Source: an uncultured Eubacteriales bacterium
Lineage (GTDB): Bacteria > Bacillota > Clostridia > Christensenellales > Aristaeellaceae
Length of the DNA stretch: 24,000 bases
Direction of reading: 5' to 3'
Assembly: GCA_902767315.1 (NCBI GenBank)
Contig: CACXHB010000112.1
Location: 1,496-25,495, forward strand
Shown here: piece after piece, positions 1 to 24,000 of the stretch
Position numbering within the stretch: position 1 is the first letter of the stretch
Layout: each line of letters starts with the position of its first letter
The notes under the pieces: generated by a model
The model's input: only the letters and a program-made list of their open reading frames with translations
What the model was told of the DNA's origin: nothing
Databases searched by the model: none
Program-made: the position numbers and the translations under genes

Positions 1-1104
1 CTCGTTGAACATCACCCAGCTGAAGATGCAGGGATGGTTGAAATCCCGGTCAAATTCCCGGGGCCATTCCGCGTCGTAGGCCACCCGGGCGGTTTCGTCC
101 GGCTCGCCCCAGAAGCAGGGAATGTCCTGCATGATCAATACGCCCAGTTTGTCCATCCAGTAGAGCTTGCGGGGCTCCTCGCTCTTGATGTGAATGCGGG
201 CCATGTTCAGCCCCAGCCGCTTCAGCCGCCAGGCCTCGTCGTGCATGGACTTGTCGTCGGGATAAGTGAAATGCCCCTGGGGATGGAAGGCCTGATCCAG
301 GGTGCCGTTGATGTAAATGGGCTTGCCGTTCAAAAGAATGCGCCCGTTTTTGGCGGCCACTTCCCGGATGCCAAAGTAGGTTTCCACCCGGTCGTCCCCC
401 AGGATGATTTCTCCCTCGTACAACTCCGGGCATTCGGGAGACCATAGCCGGGTGTCGTCAAAATGCATGGCAATTTCCGCGCCGCCGTTTTCCACCGCGC
501 CGGAAAATTCCTTTCCGTCAAAGACTGCGGTCACCTTCGCGCCGTCGGCGGCGCAGGCCTTCACCCGCAGCGTCACGTCGCCGGAAATCTTCGTGTAAAA
601 CCGGAAGGAATCGATGTATTCCGGCCCGCGGTTTTCCAGCCATACCGTCTGCCAGATGCCCTGAATTTCGCCGTAGCCCTGCTTGCCGTAGGTCTGGTTT
701 TCCTTCTGATCATCCTCGGCCCGCACGACGATCTCGTTTTCGCCGTCCTGCCAGATCTCCGTCACTTCCATCTCGAAGGGATTGTATCCCCCCTGATGAT
801 GGCACAGATGCTTGCCGTTTACATATACGTCGCTGATATAATCCACCGCGCCGAAGCACAAAAACAGCCGGCCGCGCACTGGGAAAGAAACCGTGCGCCG
901 ATACCAGCCCACGCCCTTCACATTTTCCGCCACGCCGGACAGGGGGGAAACCCAGGAAAAGGGCACGGTAATCTGCCGGTCAAAGCCCTCGGGGGCGTCG
1001 GAGCCCACGCCGTCGGGCAGAAGCTTGAATTCCCATTGTCCGTTCAGGTTCAACCAGTCCCCGCGCTGCCGATCCGGGCGGGGAAATTCCATCTTGGGGA
1101 TCAT
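1..1104 (-). CDS. Glycoside hydrolase family 2 (beta-galactosidase/beta-glucuronidase-like), N-terminal 368 aa; the C-terminus lies beyond the left window edge
   Basis: Absent from the ORF track because there is no stop in the window. Hand translation of the reverse strand in the frame ending at 1104 gives MIPKMEFPRPDRQRGDWLNLNGQWEFKLLPDG...VKGVGWYRRTV...DYISDVYVNGKHLCHHQGGYNPFEMEVT...LNGKPIYINGTLDQAFHPQGHFTYPDD...RLKRLGLNMARIHIKSEEPRKLYWMDKLGVLIMQDIP...FNHPCIFSWVMFNE. This shows the GH2 order sugar-binding domain / Ig-like / TIM barrel and the NHP..W...NE acid-base motif. No in-frame stops seen. Alternative start ATG at 1090-1092. Confidence 0.8.
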   Translation of the reverse strand, partial: MIPKMEFPRPDRQRGDWLNLNGQWEFKLLPDGVGSDAPEGFDRQITVPFSWVSPLSGVAENVKGVGWYRRTVSFPVRGRLFLCFGAVDYISDVYVNGKHLCHHQGGYNPFEMEVTEIWQDGENEIVVRAEDDQKENQTYGKQGYGEIQGIWQTVWLENRGPEYIDSFRFYTKISGDVTLRVKACAADGAKVTAVFDGKEFSGAVENGGAEIAMHFDDTRLWSPECPELYEGEIILGDDRVETYFGIREVAAKNGRILLNGKPIYINGTLDQAFHPQGHFTYPDDKSMHDEAWRLKRLGLNMARIHIKSEEPRKLYWMDKLGVLIMQDIPCFWGEPDETARVAYDAEWPREFDRDFNHPCIFSWVMFNE

Positions 1105-1174
1105 TGCCTTCGACCTCACTTTCGTGCAATCATTTTAACATGCCCGGCAGGAAATGGCAATAGGCGGAATTTTC

Positions 1175-1203
1175 TGGATTTTCCCGGCAAAATCTGCTAT
1201 ACT
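1175..1203 (+). promoter_or_regulatory. Possible sigma-70 promoter for the ProX-like gene (-35 TGGATT, 17-nt spacer, -10 TATACT)
   Basis: TATACT at 1198-1203 lies about 35 nt upstream of the ATG at 1237. The -35 match is weak. The site sits in the divergent GH2/ProX intergenic region. Confidence 0.3.
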
Positions 1204-1236
1204 TTTTCTCAATCCCTTCAGAAAGGAGCCTCGCCC

Positions 1237-1728
1237 ATGTGGACCAAACAGGCCGTCTATCGCCTTCTGGAAGAATCCGACGTTCCTTATGAAAAAATCG
1301 AACACCCGGCGGTGTTCAATATGGCGGATCTGAACCAGCTCCATCTGCCTCACCCGGAAGCCGACGCCAAAAACCTCTTCGTGCGGGATGATAAAAAGCG
1401 CAATTATTATCTCATTACCGTCCATGGCGAAAAGCGCGTAGATCTGAAAGCCTTCCGCCAGACGCATCATACCCGCCCCCTGAGCTTTGCCGCCCCGGAG
1501 GAATTGCAGGAAAAACTGGGGCTTGCTCCCGGCGCCGTCACGCCCCTGGGCCTGCTCAACGACGAAACCCGGCAAATCCCCCTGTTTCTGGATTCGGATT
1601 TCGCCCCGGAAGGCCGCCTCATCTGCGTGCACCCCAACGAAAATACCGCCACAGTGCTTTTGCAGGCCCGGGACCTGGTGGCCCTGCTGGAAAAAGCCGG
1701 CCATCCCGTAGAATGGGCCGACCTCTAA
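1237..1728 (+). CDS. YbaK/ProX-family aminoacyl-tRNA editing (prolyl-tRNA synthetase-associated) domain protein, 163 aa
   Basis: This is the last third of track ORF 463..1728. The real start is the ATG at 1237, preceded by GAAAGGAG (1221-1228). Sequence MWTKQAVYRLLEESDVPYEKIEHPAVFNMADL...DAKNLFVRDDKKRNYYLITVHGEKRVDLKAF...LGLAPGAVTPLGLLND...VHPNENTATV matches free-standing ProX/PrdX-type deacylases. The upstream part of the track ORF is antisense to the GH2 gene. Confidence 0.8.
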   Translation: MWTKQAVYRLLEESDVPYEKIEHPAVFNMADLNQLHLPHPEADAKNLFVRDDKKRNYYLITVHGEKRVDLKAFRQTHHTRPLSFAAPEELQEKLGLAPGAVTPLGLLNDETRQIPLFLDSDFAPEGRLICVHPNENTATVLLQARDLVALLEKAGHPVEWADL

Positions 1729-1795
1729 CGCCGCAATCCAATCGCGACTGTTTCGTTCTTTCTTTTTCTTTCGCACGTGTCCCGAAGGAATGAAG

Positions 1796-1875
1796 AATGA
1801 AAAATGAAAAACGAAGCCCCCGCCTCCAATTCATTTTTCATTTCCCACTGCCCCAGCCTTCCCCCCTGGGGAAGG
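1796..1875. repeat. Intergenic double-hairpin element: 13-bp AT-rich inverted repeat plus a GC hairpin, REP-like
   Basis: AATGAAAAATGAA (1796-1808) and TTCATTTTTCATT (1830-1842) form a perfect 13-bp inverted repeat with a 21-nt spacer. It is followed by the hairpin CCTTCCCC-cct-GGGGAAGG (1857-1875) and GGTGGCCGAGCCCTGCGAGGCCGGATGAGG. Only one copy occurs in this window. Confidence 0.4.
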
Positions 1876-1931
1876 TGGCCGAGCCCTGCGAGGCCGGATG
1901 AGGTTCGCCCCCTAAAAACACAGCTGCCGTC

Positions 1932-1968
1932 AAAAAAACCCGCCTTCTGCAAAGAAAGCGGGGTTTTT
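1932..1968. terminator. Bidirectional intrinsic terminator between convergent genes
   Basis: AAAAAAA-CCCGC-(14-nt loop)-GCGGG-G-TTTTT. The A-run on one side and T-run on the other let it serve both the plus-strand ProX gene and the minus-strand gene ending at 1973. Confidence 0.6.
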
Positions 1969-1972
1969 CGCA

Positions 1973-3097
1973 TCAGTGGTTTCTCTCCAACTGCGTCATG
2001 CCCTGGGGCACGTCCAATGCGTTGTCCGTGGCGTAAATGTTGCCCATTTCGTCTCCGTAAACGTAATCGTACCGGTTGGGCACCTTCACGTGCCGCCCGT
2101 CGGCGGCGGTGTAATCGTCCTGGGAAAACAGATAATCCGAAAACCGCTCCTGCGTGTAATCATATTCCGATTCCGTCAGCCCCTGCACGCCGCTGCGGCA
2201 GGCAGTCTCGCCCGCGGCGAGAGAGCGGCTGTTGATCACGGATTCCCGAATCTGATTGGAAAGCTGCATGCAGGCGTTTGTGAACCCGTCGCTGGCGGAG
2301 GTGTTCAGCACAAACAGCTCGTATTCCCCCATCGCCGCCTCGTATTCCGCCGCCGGCGTGAGCATCAGGTAGACAAAGGGCACGTCCCAGATGATGTAGG
2401 AAATGTGCACCTGCAACCCGTCGCCGGCCATGTTCTGGGTCATCTGATAGGCCTCCACCGCCGTGGTCGCCACCGCCCGGTAGTCCACCCCGTCGATCTG
2501 CATCTCGTAGCTGCGCTGGGCCACGTCGAAAAACGCATCGTCCACCGATACCGTCCCGTCCCCGGCCACGAGTTCCGTCATCTGGTCGTACATCTGCCGC
2601 GTGTGCGCGTCCACCTGGGCCTGGGCCTCGGGGGTGATCTCCGCCTCGTCCGCAATGGTGATCTGCACCCCGGGATATTTCCCGGTCATCACCCGGTCCG
2701 CATAGCCCGCCGCCGTGGAAAAGGTCAGCATGGTGGTCATGGTGTTCACGTCCCATTGGCCGTCCTGATGGGTCAGCAGCTGCGCGCCGTTCATGGTGTA
2801 GTCCAGATATTGCACATACGCCGCAGGGGAAGCATAGGCAAATAACCGGTCCCCCGCCGGCGAAATCCCGCTGATCTCCAGCTGAATGGGATAACTCAGG
2901 CTCTGACCCGCGCCGCAGTAGGAAACCTGACTGCTTACCGTGTATTCCGCCGGCAGGGCGCACCGGCCCACCACGGCCCCGTCGCATTCCACCCGGGTCA
3001 CCTGTACCAGCGCCGCGCCCGATTCCCCCATGGCCCCCGCGGGCAGCAGCAGCGCCGCCAGCAAAATTGCCAGCCACCGAATTCCCGTTTTCTTCAT
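1973..3097 (-). CDS. Secreted protein of unknown function (374 aa, N-terminal signal peptide)
   Basis: Track ORF. MKKTGIRWLAILLAALLLPAGAMGES has a basic N-terminus plus a hydrophobic core typical of a Sec signal. A purine-rich RBS (GGGAGAGAGGGGAA) lies upstream. I recognise no domain. Codon usage is consistent with neighbouring genes. Confidence 0.6.
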   Translation of the reverse strand: MKKTGIRWLAILLAALLLPAGAMGESGAALVQVTRVECDGAVVGRCALPAEYTVSSQVSYCGAGQSLSYPIQLEISGISPAGDRLFAYASPAAYVQYLDYTMNGAQLLTHQDGQWDVNTMTTMLTFSTAAGYADRVMTGKYPGVQITIADEAEITPEAQAQVDAHTRQMYDQMTELVAGDGTVSVDDAFFDVAQRSYEMQIDGVDYRAVATTAVEAYQMTQNMAGDGLQVHISYIIWDVPFVYLMLTPAAEYEAAMGEYELFVLNTSASDGFTNACMQLSNQIRESVINSRSLAAGETACRSGVQGLTESEYDYTQERFSDYLFSQDDYTAADGRHVKVPNRYDYVYGDEMGNIYATDNALDVPQGMTQLERNH

Positions 3098-3119
3098 CTT
3101 CCGTTCCCCTCTCTCCCGA

Positions 3120-4190
3120 TTAGTTTCCCCATTTTTCCCATAGGATGCAGTATACGCTGTGGCCGCCCAGGTTGTCGCACCATACGTGCCAGGAGCAGGC
3201 CACTTTTCCTCCGTCAGCCACTGCCTTTATCTGGTCGCTGACGGCCTGCCAGTCCAGCTGCTGCCAGGCTACCGCGCCGTACACCACCGTCATTCCCTGG
3301 TCTCTCCGGGCGGCGTAGGCGTATTGGGCCAGCTCCGCCGCGCTGCCGAAGCCCAGCCCCTCCCGGCTGAAATACCATAAATCGTTCCGGGTCGCGGCGG
3401 CAATGTCCACCTGATTGGAGGCCTCGTTCCATTCATACGCCCCCGCCAGATCCCGGCCGATGTTCATGTAGGCATATCCCCATACGGCGCTGTCTTCCTT
3501 GTCGTCGTGGGTCACGTCCATGATGTACCATTCGCCTCCCAGCCGCAGGGCGTTCCAGCTGTGGCCCTCGCCGTTGCACGCGCCGGATTGCCTGCGCACC
3601 TCCAGCCCCGCCAGATTCCCCAGCAGCCAGAACGCGTCGGTATATCCCTGGCAGTTGGCCTCGCCGTCCACCAGCGCTCCCACCGCCCCGCAGACCCGGG
3701 GCATCTCCGGCCGTTCCTCGGGCATGGCCGTGTAGTTGACATGGGCGCACAGCCAGTCGTGAATGTATTTCGCCACCAGATACCCGTCGTCGCCGCCTGC
3801 CGCCCGGGCCTCCTGCGCCGCCTGCCGGGCGATGCCCATGGCCTGATATTCCTCCGCGTCCAGCCCGCCGGCGTCGCCGGTCGCCGCCGCGTGGTAAATC
3901 CGGCTCCCGGGATAGCAGGTCAGCTTCGCGGTAATCTGGTCCCCGGATACGTAGGTCGACACGCTGTATACCCCGGCCATTTCCCGAATCCGCTGCGCCT
4001 CGTTGTCCAGATCGCTGCCATCCCGGCCGATCACCCGAAAGGTCGCCTCCGCGGCCCCCTGATCCGCCTGCTGCCGCAGAAAATCTCCCGCGGCTTCCAG
4101 CGTGTCAAAAGTCGGCGCCTCCTCGCCCAGGGCCGGCAGCGCCCATACCAGTATCAGTATCGCCAGCAGGCCCGCAAGTTTCCTTCTCAT
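3120..4190 (-). CDS. Secreted transglutaminase-like (papain-fold Cys-His-Asp) domain protein
   Basis: Signal peptide MRRKLAGLLAILILVWALPALGEE. Core motifs are ANCQGYTDAF (Cys), GEGHSWNALRL (His) and WYIMDVTHDD (Asp), in the order and spacing of the transglutaminase-like superfamily. The start overlaps the GH5 stop by 4 nt (ATGA). Confidence 0.7.
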   Translation of the reverse strand: MRRKLAGLLAILILVWALPALGEEAPTFDTLEAAGDFLRQQADQGAAEATFRVIGRDGSDLDNEAQRIREMAGVYSVSTYVSGDQITAKLTCYPGSRIYHAAATGDAGGLDAEEYQAMGIARQAAQEARAAGGDDGYLVAKYIHDWLCAHVNYTAMPEERPEMPRVCGAVGALVDGEANCQGYTDAFWLLGNLAGLEVRRQSGACNGEGHSWNALRLGGEWYIMDVTHDDKEDSAVWGYAYMNIGRDLAGAYEWNEASNQVDIAAATRNDLWYFSREGLGFGSAAELAQYAYAARRDQGMTVVYGAVAWQQLDWQAVSDQIKAVADGGKVACSWHVWCDNLGGHSVYCILWEKWGN

Positions 4191-5869
4191 CCCTGTTCCC
4201 TTCCCCGGAAGGCCACGCTCCTGATCTGCACCCGGCCCTCCCGGCCCAGTATCTTCACCGTTTTTTCCGCCCCGGCGCTCAGCGTCATCGCCGGAATCGT
4301 CTCAAATTCATCCTCCCGTGAAATCGCGATGTCTCTTTCCTCCCCGTCGCAGGAAATCCGCAGCCGCCCCTTTCCCCGGGCGGTAATCTCCACCGGGCAT
4401 TCCTCCGTCACCGGATGCACGCTGTAGCAGGCGAATTCCCCCTCCTTCAGCGCCAGCAAAAGCTCCTCCAGCGGGCTTGCCGTGTTGGGCTTGCTGCCCG
4501 GCAGCATGGGCCCGTCCTGCACCTCCACGCCGTCCCGCAGCACCAGTTCCATGCCGTCCTCCGCGCGGAAGCACAGGGGGTTGCCCTCCCAGTTTTCCCC
4601 GTAAAAGCTTTCGCCCCGATGGCCGCCGTCGTAAGCCGCCCCGGGAATCTCCACGCCCTGCCGCCGCTGGCAGTACCGGTGTAGCTCCGCGTCTCCCCGG
4701 CAGTTTTCGAATTTCAGCCGCTCAATCAGCGCGTCGAACAGCGCCTGGGACTGGGCGTAAGTGGGCCGCGCCCCGCCCTGCATGGCGTAATCCAGTATCG
4801 CCTGGAACCCCTCCGGCAGATCGTATTTCACCGCCCCCGCCTCCGCGCCGGCCACCGTCTTCCAACACCACAGATTGAAGCCGATGCCCTCCCGGGCGGC
4901 GATTTCGTAAAATCCGCACATGTCGATGTTGTTGCTCTTGCCCTCGCCGATCCAGACGGGCACGTTCAGCCGCCGGGAAACCTCCAGAAATTTAAACAGG
5001 CTGCGCTTCTCCGGCCGGAAGGAATACATGTGCACGGAAAGGGCCCAGTTGCTGCATTCCGGGTCGAAATTCTTTTTGAACATCCGGGTGTCCGTGGCAA
5101 ACACCGGCCCTTCCAGAAACAGCAGATGGTTTTTGTCGTGCCGGCGAATCCGCCGGACGGCCTCGTCGTAAAAAGCCTCCAGTTCCGGCGTCAGGTGGTG
5201 CCACCGGGGAATGGAAATGGGCTCGTTCAATACGTCGTATCCCCCCACAATCCACCGCTGGCCGTATCGCCGGGCCAGCTCTTCCAATAACATCAGCGCC
5301 CGCTCCCGGCTTTCGGGCTCCAGGAACATGTGGGGCACGTTGTCCAGCCCGTCGTCGCACCAGAGCCCGGACTGTCCCCCCGGCGCGCCGTGGAGATCCA
5401 GTATGGCGTAAATCCGGTATTTTTCGCATGCGTCCAGCACCCGGGTGAGCATTTCAAAGCCCGCCTCGTCAAATTCGGCCTCCGGCTCCTCCGGCAGCAG
5501 CACCCACGCCGTCAGGGGCAGCCGGATGGAATTGTAGCCCAACCGGGCCATTTCCCGAATGTCCGCCTCCGCCAGATGGGCCGCGTGCCACCGGGGCCAG
5601 AATTCCCGGGCGTATTTCGTGCCGCAGGTCTCCCGAATCACCGTCGTCATGGTGCGCCCGGACTGAAACCGTCCCGGCAGCGCCAGTTCCGGACTCATGC
5701 AGCTTCCCATGTATTTTTCGCCAATGCCCACCATGAACCCCTCGGGATTGGTCCAGTTCCCCGCGCCCCAGCCCCGCAGGATGATCTCTTCTCCGTCGCC
5801 GTTGACGATCTTGCGCCCCTGGGCGTGGAGCATGCCCTTCACCCGGCTGTTGTCGTATCTGCTGCTCAT
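4187..5869 (-). CDS. Glycoside hydrolase family 5 (cellulase-family) protein with a C-terminal beta-sandwich-like extension; no signal peptide
   Basis: VNGDGEEIILRGWGAGNWTNPEGFMV, GYNSIRLPL, ILDLHGAPGGQSG, acid/base YDVLNEP and nucleophile region PVWIGEGK are GH5 hallmarks. AAGGAGAAGG RBS upstream. About 130 extra C-terminal residues. Confidence 0.75.
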   Translation of the reverse strand: MSSRYDNSRVKGMLHAQGRKIVNGDGEEIILRGWGAGNWTNPEGFMVGIGEKYMGSCMSPELALPGRFQSGRTMTTVIRETCGTKYAREFWPRWHAAHLAEADIREMARLGYNSIRLPLTAWVLLPEEPEAEFDEAGFEMLTRVLDACEKYRIYAILDLHGAPGGQSGLWCDDGLDNVPHMFLEPESRERALMLLEELARRYGQRWIVGGYDVLNEPISIPRWHHLTPELEAFYDEAVRRIRRHDKNHLLFLEGPVFATDTRMFKKNFDPECSNWALSVHMYSFRPEKRSLFKFLEVSRRLNVPVWIGEGKSNNIDMCGFYEIAAREGIGFNLWCWKTVAGAEAGAVKYDLPEGFQAILDYAMQGGARPTYAQSQALFDALIERLKFENCRGDAELHRYCQRRQGVEIPGAAYDGGHRGESFYGENWEGNPLCFRAEDGMELVLRDGVEVQDGPMLPGSKPNTASPLEELLLALKEGEFACYSVHPVTEECPVEITARGKGRLRISCDGEERDIAISREDEFETIPAMTLSAGAEKTVKILGREGRVQIRSVAFRGREQG

Positions 5870-5893
5870 GGCCCTTCTCCTTTTTGTCGCTTC

Positions 5894-6367
5894 TTATTTT
5901 GCCGCCGCCCGGGCCTTTTTCCGGGCCAGATATCGCTGCTCCGCCGCCTCGTATTCCAACCGCTCCTCGTCGTTTTGCAAAACCAGCCGGGGCGGGCGGA
6001 TGGAACGCTCTTCCTCGTCCAGGGCCACCATCACCAGATACGCCCGGTTGATGCGCTCCCGTTCCCCGTTCTGCCGGTCCACATAGGTTTCCACCTTCAC
6101 CTCAAAGGAGGTGTTGCCCACATACGTCACCTTGCCGATGATCTCCAGAATGTCCCCCAGCTTGGCGGCGGTGAGAAAGTCCAGTTTGTCGATGGCGGCG
6201 GTGGTTACCTCCGTGCCGCAATAACGCCGGCCCGTAATGCCGGCCACCATGTCGATCCACTCCAGCAGCCTGCCGCCGTAGAGCTTGCCCCGGGTGTTGA
6301 GATCCTGATACATCAGCATCCGGGTCTGCCGGGTCAGGGAATCCTGCACCGTGCTGGTCTTTTCCAT
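5894..6367 (-). CDS. Acyl-CoA thioesterase (hotdog fold, YciA/BFIT-like)
   Basis: MLMYQDLNTRGKLYGGRLLEWIDMVAGITGRRYCG...VTTAAIDKLDFLTAAKLGDILEIIGKVTYVGNTSFEVKVE is the typical hotdog acyl-CoA thioester hydrolase pattern. GGAGG RBS; 6-nt gap to recQ. Confidence 0.75.
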   Translation of the reverse strand: MEKTSTVQDSLTRQTRMLMYQDLNTRGKLYGGRLLEWIDMVAGITGRRYCGTEVTTAAIDKLDFLTAAKLGDILEIIGKVTYVGNTSFEVKVETYVDRQNGERERINRAYLVMVALDEEERSIRPPRLVLQNDEERLEYEAAEQRYLARKKARAAAK

Positions 6368-6373
6368 GGGAAC

Positions 6374-8095
6374 CTACCTCCTTTTCCACGTGCGGATGGC
6401 CCGCACGAAGTCCTTTCCGTAGCTTTTCTGTTTCGCCAGTCCCACCCCGGGCACGTCCATCAATTCCTCCAGACTCTCGGGCTTCTGCACGCTCATGGCC
6501 CGCAGGGTGGCGTCGGTAAAGATCACATACGCCGGCACGCTGCGGCTCAGGGCGATTTCCTTTCGCACCGCCCGCAGATGCTCGAACAGCTCCTCGTCCG
6601 CCGGCTCCAGCGCCGGGGCGTTCTTCCGCCGGGCGGGCCGCGCCGCCTCCGGTGTCAGGGTCAGGGTCACGTCTCGGGCCTCTCCGGCGCAATTGCCGCA
6701 TCCGCCGCACCGCCCCGGGGCTTCCTCGCCAAAATAATTCAATATGCTGGCCCGCAGACAGCCCGTCTCCTGGCAATAGTCGATCATGGCCTCCAGCCGC
6801 TTCCGGGCCGTGGCCTGCACCCGCCGCAGCTGTTCCGGGGAAAGCTCCGCTTCCTCACCCATGTGCTGAATGAAATATCGCCGGGTAAAAATGTCCCGCC
6901 GGGAATAAAGCAGTGTGCATTCCGCCGGCTCGCCGTCCCGGCCCGCCCGGCCCGCCTCCTGATAATAGCTTTCCAAATCCCCGGGCATGGCGTAATGAAT
7001 CACAAACCGCACGTCGCTTTTGTCAATGCCCATGCCGAAGGCGTTGGTGGCCACCATCACCCGGCATTTGTCCAGGGCAAAGGCCTCCTGATTTTCCCGG
7101 CGTTCCTGGTCGGAAAGCCCCGCGTGATACCGCGTGGCGGAAATTCCCCGCCCGTTCAGCATTTCGCATACGCTTTCCACCTCCTTGCGGGTGGCGCAGT
7201 ATACAATGCCGCTTTTCCCGGCGTATTCCGCCGCCAGCCGCAAAAGGGTCTCGTCCTTCCGGGCCGGCTCCAATACCCGGAAATATAAATTCGGCCGGTC
7301 AAAACCCGTGACGCATACAAAGGGATTTTCCAGCCCCAGCAGCCGCACAATGTCCTCCCGCACCGCCTGAGTGGCCGTGGCCGTAAAGGCGCATAAGTAG
7401 GGCCTGCGGGGCAGCCGCCGGATGAAATCCGGAATTTCCAGATACCCCGGCCGGAAATCCTGTCCCCATTGGGAAATGCAGTGGGCCTCGTCCACCGCCA
7501 CCAGGCTTGGGGGCTGCTTCTCCATCAGCGAAAGAAACCTCGGGGTGTTCAGCCGCTCCGGGGCCACGTATAATATCCGATATTTCCCCGCCCCGGCGTT
7601 GTCCAGGGCCAGATCCATCTGCCGGGCCGTCAGCGAACTGTTCAGATACGCCGCGCTGACCCCCGCCTGCTTCAGCGCCGCCACCTGATCCTTCATCAGG
7701 GAAATCAGCGGCGAAATCACCACCGCGCATCCCTCTAACATCAGCGCCGGCACCTGATAGCACAGGGATTTCCCCGCTCCCGTGGGCATCACCCCCAGGG
7801 TGTCCCGCCCGGAAAGGATGGAATCGATCAGCGTCTCCTGCCCGTCCCGGAAATCGTCGTATCCGAAGTATCGCTTCAATACCTCGTGCTTTCCCATTCC
7901 CACCGGGCTGGGGGGCGGGGCCTCCCTTTGAGGCGCGGTTCCCCTTTCCCATTCCGCCGCGGGGCATAAAAGGGCCTCTTCCCCCTCCTCCGGGCGATAT
8001 ACCGCCCAGATTCCGCCGTCCGAAGCCCGGGCCAGGGTCAGAAGCGTCACCTCCCGGCCCCATAGCCGGTATTTCCCCGGGGCATATCCGCGCAT
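6374..8095 (-). CDS. recQ: ATP-dependent DNA helicase RecQ (helicase core, Zn/RQC and HRDC domains), with a ~66-aa N-terminal extension if the first ATG is used
   Basis: LKRYFGYDDFRDGQETLIDSILSGRDTLGVMPTGAGKSLCYQVPAL, DEAHCISQWGQDFRPGY, cysteine cluster CRASILNYFGEE..CGGCGNC, and a C-terminal HRDC-like LFEHLRAVRKEIALSRSVPAYVIFTDATLRAMS. An alternative start at 7897 (MGKHEVLKRYFGYDDF) would give a canonical N-terminus. Confidence 0.9.
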   Translation of the reverse strand: MRGYAPGKYRLWGREVTLLTLARASDGGIWAVYRPEEGEEALLCPAAEWERGTAPQREAPPPSPVGMGKHEVLKRYFGYDDFRDGQETLIDSILSGRDTLGVMPTGAGKSLCYQVPALMLEGCAVVISPLISLMKDQVAALKQAGVSAAYLNSSLTARQMDLALDNAGAGKYRILYVAPERLNTPRFLSLMEKQPPSLVAVDEAHCISQWGQDFRPGYLEIPDFIRRLPRRPYLCAFTATATQAVREDIVRLLGLENPFVCVTGFDRPNLYFRVLEPARKDETLLRLAAEYAGKSGIVYCATRKEVESVCEMLNGRGISATRYHAGLSDQERRENQEAFALDKCRVMVATNAFGMGIDKSDVRFVIHYAMPGDLESYYQEAGRAGRDGEPAECTLLYSRRDIFTRRYFIQHMGEEAELSPEQLRRVQATARKRLEAMIDYCQETGCLRASILNYFGEEAPGRCGGCGNCAGEARDVTLTLTPEAARPARRKNAPALEPADEELFEHLRAVRKEIALSRSVPAYVIFTDATLRAMSVQKPESLEELMDVPGVGLAKQKSYGKDFVRAIRTWKRR

Positions 8096-8140
8096 GGCCT
8101 TCCCTCGCTCCCTCGTAAAAATGCTTCTCTATAACACGCC

Positions 8141-8170
8141 GAAAACGCCCGAAGCACTTTCGGACGTTTT
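8141..8170 (-). terminator. Putative intrinsic terminator ending the eight-gene T-box operon
   Basis: On the minus strand: ACGUCCGAA-AGUGC-UUCGGGCGU (9-bp stem with one mismatch) followed by UUUCGG. It lies about 45 nt after the stop at 8213. The U-run is short. Confidence 0.45.
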
Positions 8171-8212
8171 GACCGGGCCGGGAGGATGTTTTTCCCCCCG
8201 ACCGCCTTTCGT

Positions 8213-10711
8213 TTATGCCGTTTCGATGCCCGCGGCCTTCTGCAGCTTCAGCCGCGCGATGGCCTCTTCCCGCATCCTGTATTTCAGTATCTTGCCCGCC
8301 GCGTTCATGGGGAACCCCGTCACAAAGTCGATGTACCGGGGCACCTTGTGCCGGGCCATGTGCTCCCGCACATATTGCTTCATTTCGTCCGCGGTCATGC
8401 TCTCCCCTTCCTTCAGCACCACGCAGGCCATGATCTCCTCGCCGTACTGCTCGTCCGGCACGCCGATCACCTGCACGTCGCTGACCTTGGGGTGGGTGTA
8501 AATGAATTCCTCAATCTCCTTGGGATAAATGTTCTCGCCGCCCCGGATAATCATGTCCTTCAGCCGGCCGGTAATGCGGAAATTGCCGTCCTCGGTCTTG
8601 CAGGCCAGATCGCCCGTGTGCAGCCAGCCGTCCTTGTCGATGGCCCGCACGGTTTCGTCGGGCATCTTGTAATATCCCTTCATCAGGTTGTATCCCCGGG
8701 CCACGAATTCGCCGATTTCCCCGGTGGGCAGCTCCCTGCCGGTGTCCGGGTCGATAATCCGGCATTCGATTTCCGGCATGGCCCGGCCCACGGTGCCCAC
8801 CCGCACCTCCAGCGGGTCGTCCGTGGAGGACATGGTGCATCCCGGGGAAGCCTCCGTCTGGCCGTATACAATCACGATTTCCGACATGTGCATCTTGTTC
8901 ACCACGTCCCGCATTTTGGAAATGGGGCAGGGAGAACCGGCCATGATGCCCGTGCGCATGCAGGAAAAATCCGTCTTTTCAAAGTCCGGATGCTCCAATA
9001 GCGCCACAAACATGGTGGGCACGCCGTGGAAGCAGGTGATGTGCTCCTGATGAATGCAGGCCAGGGCGGGCTTGGCGGAAAAATAGGGCAGGGGCAGTAT
9101 GGTAGCCCCGTGGGTCATGGCCGCGGTCATGGCCAGCACCATACCAAAGCAGTGGAACATGGGCACCTGAATCATCATCCGGTCCGCGGTGGAAAGATCC
9201 ATCCGGTCGCCGATGCATTTGCCGTTGTTGACCACGTTGTAATGGGTCAGCATCACGCCCTTGGGAAATCCCGTGGTGCCGGAAGTGTACTGCATGTTGC
9301 ATACGTCGTGGGGCGAAACCTGCGCCGCCATGCGCAATACTTCCTGATGGGGCACCGTCCTGCCCCGCTCCAGGGCCTCTTCCCAGGTCACGGCCCCCGC
9401 CTGGCGGAAGCCCACGGTGATGATGTTCCGCAAAAAGGGCAGCCGGTGGCTGTGCAGGAACTGCCCGGGTCGGGTCTCCGCCAATTCCGGACAAAGCTCG
9501 TTCATAATGGCCTGATAATCGCTGTCCTTGTTGGATTTCTCCATAATCAGCGTGTGGGTGTCCGATTGCTTCAGCAGATATTCCGCCTCGTGAATCTTGT
9601 AAGCGGTGTTCATGGTCACCAGCACCGCGCCGATTTTGGTGGTGGCCCAGAAGGCGATGAACCACTGGGGCAGGTTGGTGGCCCAGATGGTCACGTGGCT
9701 GCCCGCCTTCACCCCCAGGGCGATCAGCGCCCGGGCGAAGTCGTCCACGTCGTCCCGGAACTGGGCGTAGGTACGGGTGTAGTTGAGGGTGGTGTATTTA
9801 ATGGCCTGCTGGTCGGGGAATTCCTCCACCATCCGGTCCAGCACCTTGGAAAACGTGCAGTCGATCAGGGCGTCCTTGGTCCATACGTACCGGCCCGTGT
9901 GCCGCCGGTTGAAGTGCAGCGGCTTTTTCAGGGTGCGGGGGCTCTCGAACCGGTTCATGTAATTCACAAAATGGGGGAAGATGATCTCCCTGTCCTGCAA
10001 ATCCTCCATCCACTGGGGTTTCCACACCAGGGAAATGAACCCGTCGTAATTAATGGAAGCCAGCGCGTCCATCATGGCGGGAATGGGCAGCGTGCCCTCG
10101 CCGATAAGGTTGTATACTCCCTCGTCGTCGGAATCCCGCAATTGTACGTGGCGCACATACGCCCCCAGGTTTTTGATGGTCACCGCCGGGGTCTCCCCGT
10201 GGTCCCGCACCGTATGGTGCAAATCCCACGTGGCCGCCAGCTCGTCGCAGGCAAAGTAGTTCATCAGATCCCGCAGCCGCTCGGTGTCCGCGTAAATTCC
10301 CGCGGTTTTGATCAGCACCGTCACCCGGTTCTCCGCCGCCCGGGGCAGAATCCGCCGCAGGCTCTCCCGCACCGCGTCCTCGTTTTCCCCGGATGCGTAT
10401 ACCCCGATGTAGGGCACCCGCAAATCCGCCGCCAGCCGGGTCAATTGCTCCATGGCCCGCACCGCGTCCTCTACCTCGCCGGACAGGTCAATCGAACTGT
10501 CCAGACAGGGAATCTCCAGCTTTTTCTCCGCCAGCAGCCGCACGGTGGAGGAAATGCAATATTGATGAAAGGGCCCGCTTTTGTCGAAAAGGGCCTTCTG
10601 CATGTGGGCGTTGTAGATTTCCACGCCGGAAAAGCGCATTTCTCCGGCCATGCGAATCCATTCTTCCCAGGGCGCGCCCTCCCAGCCCCGGGTGGAAAAG
10701 GAGAGCTTCAT
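8213..10711 (-). CDS. Fusion protein: N-terminal xylose-isomerase-like TIM barrel (sugar phosphate isomerase/epimerase, AP-endonuclease-2 fold, ~270 aa) plus C-terminal AMP-dependent acyl-CoA synthetase (FadD/ACSF2-like, ~560 aa)
   Basis: The N-terminus MKLSFSTRGWEGAPWEEWIRMAGEMRFSGVEIYN...VTVLIKT...WDLHHT...HVQLRDSD...GEGTLPIPAMMDALASINYDGFISLVWKP fits the TIM-barrel family pattern. The C-terminus carries MQYTSGTTGFPKGVMLTHYNV, YGQTEASP, GWLHTGDLACKTEDGNFRITGRLKDMIIRGGENIYPKEIE and AGKILK (adenylate-forming A3/A5/A8/A10 motifs). There is one uninterrupted ORF. The start overlaps the upstream stop (ATGA). Confidence 0.85.
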   Translation of the reverse strand: MKLSFSTRGWEGAPWEEWIRMAGEMRFSGVEIYNAHMQKALFDKSGPFHQYCISSTVRLLAEKKLEIPCLDSSIDLSGEVEDAVRAMEQLTRLAADLRVPYIGVYASGENEDAVRESLRRILPRAAENRVTVLIKTAGIYADTERLRDLMNYFACDELAATWDLHHTVRDHGETPAVTIKNLGAYVRHVQLRDSDDEGVYNLIGEGTLPIPAMMDALASINYDGFISLVWKPQWMEDLQDREIIFPHFVNYMNRFESPRTLKKPLHFNRRHTGRYVWTKDALIDCTFSKVLDRMVEEFPDQQAIKYTTLNYTRTYAQFRDDVDDFARALIALGVKAGSHVTIWATNLPQWFIAFWATTKIGAVLVTMNTAYKIHEAEYLLKQSDTHTLIMEKSNKDSDYQAIMNELCPELAETRPGQFLHSHRLPFLRNIITVGFRQAGAVTWEEALERGRTVPHQEVLRMAAQVSPHDVCNMQYTSGTTGFPKGVMLTHYNVVNNGKCIGDRMDLSTADRMMIQVPMFHCFGMVLAMTAAMTHGATILPLPYFSAKPALACIHQEHITCFHGVPTMFVALLEHPDFEKTDFSCMRTGIMAGSPCPISKMRDVVNKMHMSEIVIVYGQTEASPGCTMSSTDDPLEVRVGTVGRAMPEIECRIIDPDTGRELPTGEIGEFVARGYNLMKGYYKMPDETVRAIDKDGWLHTGDLACKTEDGNFRITGRLKDMIIRGGENIYPKEIEEFIYTHPKVSDVQVIGVPDEQYGEEIMACVVLKEGESMTADEMKQYVREHMARHKVPRYIDFVTGFPMNAAGKILKYRMREEAIARLKLQKAAGIETA

Positions 10712-12132
10712 GCTTCGGCCTCCTCATATACGATTTTGTTCAGCGCGCTGACGTAGGCCCGGATGCTGGCCCCCACCACGTCCGTGGAAATGCCCCGCCC
10801 GGAATACAGCTTGCCCCCGGAGCGCAGCCGCACGATGGTTTCGCCCATGGCCTCCCGGCCCTGGGTCACGGCCTGAATCTGGAAATCGTCCAGTTCGTAG
10901 TGGTGCCCCACAATCTGCTCCACCGCCAGGAACGCCGCGTCGATGGGCCCGTCTCCCAGACACACTCCCTCCAGCTTCGTCTCGCCCTTGTAAAGCACCA
11001 GATGAGCGCTGGCGGAAACGGTGTTGCCGCAGGTCACCAGATACGTGTCCACCCGGTAAGTGGGGGGCACCTGCATGGCCGCGGAGGCCACGATGGTGTC
11101 CAACTCCTTGGCGCTGAGGCTCTCCTTCCGGGCGGCGATGCGCTGGAAGGCCTCGTATACCCGGGCCACGTCCTCTTCGGACAGGTCGTAGCCGATCTTC
11201 TTCACCGCGTCGGCCACGGCGGCGCGGTCGTCGTGGGCGGAAAGCACCACGTCCGCGTGGGCCGCGGCGGACTGCACCCCGCTGTCAAAGGGGGATTTCG
11301 CGTCCCGGCTGGTGCGGCACATCCATTCGATCTGGTCCGTCACCCGCTTCAGTTCCGTGTTGTAAAGGTCGCTGCCCACGCCCATGGCCACGCCCCGGCT
11401 CTGCATCACCGCGGAAAAGTGGTTGATGCTGGTCACGTTGCCTTTGCAGGAAATGACCTTGATCTCCCGGGCCCCGCAGCGCACCGCCGCCGTGGCGCAG
11501 GCCGTGGCCATGTTCATCTCGTCCGAACACATGACCCCCAGCCGCACGCTGTCCATTTCCGGCACCGCGGCCTTGATCTCTTCCAGAAATTGCGTAAATT
11601 CGTCCGGGAACATCAGTCCTGCAGTGTCGCACAGGGTAATCACCGTGGCGCCGGCGGAAATGGCCGTGCGGATGGCCCGGCAGAGGAACTCCCTTTCGCT
11701 GCGGCAGGCATCGTCCGCAATGAATTCCACCTCGCCGCATTTTTCCCGGCATTGGGCGATCAGCCCCGCGATGGTCTCCAGGGTCTTTTCCGGCTTCTTG
11801 TGCCAGAAATATTCCATCTGGGTGGGGCTCATGGGGGCCTCCACCTGCAGCCGGGGATTTACCGCGTTTTTCAGCGCTTCGTAAGTGTCCTCCACGCTGC
11901 CCTCCTCCAGGGTCACGGGCGCGGCGATGGTGGCGTGCTTCACCGCCATGGCGATGGATTTAATCAAAAGGCTGTCGATTTTCCGGCTGCGGATGGGGCT
12001 GACCTCGATGACGCTGACGTTCAGCCGGTCCAGCAGCTTCGCCAGCTCGATTTTCTCCTTAAAGCTCAGGGAAAGCTCCGGGGCCTGGTCGGCAACCTTC
12101 ATGGTAATATCGCTTACGCCAATGTTCTGCAT
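10708..12132 (-). CDS. 2-isopropylmalate/citramalate synthase homologue with a degenerate catalytic site and a conserved C-terminal LeuA allosteric/dimerisation domain (probable pseudoenzyme or sensor)
   Basis: The HMGL-like barrel is alignable to LeuA, but DTTLRDGEQ is replaced by DITMKVADQ, HxH(N/D)D by MCSDE, and GIGERAGN by CKGNVTSI. DTAGL (for DTVGY) is kept. The C-terminus GDGPIDAAFLAVEQIVG...FQIQAVTQGREAMGETIVRLRSGGKLYSGRGISTDVVGASIRAYVSALNKI is a well-conserved LeuA regulatory domain. AGGAGG RBS. Confidence 0.75.
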   Translation of the reverse strand: MQNIGVSDITMKVADQAPELSLSFKEKIELAKLLDRLNVSVIEVSPIRSRKIDSLLIKSIAMAVKHATIAAPVTLEEGSVEDTYEALKNAVNPRLQVEAPMSPTQMEYFWHKKPEKTLETIAGLIAQCREKCGEVEFIADDACRSEREFLCRAIRTAISAGATVITLCDTAGLMFPDEFTQFLEEIKAAVPEMDSVRLGVMCSDEMNMATACATAAVRCGAREIKVISCKGNVTSINHFSAVMQSRGVAMGVGSDLYNTELKRVTDQIEWMCRTSRDAKSPFDSGVQSAAAHADVVLSAHDDRAAVADAVKKIGYDLSEEDVARVYEAFQRIAARKESLSAKELDTIVASAAMQVPPTYRVDTYLVTCGNTVSASAHLVLYKGETKLEGVCLGDGPIDAAFLAVEQIVGHHYELDDFQIQAVTQGREAMGETIVRLRSGGKLYSGRGISTDVVGASIRAYVSALNKIVYEEAEA

Positions 12133-12175
12133 GGACTTGTGTCCTCCTGTATGGTTTGATGTTTTCGCGGCCGCG

Positions 12176-13243
12176 TCAAATGCGCAGGGTCCACCCGAAG
12201 GGATCCTCGATCTTGCCCCACTGAATGCCGGTAAGGGTGTCGTACAGCATGTGGGTCACTTCACCGATCTCGCCGCCGTTTACGATGTACGTCCTGTCTT
12301 TGTAAGCCAGCTTGCCGATGGGCGAAATCACCGCGGCGGTGCCGCAGCCCCAGGCCTCTTCCAGGGTGCCGTTTTCCATGGCGGCGGCCAGTTCGTCCAC
12401 GCTCAGCAGGCGCTCTACTACATTGTAGCCCTTGCCGCGCAAAACGTCAATGCAGCTTTTCCGGGTAACGCCGGGCAAAATGGAGCCCGTCAGCGCCGGG
12501 GTCACCACTTCGCCGGAAATTTTGAACATCACGTTCATGGCGCCCACTTCTTCAATGTACTTGCGCTCCACGCCGTCCAGCCACAAAACCTGGCTGTATC
12601 CCTGCCGTTCGGCCCGCTCGCCGGCCCGGTTGGAGGCCGCGTAATTGCCGCCGCACTTGGCGTATCCCGTGCCGCCCCGCACCGCACGCACGTCCTGATC
12701 CTCGATCATGATGCCCACGGGGTTGATGCCTTCCTTATAATAGCTGCCCACCGGGGAAAGAATCACGCAGAAGGCGGCGTGCTCCACCGCGTGCACCCCC
12801 AGCGTCTCGTCCGTTCCGAAGGTGAAGGGCCGAATGTACAGGCTGGTGCCTTCCAGATGGGGCACCCAGTCCTCCTCCATCTTCACCAGCGTGGTCACCA
12901 CCTGCAAAAAGTCCTCCTCCGGCAGCTGGGGCAGACACAGCCGCTCCGCGGAATTCATCATTCGCCGGGCGTTTTCCCAGGGGCGGAACAGCTGCACGCC
13001 GCCGTCCTTTCTGCGGTAAGCCTTCAGTCCTTCGAAAATCTCCGCGCCGTAGTGAAGACAGGTGGAGGCCGGATGCATGGAGAAGTTGCCGAAGGGGACG
13101 ATCCGGGCGTCGTGCCAGCCCTTTTCCCTGTCCCAGTCCACCATCGCCATGTAATCGGTAAAAATCTTTCCAAAGCCCAGCTTGGTCTCGTCGGCGGGCT
13201 TTTCCTTCAGCTGCGCGCATTTTTCCACACGGATGTCCAACAT
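12176..13243 (-). CDS. ilvE: Branched-chain amino acid aminotransferase (fold-type IV PLP enzyme, ~355-aa type)
   Basis: KLGFGKIFTDYM, HYGAEIFEGLKAYR, GTGYAKCGGNYAAS, LTGSILPGVTR and GCGTAAVISPI motifs. I chose the start at 13243 (MLDIRVEK) because GGGAGGAG lies 7 nt upstream. The track ORF begins 24 nt earlier, at 13267. Confidence 0.9.
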   Translation of the reverse strand: MLDIRVEKCAQLKEKPADETKLGFGKIFTDYMAMVDWDREKGWHDARIVPFGNFSMHPASTCLHYGAEIFEGLKAYRRKDGGVQLFRPWENARRMMNSAERLCLPQLPEEDFLQVVTTLVKMEEDWVPHLEGTSLYIRPFTFGTDETLGVHAVEHAAFCVILSPVGSYYKEGINPVGIMIEDQDVRAVRGGTGYAKCGGNYAASNRAGERAERQGYSQVLWLDGVERKYIEEVGAMNVMFKISGEVVTPALTGSILPGVTRKSCIDVLRGKGYNVVERLLSVDELAAAMENGTLEEAWGCGTAAVISPIGKLAYKDRTYIVNGGEIGEVTHMLYDTLTGIQWGKIEDPFGWTLRI

Positions 13244-13280
13244 TTCTTTTCTCCTCCCTGCGTTCAAATCCCTGGGTTCT

Positions 13281-13814
13281 TTATTCGAAGTTCCGGCCCA
13301 TTTCCAGGGCCTTCCGGTTGAAATCGTACATCTCCGGGTGCTTCACGGAAACCACCTTTTTCAGCGCCGCCTCCACGTTTTCCGGCTCGTACTGCCCCAG
13401 TCGGGCCAGCATCGCCCCGGAAAGAATCATGTTGGCCAGGGTGGTCACCCCGTTTTCCCCGGCCATGCGGGTGGCGGGCACATATACCGCGTGCACGTCC
13501 TGCCGGCGCACCTTCCGCTCAATCAGCGTGGAATCCACAAAAATCCATCCGCCGGGGTTCACCGCGTCCTCGTATTTGTCCAGCGACGGCAGATTCATCA
13601 CCATCAAAACGTCCGGATGATCCACAATGGGGGAAGAAACCGGCTCGTCCCCGATGACCACCGAACAGTTGGCGGTGCCGCCCCGCATTTCCGGGCCGTA
13701 GGAGGGCAGCCAGGTCACCTGCTTTCCCTCCATCATGCCCTTGTTCACCAGAAACTTGCCCGCGAAGAGGATGCCCTGTCCGCCGAATCCGGCGATGAGA
13801 AAACGAGTGGTCAT
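13281..13814 (-). CDS. 2-oxoacid:ferredoxin oxidoreductase, gamma subunit
   Basis: [22 protein letters not shown]...[20 protein letters not shown] is the typical gamma-subunit signature. The start ATG at 13812-13814 overlaps the beta stop (ATGA). The longer track ORF start at 13889 lies inside the beta gene. Confidence 0.85.
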
Positions 13815-14566
13815 TTTGCCTCCTCCTTTGCGCTTCTGTCCTTGTAAACTCCCAGGGGATAATAGGGAATCATCTTGTCCTGCACCCATTCCAGCGCCTT
13901 TTCCGGCGTCATGCCCCAGTTGGTGGGACAGGCGGACAACACCTCCACCAGAGAAAATCCCTTCCCCGCCAGCTGGTTTTCAAATGCCTTTTTGATGGCC
14001 TTTTTCGCGGCCTTCACGTTTTTGACGTTGTTCACCGCCACCCGTTCCAGATATTCCGGCCCGTCCAGGGTGGAAAGCATTTCGCAGATCTTCACCGGAT
14101 ACCCGCAGGCCTTCACGTCCCTTCCGTAGGGCGAGGTCTGGGTCACCTGCCCGGGCAGGGAGGTGGGGGCCATCTGCCCGCCGGTCATGCCGTAAATGGC
14201 GTTGTTGATGAAAATAATGGTGATGTTCTCGTTCCGGGCCGCGGCGTGCACCGTCTCCGCCGTGCCGATGGAGGCCAGGTCTCCGTCTCCCTGATAGGTA
14301 AACACCACGTTGTGCTCCGGGTCGGCCCGCTTCAGTCCCGTGGCCACCGCGGGGGCCCGTCCGTGGGCCGCCTCCACCATGTCGCAGGCGAAATAATCAT
14401 ACGCCATCACCGCGCAGCCCACCGGCGCCACGCCGATGGTGCGTCCCTCGATGCCCAGTTCGTCGATCACTTCCGCCACCAGCCGGTGCACAATGCCGTG
14501 GGTGCACCCGGGGCAGTAATGCAGCGGTACGTCCAAAAGAGCGTGGGGTCGTTCAAATACCATCAT
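13811..14566 (-). CDS. 2-oxoacid:ferredoxin oxidoreductase, beta (TPP-binding) subunit
   Basis: [19 protein letters not shown], and the TPP motif [14 protein letters not shown]...[14 protein letters not shown]. The start overlaps the alpha stop. Confidence 0.9.
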
Positions 14567-15627
14567 TTTTCGGCGCCTCCCTCCATGTTTTCGATTCCTC
14601 TGAGCACCTCTTCCGGGGAAGGAATGATGCCGCCCGCCCGATGAATCAGCTTCACCGGCCGTTTGCAGGAAATGGCCAGCCGCACGTCGTCAATCATCTG
14701 GCCCATGTTCAGTTCCACCGTGGCAAAGGATACGCACTTCTCCGCTGCGGCCGCCAGGGCCTTTTCCGGGAAGGGCCACAGGGTAATGGGCCGAATCATG
14801 CCCGCCCGAATGCCCTTTTTCCGGGCCTCGTCAATGGCCGCCTTGGTCACCCGCGCCGCAATGCCGAAGGCCACCAGGCAGTATTCCGCGTCCTCCATGC
14901 GGTATTCCTCCCACATGGCCTCCTTTTCCTGAATCCGCCCGTACCGCTGGAACCGCTCAAAGTTCTGCCGCTCCAGCTCCGCCGGGGCCAGGGAAAGGGA
15001 ATTGACGATGTTGTGCTTGCGGCCCATGCCCGTGCCGGTAACGGCCCAGGACTTGTCGAATTCCTTTTTCTCGATTTTCGGAATTTCCACCGGCTCCATC
15101 ATCTGGCCCATGGTGCCGTCCGCCAGTATCATGGCCGTCATCCGGTATTCGTCCGCCAGGTCAAAGCCCTTCACCGTCAAATCGGCCATTTCCTGCACGC
15201 TGGCCGGGGCCAGCACGATCATCCGGAAATCCCCGTGTCCGCCGCCCTTGGTGGCCTGGAAGTAGTCCGATTGAGAGGGCTGAATGCCCCCCAGCCCCGG
15301 GCCGCCCCGCTGCACGTTCACCACCAGCGCCGGCAGATCCGCCCCCGCCAGATAGGAAAGCCCCTCGCTCTTCAGGGAAATTCCCGGGCTGGAGGAAGAG
15401 GTCATCACCCGATGCCCGGTGGAAGAGACGCCGTAAACCATGTTGATGGCGGCGATTTCACTTTCCGCCTGCAGAAACACGCCGCCGATTTTGGGCATGC
15501 GTTTGGCCATGTAGGCCGCCACTTCCGTCTGCGGCGTAATGGGATATCCGAAATAATGCCGGCATCCGGCCATGATGGCCGCCTCGGCAATGGCTTCGTT
15601 GCCCTTCATCAGTACCTTGTCCGCCAT
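14563..15627 (-). CDS. vorB: 2-oxoacid:ferredoxin oxidoreductase, alpha subunit (VorB-like; substrate not assignable from sequence alone)
   Basis: [36 protein letters not shown]...[15 protein letters not shown]... is the typical four-subunit OFOR alpha N-terminus. The vorB label rests on resemblance to proteins I recall being annotated that way, plus the BCAT context. Confidence 0.8.
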
Positions 15628-15645
15628 GAAATTCGCCTGCCTTTC

Positions 15646-15852
15646 TTATCGCTCCACCGTAATCACGCAATCGGGGCACATGGTGGCGCAGAAGGCGCAG
15701 CCCACGCAGGCCTCGGGGTTCGTGATCTCGGCGGGATGGTGTCCTTTTTGATTGATGCGGTCCCGTGCGATGCGAATGAGCTTTTTGGGGCACGCGCCTA
15801 CGCACAGTCCGCAGCCCTTACAGCGGTCCACCTGAAACGTGATCTTTGCCAT
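15646..15852 (-). CDS. 2x[4Fe-4S] ferredoxin (OFOR delta subunit), 68 aa
   Basis: Two CxxCxxCxxxCP motifs: CKGCGLCVGACP and CVGCAFCATMCP. It lies immediately upstream of the alpha subunit. Confidence 0.85.
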   Translation of the reverse strand: MAKITFQVDRCKGCGLCVGACPKKLIRIARDRINQKGHHPAEITNPEACVGCAFCATMCPDCVITVER

Positions 15853-15903
15853 GTTCGCTCCTCTTTTCGTCGTCGTTGTAAGATAAAATCGAATGCTTCG
15901 CGT

Positions 15904-16566
15904 TTATCGTATCTTGTCCTGCAGCCGCAGGGGGAAAAGGTTTTCGATCTTCCCTTCCAGATAGGGAATCAGTTCCGCCTTTGCGGTGGTCATCTTCAGC
16001 GGCAGCCCCGCCCTGCGGCAGATTTCCCGGGCGTATCCGTCGGAAGAAAGCACGTCCCGGGGGGCGGTGTCGTCTCCAATGTTGGAATTGTTCACCACGC
16101 CGGTAAAGGGCATCCCCGCCGCCGCCTGAATTTCCGCCATCACCTCCAGGGCGCTGTCCGCGTCCCGGGTCAGGGGGCGAAAGCAGTTCACCACCATCAG
16201 CATCTCCCAGTCTCCTTCCGCCATCAGCCCTTCCCGCCATCGGCCCAGGGCCAGGGCCCCCCGGTCGTCGCCGCCCACGTCCACCACGGCGGAAAGGCCG
16301 ATATCGTCGGTAATGGCGTATACCTCGTCGGGCAGGGCGGGCAAATCCACGTTGGAACCCGCAAAGGGCGAGGCGATCAGCCGAATGCCGTCCCGCTCCA
16401 GCTCCTCCCGGGAATCCTCCGTGCGGAAATAGGGGTTCACAATGTCAATGTCCGCAATGGCCACCCGGGGCCGGGTCTTTTTTAAATGATGGGCCACGTT
16501 CACGGCGATGTTGGTTTTGCCGCTGCCGTAATGGCCGCTGAAAATCACAATGCGCTTGAAATCCAT
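15904..16566 (-). CDS. P-loop NTPase of the MinD/ParA/CooC (SIMIBI) type, 220 aa; first gene of the T-box operon
   Basis: MDFKRIVIFSGHYGSGKTNIAVN carries Walker A GxxGSGKT right at the N-terminus, followed by VAIADIDIVNPYF and a Walker-B-like AVVDVGGDD. The start at 16566 is preceded by GAAGGAGG. The track ORF start at 16707 would run through the T-box terminator hairpin. Confidence 0.7.
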   Translation of the reverse strand: MDFKRIVIFSGHYGSGKTNIAVNVAHHLKKTRPRVAIADIDIVNPYFRTEDSREELERDGIRLIASPFAGSNVDLPALPDEVYAITDDIGLSAVVDVGGDDRGALALGRWREGLMAEGDWEMLMVVNCFRPLTRDADSALEVMAEIQAAAGMPFTGVVNNSNIGDDTAPRDVLSSDGYAREICRRAGLPLKMTTAKAELIPYLEGKIENLFPLRLQDKIR

Positions 16567-16587
16567 GCCGCCCCTCCTTCTGCCGGT

Positions 16588-16885
16588 ATGAAAAAACACA
16601 CTCGTCTCAAAGAAATGAGATTCTTTGAGACGAGTGTGATCAAAACACCCGCGGTACCACTCAAATTGCGGTCTGTGAAAAAACCGCCCCTCGTCGGGCT
16701 CTGACAAGCCCTATGCCTTGACGCAGCAGTCACGGGAAGGTTCTACTGGCCCCCTCGGGCGTTCTTCCTTCCGGCTCGGGAAATTCAGATGTCCGCCCTG
16801 CGCCGCGTTTCGTGGCTCGCACCCACCGCCACTTCTCTGAAAACGGGCCTTCGCCGGGGACATTTTCCCTCATTGCCTTTGTTGT
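16588..16885 (-). promoter_or_regulatory. T-box riboswitch leader 1 (tRNA-sensing transcription attenuator)
   Basis: Read on the minus strand: K-turn AAUGA...GAG; AG bulge CAGAGAA; distal loop GGUGGGUGCGA; AGUAG; T-box AAUUUGAGUGGUACCGCGGG (plus coordinates 16648-16662). UUUGAG can pair with CUCAAA of the terminator 5' arm, forming the antiterminator. The terminator is CACACUCGUCUCAAAGA-loop-UCUUUGAGACGAGUGUG followed by UUUUUU (16591-16638). Confidence 0.9.
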
Positions 16886-16890
16886 GGCCT

Positions 16891-16919
16891 ATTCTATCTC
16901 ATTTCCTTTGCGCTGTCAA
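16891..16919 (-). promoter_or_regulatory. Sigma-70 promoter of T-box leader 1 (-35 TTGACA, 17 nt, -10 TAGAAT)
   Basis: The minus strand reads TTGACAgcgcaaaggaaatgagaTAGAAT. The -35 is a perfect consensus match, the spacer is 17 nt, and the -10 matches TATAAT at 5 of 6 positions. Confidence 0.8.
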
Positions 16920-16992
16920 CGATGAAATCGTGGCGGAATCCGAAATTTTCCGTCATTTCCGGGAAAACTTTCGTCTCCCGCCCCGGTTTTTT

Positions 16993-19254
16993 TTACAGCT
17001 TGTTGCGCTGAATCTTGCCGCTGACGGTCTTGGGCAATTCGTCCTTGAACACCACGATGCGGGGATATTTGTAAGGCGCGGTGTGCTCCTTGACGTAGGT
17101 CTGAATCTCCTTTTTCAATTCCTCCGTGCCCTGGGTGCCCTTTGTCAGCACGATGCTGGCCTTCACCACCTGGCCGCGCACCTCGTCCGGCGCGGCGGAT
17201 ACGCCGCATTCCAGCACGTAGGGCAGTTCCATAATGACGCTCTCGATTTCGAAGGGCCCAATCCGGTATCCGGAGGATTTGATCACGTCGTCCACCCGGC
17301 CCACGTACCAGTAGAAGCCGTCCTCGTCCATCCAGGCCACGTCGCCGGTGTGATACCATCCGTCGTGCCATACCTCCCGGGTCTTCTCCTCGTCCCGGTA
17401 ATATCCCTTAAACAGCCCGCAGGGTACCTTTTCGTCCGTGCGGATGCAGATTTCGCCGGAAACGCCCGCGCCCACGATTTCTCCGTCGGGCCCCAGCAGA
17501 TGAATATCGTACAGGGGCACCGGCTTGCCCATGGCCCCCACCTTGTGGGAATCTCCCATGAGGTTGGCGATGGAAAGGGTGGTCTCCGTCTGGCCGAAGC
17601 CCTCCATGATCCGCAGCCCCGTCAGCTTCTCGAATTGCCGGAATACCTCCGGGTTCATGGCCTCGCCGGCGGTGGTGGCCCGCTGGACGGAGGAGAAGTC
17701 GTACTGGCTCAGGTCCTGCTTGATCATCATCCGATACATGGTCGGCGGCGCGCAGAAGGTGGTGATGTGATACTTGGCGAACAGGGGCAGAATGTCCGCC
17801 GCGTCGAACCGGTCGAAGTCGTAGGTGAATACTCCGCCCTCGCACAGCCATTGCCCGTACAGCTTGCCCCACAGGGCCTTGCCCCATCCGGTGTCGGAAA
17901 TGGTGAAGTGCAGCCCGTCCCGGTCCACCCCGTGCCACCAGCGGGCGGTGATGTAATGCCCCAGGGGATATTTGTACGAATGGGCCGCGATCTTGGGATA
18001 CCCGGTGGTGCCGCTGGTGAAGAACATCAGCATTGTGTCGTCGCCGCAGGGGGCGTCCTCCGGCCGGTCGTATTTCCGGGTGAACAGTACGCTCTCCCCG
18101 TCGTAATCGTGCCAGCCCTCCCTGCTGCCGCCCACGGCGATTTTCACCTTCAGTTCGGGACAGCTCGCCGCCGCCAGATCCACCTGATGGGCGGTGTCCC
18201 CGTCGCAGGTGCACAATATGGCGCTGACCCCCGCGGACTGGAACCGGTATTCGAAGTCGTGGGCCTGCAGCTGATTGGTGGCGGGAATGGCGATGGCCCC
18301 CAGCTTGTGCAGCCCCAGAATCGCCGGCCAGAATTCCCAGTGCCGCTTCAGCACCAGCATCACCCGGTCGCCCTTTTTCACGCCCAGGGATTTAAAGTAA
18401 TTGGCCGCCTGGGCGGAAAGCCGCTTCATGTCCTTGAAGGTGAATTTCCGCTCCTGCTTGTGCTTGTCCAGATGCAGCATGGCCAGCTTGTCCGGGTATT
18501 TGTCCGCCAGCGCGTCCACCACGTCGAAGGCGAAGTTGAACTGATCTTCCCCGGTAAACTCGATGCGCTTCAGGGTTCCGTCCTCGCCTACCCCCGCGTG
18601 CACAAACTTTTCGCACACCAGATCCTCGGCCTTGCTGGCCATCACCAGGCTGTCCCGAATCTCCGCCTCGGCCACTTCCTCCCCCGGCAGCACCACCGCC
18701 AGGAACACGCAGTCCTGCCCGTCCACGGCGATCATCCCGTGGGGCGTGGAGGAATCATAGAAAATGCTGTCTCCTTCGTTCAGCAGCTCCACATGGTCGC
18801 CCACCTGCACCTTCAGCGTGCCGGAGAAAATCAGGTCGAATTCCTGGCCGGAATGGGTGGTCATGTGAATAGGCCGGTGCTGCAATTCCGGCAGATAGTC
18901 GTATTTTACCCAATAGGGCTCGGCCATCTTCCCCCGGAACATGGGGGCCAGGTGCTGAATCTGAATGCCCCGCTCCCGGGCGGTGGTCACGCCCCGGCCC
19001 TTGCGGGTCACGGTGTAACTGGAAAGGTGCGCGCTGTATCCCTCCAACAGGTCGGTAATCTCAATGCCGAAGGCCAGGGCGCATTTGTGAATGAACGTAA
19101 AGGGCAGATCCACCGCGCCGGTTTCATATGCCGCGTACGTCTCCGGGCTCACCTGGGTCTTTTCCGCCATCTCGGCCTCGGTCAGCCCCATAATTTCGCG
19201 CATCTCCCGAATGCGCAGCGCGATTTCCATCAGCGGATTTTGAGAAGTTTGCAT
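16993..19254 (-). CDS. Fusion protein: XRE-family HTH + cupin domain (~190 aa) plus medium-chain-type AMP-dependent acyl-CoA synthetase (ACSM/MacS-like)
   Basis: N-terminus: MEIALRIREMREIMGLTEAEMAEKTQVSPETYAAYETG (HTH_3-like), then HSGQEFDLIFSGTLKVQVGDHVELLNEGDSIFYDSSTPHGM (cupin). C-terminus: FNFAFDVVDALADKYPDKLAMLH, MLMFFTSGTTGYPK, GFGQTET, GWYHTGDVAWMDEDGFYWYVGRVDDVIKSSGYRIGPFEIES and SGKIQR. The start at 19254 (MQTSQNPL) follows GGGAGGG. The track start at 19362 lies inside the T-box. Confidence 0.85.
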   Translation of the reverse strand: MQTSQNPLMEIALRIREMREIMGLTEAEMAEKTQVSPETYAAYETGAVDLPFTFIHKCALAFGIEITDLLEGYSAHLSSYTVTRKGRGVTTARERGIQIQHLAPMFRGKMAEPYWVKYDYLPELQHRPIHMTTHSGQEFDLIFSGTLKVQVGDHVELLNEGDSIFYDSSTPHGMIAVDGQDCVFLAVVLPGEEVAEAEIRDSLVMASKAEDLVCEKFVHAGVGEDGTLKRIEFTGEDQFNFAFDVVDALADKYPDKLAMLHLDKHKQERKFTFKDMKRLSAQAANYFKSLGVKKGDRVMLVLKRHWEFWPAILGLHKLGAIAIPATNQLQAHDFEYRFQSAGVSAILCTCDGDTAHQVDLAAASCPELKVKIAVGGSREGWHDYDGESVLFTRKYDRPEDAPCGDDTMLMFFTSGTTGYPKIAAHSYKYPLGHYITARWWHGVDRDGLHFTISDTGWGKALWGKLYGQWLCEGGVFTYDFDRFDAADILPLFAKYHITTFCAPPTMYRMMIKQDLSQYDFSSVQRATTAGEAMNPEVFRQFEKLTGLRIMEGFGQTETTLSIANLMGDSHKVGAMGKPVPLYDIHLLGPDGEIVGAGVSGEICIRTDEKVPCGLFKGYYRDEEKTREVWHDGWYHTGDVAWMDEDGFYWYVGRVDDVIKSSGYRIGPFEIESVIMELPYVLECGVSAAPDEVRGQVVKASIVLTKGTQGTEELKKEIQTYVKEHTAPYKYPRIVVFKDELPKTVSGKIQRNKL

Positions 19255-19297
19255 GTCTGATTTCCCTCCCTGTTTTTTTGAACCTTGTTTTGCGGTA

Positions 19298-19586
19298 TGA
19301 AAAAAACCCGTCCCAAAGCGTTTTGCTTTGAGACGGGTGAAAACATTCTCCCGCGGTACCACTCAAATTGCGGTCTATAAAAAACCGCCCCTCGTCGGGC
19401 TCCAACAAGCCCTATGCCTTGACGCAGCAATCACGTAAGTCCCTACTCGGTTCCCCTTTGAGGCCTTCAACTCGGAAGTGATGGGTCTGATGGATTTCGA
19501 TCCGCCGGTTCACACCAACCACCGGCTCTCTGCAGCACGATCTCCGACCGCCTTCGTCATCGTCTTTGATGTCGTATTCGGTTGTA
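19298..19586 (-). promoter_or_regulatory. T-box riboswitch leader 2
   Basis: Read on the minus strand: K-turn GAUGAC-GAAG...CUUC-CGAG; AG bulge CAGAGAG; distal loop GGUUGGUGUGAA; AGUAGGG; T-box AAUUUGAGUGGUACCGCGGG (plus 19350-19364). The terminator is ACCCGUCUCAAAGC-aaaac-GCUUUGGGACGGGU followed by UUUUUUU (19300-19338). The best specifier guess is AUC followed by A, just 5' of the CUUC lower-stem strand. Confidence 0.9.
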
Positions 19587-19591
19587 AATAT

Positions 19592-19620
19592 ATCTTAGCA
19601 CCCGCCGCCGGTTCTGTCAA
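19592..19620 (-). promoter_or_regulatory. Sigma-70 promoter of T-box leader 2 (-35 TTGACA, 17 nt, -10 TAAGAT)
   Basis: The minus strand reads TTGACAgaaccggcggcgggtgcTAAGAT, with a perfect -35 and a 17-nt spacer. Confidence 0.75.
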
Positions 19621-19720
19621 CGCCCTCTTCCGTTAATTTCCCCGGTCATTTCTCGGGCGAATTGCTCCCGTTCCCGAACGTTCCCCTTTTTCCCGCGATG
19701 CACCCCCGTCCCCTGCAATC

Positions 19721-19747
19721 AAAAGACCGCCCCTTTTCGGAGCGGCC
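19721..19747 (-). terminator. Intrinsic terminator after the substrate-binding protein gene
   Basis: Minus strand: GGCCGCUCC-gaaaa-GGGGCGGUC (9 bp, including 2 G-U pairs) followed by UUUUGAUU, about 20 nt after the stop at 19766. Confidence 0.65.
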
Positions 19748-19765
19748 TTTCGTTTTTCATTTTTT

Positions 19766-21682
19766 TTACTGCGCGTCCGCGTCGAACCAGTATCCGTCGC
19801 CGCGGCTGGAGCCGTTGGCGCCAAAGTCCCAACCGGCGCCGAAGGTGTCCGCGTTGTGCACGTAGTTTTTAATCACCACAATGCCGGGCAGCCGGCGGCC
19901 GATGCCGATGGCGTACAGGCCGTCTTTCCAGATCTGGATGACTTCCTTGATCTCCGCGTCGCGGGCCGCGTCGTCGGTTTCCACCACGATCTGCGCGCCC
20001 AGTTCCTTCAGGCGGGCCATTTCGGGGGTGGGCTCGAAGGCGTGGTCGCCGGACTTGATGAAGATGCCGGGCATGCAGCGGTTGCCCCAGTTGTAGGAAG
20101 CGTAGCCGGTCCAGGTGTCCACGGAACCGGTGGTCACCGCCAGGAAGCCGTTGTCGCCGCTGCCGGTAAGGGCGGTGATGTCAAATTCGTTGCCCTCGGT
20201 GCGCTCGCCCCACAGGGAAGGCTCCACGATGGAGGCGTTGATGTTCAATTTCAGGTTCTCGCGCCATTCGGAGGCCACCATTTCGGCCACCTCGCCCCAC
20301 TGCACGTCGTAATTGGGCACCAGAATCACCAGGTCGAATTCCTGGCCGTCGGCGGTCATGCGCCAGCCGTTGTCGTCGTACTGGGTCATGCCCATCTCGT
20401 CCAGCATCTTGTTGGCGGTTTCCGGGTCAAACTGGGTGTACTGCTTGGTCCACTCCTCGTCGTAATAGGGAGAATTCTCCAGGAAGGAGGACTGGGCGAT
20501 TTCGGAAACGAAGGGCCCAATGGCGTAGAAGGTGGAAATGATAGTGGGCCGGTCCATGCCCAGCGACAGGGCGCGGCGGAATTCCACGTTGCCCAGATAG
20601 GGGGCCTTCACCGGATCCACGGAGGTGATGTTGAAGTGGAAGTTCAGCGCGCCGGGCTCGTTGTGCTCCACGGTGGTCAGCCGGTAGTTCATCTCGTCCG
20701 CGTACTGAGCAAACAGCGGATAGTTGGAGAAGGATTCGGACAGACCCGCGGCCTGCACGTCCACTTCGCCGGCGATGATCTTCATGTTCATCAGGTCGGT
20801 GGATTCCACAATGGTAATCACCGCGTTGTCGATGTAGGGCAGCTGGTTGCCTTCCTGGTCGACGCAGCAGTAATAGGGATTGCGCTCGTAGAGATAGGTG
20901 TTGGTGGTGGCGGGGTCGGTGGTCATGACCCAGGGGCCCAGCACGGGCAGATCCTTATTGGTCTGCACGTTGGTCTTGTCCTGCATCAGGTTCTTCCAGT
21001 CGTCGAAGCTTTCCTCGGCCAGCTTCGCGGTCATTTCCTCTTCGGTGAGGTAGGAAGGATGGAACTGCTTCAGGTAATGGGCGGGATATACAAACCGGGA
21101 ATTGCCGTCCTTGGCCCAGAAGGTCAGATACAGGGGCTTGGGGGTCTCGAAGGTGAAGGTGAAGGTCCAGTCGTCCACCTTGTCCAGGGTGCAGTCCGCG
21201 TAATAGGTGTCGGAAGGGGTGTATTCCGTGTTCTTCAGAATGTCGTTCCACCAGAACTCCACGTCTTCCATGGTCACCGGCTCGCCGTCGGACCACTTCA
21301 GCCCTTCGCGCAGTTTGAAGGTAAACACGGTGTATTCGTCGTTGTGCTCGTAGCTTTCCAGCCACGTGGGGATGATGGTCTGGTTGTCCCGGTCGTAAAT
21401 CAGGCCGTTGTGATCCAGATAACCGGTCATGTGAGAACGGGCGTGGTTGTAGGTGCCCTGGGGCGTAGCCTGACGCCAGGTGCCGCCGTAAATACCCACC
21501 TCGGGGTTCACCAGTACCTGGGGATTTTTCGGCAGCCTCTCCTCCACCGGAGGCAGCTCGCCCGCATTGACCTTTTCCGTCAGCACGGGAGATTCGGCGT
21601 AGGTTCCTTCGGCGGAAACCAGTACCGGGCAAAGAGCCAGTACCATCGCCAGCGCCAAAAGGGTCGAAAGCAGCTTCTTCAT
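19766..21682 (-). CDS. Extracellular solute-binding protein, ABC transporter family 5 (peptide/oligosaccharide type), 638 aa
   Basis: Signal peptide MKKLLSTLLALAMVLALCPVLVSAEG. The body (LPKNPQVLVNPEVGIYGGTW..., KLREGLKWSDGEPVT, ERNPYYCCVD..., FRRALSLGMDRPTII) fits SBP_bac_5 architecture. The start at 21682 follows GAAGGAGAGG; the track start at 21763 is upstream of that RBS. Confidence 0.8.
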   Translation of the reverse strand: MKKLLSTLLALAMVLALCPVLVSAEGTYAESPVLTEKVNAGELPPVEERLPKNPQVLVNPEVGIYGGTWRQATPQGTYNHARSHMTGYLDHNGLIYDRDNQTIIPTWLESYEHNDEYTVFTFKLREGLKWSDGEPVTMEDVEFWWNDILKNTEYTPSDTYYADCTLDKVDDWTFTFTFETPKPLYLTFWAKDGNSRFVYPAHYLKQFHPSYLTEEEMTAKLAEESFDDWKNLMQDKTNVQTNKDLPVLGPWVMTTDPATTNTYLYERNPYYCCVDQEGNQLPYIDNAVITIVESTDLMNMKIIAGEVDVQAAGLSESFSNYPLFAQYADEMNYRLTTVEHNEPGALNFHFNITSVDPVKAPYLGNVEFRRALSLGMDRPTIISTFYAIGPFVSEIAQSSFLENSPYYDEEWTKQYTQFDPETANKMLDEMGMTQYDDNGWRMTADGQEFDLVILVPNYDVQWGEVAEMVASEWRENLKLNINASIVEPSLWGERTEGNEFDITALTGSGDNGFLAVTTGSVDTWTGYASYNWGNRCMPGIFIKSGDHAFEPTPEMARLKELGAQIVVETDDAARDAEIKEVIQIWKDGLYAIGIGRRLPGIVVIKNYVHNADTFGAGWDFGANGSSRGDGYWFDADAQ

Positions 21683-21798
21683 GGATTGCACCTCTCCTTC
21701 GATTCGTCCGGGGAACGTCCCGGCGTATGCCAATCGCGTTTTACCGCGTCGGACAATCATCACACTTTCGGCGCAGCGCTAAAAATTCCAAACCCGTC

Positions 21799-21827
21799 TT
21801 GCCCCGCGCCTCACAATATACTATAAT
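21799..21827 (+). promoter_or_regulatory. Sigma-70 promoter for the AraC-family gene (-35 TTGCCC, 17 nt, -10 TATAAT)
   Basis: TTGCCCcgcgcctcacaatatacTATAAT lies about 40 nt upstream of the ATG at 21870, in the divergent intergenic region. Confidence 0.55.
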
Positions 21828-21869
21828 AGATTTAACAAAAAAATGTAAGAACGAAACAGGTAAAAAACT

Positions 21870-22787
21870 ATGCGAAATTGGTCACCCGAAGAACTCCCCA
21901 TCCTGGAAGATGCGCAGATTTCTCTCCATCTCCTGCCCGACGTCTCGGATTGGATCGCGCCCCGTCCCCTGGAAATGTGGGATATCCCCTATCTCCATTA
22001 TCATACGCTCTTTGAATTCGGTTATTGCGTCCGGGGCAGCGGCGTGTGCAAGGTGGGCCGGGAAGAAGTCCCCTTCCAGCCCGGCGACGTGGAAATTGTC
22101 TATCCTTATCAGCTGCACCTGTCCCGGGCCCATCGGGGGGCTCCCTGCCTGTGGCATTGGGTGTTTCTGGATCTGCCCGCCCTGATGATGGACGCGGGCT
22201 ACCCGCCCCTGCCTCCCTTTGCCGACGACCGAAATTCCGGCGTGGCCCGCAGCGGCCTTTTCCCCGCCGCCGAATATCCCCGCCTGGCGGAAACCGTGCG
22301 CCGCCTGGTGGACGAGGTCATCCTCCGTCCCCCGGACTGGCTGCCCATGACCGCCTCCCTGGCCAATATGCTGGCCGTGGAAACTCGCCGAATCGCCCCC
22401 GCCGGAAATCGCCCGCCGGATCGCCGGGACGAGGATATGCAGTGCATCGCCCCCGCCCTGCGCATTCTGCTTCAGGACGCCCGCCTGGGCCGCCGCACGG
22501 GATTGAACGCCCTGGCGGAGCAGTGCGGCATGAGCCTCTCCAGCTTTCAGCGGGCCTTCCGCCGGGTGCTGGACGCCAGTCCTCACGATTACGCCGTGGG
22601 CTGCGCCCTGCACCAGGCCCGGCTGCTGCTTTTGCAAACCCAGCGCAGCATCGCCCAGATCAGCCAGGATACCGGCTTTGAAAGCGTCTCCGGCTTCAAC
22701 CGCAGCTTCCTGAAGCATTGCGGCCAGACCCCTTCCCAATATCGGCGCAGTAACCGCATGTCGTCCGTCCTCCCCTCGGAAGAATGA
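21870..22787 (+). CDS. AraC-family transcriptional regulator (N-terminal cupin-like sensor, C-terminal dual HTH)
   Basis: The C-terminus LNALAEQCGMSLSSFQRAFRRVLDASPHDYAVGCALHQARLLLLQTQRSIAQISQDTGFESVSGFNRSFLKHCGQTPSQYRR is a typical AraC/XylS HTH_18 domain. The N-terminus YHTLFEFGYCVRGSG...FQPGDVEIVYPYQLH is AraC-ligand-binding/cupin-like. Confidence 0.85.
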   Translation: MRNWSPEELPILEDAQISLHLLPDVSDWIAPRPLEMWDIPYLHYHTLFEFGYCVRGSGVCKVGREEVPFQPGDVEIVYPYQLHLSRAHRGAPCLWHWVFLDLPALMMDAGYPPLPPFADDRNSGVARSGLFPAAEYPRLAETVRRLVDEVILRPPDWLPMTASLANMLAVETRRIAPAGNRPPDRRDEDMQCIAPALRILLQDARLGRRTGLNALAEQCGMSLSSFQRAFRRVLDASPHDYAVGCALHQARLLLLQTQRSIAQISQDTGFESVSGFNRSFLKHCGQTPSQYRRSNRMSSVLPSEE

Positions 22788-22790
22788 AGC

Positions 22791-22845
22791 AAAAAAAGGA
22801 ATCATGCATCGCGAATCCCGCCGCTTCATGATTCCTTCTTTTCAT
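22791..22845. terminator. Hairpin between convergent genes (possible bidirectional terminator)
   Basis: AGGAATCATG (22797-22806) and CATGATTCCT (22827-22836) form a perfect 10-bp inverted repeat with a 20-nt loop. It is flanked by AAAAAAA upstream and TTCTTTTCATTCCTTTTTATTT downstream. The loop is large for a classical terminator. Confidence 0.45.
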
Positions 22846-22851
22846 TCCTTT

Positions 22852-23322
22852 TTATTTCAAGGCCAGTTCCCTTCGGTAAACCTCCAGTCCGTCGTCCGTC
22901 CCCCGAAAGGAAAAACCGAATTTTTCCGCCAAATGCCGGGTAGCCCCCTGCGCCGGGTCGCATTCCATCACCAGCGCCGGAATCTCCTTTTCCCGGGCAT
23001 GCGCCATCAGCGCCTCCGTCAATTCCGACGCGCATCCCTGGCCCCAGACCGCCCGGTCCAATACCCAGCCGATTTCATACGCGCCGCTGTCGTCGTATAA
23101 ATGAAAAATCACGTGTCCGATCAGCCTGCCCTGCTTTTCCCGCACGGCGTATACCATGGGAATGGGACAAAGGGCCGCTTCCTGTAAAAACCAGTCCACC
23201 CGTTCCCGGGAAAAAGGCGTCTCCAGATGCTCCATCACCCGGCTGTCTCCTAAAATTTCCCCAAGCCTGGGCGCGTCCGCCTGGGTCAGCCTGTCTACAA
23301 GGTATCGCTTCGTCTCCAGCAT
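22852..23322 (-). CDS. GNAT-family N-acetyltransferase, 156 aa
   Basis: MLETKRYLVDRLTQADAPRL...YAVREKQGRLIGHVIFH...YEIGWVLDRAVWGQGCASELTEALMAHAREKEIPALVMECDPAQGATRHLAEKFGF fits the RimJ/RimL-like GNAT pattern (W.QG.A.E). The start at 23322 follows AGGAGG at 7-nt spacing. The track start at 23472 lies in the leader. Confidence 0.75.
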   Translation of the reverse strand: MLETKRYLVDRLTQADAPRLGEILGDSRVMEHLETPFSRERVDWFLQEAALCPIPMVYAVREKQGRLIGHVIFHLYDDSGAYEIGWVLDRAVWGQGCASELTEALMAHAREKEIPALVMECDPAQGATRHLAEKFGFSFRGTDDGLEVYRRELALK

Positions 23323-23496
23323 TCCGCTTCCTCCTGGAAAAGATCGGCGCGACAGCTTCCCGCGGCGAACCCCATGCTGCGGTACCTGCCGCGCTGGTCC
23401 TGTTCCGGAAAAATTGCTTTTCCCGGAAAGAACGACCGACCGGCCGTCGATGGGGCTTATTTTACCATGCAATTGTGTATTGAATATAAACGAATC

Positions 23497-24000
23497 TCAC
23501 CGTTCCAGATTTCTCGCCAGCTGCCGGAGCACTTCCGCCAGATCTTCCGCCCGTCCCTCCGGGAAATACACCCGCACTCCATGGGCCTGCTCCGCCGCCA
23601 GGTGCAAATTCCGGGCCCAATCCGCCCGCCGCCGGGCCTCCTCCCGGGAAACCGGCGGCCAGTGCGCCGCCAGAAGGCGCCCCGCCCTGCGGCATAATAA
23701 CACCCCGCACCCCTGGGAGCGATCGTTCATGGCCAGACAGACCATCTCCTCCGCCGAATCCCTGGCCAGATCCGCCTCTTCCAGAATCGCCTCCATCTGC
23801 CGCCGGCTGACCAGCGTCGATTCCAGCATGCCCGGGTAATACTCCTCCGCCTCCGCCACCCGGAATCGCTCCATCGCCTTTCCCTCCGTCAACGCCCGGC
23901 AGGTACTCCGGTAAAGGGCCGGAAATTGAATCCCCCGACCCGATACCGTCAGAAACACCGCATACCCCGTCTCCCCCCGGGCAGGCATCTTCTGCTTCAT
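23497..24000 (-). CDS. Hypothetical protein; the ORF begins with an ATG exactly at the window edge, so the true N-terminus may lie outside the window
   Basis: Track ORF of 167 aa with GC3-rich codon usage like its neighbours. I recognise no motif. An internal candidate start is MERFRVAEAEEYYPGML. Confidence 0.4.
   Translation of the reverse strand: MKQKMPARGETGYAVFLTVSGRGIQFPALYRSTCRALTEGKAMERFRVAEAEEYYPGMLESTLVSRRQMEAILEEADLARDSAEEMVCLAMNDRSQGCGVLLCRRAGRLLAAHWPPVSREEARRRADWARNLHLAAEQAHGVRVYFPEGRAEDLAEVLRQLARNLER

Follow-up and report, generated by a model that had tools for sequence, protein, structure and literature searches.

What is the role of an eight-gene operon that combines a 2-oxoacid:ferredoxin oxidoreductase (OFOR), a BCAT and an acyl-CoA synthetase behind a T-box leader? 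T-boxes respond to an uncharged cognate tRNA by inducing genes that supply that amino acid, and the preliminary description of the window (the whole 24,000-nt stretch of DNA analyzed) read the operon as a complete, starvation-controlled route from acid to amino acid. We consider it probable (roughly 75%) that the locus serves to salvage branched short-chain fatty acids by converting them to branched-chain amino acids. The locus is made up of two adjacent transcription units, each under T-box control, with all elements on the (−) strand (Table 1). Profile matches from g1 to g8 bore out the eight co-directional genes and their proposed order, and the near-consensus promoter (P1) and three ATGA overlaps (4 nt each, at g3/g4, g4/g5 and g7/g8) were likewise recovered; the remaining gaps range from 13 to 51 nt. 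The unit extends further than first described, as the adjoining g0, gated by a second, stronger T-box with a promoter of its own, belongs to the same system. The terminator-like hairpin at the operon end was missed by a simple terminator scan.

Table 1. Features of the two T-box-controlled transcription units (positions in the window)
Feature	Position	Strand	Basis or description
Operon-ending terminator-like hairpin + T-run	8142-8169	-	Read from sequence, ~45 nt past g8
g8, xylose-isomerase-like TIM barrel (~9871-10711) :: AMP-forming acyl-CoA synthetase (~8213-9870)	8213-10711	-	AP_endonuc_2, AMP-binding, AMP-binding_C
g7, LeuA-fold: HMGL-like barrel + LeuA regulatory domain	10708-12132	-	Fold + domain matches
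g6, BCAT, class IV, IlvE type II	12176-13243	-	NF009897, 480 bits (cutoff 307)
g5, OFOR gamma	13281-13814	-	PF01558, 131 bits
g4, OFOR beta, TPP-binding	13811-14566	-	TPP_enzyme_C; PorB/KorB family matches
g3, OFOR alpha, VorB type	14563-15627	-	NF005507, 541 bits (cutoff 399)
g2, 2x[4Fe-4S] ferredoxin, OFOR delta-type	15646-15852	-	Fer4 domains; top NCBIfam models: OFOR delta subunits
g1, divergent SIMIBI-class P-loop NTPase	15904-16566	-	Weak CbiA/ParA Pfam match
Intrinsic terminator, eight-gene operon leader	16588-16638	-	18-bp hairpin, then U6
T-box leader, eight-gene operon	16623-16882	-	RF00230, 63.7 bits, E = 3.4e-13, full model 1-219
Promoter P1, eight-gene operon	16891-16919	-	TTGACA-17-TAGAAT, 11/12 consensus positions
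g0, HTH_3 + Cupin_2 + AMP-forming acyl-CoA synthetase	16993-19254	-	Pfam domains
Terminator of second leader	19306-19338	-	Terminator scan
Second T-box leader + terminator	19306-19569	-	RF00230 match 19326-19569, 90.7 bits, E = 7e-19
Promoter P2, upstream (g0) unit	19592-19620	-	TTGACA-17-TAAGAT, TG extension, 10/12 matches

All pathway enzymes are present, and both VorB and BCAT exceed curated cutoffs, with g6 also passing a second model (TIGR01123, 393 bits versus a cutoff of 250). The ferredoxin g2 carries two CxxCxxCxxxCP motifs, both complete. The VorB name is also given to g3 in a public MAG annotation. The NTPase g1 has an intact Walker A motif (GHYGSGKT), and its motifs are invariant across 43 homologues; the closest folds to its AF2 model (pLDDT 87) are the SRP/FtsY/FlhF GTPases and ATPase-type HypB (TM 0.55-0.65). 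The g1 gene is invariably flanked by the synthetase gene(s) on one side and the ferredoxin gene on the other. Its product may help to mature or assemble the OFOR.

The upstream unit hosts a second synthetase. g0 scored 632 bits against MacsMa (PDB 3ETC), whose preferred substrate is 2-methylbutyrate, while its top NCBIfam model, MbcS, gave 417 bits, short of the equivalog cutoff (850), indicating that g0 is not an MbcS orthologue. Among g0 paralogues, it sits in a pure Ile-gated clade, and no valine-gated g0 paralogue was found in the source genome. From its homology and clade, we infer that g0 is a 2-methylbutyrate-activating enzyme. Judged likewise by homology and context, g8 (708 bits against PRK12583) is a candidate isovalerate-activating enzyme.

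In the proposed mechanism, whose steps follow from family membership, an AMP-forming synthetase would activate the acid (g0, 2-methylbutyrate; g8, isovalerate), the VorB-type four-subunit OFOR with ferredoxin would convert the acyl-CoA to the 2-oxoacid by reductive carboxylation, and transamination by BCAT would then yield Ile, Leu or Val. Binding of uncharged tRNA to a leader would block its terminator, with tRNA-Ile (AUC) opening the g0 unit and, most likely, tRNA-Leu (CUG) opening the eight-gene operon. Contrary to the preliminary description, the eight genes alone do not hold the whole route: the Leu branch is complete, but the Ile-gated synthetase lies in the neighboring unit. Neither a source of reduced ferredoxin nor an acid transporter is encoded at the locus.

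We infer the substrate range and flux direction of the OFOR from family names and context. OFORs are reversible, as is BCAT, and the two could instead form a catabolic, Stickland-type oxidative module in which branched-chain amino acids are broken down into acyl-CoAs and branched fatty acids. We regard this as very unlikely, since induction by uncharged tRNA is the wrong signal for degrading the cognate amino acid, and a one-to-one pairing of specifiers with synthetase paralogues has no rationale unless the acid serves as substrate. In addition, none of the three associated CoA enzymes is a phosphotransacylase/kinase, a CoA-transferase or an ATP-conserving, ADP-forming synthetase. All three are AMP-forming, a class in which acyl-CoA formation is favored, which fits assimilation rather than ATP-conserving catabolism. 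Similarly slight is the chance that the module exists to provide primers (branched acyl-CoAs) from which branched-chain membrane fatty acids are built, and not to provide amino acids. Such supply is the role of MbcS, the top NCBIfam match of g0, but it would make tRNA-charging control and the obligatory linkage to OFOR and BCAT superfluous, and neither fabH nor other fatty acid synthesis genes were present in the loci examined. The acyl-CoA pool may nevertheless be put to dual use.

The salvage reading is both supported and refined by a comparison of ~190 related loci, in a family carried by at least 590 species. Two linked modules recur across these loci. The first is the g7-g8 pair (LeuA-like protein, then the TIM-barrel::acyl-CoA synthetase fusion), which is invariant, with g8 always following g7. 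The second comprises one or two copies of the HTH-cupin::acyl-CoA synthetase, the NTPase, the ferredoxin, the VorB-type OFOR and BCAT, and this g0-g1-fdx-OFOR-BCAT block adjoins g7-g8 divergently, co-directionally or downstream (80 genomes). Where a Leu-gated g7-g8 pair stands alone, four lineages place a NifJ-type OFOR after it and five a BCAT. All 56 callable g7 leaders carry a CUN (Leu) specifier (41 CUG, 13 CUC and 2 CUA). In comparison, g0 leaders carry AUC (Ile; n = 42) or GUN (Val; n = 29), and a further ~80 metagenomic Val-class leaders all have GUC or GUA. The g0 paralogues themselves fall into two pure clades, Ile-gated (n = 39) and Val-gated (n = 29), whose synthetase is related to the 2-methylbutyrate/isobutyrate-activating MacsMa and MbcS. 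Hence, family-wide, the synthetase paralogues are each governed by a separate leader of matching specificity (Ile, Val or Leu), implying that ATP-costly activation is matched to the amino acid in shortage. Because specifier classes track cargo across ~190 loci and g7-g8 repeatedly recruits an OFOR or a BCAT of differing form, the central inference of the preliminary description, an uncharged-tRNA-gated route from acid to amino acid, is supported.

Which tRNA the leader of the eight-gene operon reads is a finer question. This leader matched RF00230 over its full length and ends in an intrinsic terminator whose 5′ arm is common to the antiterminator; its T-box core, AAUUUGAGUGGUACCGCG, contains UGGU, as does every T-box core. 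Its score of 63.7 bits falls under the Rfam gathering score of 93 and below the 90.7 bits of the second T-box. Calling it a "canonical T-box" was therefore right as to the full-length leader and terminator but not as to "canonical," given the sub-gathering score and a specifier region formed by a noncanonical 3′-side bulge. The second leader displays canonical AUC-A-CUUC geometry, with AUC (Ile) as the specifier (19482-19480) and A as the next base. In the leader of the eight-gene operon, the exposed triplet is CUG (16788-16786), located in the predicted 3′ bulge CUGAA; between it and the base helix of Stem I (called as 4 bp) lie 3-4 nt, where canonical leaders have a single purine. CUG is kept in 12 of 12 leaders of this g1 type, while the alternative frames vary (GAA/GUA/GGA or UGA/UGU/UGG); this invariance makes Leu the most likely specificity, i.e., not that of a non-branched-chain amino acid. 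Moreover, leaders of this type are confined to fused operons, in all of which (8/8) g7-g8 no longer carry a Leu leader of their own. A point against the overall reading is that four fused operons (L016, L018, L034 and L044) lack any Leu-type leader.

The same leader is clearly derived from a Val-class leader through a change of CUGUAG to CUGAAU or CUGUAU, which makes its specificity uncertain. Specifically, its backbone is of the Val class (GAGCCGGAAGGAAGAA), CUGUAG is frequent among Val-class leaders, and three g1-type leaders host CUGUAU, with GUA inside. Together with noncanonical geometry and the lowest Rfam scores of the set (54-70 bits), these features would fit a leader that still responds to tRNA-Val, one that uses another bulge triplet (GAA or UGA), or one that is no longer specific for any tRNA. 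We consider this possible but doubtful in view of the CUG invariance and the confinement to fused operons noted above, and also because a covarying helix directly over the bulge sequesters the AU of "AUC." A tRNA-Glu reading would further be mismatched, as its G73 discriminator does not fit UGGU; the A73 of tRNA-Ile, tRNA-Val and tRNA-Leu is compatible. A further point against the salvage reading is that, with the arrangement in the window, isoleucine shortage alone would leave the leader controlling OFOR and BCAT closed.

The minimal pathway assigns no step to g1, g7 or the g8 TIM domain. The earlier term "LeuA-like" holds for the fold of g7 (TM 0.91 and rmsd 1.8 Å to LeuA, 3EWB; LeuA_dimer domain, 99 bits) but not for the LeuA metal ligands, none of which is kept. 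g7 scored below all LeuA, CimA and homocitrate synthase cutoffs; DTTLRDGEQ is changed to SDITMKVADQ and HCHDD to MCSDE, and D or H occupies the metal-ligand positions in 0 of 91 homologues. This family-wide loss identifies g7 as a pseudoenzyme, which may sense leucine or 2-oxoisocaproate or act as a scaffold for g8; its C-terminal domain is near-invariant. Its barrel has its own set of strongly conserved residues, the TIM domain of g8 retains His, Asp and Glu where metal-dependent xylose-isomerase-like enzymes typically have them, and neither is required by a minimal isovalerate route. Both could thus be catalytic and feed another precursor into leucine synthesis, so that the Leu branch would not start from isovalerate. 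This, too, we hold to be rather unlikely: g7 has no metal ligand for the Claisen or lyase chemistry of its superfamily, gene context points to no candidate substrate, and the linked OFOR and BCAT are enough for isovaleryl-CoA.

The pathway chemistry is classical and already known; no earlier description appears to exist of the genes, the three-way T-box logic or the accessory proteins. The Bacillus subtilis ilv-leu operon has a Leu T-box. leuA T-boxes have also been noted (PMC2494555). Such Firmicutes BCAA T-box genes share the riboswitch class with our locus, in that uncharged tRNA-Leu, -Ile or -Val stops termination and induces supply genes, but they carry de novo ilv/leu, tRNA synthetase or transporter cargo and not fatty acid salvage (acyl-CoA synthetase, OFOR and BCAT), which a 2008 T-box survey does not mention as regards OFOR or acyl-CoA synthetase. 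Here, in contrast, one locus has three leaders of differing specificity, and that of the eight-gene operon has a noncanonical specifier bulge.

Rumen bacteria reductively carboxylate isoacids. This route and the archaeal anabolic VOR with MacsMa follow the chemistry proposed here (acid to acyl-CoA to 2-oxoacid, then transamination), a likeness reflected in the VorB match of g3 and the MacsMa score of g0. Compared with the archaeal system, ours is bacterial, clustered and riboswitch-controlled, relies on predicted enzyme activities, fuses its synthetases to an N-terminal HTH-cupin or TIM barrel and includes two additional conserved proteins, namely an NTPase (g1) and a LeuA pseudoenzyme (g7). 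Staphylococcus aureus MbcS activates 2-methylbutyrate and isobutyrate, with isovalerate being a poor substrate (PMC10026030), which explains why a different synthetase lies behind Leu leaders; the selectivity of this homologous AMP-forming enzyme parallels the way in which g0 is gated by Ile or Val and g8 by Leu. Unlike g0, MbcS feeds membrane fatty acid synthesis, has no HTH-cupin and is not described as T-box controlled. LeuA (PDB 3EWB, 1SR9 and 3FIG) shares with g7 the TIM-barrel fold, the LeuA_dimer domain and putative control by leucine availability, but its catalytic-metal Asp and two His are replaced in 91/91 g7 family members, which are always paired with the TIM::acyl-CoA synthetase fusion. 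Finally, branched SCFA production by Clostridium sporogenes depends on PorA (bioRxiv 10.1101/401489), a PFOR-superfamily enzyme of this gut Clostridium that uses branched-chain 2-oxoacids as substrates and links the same amino acids and fatty acids. Neither T-box control nor dedicated AMP-forming synthetases are reported for PorA, which works in the catabolic direction, whereas the locus described here is probably assimilatory.

The T-box-gated eight-gene operon put forward in the preliminary description was borne out, with its promoter (P1), a full-length match to the RF00230 T-box model, a terminator and all eight genes (g1 to g8 in transcription order) present in the window. Three of the gene junctions are ATGA overlaps, and a hairpin followed by a T-run ends the operon ~45 nt past g8, beyond which lies the unrelated recQ. 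The extent of the locus required revision, as a second, stronger T-box with its own promoter, followed by the gene g0 (HTH-cupin domains fused to an acyl-CoA synthetase [ACS]), had been missed just beyond the coordinates proposed there. Past recQ, as the second gene downstream of the operon, lies a 4HBT-family thioesterase gene (5894-6367, minus strand), whose position is kept in the same species (loci L091-L094); we found no evidence that it belongs to the salvage system discussed below. A 421-aa ORF at 463-1728 (plus strand) contains a YbaK/ProX-type aminoacyl-tRNA editing domain confined to its last ~130 residues and is probably an artefact of high G+C content, since the gene called on the same contigs encodes a protein of 163 aa.

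Features of the operon and of the adjacent upstream gene, in window coordinates
Feature	Position	Strand	Support or remark
Second promoter, T-box and terminator before g0	19306-19620 (T-box match 19326-19569)	minus	90.7 bits
g0, HTH_3 + Cupin_2 + ACS	16993-19254	minus	adjoins the eight-gene operon upstream
P1, TTGACA-17-TAGAAT	16919-16891	minus	promoter scan, 11/12 consensus matches
g1, P-loop NTPase	15904-16566	minus	
g2, 2x[4Fe-4S] ferredoxin	15646-15852	minus	
g3, 2-oxoacid:ferredoxin oxidoreductase (OFOR) alpha	14563-15627	minus	VorB model NF005507, 541 bits vs cutoff 399
g4, OFOR beta	13811-14566	minus	
g5, OFOR gamma	13281-13814	minus	
g6, branched-chain amino acid aminotransferase (BCAT)	12176-13243	minus	NF009897, 480 bits vs cutoff 307
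g7, LeuA-like protein	10708-12132	minus	
g8, AP_endonuc_2 TIM barrel fused to AMP-forming ACS	8213-10711	minus	

At the Rfam gathering threshold (93 bits for RF00230), no match was obtained anywhere in the window, and both leaders fall below this score. In E-value mode, the focal leader, which lies between P1 and g1, matched the full model (1-219) at 16623-16882 with 63.7 bits (E = 3.4e-13), and the second leader also matched over its full length (model 1-219; E = 7e-19); a homologous leader of the g7 type (i.e., upstream of g7) scores 112 bits. Both window leaders contain K-turn, AGAGA and GGUG motifs as well as the T-box sequence AAUUUGAGUGGUACCGCG, and in both the same segment forms the antiterminator 3′ arm and the terminator 5′ arm, the terminator having a stem of 18 bp (focal) or 14 bp (second) followed by a U-run; tRNA-dependent antitermination would switch on the genes behind each leader. 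The focal T-box had been called canonical, which fits its full-length match, T-box sequence and terminator but not its sub-threshold score or its specifier region. The second leader has a canonical specifier, AUC, followed by A and then by the basal helix CUUC, and the g0 protein falls within the Ile clade described below, which marks the g0 of the window as a predicted isoleucine-gated gene. In the minimum-energy fold of the focal leader, CUG lies within a 5-nt 3′ bulge (CUGAA) between two helices, with no S-turn, and is separated by two extra nucleotides from a predicted basal helix of 6 bp that takes in the last spacer nucleotide; counted from the 4-bp base helix of the anchored caller, the distance is 3-4 nt.

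The two leaders differ in Stem I but share ~94% identity across their 3′ two-thirds, from Stem IIA/B to the T-box core (16640-16740 and 19340-19430). This pattern points to a local duplication, or to gene conversion, with divergence restricted to the specificity domain. No convincing terminator was found in 16920-16992, between the g0 stop codon and P1, and transcription that passes the Ile leader probably continues into the focal leader. The OFOR and BCAT genes of this genome sit behind the focal (putative Leu) leader and not behind the Ile leader, so their expression would depend on both signals if Ile-leader transcripts reach it.

Homologs of g7 number in the thousands, all from uncultured Clostridia and annotated as "hypothetical" or "regulatory domain-containing," and a pattern scan for this family, counting one genome per species, found it encoded in at least 590 species. 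The best 80 of these are all gut or rumen MAGs of Oscillospiraceae, Faecousia, Lachnospiraceae, Christensenellales, Peptococcaceae and Tissierellia. Mapping of the window proteins onto these 80 loci revealed two modules: g7-g8, an invariant pair wherever the contig continues, and a block consisting of g0 (usually as two tandem paralogs), g1, the ferredoxin, OFOR alpha/beta/gamma and BCAT. The g0-to-BCAT block adjoins g7-g8 in divergent, co-directional or downstream orientation, and the retention of this linkage through rearrangement implies a shared function. Where g7-g8 stands alone, it is followed by BCAT in five lineages and by a single-chain NifJ-type OFOR (TIGR02176, 1721 bits) in four, indicating that the pair recruits an OFOR or transaminase repeatedly, in different forms. 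The NifJ-type paralog is full-length (L037:13948-17430, and likewise in L038, L045 and L052, which are Lachnospiraceae-like, Eubacterium and Tissierellia MAGs), lies directly downstream of Leu-gated g7-g8 and may be a branched-chain-specific single-chain OFOR. The VorB sequence of the window species was found on 397 contigs, where public annotation reads "VorB," "AMP-binding protein" or "hypothetical."

Next, we examined which genes in the 80 loci follow T-boxes. A T-box core search located 64 leaders before g7, 71 before g0 copies and 2 before g1, and representative leaders were confirmed by Rfam as full-length T-boxes (54-112 bits). Using a specifier caller anchored on the K-turn and the Stem I basal helix, we found that all 56 callable leaders upstream of g7 carry CUN (41 CUG, 13 CUC and 2 CUA), corresponding to Leu, while those upstream of g0 fall into an Ile class (42 AUC) and a Val class (29 GUN, with 19 GUC and 10 GUA). 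Synonymous variation inside the Leu and Val classes is as expected of a true specifier. A neighbor-joining tree of g0 resolved two pure clades, one with 39 Ile-gated and the other with 29 Val-gated sequences, and a scan of metagenomes with the Val-class backbone yielded 94 more loci, in which the Val-class leaders all read GUC or GUA and precede Val-type g0. All T-box cores contain UGGU, which matches A73, the discriminator base common to tRNA-Ile, tRNA-Val and tRNA-Leu. The three specifiers thus appear to label which synthetase serves which amino acid, and this tracking of synthetase paralogs by specifier class supports and extends the earlier proposal that the locus makes branched-chain amino acids from branched short-chain fatty acids (SCFAs).

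The focal leader, whose specifier was called as CUG, belongs to a small class located upstream of g1, of which we found 12 examples, one of them (L130) being the window sequence itself as retrieved by the metagenome scan. CUG is invariant in 12/12 members, whereas the spacer between it and the 4-bp basal helix varies (AAU, UAU, GAU, GAAU or GGAU). Covariation among the members is seen in the helix above the bulge (AUGU/ACAU, GUGC/GCAU, AUGC/GCAU, AUGAC/GUCAU and GUGCC/GGUGC), implying that the A and U of a would-be AUC are sequestered by pairing, and g1-type leaders are confined to fused operons whose g7-g8 has lost its own Leu leader (8/8). On these grounds, we consider Leu (CUG) the probable specificity of the focal leader, with good though incomplete confidence. 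An AUC (Ile) specifier was rejected, as L012 and L122 lack this triplet and the covarying helix takes up its A and U in base pairs, and so were GAA (Glu) and UGA, as both frames vary among homologs (GAA/GUA/GGA and UGA/UGU/UGG, respectively). Among the leaders compared, the g1-type score lowest on Rfam, and their geometry is non-canonical.

Judged by sequence, the focal backbone clearly derives from the Val class, whose leaders frequently read CUGUAG, and a two-nucleotide specifier shift from Val to Leu therefore seems to have taken place. Many Val-class leaders of L095-L188 read CUGUAG or CUGUCG. A Val-class leader at L048:6683 has GUC followed by UAU, i.e., the extended geometry of the g1-type leaders, and may represent an evolutionary intermediate of this shift. 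A Leu-type leader is missing altogether from four fused operons in MAGs of goat and deer gut (L016, L018, L034 and L044); their g7-g8 follows BCAT, and neither g7 nor g1 has a leader, which apparently leaves the Ile and Val leaders upstream as the only control of the leucine-associated genes. In these four operons, the Val leader reads CUGUAG and thus contains both CUG and GUA.

The synthetases themselves differ in a manner consistent with this division. The ACS part of g0 (Pfam AMP-binding, 216 bits; AMP-binding_C, 74 bits) aligns with PDB 3ETC (632 bits, E = 1e-188), which is the Methanosarcina acetivorans enzyme MacsMa, with 2-methylbutyrate as preferred substrate (PMC10455477). The best NCBIfam model for g0 is MbcS, but at 417 bits against 850 g0 is not an MbcS equivalog. 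Purified MbcS is selective for 2-methylbutyrate and isobutyrate, with isovalerate being a poor substrate (PMC10026030), a split that mirrors the occurrence of MacsMa/MbcS-like g0 behind Ile/Val leaders and of a different synthetase, g8, behind Leu leaders. The MacsMa pocket residue Trp259 is kept in g0 as W462. Within the ACS domain, a single residue discriminates Ile-type from Val-type g0, namely Gly458 vs Ala458 in the motif TGW[G/A]K, four residues before W462; the larger acid would thus go with the smaller residue, which is suggestive of pocket tuning. The other seven of the eight clade-discriminating residues fall in the HTH-cupin region (g0 residues 18-114; window ~18913-19203), which hints at an N-terminal domain with an amino acid or ligand specificity of its own. 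Inspection by eye around the two promoters revealed no obvious operator for the HTH domain.

The ACS part of g8 (AMP-binding, 310 bits; AMP-binding_C, 74 bits) has PRK12583 as its nearest model (708 bits vs a cutoff of 832) and fatty-acyl-, feruloyl- and malonyl-CoA synthetases as its nearest solved structures (~250 bits). From the Leu leaders alone, we infer isovalerate as its substrate. The g8 TIM domain forms a barrel that is distantly xylose-isomerase-like, with MJ1311 (E = 6e-10) and AsbF as the nearest structures, and may be catalytic given that it keeps conserved His, Asp and Glu positions.

Downstream of activation, the OFOR possesses all four domain sets (alpha, POR_N and PFOR_II; beta, TPP-binding; gamma, POR; delta, 2x[4Fe-4S]), with Cys18, Cys21, Cys51 and Cys222 in beta and two complete CxxCxxCxxxCP motifs in delta; from its family name and gene context, branched-chain 2-oxoacids or acyl-CoAs are its predicted substrates, and its reaction may be reversible. 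BCAT is a fold type IV protein of the IlvE type II group that also passes the second equivalog model, TIGR01123 (393 vs 250 bits). The best-supported reading of the locus is a two-unit branched-acid salvage system, in which the acyl-CoA synthetases would activate branched acids, the VorB-type OFOR with ferredoxin would reductively carboxylate the acyl-CoAs, BCAT would then form branched-chain amino acids, and each synthetase would be induced by the tRNA of the amino acid whose making needs it. A catabolic role of the BCAT/OFOR module, for which C. sporogenes PorA offers a precedent, fits poorly with genes that uncharged tRNA would switch on and with CoA enzymes that are AMP-forming, not ATP-conserving. 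Supply of lipid primers, the role of MbcS, would leave both the tRNA control and the linkage of the synthetases to OFOR and BCAT without explanation.

Beyond this salvage route, the locus contains accessory proteins, of which g7 had been described as LeuA-like. This holds for its TIM-barrel fold (PF00682, 116 bits), shared with LeuA (3EWB; Foldseek TM 0.91, rmsd 1.8 Å), and for its C-terminal LeuA_dimer regulatory domain (PF08502, 99 bits), but not for the enzyme itself: the LeuA metal site (the Asp of RDGEQ and the two His of HxH) is replaced by Val, Met and Ser in the window g7. At these positions, 91 g7 homologs have Q/L/R/E/A, S/R/L/A/G and S/A/N/V/C, and never D or H. Furthermore, g7 falls under every LeuA, CimA and homocitrate synthase cutoff (best, 308 bits vs 532), and its C-terminal regulatory domain is almost invariant. 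These features identify g7 as a predicted conserved pseudoenzyme, and we infer that it may serve as a sensor of leucine or 2-oxoisocaproate or as a scaffold for g8.

The P-loop NTPase g1 has an intact Walker A motif (GHYGSGKT), several invariant motifs and a SIMIBI fold (predicted model, pLDDT 87), for which the structural neighbors, SRP/FtsY/FlhF GTPases and ATPase-type HypB, reach no more than TM 0.55-0.65. Its profile likeness to ArsA, MinD and Mrp is limited to the P-loop, and it has neither the signature Lys of a deviant Walker A motif nor a conserved Cys pair. Searches against the PDB, with the single sequence and with a profile, gave P-loop-level matches only, and the fold search gave generic SIMIBI neighbors only, so no specific function can be transferred, and g1 fits no named subfamily. 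NifH-like electron transfer was judged unlikely, as the conserved Cys pair is absent. Since many SIMIBI NTPases assemble metal centers, a reasonable guess by analogy is that g1 is a maturation factor for the OFOR.

A joint reading of the accessory parts, which we regard as rather unlikely, would give each synthetase a protein-level sensor besides its T-box. Under such an arrangement, isovalerate activation would be held back by g7, perhaps jointly with the g8 TIM domain, through binding of leucine or 2-oxoisocaproate; the g0 paralogs would have Ile- or Val-specific allosteric or DNA-binding modules in their HTH-cupin domains; and g1 would mature the OFOR or energetically assist the thermodynamically difficult reductive carboxylation. 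If true, this would constitute a previously unrecognized, multi-layered regulatory architecture around a repurposed biosynthetic enzyme fold.

The salvage locus provides a concrete and widespread marker gene set, present in at least 590 species, almost all of them uncultured Oscillospiraceae, Faecousia, Lachnospiraceae and relatives, and it brings built-in functional annotation because the T-box specifiers label synthetase/amino acid pairs. These genes could predict cross-feeding on branched SCFAs in gut and rumen communities, explain effects of isoacid feed supplements and help interpret pools of branched SCFAs and branched-chain amino acids relevant to host metabolism. The locus also exposes three uncharacterized protein families (a LeuA pseudoenzyme, an orphan SIMIBI NTPase and TIM- or HTH-cupin-fused synthetases) and a T-box variant whose specifier has apparently moved two nucleotides, from Val to Leu. 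The need for isoacids, or their assimilation, by rumen and gut anaerobes has been known since the 1960s, while, to our knowledge, the bacterial genes for isoacid assimilation have so far been poorly defined. In open-access papers and preprints, we found no description of the operon, of OFOR or ACS genes as T-box cargo, or of an Ile/Val/Leu leader trio. The chemistry of the pathway is classical, comprising the reductive carboxylation of isoacids in rumen bacteria, the reversible archaeal VOR acting anabolically and MacsMa. Thus, the pathway chemistry and the riboswitch class were already known, whereas the gene set, the regulatory architecture and the three protein families appear to be undescribed.

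Follow-up and report, generated by a model that had tools for sequence, protein, structure and literature searches.

A 474-aa protein encoded by an uncultured Eubacteriales bacterium derives from bacterial 2-isopropylmalate synthase (LeuA), is predicted to be catalytically dead and keeps the LeuA regulatory domain as its most constrained part. Its gene (10708..12132, minus strand) lies in the window, the whole 24,000-nucleotide stretch of DNA analysed (Table 1), and starts with an ATG placed 8 nt downstream of an AGGAGG ribosome-binding site. It is paired with a gene for an acyl-CoA synthetase carrying a TIM barrel, and most related loci have a leucine T-box leader. We give an even chance to the reading that, in a module converting branched acids to amino acids, the pseudoenzyme is the partner through which the isovalerate-branch ligase senses leucine. 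A literature search found no earlier description of this family of dead LeuA paralogues.

Table 1. Features of the window and their coordinates
Feature	Position	Strand	Details
Xylose-isomerase-like TIM barrel fused to AMP-forming acyl-CoA synthetase	8213..10711	minus	TIM aa 1-270, nt 9902-10711; synthetase nt 8213-9901
ATGA stop/start overlap with partner gene	10708..10711	minus	...GAA GCA TGA / ATG AAG CTC
LeuA-derived pseudoenzyme	10708..12132	minus	474 aa; ORF and translation, Pfam, AF2, Foldseek
Degenerate DRE-TIM barrel, aa 1-265	11338..12132	minus	HMMER alignment, family alignment
Shortened linker, aa 266-340	11113..11337	minus	subdomain I with HxSGIHQDG deleted; subdomain II helices kept
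LeuA allosteric/dimerisation domain, aa 340-467	10732..11115	minus	GDGPIDAAF and G-x-G-x-STD...AY..ALNK motifs; Pfam 99 bits
Branched-chain amino acid aminotransferase (BCAT), IlvE type II	12176..13267	minus	NF009897 479.8 bits, cutoff 307
2-Ketoisovalerate-type ferredoxin oxidoreductase (VOR)	13281..15627	minus	Pfam POR_N/PFOR_II, TPP_enzyme_C, POR
VOR subunits	alpha 14563-15627, beta 13811-14566, gamma 13281-13889	minus	gamma start probably later
2x[4Fe-4S] ferredoxin, delta subunit	15646..15852	minus	68 aa
CbiA/ParA-like P-loop protein	15904..16566	minus	220 aa; true start ATG at 16566; homologues 220-234 aa
Leader of pseudoenzyme operon	16597..16919	minus	promoter-like site 16919-16891; T-box-like leader 16882-16623; terminator hairpin 16638-16597
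HTH_19 + Cupin_2 + acyl-CoA synthetase fusion	16993..19254	minus	Pfam; true start located
Promoter-like site, T-box leader and terminator before HTH-cupin-synthetase gene	19306..19620	minus	T-box 19569-19326

Domains and catalytic residues of the LeuA-derived protein

Both LeuA domains were matched by profile alignment: HMGL-like (116 bits) over aa 7-226, and LeuA_dimer over nearly the whole model (positions 3-130 of 131), the latter bearing out the original prediction of a well-preserved regulatory domain. The protein fell below the cutoffs of the NCBIfam models for LeuA, CimA and homocitrate synthase; its top match, NF002086, reached 307.7 of the 532 bits required. In the AF2 model (pLDDT 82.8) the LeuA fold is kept: by Foldseek, the barrel, about 31% identical to that of Listeria isopropylmalate synthase (IPMS), superposes on IPMS catalytic domains with an rmsd of 1.9 A, and the full-length model matches Mycobacterium tuberculosis LeuA. 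The linker is modelled with pLDDT <50 at aa 274-290 and with helices at 302-335. Used as a profile, the C-terminal domain finds 3f6g, the regulatory domain of LiCMS (2.4e-9), as well as 1sr9/3fig of M. tuberculosis LeuA.

All four changes at catalytic motifs that had been read by eye were recovered by alignment. Against Listeria IPMS (3ewb, E=5.6e-41), HMMER places DITMKVADQ on DTTLRDGEQ and MCSD on HCHD, so that HxH becomes MCS, with a shorter, unrelated string at the GIGERAGN stretch. A gap of ~28 residues relative to genuine LeuAs takes out the F-x-H-E-S-G-I-H-Q-D-G...Y-E segment. On these alignments the original register is unshifted. Neither chance nor a local lesion accounts for this, as every one of the 106 family members aligned, drawn from clusters at 50% identity, shows the same catalytic losses. 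In these members the Arg position is R in 34, K in 27, C in 17 and other residues in the rest; where LeuA has the metal Asp, members vary or have a gap; one HxH position is variable and the other is S in 59; and the equivalent of M. tuberculosis E218 is E in 25, L in 23 and I in 13, among others. The residues standing in for the lost IPMS positions are thus themselves unconserved. R80K by itself is among the substitutions that abolish M. tuberculosis IPMS activity (PMC10464499). With each residue class of IPMS chemistry missing or variable family-wide, the non-catalytic reading is strongly supported, and a loss of catalysis across the whole family, as judged from these alignments, is well supported. 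The degenerate barrel would no longer permit catalytic metal binding or Claisen condensation.

Constraint across the family

Clustering at 50% identity divides the family into more than 100 groups. It occurs in at least 587 GTDB species, most of them Oscillospiraceae of guts and rumens, with ORFs that stay intact and constant in length. Members are only 33-69% identical overall. Constraint on the protein is strongest in the regulatory domain: p-distances within the family are 0.43 for this domain and 0.67 for the barrel, the fastest-evolving part (mean distance 0.69). This order is reversed relative to eight LeuA-type sequences of ~500 aa from the same search, only four of which have the full catalytic set (barrel 0.57, regulatory domain 0.62). 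When positions with ≥88% identity across the family are counted as conserved, the regulatory domain has 34 among its 130 and the barrel 17 among its 265. At most of the conserved regulatory positions the residue is that of LeuA, with GxGPxDA and STD...AY..A.N among them; leucine-pocket residues were mapped from M. tuberculosis LeuA and are those reportedly described in its 2004 structure paper.

Five of the conserved barrel residues are near-invariant in the family and absent from LeuA (F24 and K113 in 106/106, E107 in 105/106, Y108 and P100 in 103/106). At the barrel's C-terminal face, D8, T10, S102, D141, R144 and D169 are shared with LeuA and kept.

The partner gene, its neighbors and leucine T-boxes

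The ATGA overlap with the TIM::acyl-CoA synthetase gene was confirmed by reading the sequence, and the partner's ribosome-binding site, GAGGAG, lies within the codons for the C-terminal YEEAEA of the pseudoenzyme. The partner (Pfam AP_endonuc_2, AMP-binding and AMP-binding_C) has a PRK12583-like synthetase (708 bits) with intact adenylation motifs (YTSGTTGFPKG, YGQTE, GRLKD and AAGK) and a TIM domain modelled with pLDDT 91 as a generic xylose-isomerase-like fold. A D-H-H...H...E pattern, putatively metal binding, is conserved in ~110 homologues of this domain and suggests that the barrel may have a function of its own; H190Q and E229V occur only in the window copy. A TIM::synthetase gene lies directly downstream of the pseudoenzyme gene in all 73 informative loci. 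Adjacency also holds for members with only 33-36% identity and for loci whose TIM and synthetase are annotated as two genes. Among 77 related loci, the genes overlap by -4 in 51 and by -1 in 11. Distance matrices of the LeuA-like and TIM barrels correlate (r=0.83; partial r 0.64 given the synthetase domain) more strongly than those of the TIM barrel and its own fused synthetase (0.735), a correlation that may merely reflect two fast-evolving domains sharing a history.

The original prediction had named either the synthetase or the 2-ketoacid oxidoreductase (OFOR) as the partner. Adjacency in 73/73 loci, usually with an ATGA overlap, favors the synthetase; the oxidoreductase, within ~10 kb in 23 of 31 well-flanked loci, is less likely. 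In the window, VOR, which passes the VorB-type model NF005507 (540.7 bits, cutoff 399), and the aminotransferase are encoded in the pseudoenzyme's operon, directly upstream of it. BCAT is nearby in 14/31 loci, and 5/31 have neither VOR, BCAT nor a sister ligase within ~10 kb. The common arrangement places VOR and BCAT on the other strand, in a separate Val-T-box transcription unit.

T-box cores were found upstream of the pseudoenzyme gene in 67 of 87 loci, with Leu specifiers (CUG, CUC or CUA) in 66 of the 67 leaders; in all nine loci scanned with the Rfam model, the T-box directly upstream reached or exceeded the gathering score. The window's operon leader scores 63.7 bits with RF00230 (E about 1e-12), under the gathering score of 93. 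Its specifier is most likely CUG (Leu): CUGAA is unpaired in the MFE fold, and the same specifier is found in loci L001, L005 and L014. These leaders are new relative to the original prediction; of the branched-chain amino acid link proposed there, they give independent support specifically to leucine. The link of the gene to leucine is thus well supported, and the leader sequences predict that leucine starvation switches the gene on. Since the T-box already gives leucine control, there is no logical need for a second sensor of leucine.

The synthetase of the HTH-cupin fusion is MbcS-like (best match NF047394 MbcS, 416.7 bits, below the cutoff of 850), and its leader (RF00230, 90.7 bits against the same gathering score; E=1e-19) has the specifier AUC (Ile). 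T-box specifiers of MbcS-like sister ligases are Ile in 33 cases and Val in 9. The two extra barrels, LeuA-like and TIM, are carried only by the leucine branch.

Proposed role, alternatives and known systems

In the reading we favor, the pair would form the leucine branch of a module converting exogenous branched short-chain acids to branched-chain amino acids. The TIM-fused synthetase would activate isovalerate to isovaleryl-CoA, the adjacent ferredoxin-dependent 2-ketoacid oxidoreductase would reductively carboxylate this to 2-ketoisocaproate, and the adjacent aminotransferase would yield leucine. The pseudoenzyme would be produced with, and most likely bound to, the TIM::synthetase. Uncharged tRNA-Leu would turn the genes on through the T-box leader, and leucine on the LeuA-type domain would shut off the ATP-consuming first step. 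Because a dead barrel and a kept leucine domain coincide with ligase adjacency and leucine-starvation control, the pseudoenzyme most likely makes isovalerate-to-leucine salvage leucine-sensitive; we infer leucine binding, the physical complex, ligase inhibition and isovalerate specificity. It is established that rumen bacteria make leucine by carboxylating isovalerate (PMC7356843), and a PF08502 domain alone functions as an amino-acid sensor (PMC13381585).

A less probable, though still serious, alternative is that the barrel was repurposed, binding a small molecule such as isovaleryl-CoA, 2-ketoisocaproate or isovalerate, or forming with the TIM domain a new active site, metal independent or dependent on the TIM metal, while LeuA_dimer mainly dimerises. 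F24, P100, E107, Y108 and K113 could mark a new binding or active site of this kind instead of an interface, and the retained LeuA-shared residues at the C-terminal face, the conserved TIM metal pattern and the restriction of both barrels to the leucine branch fit as well. However, substitutes at the LeuA metal and catalytic positions were never re-fixed, the barrel evolves fastest, and the window TIM is without two pattern residues in an otherwise intact operon; with ligase, VOR and aminotransferase all present, isovalerate to leucine needs no further chemistry. Somewhat more doubtful is a purely structural subunit (a scaffold, assembly factor, obligate synthetase activator or VOR tether) that senses no amino acid and whose C-terminal domain only dimerises. 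Obligate adjacency and overlapping genes do suggest a stoichiometric complex, Pfam's own label for the domain is allosteric/dimerisation, and the T-box already supplies leucine control. Yet the GxGPxDA loop and STD...AY..A.N of ligand-responsive LeuA/CimA domains are conserved above the level of real LeuA, and identity of ≥88% at 26% of positions among such divergent sequences is unexpected from dimerisation alone.

It is improbable that the pseudoenzyme's regulatory target is the 2-ketoacid:ferredoxin oxidoreductase or the aminotransferase instead of the synthetase: the window gene does share their operon and follows them immediately, but their looser association (23/31 and 14/31, against 73/73) and their common placement in a separate Val-T-box unit on the opposite strand count against this. 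Hardly credible is a conventional isopropylmalate, citramalate or homocitrate synthase with misread motifs, or a decaying pseudogene. The Pfam matches to HMGL-like and LeuA_dimer are significant and one member is labelled "2-isopropylmalate synthase" in some sources, but the register and the missing residues come out the same in HMM, profile and structure-based comparisons. Decay is contradicted by ORFs that remain intact and constant in length, by strong conservation of the C-terminal domain and by kept synteny.

The pseudoenzyme shares its regulatory-domain signature with short-form LeuA (TIGR00973/NF002086; 3ewb, 3rmj, 1sr9/3fig), and genuine leuA genes, for example in Geobacter, also have an upstream Leu T-box (PMC2700814). 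It differs in being without the Arg-Asp motif, HxH, catalytic Glu and subdomain-I HxSGIHQDG, in having a regulatory domain better conserved than its barrel, in scoring under every curated cutoff and in always being paired with an acyl-CoA synthetase gene, not leuBCD. The CimA regulatory domain (LiCMS, 3f6g/3f6h), likewise PF08502, is the top structural-database match of the C-terminal profile and in isolation is a stand-alone Ile sensor (PMC13381585); the pseudoenzyme, however, scores 307.7 bits on LeuA models and 61.6 on CimA models, and lies under Leu, not Ile, T-boxes. Like HisZ, a dead histidyl-tRNA synthetase paralogue that serves histidine biosynthesis as the regulatory subunit of the short-form ATP phosphoribosyltransferase HisG(S), mediating end-product inhibition (PMC9734150), it is a dead same-pathway paralogue co-encoded with the catalytic partner of a first ATP-consuming step, the complex and allostery being proposed here; the folds are unrelated, the pathway differs, and the partner here is an acyl-CoA synthetase with an extra TIM barrel. 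IlvH/IlvN, the acetohydroxyacid synthase small subunit, is also a separate co-encoded polypeptide giving its partner the branched-chain amino-acid feedback proposed for the pseudoenzyme (IlvH is a Val sensor; PMC13381585), but has an ACT fold, no origin from a pathway enzyme and a ThDP-enzyme partner. Staphylococcus aureus MbcS activates exogenous branched short-chain acids, 2-methylbutyrate and isobutyrate, and handles isovalerate poorly (PMC10026030). This preference fits the Ile and Val T-boxes of the two MbcS-like sister ligases and the use of a distinct third ligase, of PRK12583-like lineage, in the leucine branch; MbcS feeds membrane fatty-acid primers in S. aureus and is without an HTH-cupin, TIM or LeuA-like accessory. 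If the leucine-sensing reading is true, leucine would govern its own salvage from isovalerate at both the transcript and the protein levels.

Catalytic positions, fold, and constraint in the LeuA-like protein

The original prediction held, from an alignment made by eye, that one gene of the window encodes a paralogue of 2-isopropylmalate synthase (IPMS, LeuA) that has lost its catalytic motifs and kept its regulatory domain. The open reading frame was confirmed and lies on the minus strand, which had not been given. Pfam placed an HMGL-like domain (PF00682, DRE-TIM) at amino acids 7 to 226 (116 bits) and a LeuA_dimer domain (PF08502) at amino acids 340 to 467 (99 bits, model positions 3 to 130 of 131). 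The curated NCBIfam cutoffs for isopropylmalate, citramalate, and homocitrate synthases were all widely missed: the best model, NF002086, scored 307.7 bits against a cutoff of 532, and TIGR00973 scored 290 against 598.7. Profile scores place the origin of the protein in LeuA and not in CimA (307.7 versus 61.6 bits).

The register was set by a HMMER alignment with the catalytic domain of Listeria IPMS (3ewb; E = 5.6e-41). DTTLRDGEQ of 3ewb corresponds to DITMKVADQ, with K12 and V13 in place of the keto-acid-binding Arg and the metal-ligand Asp, and HCHD corresponds to MCSD, with M201-C-S203 in place of the HxH metal ligands at the end of beta-7. Where LeuA has GIGERAGN, the window protein has an unrelated and shorter stretch. 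Alignment with genuine LeuAs revealed a deletion of ~28 residues, and the F-x-H-E-S-G-I-H-Q-D-G...Y-E segment of subdomain I is gone. We took E218 and H379 (the subdomain-I His in HxSGIHQDG) of M. tuberculosis IPMS to be the catalytic residues; the E218 position is occupied by D in the window protein. In the window protein, Arg-Asp, HxH, Glu, and HxSGIHQDG are all missing. The four motif changes read by eye are thus real, the first three being seen in the HMMER alignment to 3ewb and the fourth in the alignment with genuine LeuAs. Published work supports the residue roles in part (PMC9860122, PMC10464499), and R80K, R80A, and E218A are among the substitutions that, according to a table in a review, abolish M. 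tuberculosis IPMS activity (PMC10464499). It is close to certain from the sequence that catalysis has been lost and that the protein is no IPMS; IPMS activity is predicted to be absent.

Among the matches listed by a word-indexed search were 120 relatives of ~470 aa with 59 to 99% identity, all from uncultured Clostridia and carrying generic database names ("hypothetical" or [quoted passage not shown]). An exhaustive search of 50%-identity cluster representatives yielded well over 100 more full-length clusters, down to ~31% identity, below which LeuA-type proteins of ~500 aa emerge; 4 of the 8 examined have the complete catalytic set. Relatives occur in at least 587 species in GTDB (one genome per species), mainly Oscillospiraceae/Faecousia MAGs from ruminant, human, and other guts. 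We aligned 106 family members and the 8 LeuA-type sequences with MAFFT. At the Arg position, 34 family members have R, 27 have K, and 17 have C, with others; the position of the metal-binding Asp varies or is gapped; and the beta-3 His position is Q, N, R, or another residue. The E218-equivalent position is E in 25, L in 23, I in 13, and V in 11, while the first HxH position varies (E in 24, Q in 14, S in 11, and others) and the second is Ser in 59 of the 106.

These data bear on other explanations of the missing motifs. A shifted register, by which the by-eye changes would be artifacts, is ruled out by the agreement of Pfam, NCBIfam, phmmer against the PDB, the 114-sequence MAFFT alignment, and Foldseek. 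The size and conservation of the family likewise rule out a pseudogene or a lesion private to one genome. A new catalytic set might have arisen at the same positions; the replacements have not been re-fixed in the family, which argues against it.

Four other LeuA-like search matches (P0245, P0252, P0266, and P0270; ~500 to 516 aa) have a full-length linker and partly degenerate motifs, such as DTTLCDGEQ or DSTLCEGER and an altered HESGIHQDG, and may represent independent catalytic decay or changed specificity.

The IPMS fold is kept in the predicted structure. The AlphaFold2 model built from the family alignment has a mean pLDDT of 82.8; Foldseek superposed its barrel on the IPMS catalytic domains 3ewb, 3eeg, and 3rmj at an rmsd of 1.8 to 2.0 Å (target TM score, 0.82 to 0.91) and aligned the whole model with M. 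tuberculosis LeuA (1sr9 and 3fig). The claim of a well-preserved regulatory domain held: beyond the nearly complete PF08502 match, a profile of the C-terminal domain matched the LiCMS regulatory domain 3f6g (2.4e-9) and M. tuberculosis LeuA 1sr9, with GDGPIDAAF aligned to G531-N-G-P-L-A-A-F-V of the latter. The profile was required, as a PDB search with the domain as a single sequence returned nothing useful.

Constraint in the family is inverted relative to real LeuA. The p-distance is 0.67 for the barrel and 0.43 for the regulatory domain within the family, versus 0.57 and 0.62, respectively, in the 8 LeuA-type sequences of ~500 aa, 4 of which have the full catalytic set. Of the 265 barrel positions, 17 are conserved in ≥88% of members, as are 5 of the 75 linker positions and 34 of the 130 regulatory-domain positions; most of these 34 carry the genuine-LeuA residue. 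In LeuA, this domain is the leucine-binding part. The leucine pocket of M. tuberculosis LeuA, which we take to comprise L535, V551, Y554, A558, and A565, would correspond to I, L, F, A, and A in family members, a presumably conservative set. The PF08502 domain of CimA has been used in isolation as an isoleucine sensor (PMC13381585). Five barrel residues not found in LeuA are nearly invariant (F24 and K113, each in 106 of 106; E107, Y108, and P100) and may form an interface or a new ligand site.

The C-terminal tail (...VYEEAEA) is also highly conserved. Its coding sequence, ...GAGGAGGCCGAAGCA, doubles as the ribosome-binding site of the overlapping next gene, so tail conservation may be partly at the nucleotide level.

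The probable acyl-CoA synthetase partner and the surrounding module

The gene following the LeuA-like gene encodes a TIM barrel fused to an acyl-CoA synthetase (TIM::synthetase) with intact adenylation motifs. The stop codon of the former overlaps the start codon of the latter (GCATGAAG), and GAGGAG within the final LeuA-like codons serves as the ribosome-binding site. The ATGA coupling noted in the original prediction is thus present in the window, and it is widespread: the overlap is 4 nt (ATGA) in 51 and 1 nt in 11 of 77 loci. TIM::synthetase lies ≤60 nt 3′ of the LeuA-like gene in all 73 loci with continuing sequence, and the pair is kept in members with as little as 36% and 33% identity to the query and where TIM and synthetase are called as two genes. 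A mirror-tree comparison of distance matrices gave r = 0.83 for the dead barrel versus the TIM domain (partial r = 0.64 controlling for the synthetase domain), above the r of 0.735 for the TIM domain versus its own fused synthetase. This correlation is suggestive of coevolution of barrel and TIM domain and is not decisive; on a physical complex of the two proteins it bears indirectly.

The 2-ketoacid:ferredoxin oxidoreductase (OFOR, here VOR) had been named as the other possible partner. Of 31 well-flanked loci, 23 have it within ~10 kb, and 14 have the aminotransferase within that distance; set against the adjacency of the synthetase in 73 of 73, the oxidoreductase is the less supported partner.

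The TIM domain retains the pattern W-D-x-H-H / H-V-H-x-R-D-S / S-L-E-W in ~110 homologues and for that reason may have its own function. Among the ~110, H190Q (in HVHLRDS) and E229V (in SLEW) occur in the window copy alone, and the first usual Glu ligand position of the fold reads K-T in all of them. A fold search returned only generic xylose-isomerase-like relatives at 12 to 18% identity (AsbF, UlaE, and psicose epimerases) and gave no functional clue. With the TIM domain alone as the query, mainly contig-end fragments were recovered, which said little on architectures; two seemingly stand-alone TIM genes proved to be split or frameshifted fusions in which the order LeuA-like, TIM, synthetase is kept.

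On the minus strand, the window reads HTH_19-Cupin_2-synthetase fusion, CbiA/ParA-like gene, ferredoxin, VOR alpha, beta, and gamma, aminotransferase, LeuA-like gene, and TIM::synthetase. Acyl-CoA ligase, 2-ketoacid:ferredoxin oxidoreductase, and aminotransferase thus occur together in the window operon, and they recur in most related loci. Most of these have two copies of the HTH-cupin-synthetase fusion (in locus L003, at 4354 to 6642 and 6980 to 9247), the HTH-cupin part of which may act as a sensor or bind DNA. Staphylococcus aureus MbcS, to which its synthetase part is closest, activates 2-methylbutyrate and isobutyrate and is poor with isovalerate (PMC10026030).

Features of the window around the LeuA-like gene
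Feature	Coordinates	Strand	Remarks
LeuA-like gene	10708..12132	-	474 aa; ATG start, AGGAGG 5′ of start
LeuA-like tail-coding sequence	10712-10729	-	GAGGAGGCCGAAGCA
TIM::synthetase	8213-10711	-	270-aa xylose-isomerase-like TIM barrel + AMP-forming acyl-CoA synthetase; PRK12583-like
TIM domain of TIM::synthetase	9902-10711	-	
HTH_19 + Cupin_2 + synthetase fusion	16993-19254	-	XRE-type HTH; synthetase part closest to MbcS
Ferredoxin		-	Window operon; 68 aa
VOR alpha, beta, gamma		-	Window operon; VorB-type NF005507 passes its cutoff
Type II branched-chain aminotransferase (BCAT)		-	Window operon; passes model cutoff
Acyl-CoA thioesterase	5894-6367	-	4HBT fold, weakly YciA-like
Leader 1	19306-19620	-	T-box 19569-19326, AUC (Ile), promoter-like site, terminator; 5′ of HTH-cupin-synthetase gene
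Leader 2	16597-16919	-	T-box-like 16882-16623, promoter-like site, terminator; 5′ of CbiA-Fd-VOR-BCAT-LeuA-like-TIM::synthetase operon

Some gene boundaries differ from the longest open reading frames. Those of the CbiA-like (15904 to 16707) and HTH-cupin-synthetase (16993 to 19362) genes intrude on the T-box leaders; the genes in fact start at ATGs 16566 and 19254, respectively. The VOR gamma frame (13281 to 13889) shares 79 nt with the beta gene, and its start, too, is probably further in (homologues have 177 aa). The thioesterase gene, two genes 3′ of the synthetase and past a RecQ helicase gene, is probably unrelated, since elsewhere it is near the cluster only in locus L066. The LeuA-like/TIM::synthetase pair was also found in two MAGs with Bacteroidota labels, Salinivirgaceae and Bacteroidales (L081 and L084; 49 to 50% identity), with no VOR cluster nearby, which could reflect horizontal transfer or misbinning.

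T-box leaders and the leucine link

A T-box leader is read through as long as its cognate tRNA carries no amino acid. At gathering thresholds, Rfam returned nothing in the window; both leaders were found only in E-value mode. Against the RF00230 gathering score of 93, leader 1 scored 90.7 bits, and leader 2 was weaker (63.7 bits; E, about 1e-12). Each has a strong terminator hairpin and a promoter-like site. The Infernal alignment is ambiguous at the leader 2 specifier, which is most likely CUG (Leu). CUG is favored because it is conserved at that spot in all four loci of the window arrangement, because its distance to the S-turn equals that of the leader 1 Ile codon, and because it lies in the unpaired CUGAA loop of the minimum free energy fold. 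A strict rule (codon, N, 4-bp helix, N, GAG) would give GAA or GUA for the window-type leaders; we set these aside for CUG as a matter of judgement.

Related loci provide a clearer picture. In L003 and L037, an above-gathering T-box ends 50 to 65 nt 5′ of the LeuA-like start, with Leu specifiers (CUG and CUC) in the Infernal alignment, and 7 further loci from diverse lineages have one at the same place, so that a T-box was found directly upstream in 9 of 9 loci scanned. In a motif-based census, 67 of 87 loci had a T-box core no more than 220 nt before the LeuA-like gene. Leu specifiers (CUG, CUC, or CUA) were read in 66 of the 67 leaders (50 parsed automatically and 16 by eye), and 1 was unreadable. 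In the Rfam scans, separate T-boxes preceded the HTH-cupin-synthetase genes, here with the specifiers AUC (Ile) and GUC or GUA (Val); usually one copy in a locus is behind an Ile T-box and the other behind a Val T-box. Automatic pairing assigned Leu to the LeuA-like gene 51 times, Ile to an MbcS-like ligase 33 times, and Val to an MbcS-like ligase 9 times. On these leader sequences, it is close to certain that the LeuA-like gene belongs to a leucine regulon.

The T-box before the LeuA-like gene is missing in about a fifth of loci. In one sublineage without it (L016, 2205 to 2390; L018, 9801 to 10004; L020; L036; and L048), the LeuA-like gene follows the aminotransferase after a gap of ~200 nt that contains a TTGACA-type promoter-like sequence and, just before the ribosome-binding site, a GC-rich terminator-like hairpin with a U-run. 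This hairpin could be a different attenuator.

Proposed function and significance

That anaerobes of the rumen and gut use isovalerate, 2-methylbutyrate, and isobutyrate to make leucine, isoleucine, and valine has been known for decades, and dairy cattle are fed these acids on that account. The presence of starvation-inducible Leu, Ile, and Val T-boxes on three ligases, next to VOR and an aminotransferase, argues for a biosynthetic direction, as does the AMP-forming ligase type. The gene content points to a module that would run from acid to acyl-CoA, to 2-keto acid by reductive carboxylation, and to amino acid. Synthesis of leucine by isovalerate carboxylation is established physiology in rumen bacteria (PMC7356843). 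The LeuA-like/TIM::synthetase pair would be the leucine branch, and its ligase is then presumably an isovalerate-CoA ligase.

A paralogue that lacks catalytic residues yet is conserved, and is co-encoded with a catalytic partner in 73 of 73 loci, has the marks of a pseudoenzyme. We propose that the LeuA-like protein is a noncatalytic, leucine-sensing subunit that is cotranslated with the ligase and docks on it, perhaps barrel to TIM barrel. When leucine is available, this subunit would inhibit the first, ATP-consuming step, as a complement to the slower control by the T-box. Such a leucine-sensing, ligase-docking, ligase-inhibiting subunit is the most economical mechanism, and we consider its chances even. 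The original prediction of a branched-chain amino acid-sensing subunit stands as to the loss of the catalytic motifs and gains a leucine link from the 66 of 67 specifiers; leucine binding, the complex, and inhibition are the parts that we infer. The closest precedent in logic for the LeuA-like/ligase pair is HisZ/HisG(S) (PMC9734150).

Searchable literature yielded no genes or regulation assigned to the reductive-carboxylation route, and full-text searches yielded no prior description of a catalytically dead IPMS or of a T-box in connection with isovalerate. Judged by sequence, the LeuA-like protein is a new functional variant in the LeuA/DRE-TIM family, a putative pseudoenzyme outside the IPMS enzyme family. 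That it is an obligate leucine-sensing subunit of an isovalerate-CoA ligase is a tentative reading, to which we give slightly less than an even chance. If true, it would be the first example of an acyl-CoA synthetase under end-product feedback from a dead paralogue of the enzyme that opens the canonical pathway. The protein would also be a new kind of pseudoenzyme, in which the catalytic half is gutted and the sensor half is redeployed on a different enzyme, one that leads to the same end product along another path. Annotation of such genes as isopropylmalate synthase would mislead the reconstruction of amino acid auxotrophies from metagenomes. The locus is a complete, testable candidate, with three ligases behind amino-acid-specific T-boxes, a shared oxidoreductase, and an aminotransferase, and the candidate module is found in hundreds of uncultured Oscillospiraceae species. 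Together with the T-box-controlled ligases, VOR, and aminotransferase, the proposed subunit would, if real, define the genes long sought for the conversion of branched volatile fatty acids to amino acids in rumen and gut Firmicutes, along with a two-level circuit that controls this assimilation.

Follow-up and report, generated by a model that had tools for sequence, protein, structure and literature searches.

A conserved TIM-barrel/acyl-CoA synthetase fusion and its pseudo-LeuA partner: a candidate leucine branch of branched-fatty-acid salvage in gut and rumen bacteria

The locus and its T-box leaders

The stretch of DNA analysed here (the window, 24,000 nucleotides from an uncultured Eubacteriales bacterium) carries on its minus strand, on which all the features named below lie, a group of genes that an earlier note on this DNA had taken for a branched-chain amino acid (BCAA) module. 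In the direction of transcription, the group opens with a ligase of 753 aa (16993..19254, starting with the ATG at 19254) made of HTH_3, Cupin_2 and AMP-binding domains and delimited by Pfam, NF047394 and the gene call in locus L002. Its best match is the MbcS model NF047394, at 416.7 bits for an equivalog cut-off of 850, and compared with MbcS it has an extra N-terminal HTH and cupin module. The operon itself begins with a ParA/CbiA-like P-loop protein (15904..16566), conserved before vorD in about 30 loci, and continues with a VorD-like 2x[4Fe-4S] ferredoxin subunit of 68 aa (15646..15852) that has two CxxCxxCxxxCP motifs and is identical to a gene of L002 with Fer4 Pfam matches. It is followed by the alpha subunit of the oxidoreductase, VorB (14563..15627; NF005507, 540.7 bits for a cut-off of 399), by the TPP-binding, VorA-like beta subunit (13811..14566; PF02775) and by the VorC-like gamma subunit of the 2-oxoacid:ferredoxin oxidoreductase (13281..13889; PF01558), a gene that probably spans 13281-13814 if the gene call in L002 is followed. 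We assign these genes to Vor because VorB scores above the cut-off of its model and the beta, gamma and ferredoxin subunits are adjacent to it. Next comes IlvE, a branched-chain amino-acid aminotransferase (12176..13267; NF009897, 479.8 bits for an equivalog cut-off of 307), and then the two genes that are the main subject of this study, a LeuA homologue of 474 aa that we call pseudo-LeuA (10708..12132) and a fusion gene of 832 aa (8213..10711). With an IlvE equivalog, a VorB above its cut-off and an MbcS-like second ligase, the proposal of a BCAA module holds. More widely, Vor or a pyruvate:ferredoxin oxidoreductase (PFOR) adjoins the pseudo-LeuA/fusion pair in 28 of the 33 loci with long flanks, and the linked oxidoreductase qualifies as the PFOR equivalog in 14 loci.

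Two T-box leaders precede these genes. The operon leader, from Stem I to terminator (16597..16882), has the specifier CUG (Leu), and the leader of the MbcS-like ligase (19306..19569) has AUC (Ile); both match RF00230 over its full length (model positions 1-219). They score 63.7 bits (E 8.3e-13) and 90.7 bits (E 9.5e-20), respectively, for an Rfam gathering score of 93, and at that threshold Rfam returns no match in the window, the T-boxes being found only in E-value mode. Homologous leaders before the same genes in four further loci (L038, L063, L065 and L056) reach 93.7-118.7 bits, above the gathering score. The recognisable features are the Stem I AGAGA, the distal-loop motifs, the T-box sequence UGGUACCGCG and the terminator hairpin; the two terminators of the window have 14-bp and 18-bp stems followed by U-tracts, the longer one belonging to the operon leader. 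Before this leader lies a promoter-like site, TTGACA-17-TAGAAT (16891..16919), which is a consensus match only (11 of 12 positions).

The CUG of the operon leader sits in the CUGAA bulge of the Stem I fold, separated from the lower helix by one base more than is common. It is invariant in the homologous leaders of the window's clade, and a leucine codon (CUG, CUC or CUA) is the specifier in 45 of the 51 leaders found upstream of the pair. Two other readings were rejected: isoleucine (AUC), because the six homologous leaders conserve CUG and not AUC, and cysteine (UGU/UGC) in the canonical register, because a UGA stop then appears in both the window and L006. The UGGU bulge, which we take to imply an A73 discriminator, also counts against cysteine. 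Based on the CUN specifier codon and the UGGU bulge, we infer that the pair would be controlled by a leucine-responsive T-box. The leaders of the HTH-cupin ligases have the isoleucine codon AUC in 30 cases and a valine codon (GUC or GUA) in 19. No T-box was found before the pair in the Bacteroidales loci and in L001.

The fusion protein

The fusion gene, delimited by its ORF, by Pfam and by conservation, encodes a TIM barrel, a linker and an acyl-CoA synthetase. As the earlier note had read it, this is a single ORF of 832 aa, uninterrupted from the ATG at 10711 to the stop at 8213-8215. Pfam places PF01261 at residues 24-231 (66.7 bits; gathering score 31.1), PF00501 at residues 292-681 (309.8 bits; 29.9) and PF13193 at residues 732-807 (73.8 bits; 24.5). 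The linker (residues 256-278; 9878..9946) is in frame and conserved, with a mean top-residue frequency of 0.74 across 65 species and a pLDDT of 71-79 in the full-length AF2 model. When inspected, the sequence of the junction contained no stop, no in-frame ATG and no Shine-Dalgarno-like sequence, which agrees with the previous description of a junction free of frame breaks and internal ribosome-binding sites. How the domains pack against each other is left unsettled by the full-length model because its pTM is only 0.59.

Whether the fusion could be an artefact of assembly, and how far the combination of PF01261 and PF00501 has spread, had been raised as questions and can now be answered. All three domains are present in all of the best 120 clusters of homologues at 90% identity, which are 67-100% identical to the window protein; the lengths in these clusters are nearly all 823-846 aa, the three shorter ones are partial entries, and one fusion homologue among them lies on a contig of 3.58 Mb. 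The window's own cluster has 13 independently assembled members, each of 832 aa, and in species-representative genomes 65 of the 66 complete ORFs are fused, with 824-840 aa. Taken together, these counts rule out an assembly-induced fusion. The full-length fusion was counted in at least 523 species genomes and at least 120 protein clusters, both of them lower bounds; it is a genuine gene, conserved across hundreds of bacteria from gut and rumen.

The C-terminal part (8213..9877) is an acyl-CoA synthetase of the ANL superfamily, assigned by Pfam, NCBIfam and motif reading, in which all the core motifs are found: TSGTTGFPKG at about residue 482, YGQTE at about 616, TGD at about 699, GRLKD at about 715 and GK at about 806. 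Their order and spacing are as expected, 55 homologues show no variation in them, and together with the PF00501 and PF13193 matches they confirm the complete adenylate-forming enzyme recognised before. Where Acs has its acetate-gating Trp, the ligase has the Gly of YGQTE. In a profile search against NCBIfam, the ligase fell below every subfamily and equivalog cut-off, the best subfamily being NF009233/PRK12583 ('fatty acid CoA ligase family protein') with 708.1 bits for a cut-off of 832. The ligase part aligns with this model from end to end (residues 279-824 on model positions 12-557 of 558), whereas the N-terminal 278 residues of the fusion fall outside it.

With its MbcS-like neighbour, the ligase domain shares only ~26% identity. 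MbcS of Staphylococcus aureus is likewise an ANL ligase, which converts exogenous branched short-chain acids into CoA esters (PMC10026030, PMC11167679), and an MbcS-like ligase is present in the same cluster as the fusion. The two differ in several respects: the fusion, unlike MbcS, has an N-terminal TIM barrel, a pseudo-LeuA partner and a Leu T-box and is closest to the PRK12583 subfamily, and MbcS, unlike the role that we propose for the fusion, feeds fatty-acid synthesis. MbcS activates 2-methylbutyrate and isobutyrate and handles isovalerate poorly (PMC10026030), which would leave isovalerate for the fusion ligase. In the light of this complementary specificity, of the Leu T-box and of the linkage to Vor and IlvE, the substrate of the fusion ligase is probably isovalerate.

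The N-terminal domain (residues 1-255; 9947..10711) is a xylose-isomerase-like TIM barrel with a non-canonical metal site, as judged by AF2, Foldseek and a census of the ligand columns. That this region belongs to the TIM-barrel family had been proposed from its letters, and both the PF01261 match and the AF2 model of residues 1-273, a (beta/alpha)8 barrel with a pLDDT of 91.8 and a pTM of 0.89, bear this out. In Foldseek, structures of the family match with a probability of 1.0 and TM scores of 0.65-0.77, the score being about 0.75 for UlaE, AsbF, D-psicose 3-epimerases and IolI, with an identity to xylose-isomerase-like structures of at most 18%. No NCBIfam family claims the barrel (best score 25 bits, cut-off 353); its best similarity there, a weak one, is to hydroxypyruvate and 2-oxo-tetronate isomerases.

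Ketose 3-epimerases carry at the C-terminal ends of their strands a Glu-Asp-His-Glu tetrad, which we take to be their metal-binding and catalytic residues. We mapped these positions by HMMER alignment to 3wqo, 3lmz and 4kw2, by the family alignment and by the strand ends in the model. In the window protein they are occupied by K135, D163, Q190 and V229, so that three of the four are changed from E, H and E; H165, H166, H188 and D193 complete the metal site. Sequencing errors were excluded as the source of K135, Q190 and V229, these being fixed in 13 of the 13 members of the window's species cluster, and a decaying pseudodomain was excluded as well, the barrel having only 4 variable positions in 255 and no frameshifts within the species. 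The window barrel has the fold of the known PF01261 barrels (ketose 3-epimerases, UlaE, IolI, AsbF and hydroxypyruvate isomerase) and also their D-x-H and H-x-H-x-x-D landmarks; unlike them, it keeps only D163 of the tetrad, is fused to a ligase and falls into no curated subfamily. Going by these residues, the barrel of the window protein is not a canonical metal-dependent isomerase, and the metal-dependent isomerase or epimerase suggested by the earlier note finds no support in this species, in which K135, Q190 and V229 are fixed. On the same grounds it is an outlier in its own family, where H190 is found in 116 of 122 members and E229 in 99 of 122, and where about half of the full-length homologues keep the complete E-D-H-E tetrad. 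Three types of site can be told apart: E/H/E (as in P0227), K/H/E (as in P0124) and the K/Q/V of the window protein. In most of the family, each of the eight strands contributes at its C-terminal end to a strongly conserved pocket (R8, W10, E31, D71, D75, D163, H165, H166, H188, D193, E205, W230 and K231). A stand-alone barrel homologue (P0336) lies on a contig of only 2 kb, too short to inform on its gene context.

The pseudo-LeuA partner

Pseudo-LeuA consists of an HMGL-like barrel (116 bits) and a LeuA_dimer domain (99 bits), both above the Pfam gathering scores, and thus has the two-domain layout of LeuA and CimA. When aligned to 3ewb, a true isopropylmalate synthase (IPMS), at 144 bits, its DITMKVADQ corresponds to DTTLRDGEQ and its MCSDE to HCHDD; at the metal-ligand positions (the Asp of RDGxQ and the two His of HxH) it has V, M and S. 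The three ligands are absent in 76 of the 76 partners that we compared, all of which have also lost the GERAGN motif. The best NCBIfam score is 307.7 for a cut-off of 532, below all the IPMS cut-offs, and NCBI labels these proteins 'hypothetical' or 'regulatory domain-containing'. Pseudo-LeuA therefore differs from LeuA and CimA by its missing metal ligands and GERAGN, and also in being always coupled to the TIM-ligase gene. The LeuA_dimer regulatory domain is its best-conserved part, and D8, T10, E136, R144, D169 and G172 are further invariant residues of its barrel. A sequence search of the PDB with the regulatory domain alone found no structure of a LeuA or CimA regulatory domain. LeuA is also under the control of Leu T-boxes in other bacteria.

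In every locus with upstream sequence, pseudo-LeuA lies directly upstream of the fusion. The two genes overlap in 74 of 81 loci, usually by 4 bp, and in the window the stop of pseudo-LeuA overlaps the ATG of the fusion (ATGA). In a mirror-tree comparison, the divergence of the barrel correlated with that of pseudo-LeuA, with an r of 0.79 and a partial r of 0.63 once the ligase is taken into account, and the barrel tracks pseudo-LeuA better than the ligase does; this is a purely descriptive correlation, which rate differences can inflate. Neither the pseudo-LeuA partner nor the T-box leaders appear in the earlier note.

A proposed salvage pathway and its alternatives

It has been known since the 1960s that gut and rumen anaerobes use isovalerate, 2-methylbutyrate and isobutyrate to rebuild Leu, Ile and Val. 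In the literature that we searched, we found no assignment of the activating enzymes or of the control of this pathway from branched fatty acids to BCAA, and no prior description of the architecture, the regulon or the pathway gene assignments presented here. The carboxylation of isovalerate to leucine belongs to known rumen physiology (PMC7356843), and the reverse route from branched fatty acids has been described as not yet proven (PMC7709123). Rumen reductive carboxylation, as cited in PMC7356843, follows the logic that we propose (acid to acyl-CoA, ferredoxin-dependent step to the 2-oxoacid, then amino acid); it is a pathway defined by its physiology.

Our best reading, to which we give a probability of roughly 0.55, is that the fusion is the acyl-CoA ligase for the leucine branch of a salvage pathway from branched short-chain fatty acids to BCAA, with the barrel and pseudo-LeuA as an accessory or regulatory part. 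Its starting points, all of them observed, are how the protein is built, which catalytic residues are missing, which genes are linked and which codons the T-box leaders carry. According to this model, uncharged tRNA-Leu would allow transcription to proceed through the leader into the operon, and the C-terminal ANL domain would convert a branched C5 acid, most likely isovalerate, into its CoA thioester. VorDABC (a PFOR-type enzyme in other lineages) would then carboxylate the thioester reductively, with ferredoxin, to 2-oxoisocaproate, from which IlvE would form leucine by transamination. Two MbcS-like ligases fused to HTH-cupin modules would play the same role, the one with the Ile T-box for 2-methylbutyrate and the one with the Val T-box for isobutyrate. 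The barrel and the translationally coupled pseudo-LeuA are most likely an accessory or regulatory module on the ligase, one that could plausibly provide leucine feedback on the first committed step. From the observations listed above we infer the substrate and the direction of flux and also the formation of a complex and its regulatory role. Several results weigh against this reading: the sub-threshold scores of the ligase and of the operon leader, the displaced CUG, the loci with no T-box before the pair, the PFOR equivalogs in 14 loci and the conserved barrel pocket of most family members. A specific form of this role, which we put forward only tentatively, is that a dead LeuA with its leucine-binding domain has been reused as an allosteric subunit docked on the remodelled barrel, leucine inhibiting the isovalerate-CoA ligase step.

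A different possibility, which we regard as unlikely, is that the barrel is a working enzyme that isomerises, epimerises, tautomerises or dehydrates a keto or hydroxy acid, either the substrate of the ligase or the 2-oxoacid of the pathway, and that the fusion serves for channelling. Across the family, the conserved pocket on the C-terminal face of the barrel looks like a working ligand-binding or catalytic site, and a purely regulatory role may therefore be wrong family-wide. Given that most members keep H190, E229 and this pocket, the barrel could be catalytic in the wider family. The homologues with a complete tetrad would agree with this, as would the distant fused relatives that have canonical sites and no pseudo-LeuA (their genes start near contig ends) and the weak similarity to isomerases acting on small oxo-acids. 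However, the window protein argues against it, since K, Q and V, fixed in its species, occupy three of the four positions for ligands and catalytic base; in the K135 clade, one catalytic glutamate of the two is missing, and the route from isovalerate through isovaleryl-CoA and 2-oxoisocaproate to leucine needs no isomerase. An epimerisation of the 2-methylbutyrate stereocentre, as proposed before, is disfavoured further, since the pair has Leu (CUN) rather than Ile specifiers and AUC belongs to the other ligase.

We find it harder still to believe that the pair supplies leucine through another substrate. The ligase might, for instance, activate an oxo or hydroxy acid derived from leucine, or else an acid such as acetate that enters a condensation related to that of LeuA, and pseudo-LeuA would then be a subunit that binds the substrate or acts as a carrier, and not a sensor. 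The invariant residues of the pseudo-LeuA barrel may still bind a 2-oxoacid or a CoA ester, and in 14 loci the pair is followed by the PFOR equivalog, a possible sign that the chemistry involves acetate or pyruvate. Yet the mechanism of DRE-TIM metallolyases depends on three essential metal ligands, all of them missing from every one of the 76 partners, the ligase has Gly at the acetate-gating position, and the symmetric Ile/Val/Leu trio of ligases around one Vor best fits three branched fatty acids.

Finally, T-box leaders respond to scarcity: an uncharged cognate tRNA, the sign that its amino acid is running short, switches the genes on. AMP-forming ligases, for their part, normally run towards the thioester. 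A catabolic direction, in which leucine would be transaminated and oxidatively decarboxylated by Vor and the AMP-forming ligase reversed to yield isovalerate and conserve energy, is highly improbable, as leucine breakdown induced under leucine starvation would make no sense, three separate ligases each have their cognate Leu, Ile or Val specifier, and these ligases would have to work against their normal direction. It would agree with the reversibility, in principle, of all the reactions, and with the oxidative use of BCAT, Vor and PFOR-type enzymes to produce branched-chain fatty acids in many gut anaerobes, which is general knowledge and also belongs to the background given in PMC7709123.

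In conclusion, under the salvage reading, three ligases whose T-box codons name their amino acid are testable candidates for an old pathway, and its candidate carriers are hundreds of species of Oscillospiraceae, Lachnospiraceae and Bacteroidales, with isolates of Dysosmobacter, Acutalibacter and Roseburia among the cultured ones. Organisms scored as BCAA auxotrophs may depend on cross-fed branched fatty acids, and pseudo-LeuA should not be counted as an isopropylmalate synthase in metabolic reconstruction. The pseudo-LeuA/barrel module is also a candidate case of dead enzymes being reused for regulation. If true, the allosteric form of our model, together with the codon-specific T-boxes of the three ligases, would explain at the level of genes how the classical rumen pathway makes amino acids out of branched fatty acids, and would be a clear case of a pseudoenzyme through which the feedback sensor of one pathway has passed to the bypass of that pathway.

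Architecture and spread of the fusion

The gene at 8213-10711 (minus strand) is an uninterrupted ORF of 832 amino acids whose product carries a xylose-isomerase-like TIM barrel (PF01261, residues 24-231, 66.7 bits against the Pfam cut-off of 31.1), then PF00501 (residues 292-681) and PF13193 (residues 732-807), with the full set of ANL core motifs in the ligase part. At the junction of barrel and ligase we looked for a stop, an in-frame ATG and a ribosome-binding-like sequence, and saw none. The earlier note had described a TIM barrel and a complete adenylate-forming enzyme in one chain, with no break or internal ribosome-binding site, and the ORF, the junction sequence, the motifs and the profile matches, including that of the N-terminal region, agree with it. 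Its motifs mark the ligase as a typical ANL enzyme, but it falls in no curated subfamily; public databases name the homologs of the fusion only 'AMP-binding protein' or 'fatty-acyl-CoA synthase'.

As for spread, which the earlier note had left to a database check, a search over the full length found at least 120 clusters with 67-100% identity to the fusion, nearly all of 823-846 amino acids, with the three domains in every one, and one of them carried on a 3.58-Mb contig. The 90% cluster containing the window's fusion has 91 members, and its 13 full-length members, from independent assemblies, are each 832 amino acids long and 96.8-100% identical. When one genome per species was scanned, relatives were found in at least 523 species, those listed including Oscillospiraceae, Faecousia, Acutalibacteraceae, Dysosmobacter, Roseburia and other Lachnospiraceae, Tissierellia and rumen Bacteroidales. 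Among 80 loci sampled, 65 of the 66 complete ORFs are fused (824-840 amino acids). An artefactual fusion is ruled out by these clusters, the independent assemblies and the sampled ORFs.

The sole complete ORF short of full length (510 amino acids; locus L077, 8906-10438) probably reflects a frameshift or assembly error, since its ligase part resumes in another frame from about 10345. A 577-residue homolog (P0352) begins like pseudo-LeuA for about 115 residues and then runs on into the latter half of the barrel and the ligase; it represents either a deletion variant joining both genes or a mis-assembly.

The pseudo-LeuA partner and the altered barrel

Directly upstream of the fusion lies the gene for pseudo-LeuA (10708-12132, minus strand; 474 amino acids), whose stop overlaps the ATG of the fusion. 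It shares the architecture of LeuA (HMGL-like and LeuA_dimer domains) but lacks its catalytic residues: in alignment to the true isopropylmalate synthase structure 3ewb, DTTLRDGEQ has become DITMKVADQ and HCHDD has become MCSDE, leaving none of the three metal ligands, and the NGIGERAGN motif is absent as well. The protein reaches none of the cut-offs for isopropylmalate, citramalate and homocitrate synthases. Across 76 partner proteins of other species, Q, L, T or V replaces the metal Asp, S or A mostly replaces the two metal His residues, and LeuA_dimer is the best conserved part (mean top-residue frequency 0.81 versus 0.65 for the partner's barrel). NCBI labels these partners 'hypothetical' or 'alpha-isopropylmalate synthase regulatory domain-containing'. 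The partner gene was found at every locus having upstream sequence; its overlap with the fusion start measures 4 bp at 65 loci and 1 bp at nine. In distant fused relatives (30-35% barrel identity) the barrel sites are canonical and no partner of this kind lies immediately upstream, so the fusion is older than the pairing. After the fusion of one such distant relative (P0309), a gene with the 2-oxoacid dehydrogenase acyltransferase catalytic domain PF00198 is encoded (locus L085, 2690-3700), which suggests that the barrel-ligase module also serves in acyl-CoA settings of other kinds.

The AlphaFold2 model of residues 1-273 (pLDDT 91.8, pTM 0.89) matches SCO6571, AsbF, UlaE, ketose 3-epimerases, Art22 and IolI at TM of about 0.75 and identity of at most 18%, and no NCBIfam family claims the barrel, the best being hydroxypyruvate isomerase (25 bits against a cut-off of 353). 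The fold is that of PF01261, but the defining metal tetrad is altered. We take the superfamily's metal/catalytic positions to be Glu-Asp-His-Glu at C-terminal strand ends, as in ketose 3-epimerases; mapped by HMMER alignments to 3wqo, 3lmz and 4kw2, the family alignment and the strand ends of the model, these are K135, D163, Q190 and V229 in the window's fusion. Of the 122 other full-length homologs, 56 have E and 63 have K at position 135; H occupies position 190 in 116 of them, and E occupies position 229 in 99. The K, Q and V are fixed in 13/13 members of the window's species cluster, so the substitutions are real. Judging from these residues, the window's barrel would be unable to use the canonical metal mechanism, and the metal-dependent isomerase or epimerase step that the earlier note had proposed for it finds no support.

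The barrel is not decaying. Within the species 4 of its 255 positions vary, versus 32/547 in the ligase part; between species it is the faster-evolving part (about 66% identity to the nearest clade versus 87% for the ligase). Across the wider K135 clade, invariant residues gather at the C-terminal end of each of the eight strands, the hallmark of a genuine ligand pocket, and the family probably binds something.

Operon setting and T-box leaders

Co-directional with the fusion are genes for VorD ferredoxin (a 68-aa ORF with two 4Fe-4S motifs), VorB (540.7 bits against a cut-off of 399), the Vor beta and gamma subunits (PF02775, PF01558) and IlvE (479.8 bits against 307). Upstream in the window is a second ligase of 753 amino acids (16993-19254, minus strand; HTH_3, Cupin_2 and AMP-binding), whose best family is MbcS (416.7 bits, under the cut-off); a DNA-binding and cupin module joined to an acyl-CoA ligase is itself an uncommon architecture. 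IlvE and VorB over their cut-offs and the adjoining MbcS-like ligase uphold the branched-chain amino-acid setting that had been proposed. In other species the pair of fusion and pseudo-LeuA lies apart from the Vor genes, yet usually nearby. In 14 loci (Roseburia, Lachnospiraceae, Bacteroidales, Tissierellia) a PFOR-type enzyme directly follows the fusion (TIGR02176, 1650-1690 bits against 911), and Vor or PFOR adjoins the pair in 28/33 loci with long flanks.

Several other genes were observed. A ParA-like P-loop gene (15904-16566, minus strand; Pfam CbiA/ParA) is kept immediately before vorD in about 30 related loci, and the weak likeness of its product to the Fe-S carrier MrpORP means that it may be an oxidoreductase maturation factor. 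A 4HBT-family thioesterase (5894-6367, minus strand) lies downstream of RecQ on the strand of the cluster, and the complete genome at L001 has a CN_hydrolase gene (nitrilase/amidase superfamily; 21286-22080) between vorC and ilvE. The 421-aa ORF at 463-1728 (plus strand), with a C-terminal aminoacyl-tRNA editing domain (PF04073), may be over-extended, as the gene call on the corresponding strand of related locus L002 is only 163 amino acids.

A consensus scan found two very strong terminator hairpins, each 3′ of a near-consensus promoter, with stems of 14 bp or 18 bp followed by TTTTTTCATA. They belong to T-box leaders on the minus strand, one for the MbcS-like ligase (19306-19569; Rfam match 19569-19326, 90.7 bits, E 9.5e-20) and one for the operon of ParA-like, Vor, IlvE, pseudo-LeuA and fusion genes (16597-16882; match 16882-16623, 63.7 bits, E 8.3e-13). 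Both are full-length matches in Rfam E-value mode and fall below the gathering score of 93, at which they are missed; homologous leaders at related loci score 93.7-118.7 bits.

Our census of related loci comprised 118 T-box motifs. Just upstream of the pair are 51, with a Leu specifier in 45 (28 CUG, 16 CUC, 1 CUA) and four more Leu by eye; seven precede the ParA-like/Vor operon in the window's clade. A further 58 precede HTH-cupin ligases (AUC, Ile, in 30; GUC or GUA, Val, in 19); related genomes encode one or two such ligases, and each has a T-box of its own. In covariance-model alignments the triplets fall in the model's specifier columns, CUG is invariant in the leaders of the window's clade, and CUGAA forms the 3′ bulge of the Stem I fold. 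An alternative specifier register was rejected, as it yields UGA stops in two leaders of that clade. A T-box induces its genes in response to uncharged cognate tRNA, and this logic, with the Leu specifiers, speaks for a biosynthetic direction and places the fusion with leucine. Two further elements were seen at related loci: a THF riboswitch about 2 kb upstream of the pair (L065, 6166-6266, plus strand; 74.6 bits, over the gathering score) and an additional T-box with UGG in the specifier columns (L038, 13939-14182, minus strand; 83.5 bits).

A candidate route from isovalerate to leucine

Architecture, residue losses, linkage and T-box codons are direct observations, and the substrate and pathway steps are what we infer. 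The ligase of the fusion would activate isovalerate, Vor or PFOR would reductively carboxylate isovaleryl-CoA to 2-oxoisocaproate, and IlvE would convert this to leucine. MbcS activates 2-methylbutyrate and isobutyrate and handles isovalerate poorly (PMC10026030). That isovalerate is carboxylated to leucine is known from rumen physiology (PMC7356843), and the reverse route has been described as not yet proven at the gene level (PMC7709123).

The barrel and pseudo-LeuA would form an accessory module, probably leucine-sensing. This reading draws on the sensor-like N-terminal modules (HTH-cupin) of the other two ligases, on the translational coupling of the pair and, suggestively, on a mirror-tree analysis of 62 species in which the divergence of the barrel follows that of pseudo-LeuA (r 0.79; partial r 0.63 given the ligase) more closely than the ligase does (partial r 0.31 and -0.07 given the barrel). 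The full-length structure model (pTM 0.59) does not settle the domain packing.

Our search of the literature for the architecture, the pair and the regulon found no description. We regard the system as a branched-chain acyl-CoA ligase that combines an unusual accessory module with riboswitch logic, and its interest is that it supplies concrete, codon-labelled gene candidates for a branched-acid pathway that is long known and genetically unassigned.

Follow-up and report, generated by a model that had tools for sequence, protein, structure and literature searches.

An isoleucine-specifying T-box leader upstream of an HTH-cupin::acyl-CoA synthetase fusion gene and its proposed place in branched-acid salvage by gut Clostridia

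The branched short-chain acids isobutyrate, 2-methylbutyrate and isovalerate are abundant in the gut and rumen and have long been recognized as growth factors for anaerobes, yet to our knowledge the genes behind their use, and the regulation of those genes, are poorly mapped. The locus described here raises the question of why a T-box riboswitch, which reads tRNA charging, should control an enzyme that activates a fatty acid, and why that enzyme should carry at its N-terminus two domains typical of a transcriptional regulator. We analysed a 24,000-nucleotide stretch of DNA from an uncultured Eubacteriales bacterium, referred to throughout as the window, together with orthologous loci from other species.

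The T-box leader and its isoleucine specifier

The promoter, the leader and the gene were all confirmed on the minus strand of the window, where the regulatory region comprises the following elements.

19592-19620, minus strand: sigma-70-type promoter of the leader, TTGACA (19620-19615), 17-nt spacer and TAAGAT (19597-19592), with TG before the -10 element; 10 of 12 matches
19326-19569, minus strand: T-box leader with Stem I, Stem II, IIA/B, Stem III and antiterminator, covering positions 1-219 (all 219) of the Rfam model RF00230
19480-19482, minus strand: specifier codon AUC (Ile); the loop around it is reduced and reads 5' GC in the window (5' AC in orthologues) and 3' C-AUC-A
19358-19361, minus strand: UGGU of the T-box bulge, the pairing partner of the ACCA 3' end of the tRNA, with A73 as discriminator base
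19299-19338, minus strand: intrinsic terminator, a 14-bp stem (19338-19306) followed by U7

The leader scored 90.7 bits against RF00230 (E 2.4e-20 when 801 nt were searched, 7e-19 for the whole window), 2.3 bits short of the gathering score of 93 bits. A default Rfam scan of the window with curated gathering scores gave no hits, the T-boxes emerging only with E-value thresholds; orthologous leaders of the same gene scored 93.2-107.5 bits, at or above the gathering score. Stem I aligns in full to model positions 1-100 and contains the K-turn base, the codon-bearing specifier loop, the AG bulge and the distal loop. The specifier loop is reduced (2 nt/5 nt); just 3' of the codon, where a conserved purine is usual, the base varies. 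The 5' arm of the terminator overlaps the 3' arm of the antiterminator, making the two folds mutually exclusive. The sequence-only reading, which had proposed a genuine T-box leader with its own TTGACA/TAAGAT promoter, is thus borne out by a match over the full model and by the promoter and terminator that accompany it. A weak "Thr leader" match at 19716-19805 was found to be the terminator of the upstream solute-binding-protein gene.

The arrangement is strongly conserved. In 75 of 76 species loci the fusion gene is preceded by a T-box; the T-box sequence ATTTGAGTGGTACCGCG is present in 75/76 loci, and the conserved T-box sequence AAUUUGAGUGGUACCGCG, with its UGGN bulge, is seen in the window and in 75/76 loci. 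TTGACA and TGnTAnAAT are common to all orthologous leaders. The AUC triplet is invariant in 71 leaders (70 orthologous loci and the window), while the flanking bases and the adjacent helix vary. Pairing in Stem I reaches 94%, against 80% in shuffled sequences (0 of 500 shuffles were as highly paired), and compensatory changes occur at 14 of its 20 pairs. The AUC specifier makes tRNA-Ile the likely effector of the window leader, and UGGU is compatible with the A73 discriminator of tRNA-Ile; no tRNA genes were found in the window with ARAGORN.

The leader is predicted to act as a transcriptional attenuator. Transcription would begin at the promoter at 19620-19592 and, when tRNA-Ile is charged, would stop as the terminator (19338-19306) folds. 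Uncharged tRNA-Ile would instead pair through its anticodon with AUC and through its ACCA end with UGGU, favouring the antiterminator and allowing the gene to be transcribed.

The synthetase domain and its pathway context

The controlled gene encodes a single polypeptide (FUS1) with three recognizable parts.

16993-19254, minus strand: coding sequence of FUS1, a 753-aa HTH-cupin::acyl-CoA synthetase, with ATG at 19254 and ribosome-binding site GGGAGGG at 19270-19264
19039-19233, minus strand: XRE-type five-helix HTH-like domain, residues 8-72 (Pfam HTH_3/HTH_19; helices of the AlphaFold model at residues 7-71)
18679-18993, minus strand: cupin barrel, residues 88-192 (Pfam Cupin_2), with invariant H134, E138 and H172
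16996-18549, minus strand: MacS/MbcS-like AMP-forming acyl-CoA synthetase domain, residues 236-753

The reading frame is open from a GTG (16993-19362), and the real start is the ATG at 19254, which is preceded by the ribosome-binding site; public database proteins with 100% identical sequence are also 753 aa long, in agreement with the ATG start. All Pfam matches exceed curated cut-offs (GTG-based numbering, from which 36 is subtracted for ATG-based positions): HTH_19/HTH_3 at 50-109, Cupin_2 at 168-224, AMP-binding at 286-655 (E 8.8e-64) and AMP-binding_C at 705-783 (E 2.6e-20). The fusion of an XRE-type HTH, a cupin and an acyl-CoA synthetase that had been proposed, including its N-terminal HTH and cupin profiles, therefore stands. 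As to how often the architecture occurs, it was found in at least 80 species of uncultured Clostridia, from a search that brought up 406 genomes, usually as two paralogs, and is not rare within its clade; all of these relatives come from metagenome-assembled genomes. In most species one paralog lies under an Ile T-box and the other under a Val (GUA) T-box (40 Val leaders). A literature search for T-boxes associated with an acyl-CoA synthetase or a ferredoxin oxidoreductase, or for HTH-cupin-synthetase fusions, returned nothing relevant.

The best solved relative of the catalytic part is the Methanosarcina enzyme MacS (3ETC; E 1e-188, 53% identity). Structure entries for acetyl-CoA synthetase (Acs) match it much more weakly (about 1e-40 to 1e-75), the domain being closer to MacS than to acetyl-CoA synthetase. 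The pocket carries the corresponding signature, in which Gly takes the place of the Acs Trp while the alternate Trp (MacS W259) is kept, with 'TARWWHG' aligned to MacS 'TAKYWQN' and the motif reading 'GFGQTET'; the roles of these pocket residues have been described (PMC10455477). Methanosarcina MacS prefers 2-methylbutyrate (PMC10455477), so that the preference given for it in the sequence-only reading is confirmed, as is the MacS-like character of the domain. The S. aureus enzyme MbcS is selective for 2-methylbutyrate and isobutyrate (PMC10026030). MbcS is also the best NCBIfam match of the window protein (416.9 bits), far under the equivalog cut-off of 850, and because the protein lies well below that cut-off we infer its substrate from relatives only: by this analogy, 2-methylbutyrate is the most likely acid. 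Relatives of the catalytic domain are also found fused to other small enzyme domains (GNAT, VOC/glyoxalase).

Directly downstream of FUS1 lies a second T-box-controlled operon.

16891-16919, minus strand: promoter of the second leader, TTGACA, 17 nt, TAGAAT; 11 of 12 matches
16597-16882, minus strand: second T-box leader with terminator (Rfam 63.7 bits, E 6e-12), specifier bulge CUGAA at 16788-16784
12176-16560, minus strand: downstream pathway genes, matched by Pfam, beginning with a P-loop ATPase (15904-16560) and a ferredoxin (15646-15852)
13281-15627, minus strand: VorA (14563-15627), VorB (13811-14566) and VorC (13281-13889), 2-oxoisovalerate:ferredoxin oxidoreductase (VOR)
12176-13267, minus strand: aminotransferase IlvE (NCBIfam 479.8 bits, cut-off 307)
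8213-12132, minus strand: LeuA-like gene (10708-12132) and TIM-barrel::acyl-CoA ligase fusion (8213-10711), which close the operon

The promoter region that had been pointed out at 16891-16919 is real and serves this second T-box. The claim that the first leader controls one gene holds narrowly, but no terminator was found in the window between FUS1 and the next T-box-controlled operon. The second specifier is probably Leu (CUG), the triplet that is invariant in five orthologous second leaders. Readings as GAA (Glu) or UGA, considered by homology with the Val-type GUA, were rejected, since only CUG is invariant in the five orthologues and since UGGU suits A73 tRNAs such as Leu, not tRNA-Glu. 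The VorB-type alpha subunit match exceeds its cut-off (NCBIfam 540.7 bits, cut-off 399), and the synteny of the downstream genes, ferredoxin, VorABC and IlvE among them, is kept in most of the 80 loci. In other species the pair of LeuA-like and TIM-barrel ligase genes stands behind its own Leu T-box. With Ile, Val and Leu T-boxes distributed across the gene set, there is a separate switch for each branched-chain amino acid.

VOR and IlvE, taken together with FUS1, suggest a route in which a branched acid is turned into its acyl-CoA, then into the 2-oxoacid and finally into the branched-chain amino acid. The C-terminal MacS/MbcS-like domain would convert 2-methylbutyrate, ATP and CoA to 2-methylbutyryl-CoA; the VOR encoded just downstream would carboxylate this reductively to 3-methyl-2-oxopentanoate, which IlvE would transaminate to isoleucine. 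Reductive carboxylation of 2-methylbutyrate is an accepted isoleucine route in anaerobes (PMC2812497). Induction on amino-acid starvation fits synthesis and not breakdown, and synthesis is the direction we infer for the pathway. The locus most likely lets gut Clostridia rebuild isoleucine from the fermentation acid 2-methylbutyrate. We hold it to be reasonably probable that the first enzyme of such a salvage route is under an Ile-specific transcriptional T-box attenuator, with the N-terminal module serving in sensing or assembly. The target had been presented as lying outside the usual T-box repertoire; this view was not sustained, because the VOR and IlvE genes directly downstream under the second T-box place it in amino-acid biosynthesis.

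The same enzyme could in principle make branched acyl-CoA primers for membrane fatty-acid synthesis, the lipid-primer role of its best NCBIfam match, S. aureus MbcS (PMC10026030), or serve the breakdown of branched-chain amino acids, as oxidoreductases of this type are oxidative in many fermenters. Neither role makes sense with induction by uncharged tRNA-Ile, an AMP-forming ligase would be a poor last step for an energy-yielding breakdown route, and the co-located aminotransferase and the three amino-acid-specific T-boxes (Ile, Val and Leu) favour synthesis, so that we consider these roles highly improbable.

The N-terminal HTH-cupin module

The order of an HTH_3-type domain followed by Cupin_2 within about 190 residues is that of a regulator. 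A profile search of solved structures returned the HTH_3-cupin regulator 1Y9Q as the top match (E 2e-8) along with many true XRE regulators, and the HTH of the module is clearly homologous to DNA-binding XRE domains. The module is nearly as conserved as the catalytic part and is under purifying selection, and of the 12 positions that are fixed in the Ile and in the Val paralogs but distinguish the two, 11 fall within it; the only such difference in the catalytic part is Gly458 of the Ile type, which is Ala in the Val type. These observations, with the HTH_3/HTH_19 and Cupin_2 profiles above their cut-offs, would suit a trigger enzyme, as the sequence-only reading had suggested. The module would then be an active XRE-type DNA-binding regulator within a protein that activates its acid and also represses or activates promoters (for example its own or the one driving the oxidoreductase operon), the signal being a cupin-bound ligand or the protein's own acyl-adenylate; the paralog-specific residues could reflect different operators. 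BirA is a precedent for such enzyme-regulator behaviour.

Several features of the module and of the promoters nonetheless speak against this proposal, and we regard it as unlikely. The HTH-like domain has a net charge of -6 in the window protein and of -4 to -9 in 124/124 family members; the charge of the recognition-helix region averages -3, and positions 37-39, 41 and 42, where DNA contacts would be expected, are acidic or variable among the 124 members, so that by this sequence argument neither the helix nor the domain surface appears compatible with DNA binding. A search of 71 Ile-type and 40 Val-type orthologous promoters for a conserved operator (inverted 5-mer repeats with gaps of 0-14 nt; shared 7-mers) turned up nothing but the -35 box, A/T tracts and the ends of upstream coding sequences, with no conserved inverted repeat beyond the A/T tracts. 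The same two-domain fold also occurs in enzymes without known DNA binding: the top Foldseek matches of the module are HppE (E 3e-14), HEPD, MPnS and Psf4, with 1Y9Q also among the top matches, and H134, E138 and H172 align with HppE H138, E142 and H180, a 2-His-1-Glu metal triad. In fold and triad the module comes as close to HppE as to an HTH_3 regulator. The module thus looks like a DNA-binding regulator that probably no longer binds DNA. Single-sequence and profile protein searches for stand-alone relatives of the module gave only fragments of the same fusion family among the matches listed.

The structural matches and the invariant triad, residue for residue that of HppE, also raise the prospect of a second catalytic domain, an HppE-like mononuclear metal enzyme with the acid, the acyl-CoA or the 2-oxoacid as its substrate (e.g. 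an epimerase/isomerase) within a bifunctional protein, an idea to which the GNAT and VOC/glyoxalase fusions of catalytic-domain relatives would lend some plausibility. The proposed pathway, however, requires no extra chemical step, and the Val paralog, for achiral isobutyrate, retains the module, so that a stereochemical role could not be general. HppE-type chemistry requires O2 or H2O2 and is therefore improbable in a strict gut anaerobe, and in sequence the module resembles HppE only weakly (profile E 1.7e-4). We give this alternative only a slim chance.

The module is conserved and presumably functional, and it more likely acts on its enzyme through metal-dependent ligand sensing or assembly than binds DNA; the concentration of paralog-specific residues in the module suggests a ligand-specific sensing role. 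A more specific version, which we put forward tentatively as possible but less than probable, is that a former XRE/cupin regulator has turned into a metal-dependent sensor, specific for an amino acid or a 2-oxoacid, that directly gates the attached synthetase. If so, every salvage ligase would be under double control by its own branched-chain amino acid, at the RNA level by way of tRNA charging and at the protein level by way of the free end-product, and the Ile and Val paralogs would be set apart mainly by their sensor modules and not by their active sites.

Whatever the module does, the locus has the form of a compact genetic module, with a ligase per acid, a shared ferredoxin oxidoreductase and an aminotransferase, each part lying behind a T-box that reads the matching tRNA. 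It widens the known T-box regulon to take in fatty-acid activation, adds an undescribed domain fusion in which the regulator-like part has apparently taken on a new role, and supplies markers for predicting which gut bacteria recycle branched acids into amino acids.

Comparison with known systems

The leader shares with the class I transcriptional T-boxes (RF00230; Bacillus ileS and ilv-leu leaders) the K-turn, the Stem I codon, the AG bulge and the distal loop, as well as Stem II, IIA/B, Stem III, the UGGN bulge and the competing antiterminator and terminator. The AUC Ile specifier is also that of the Bacillus-type leaders, which likewise control genes of amino-acid supply. In contrast to those systems, the target in the window is the fatty-acid-activating ligase of a proposed salvage route, a kind of target absent from the surveys PMC3766115 and PMC2494555. 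The window leader differs further in its reduced specifier loop (2 nt/5 nt) and variable post-codon base.

The N-terminal module has the domain order and size of the XRE-HTH and cupin regulator 1Y9Q, whose sequence profile matches both domains, and the PuuR-type regulators are presumably of the same kind. Unlike these regulators, the module is fused to an enzyme, its HTH is strongly acidic, and no operator was found in the 71 + 40 promoters. HppE (hydroxypropylphosphonate epoxidase), the best structural match, has the triad at the same positions, a similar 'PET..A.(W/Y)E.G' helix and an HTH-like domain without known DNA binding; it differs in its weak sequence similarity and in setting, the window protein being an acyl-CoA ligase fusion in an anaerobe, where catalysis by the module is putative. 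BirA and PutA each combine an HTH-type domain and an enzyme in one polypeptide, the BirA enzyme is adenylate-forming, and DNA binding is documented for them, whereas the sequence features of the window protein argue against DNA binding.

The catalytic part shares the AMP-forming medium/short-chain acyl-CoA synthetase fold of MacS (Methanosarcina acetivorans, 3ETC) and MbcS (Staphylococcus aureus). The window protein is distinguished from both by an extra 235-residue N-terminal HTH-cupin extension, by its T-box control and by its linkage to a ferredoxin oxidoreductase and an aminotransferase.

The isoleucine T-box and the fused synthetase gene

The T-box in front of the HTH-cupin::acyl-CoA synthetase gene (paralog 1) is genuine, conserved and isoleucine-reading. 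As the sequence-only reading had proposed, the leader is a T-box with its own promoter; it aligns with the full Rfam model. The fused architecture was confirmed by a Pfam profile search, in which all four domains (HTH_19/HTH_3, Cupin_2, AMP-binding and AMP-binding_C) scored above their curated cut-offs. The elements in the window are:

19620-19592, minus strand: sigma-70-type promoter of the isoleucine leader (TTGACA 19620-19615, 17 nt, TAAGAT 19597-19592, with TG upstream of TAAGAT)
19326-19569, minus strand: T-box leader (all 219 Rfam positions aligned, 90.7 bits, E = 2.4e-20)
19338-19299, minus strand: terminator of the leader (14-bp stem, U7 tail)
19254-16993, minus strand: fusion coding sequence, 753 residues, with GGGAGGG ahead of the ATG

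The 5′ arm of the terminator is also the 3′ arm of the antiterminator. A default Rfam scan of the window was empty because the leader falls 2.3 bits short of the gathering score. ATG 19254 is the most likely start codon, and public proteins of the same length and sequence occur in many assemblies of uncultured Clostridia. An 823-residue ORF antisense to the gene (16789-19260, plus strand) was rejected as a gene, being a shadow ORF of the kind that G+C-rich DNA typically contains.

A genome scan using one genome per species found relatives in 406 genomes, of which the best 80 loci were analyzed. The full fusion is present in all 80 (69-81% identity), which come from metagenome-assembled Clostridia of gut or rumen (Acutalibacteraceae, Oscillospiraceae and Christensenellales-like), and the T-box sequence AUUUGAGUGGUACCGCG lies 85-215 nt 5′ of the start codon in 75 of the 76 with enough upstream sequence. 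In 71 leaders (70 loci and the window) Y-AUC-N makes up the 3′ side of the specifier loop, immediately 5′ of the basal-helix strand CUUC; every one keeps AUC, and the adjoining helix covaries (GGUC/GACC, GGAA/UUCC, GGCC/GGCC and others). Across 49 distinct Stem I sequences, compensatory changes were found at 14 of 20 pairs, and 94.2% of Stem I cells are paired versus 79.7% in shuffles (0 of 500 matching the observed value), a signal that was lost on sliding the partner columns. Several orthologous leaders exceed the gathering score (93.2-107.5 bits). The bulge UGGU suits a tRNA with discriminator A73, such as tRNA-Ile. Unlike the usual T-box, this leader has a reduced specifier loop, with two bases on the 5′ side and five on the 3′ side, and no conserved purine after the AUC codon.

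The three loci whose fusion genes are closest to that of the window (81% identity; L001:3990-4290, L002:5690-5980, L003:3050-3340) have a leader of another structural subclass, in which AUC opens a 6-nt bulge (AUCAAA or AUCAGA), as in the second T-box of the window, which suggests leader swapping between adjacent T-boxes. One lineage carries an MFS transporter gene just 5′ of the isoleucine T-box (L083:5360-6499, L084:597-1736) that could encode an acid importer.

The architecture, whose frequency had been posed as a question, is abundant inside its clade, yet narrow: it is carried by all of the at least 120 clusters listed and by at least 80 species, of which 43 have a second paralog, and a library clustered at 50% identity holds only three full-length fused clusters. 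The closest unfused relatives in that library are 56% identical, and some (P0127, P0138, P0128) bear other C-terminal fusions, either a GNAT acetyltransferase or a VOC/glyoxalase domain, the latter having the fold of methylmalonyl-CoA epimerase. Elsewhere in the window, 463-1728 (plus strand) encodes a 421-residue protein with a YbaK/ProX-type aminoacyl-tRNA editing domain after an uncharacterized 280-residue N-terminal part.

Ligases and T-boxes for branched-chain amino acids

The gene order in most species is isoleucine (AUC) T-box, paralog 1, valine (GUA) T-box, paralog 2, ATPase, ferredoxin, VorABC and often IlvE. Paralog 2 (60-67% identity, architecture unchanged) stands between the valine T-box and the oxidoreductase genes in L003, L005, L009 (8400-10905) and about 40 other loci. 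A leucine (CUC) T-box precedes a LeuA-like/TIM-barrel ligase pair in at least 13 loci, and in L008 and L039 the pair follows a CUG T-box. Isoleucine, valine and leucine T-boxes are thus each joined to a ligase gene, so that every branched-chain amino acid has a switch and a ligase to itself.

Paralog 2 is missing at the locus in the window, L081 and L082. No terminator was found between the fusion gene and the second promoter and T-box downstream of it:

16919-16891, minus strand: second promoter, directly downstream of the fusion gene
16623-16882, minus strand: second T-box (Rfam 63.7 bits, E = 6e-12)
16788-16784, minus strand: its 5-nt specifier bulge, CUGAA
16638-16597, minus strand: its terminator

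The genes that follow encode a P-loop ATPase, ferredoxin, VorABC (a three-subunit 2-oxoisovalerate-type 2-oxoacid:ferredoxin oxidoreductase, alpha subunit above the NCBIfam cut-off), IlvE (the branched-chain aminotransferase, also above its cut-off), a LeuA-like protein and a TIM-barrel::acyl-CoA ligase. The window and L081 have a separate T-box ahead of this operon; the gap at that place in L082, only about 180 nt long, showed no T-box motif. The specifier in orthologous leaders is C-U-G-(A/U)-A, with only CUG invariant in the five, and with moderate confidence we read the second T-box of the window and L081 as CUG, leucine. This reading matches the move of the leucine-linked pair to the end of the operon in the window's clade.

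The ATPase (15904-16560, minus strand) is small, CbiA/MinD-like and always the first gene before ferredoxin and VorABC; it weakly matches MrpORP, a carrier of iron-sulfur clusters, and could serve as a maturation factor. In the LeuA-like/ligase pair (8213-12132, minus strand; L055:600-4740 and similar), the first protein has HMGL-like and LeuA_dimer domains and falls under the NCBIfam LeuA cut-offs, and the TIM barrel of the second is xylose-isomerase-like.

Residues 236-753 of the fusion protein share 53% identity with MacS of Methanosarcina acetivorans (3ETC, E = 1e-188), upholding the MacS likeness first noted, and acetyl-CoA synthetases match much more weakly. The fusion protein keeps the alternate pocket tryptophan found in MacS and has glycine where Acs has its tryptophan (residue roles from PMC10455477). 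Among NCBIfam families MbcS matches best, at a score well under its cut-off. With MacS and MbcS closest and the pocket MacS-like, the enzyme is not a plain acetyl-CoA synthetase. MacS prefers 2-methylbutyrate (PMC10455477), and the acids for which MbcS is selective are 2-methylbutyrate and isobutyrate (PMC10026030); 2-methylbutyrate is the most likely substrate here.

Ligase, oxidoreductase and aminotransferase form the gene set of the classical anaerobic acid-to-amino-acid route, and isoleucine formation from 2-methylbutyrate by reductive carboxylation is an accepted route (PMC2812497). The ligase would convert the acid to its acyl-CoA, the ferredoxin oxidoreductase would carboxylate this reductively to the 2-oxoacid, and the aminotransferase would yield the amino acid. 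Induction by uncharged tRNA-Ile is consistent with the synthetic direction, which the T-box/paralog/VorABC order across species strengthens. The MacS-like ligase is most likely the first enzyme of a pathway that salvages 2-methylbutyrate into isoleucine. A literature search, one key survey lying outside its coverage, returned no paper on an acyl-CoA synthetase or a VorABC-type oxidoreductase under T-box control, or on an HTH-cupin::synthetase fusion.

The N-terminal module

In the AlphaFold models (pLDDT 82 for the whole protein, 87.5 for residues 1-195) the XRE-type part forms a five-helix bundle (7-71) and the cupin part a barrel (89-189); flexible linkers join these and the synthetase. Sequence conservation of the module comes close to that of the catalytic part, and neither the two paralogs nor a third lineage (43% identical) show any change at H134, E138 or H172, which argues that the module is functional. 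The suggestion that it binds DNA, making the fusion a trigger enzyme, is possible but disfavored: the net charge of the HTH-like domain lies between −4 and −9 in 124 of 124 family members, whereas a true PbsX-family HTH has +1 over the same aligned span; the recognition-helix region averages −3, with the usual base-contacting positions acidic or variable; and no conserved inverted repeat was found in the 71 + 40 promoters searched.

Twelve positions show 90% or higher conservation in each paralog taken alone yet differ between the isoleucine and valine types, and 11 of these lie in the module, so the paralogs differ mainly there. The sole catalytic-domain difference is Gly458 (isoleucine type) versus Ala (valine type) in the DTGWGK motif, a position that presumably lines the acyl pocket, judging from acetyl-CoA synthetase structures. 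On this residue pattern, ligand- or partner-specific sensing would fit the module better than a generic scaffold.

The module has a mixed ancestry. Among solved structures, a profile search ranked 1Y9Q, an HTH_3-cupin regulator, first, followed by many XRE repressors and then HppE (hydroxypropylphosphonate epoxidase, an HTH-like and cupin iron enzyme) over its full length; Foldseek placed HppE first (E = 3e-14), followed by 1Y9Q, HEPD, MPnS and Psf4. The invariant H134, E138 and H172 align exactly with the iron ligands of HppE. A catalytic role for the module is possible; we favor a metal-dependent sensor that would act on the attached enzyme.
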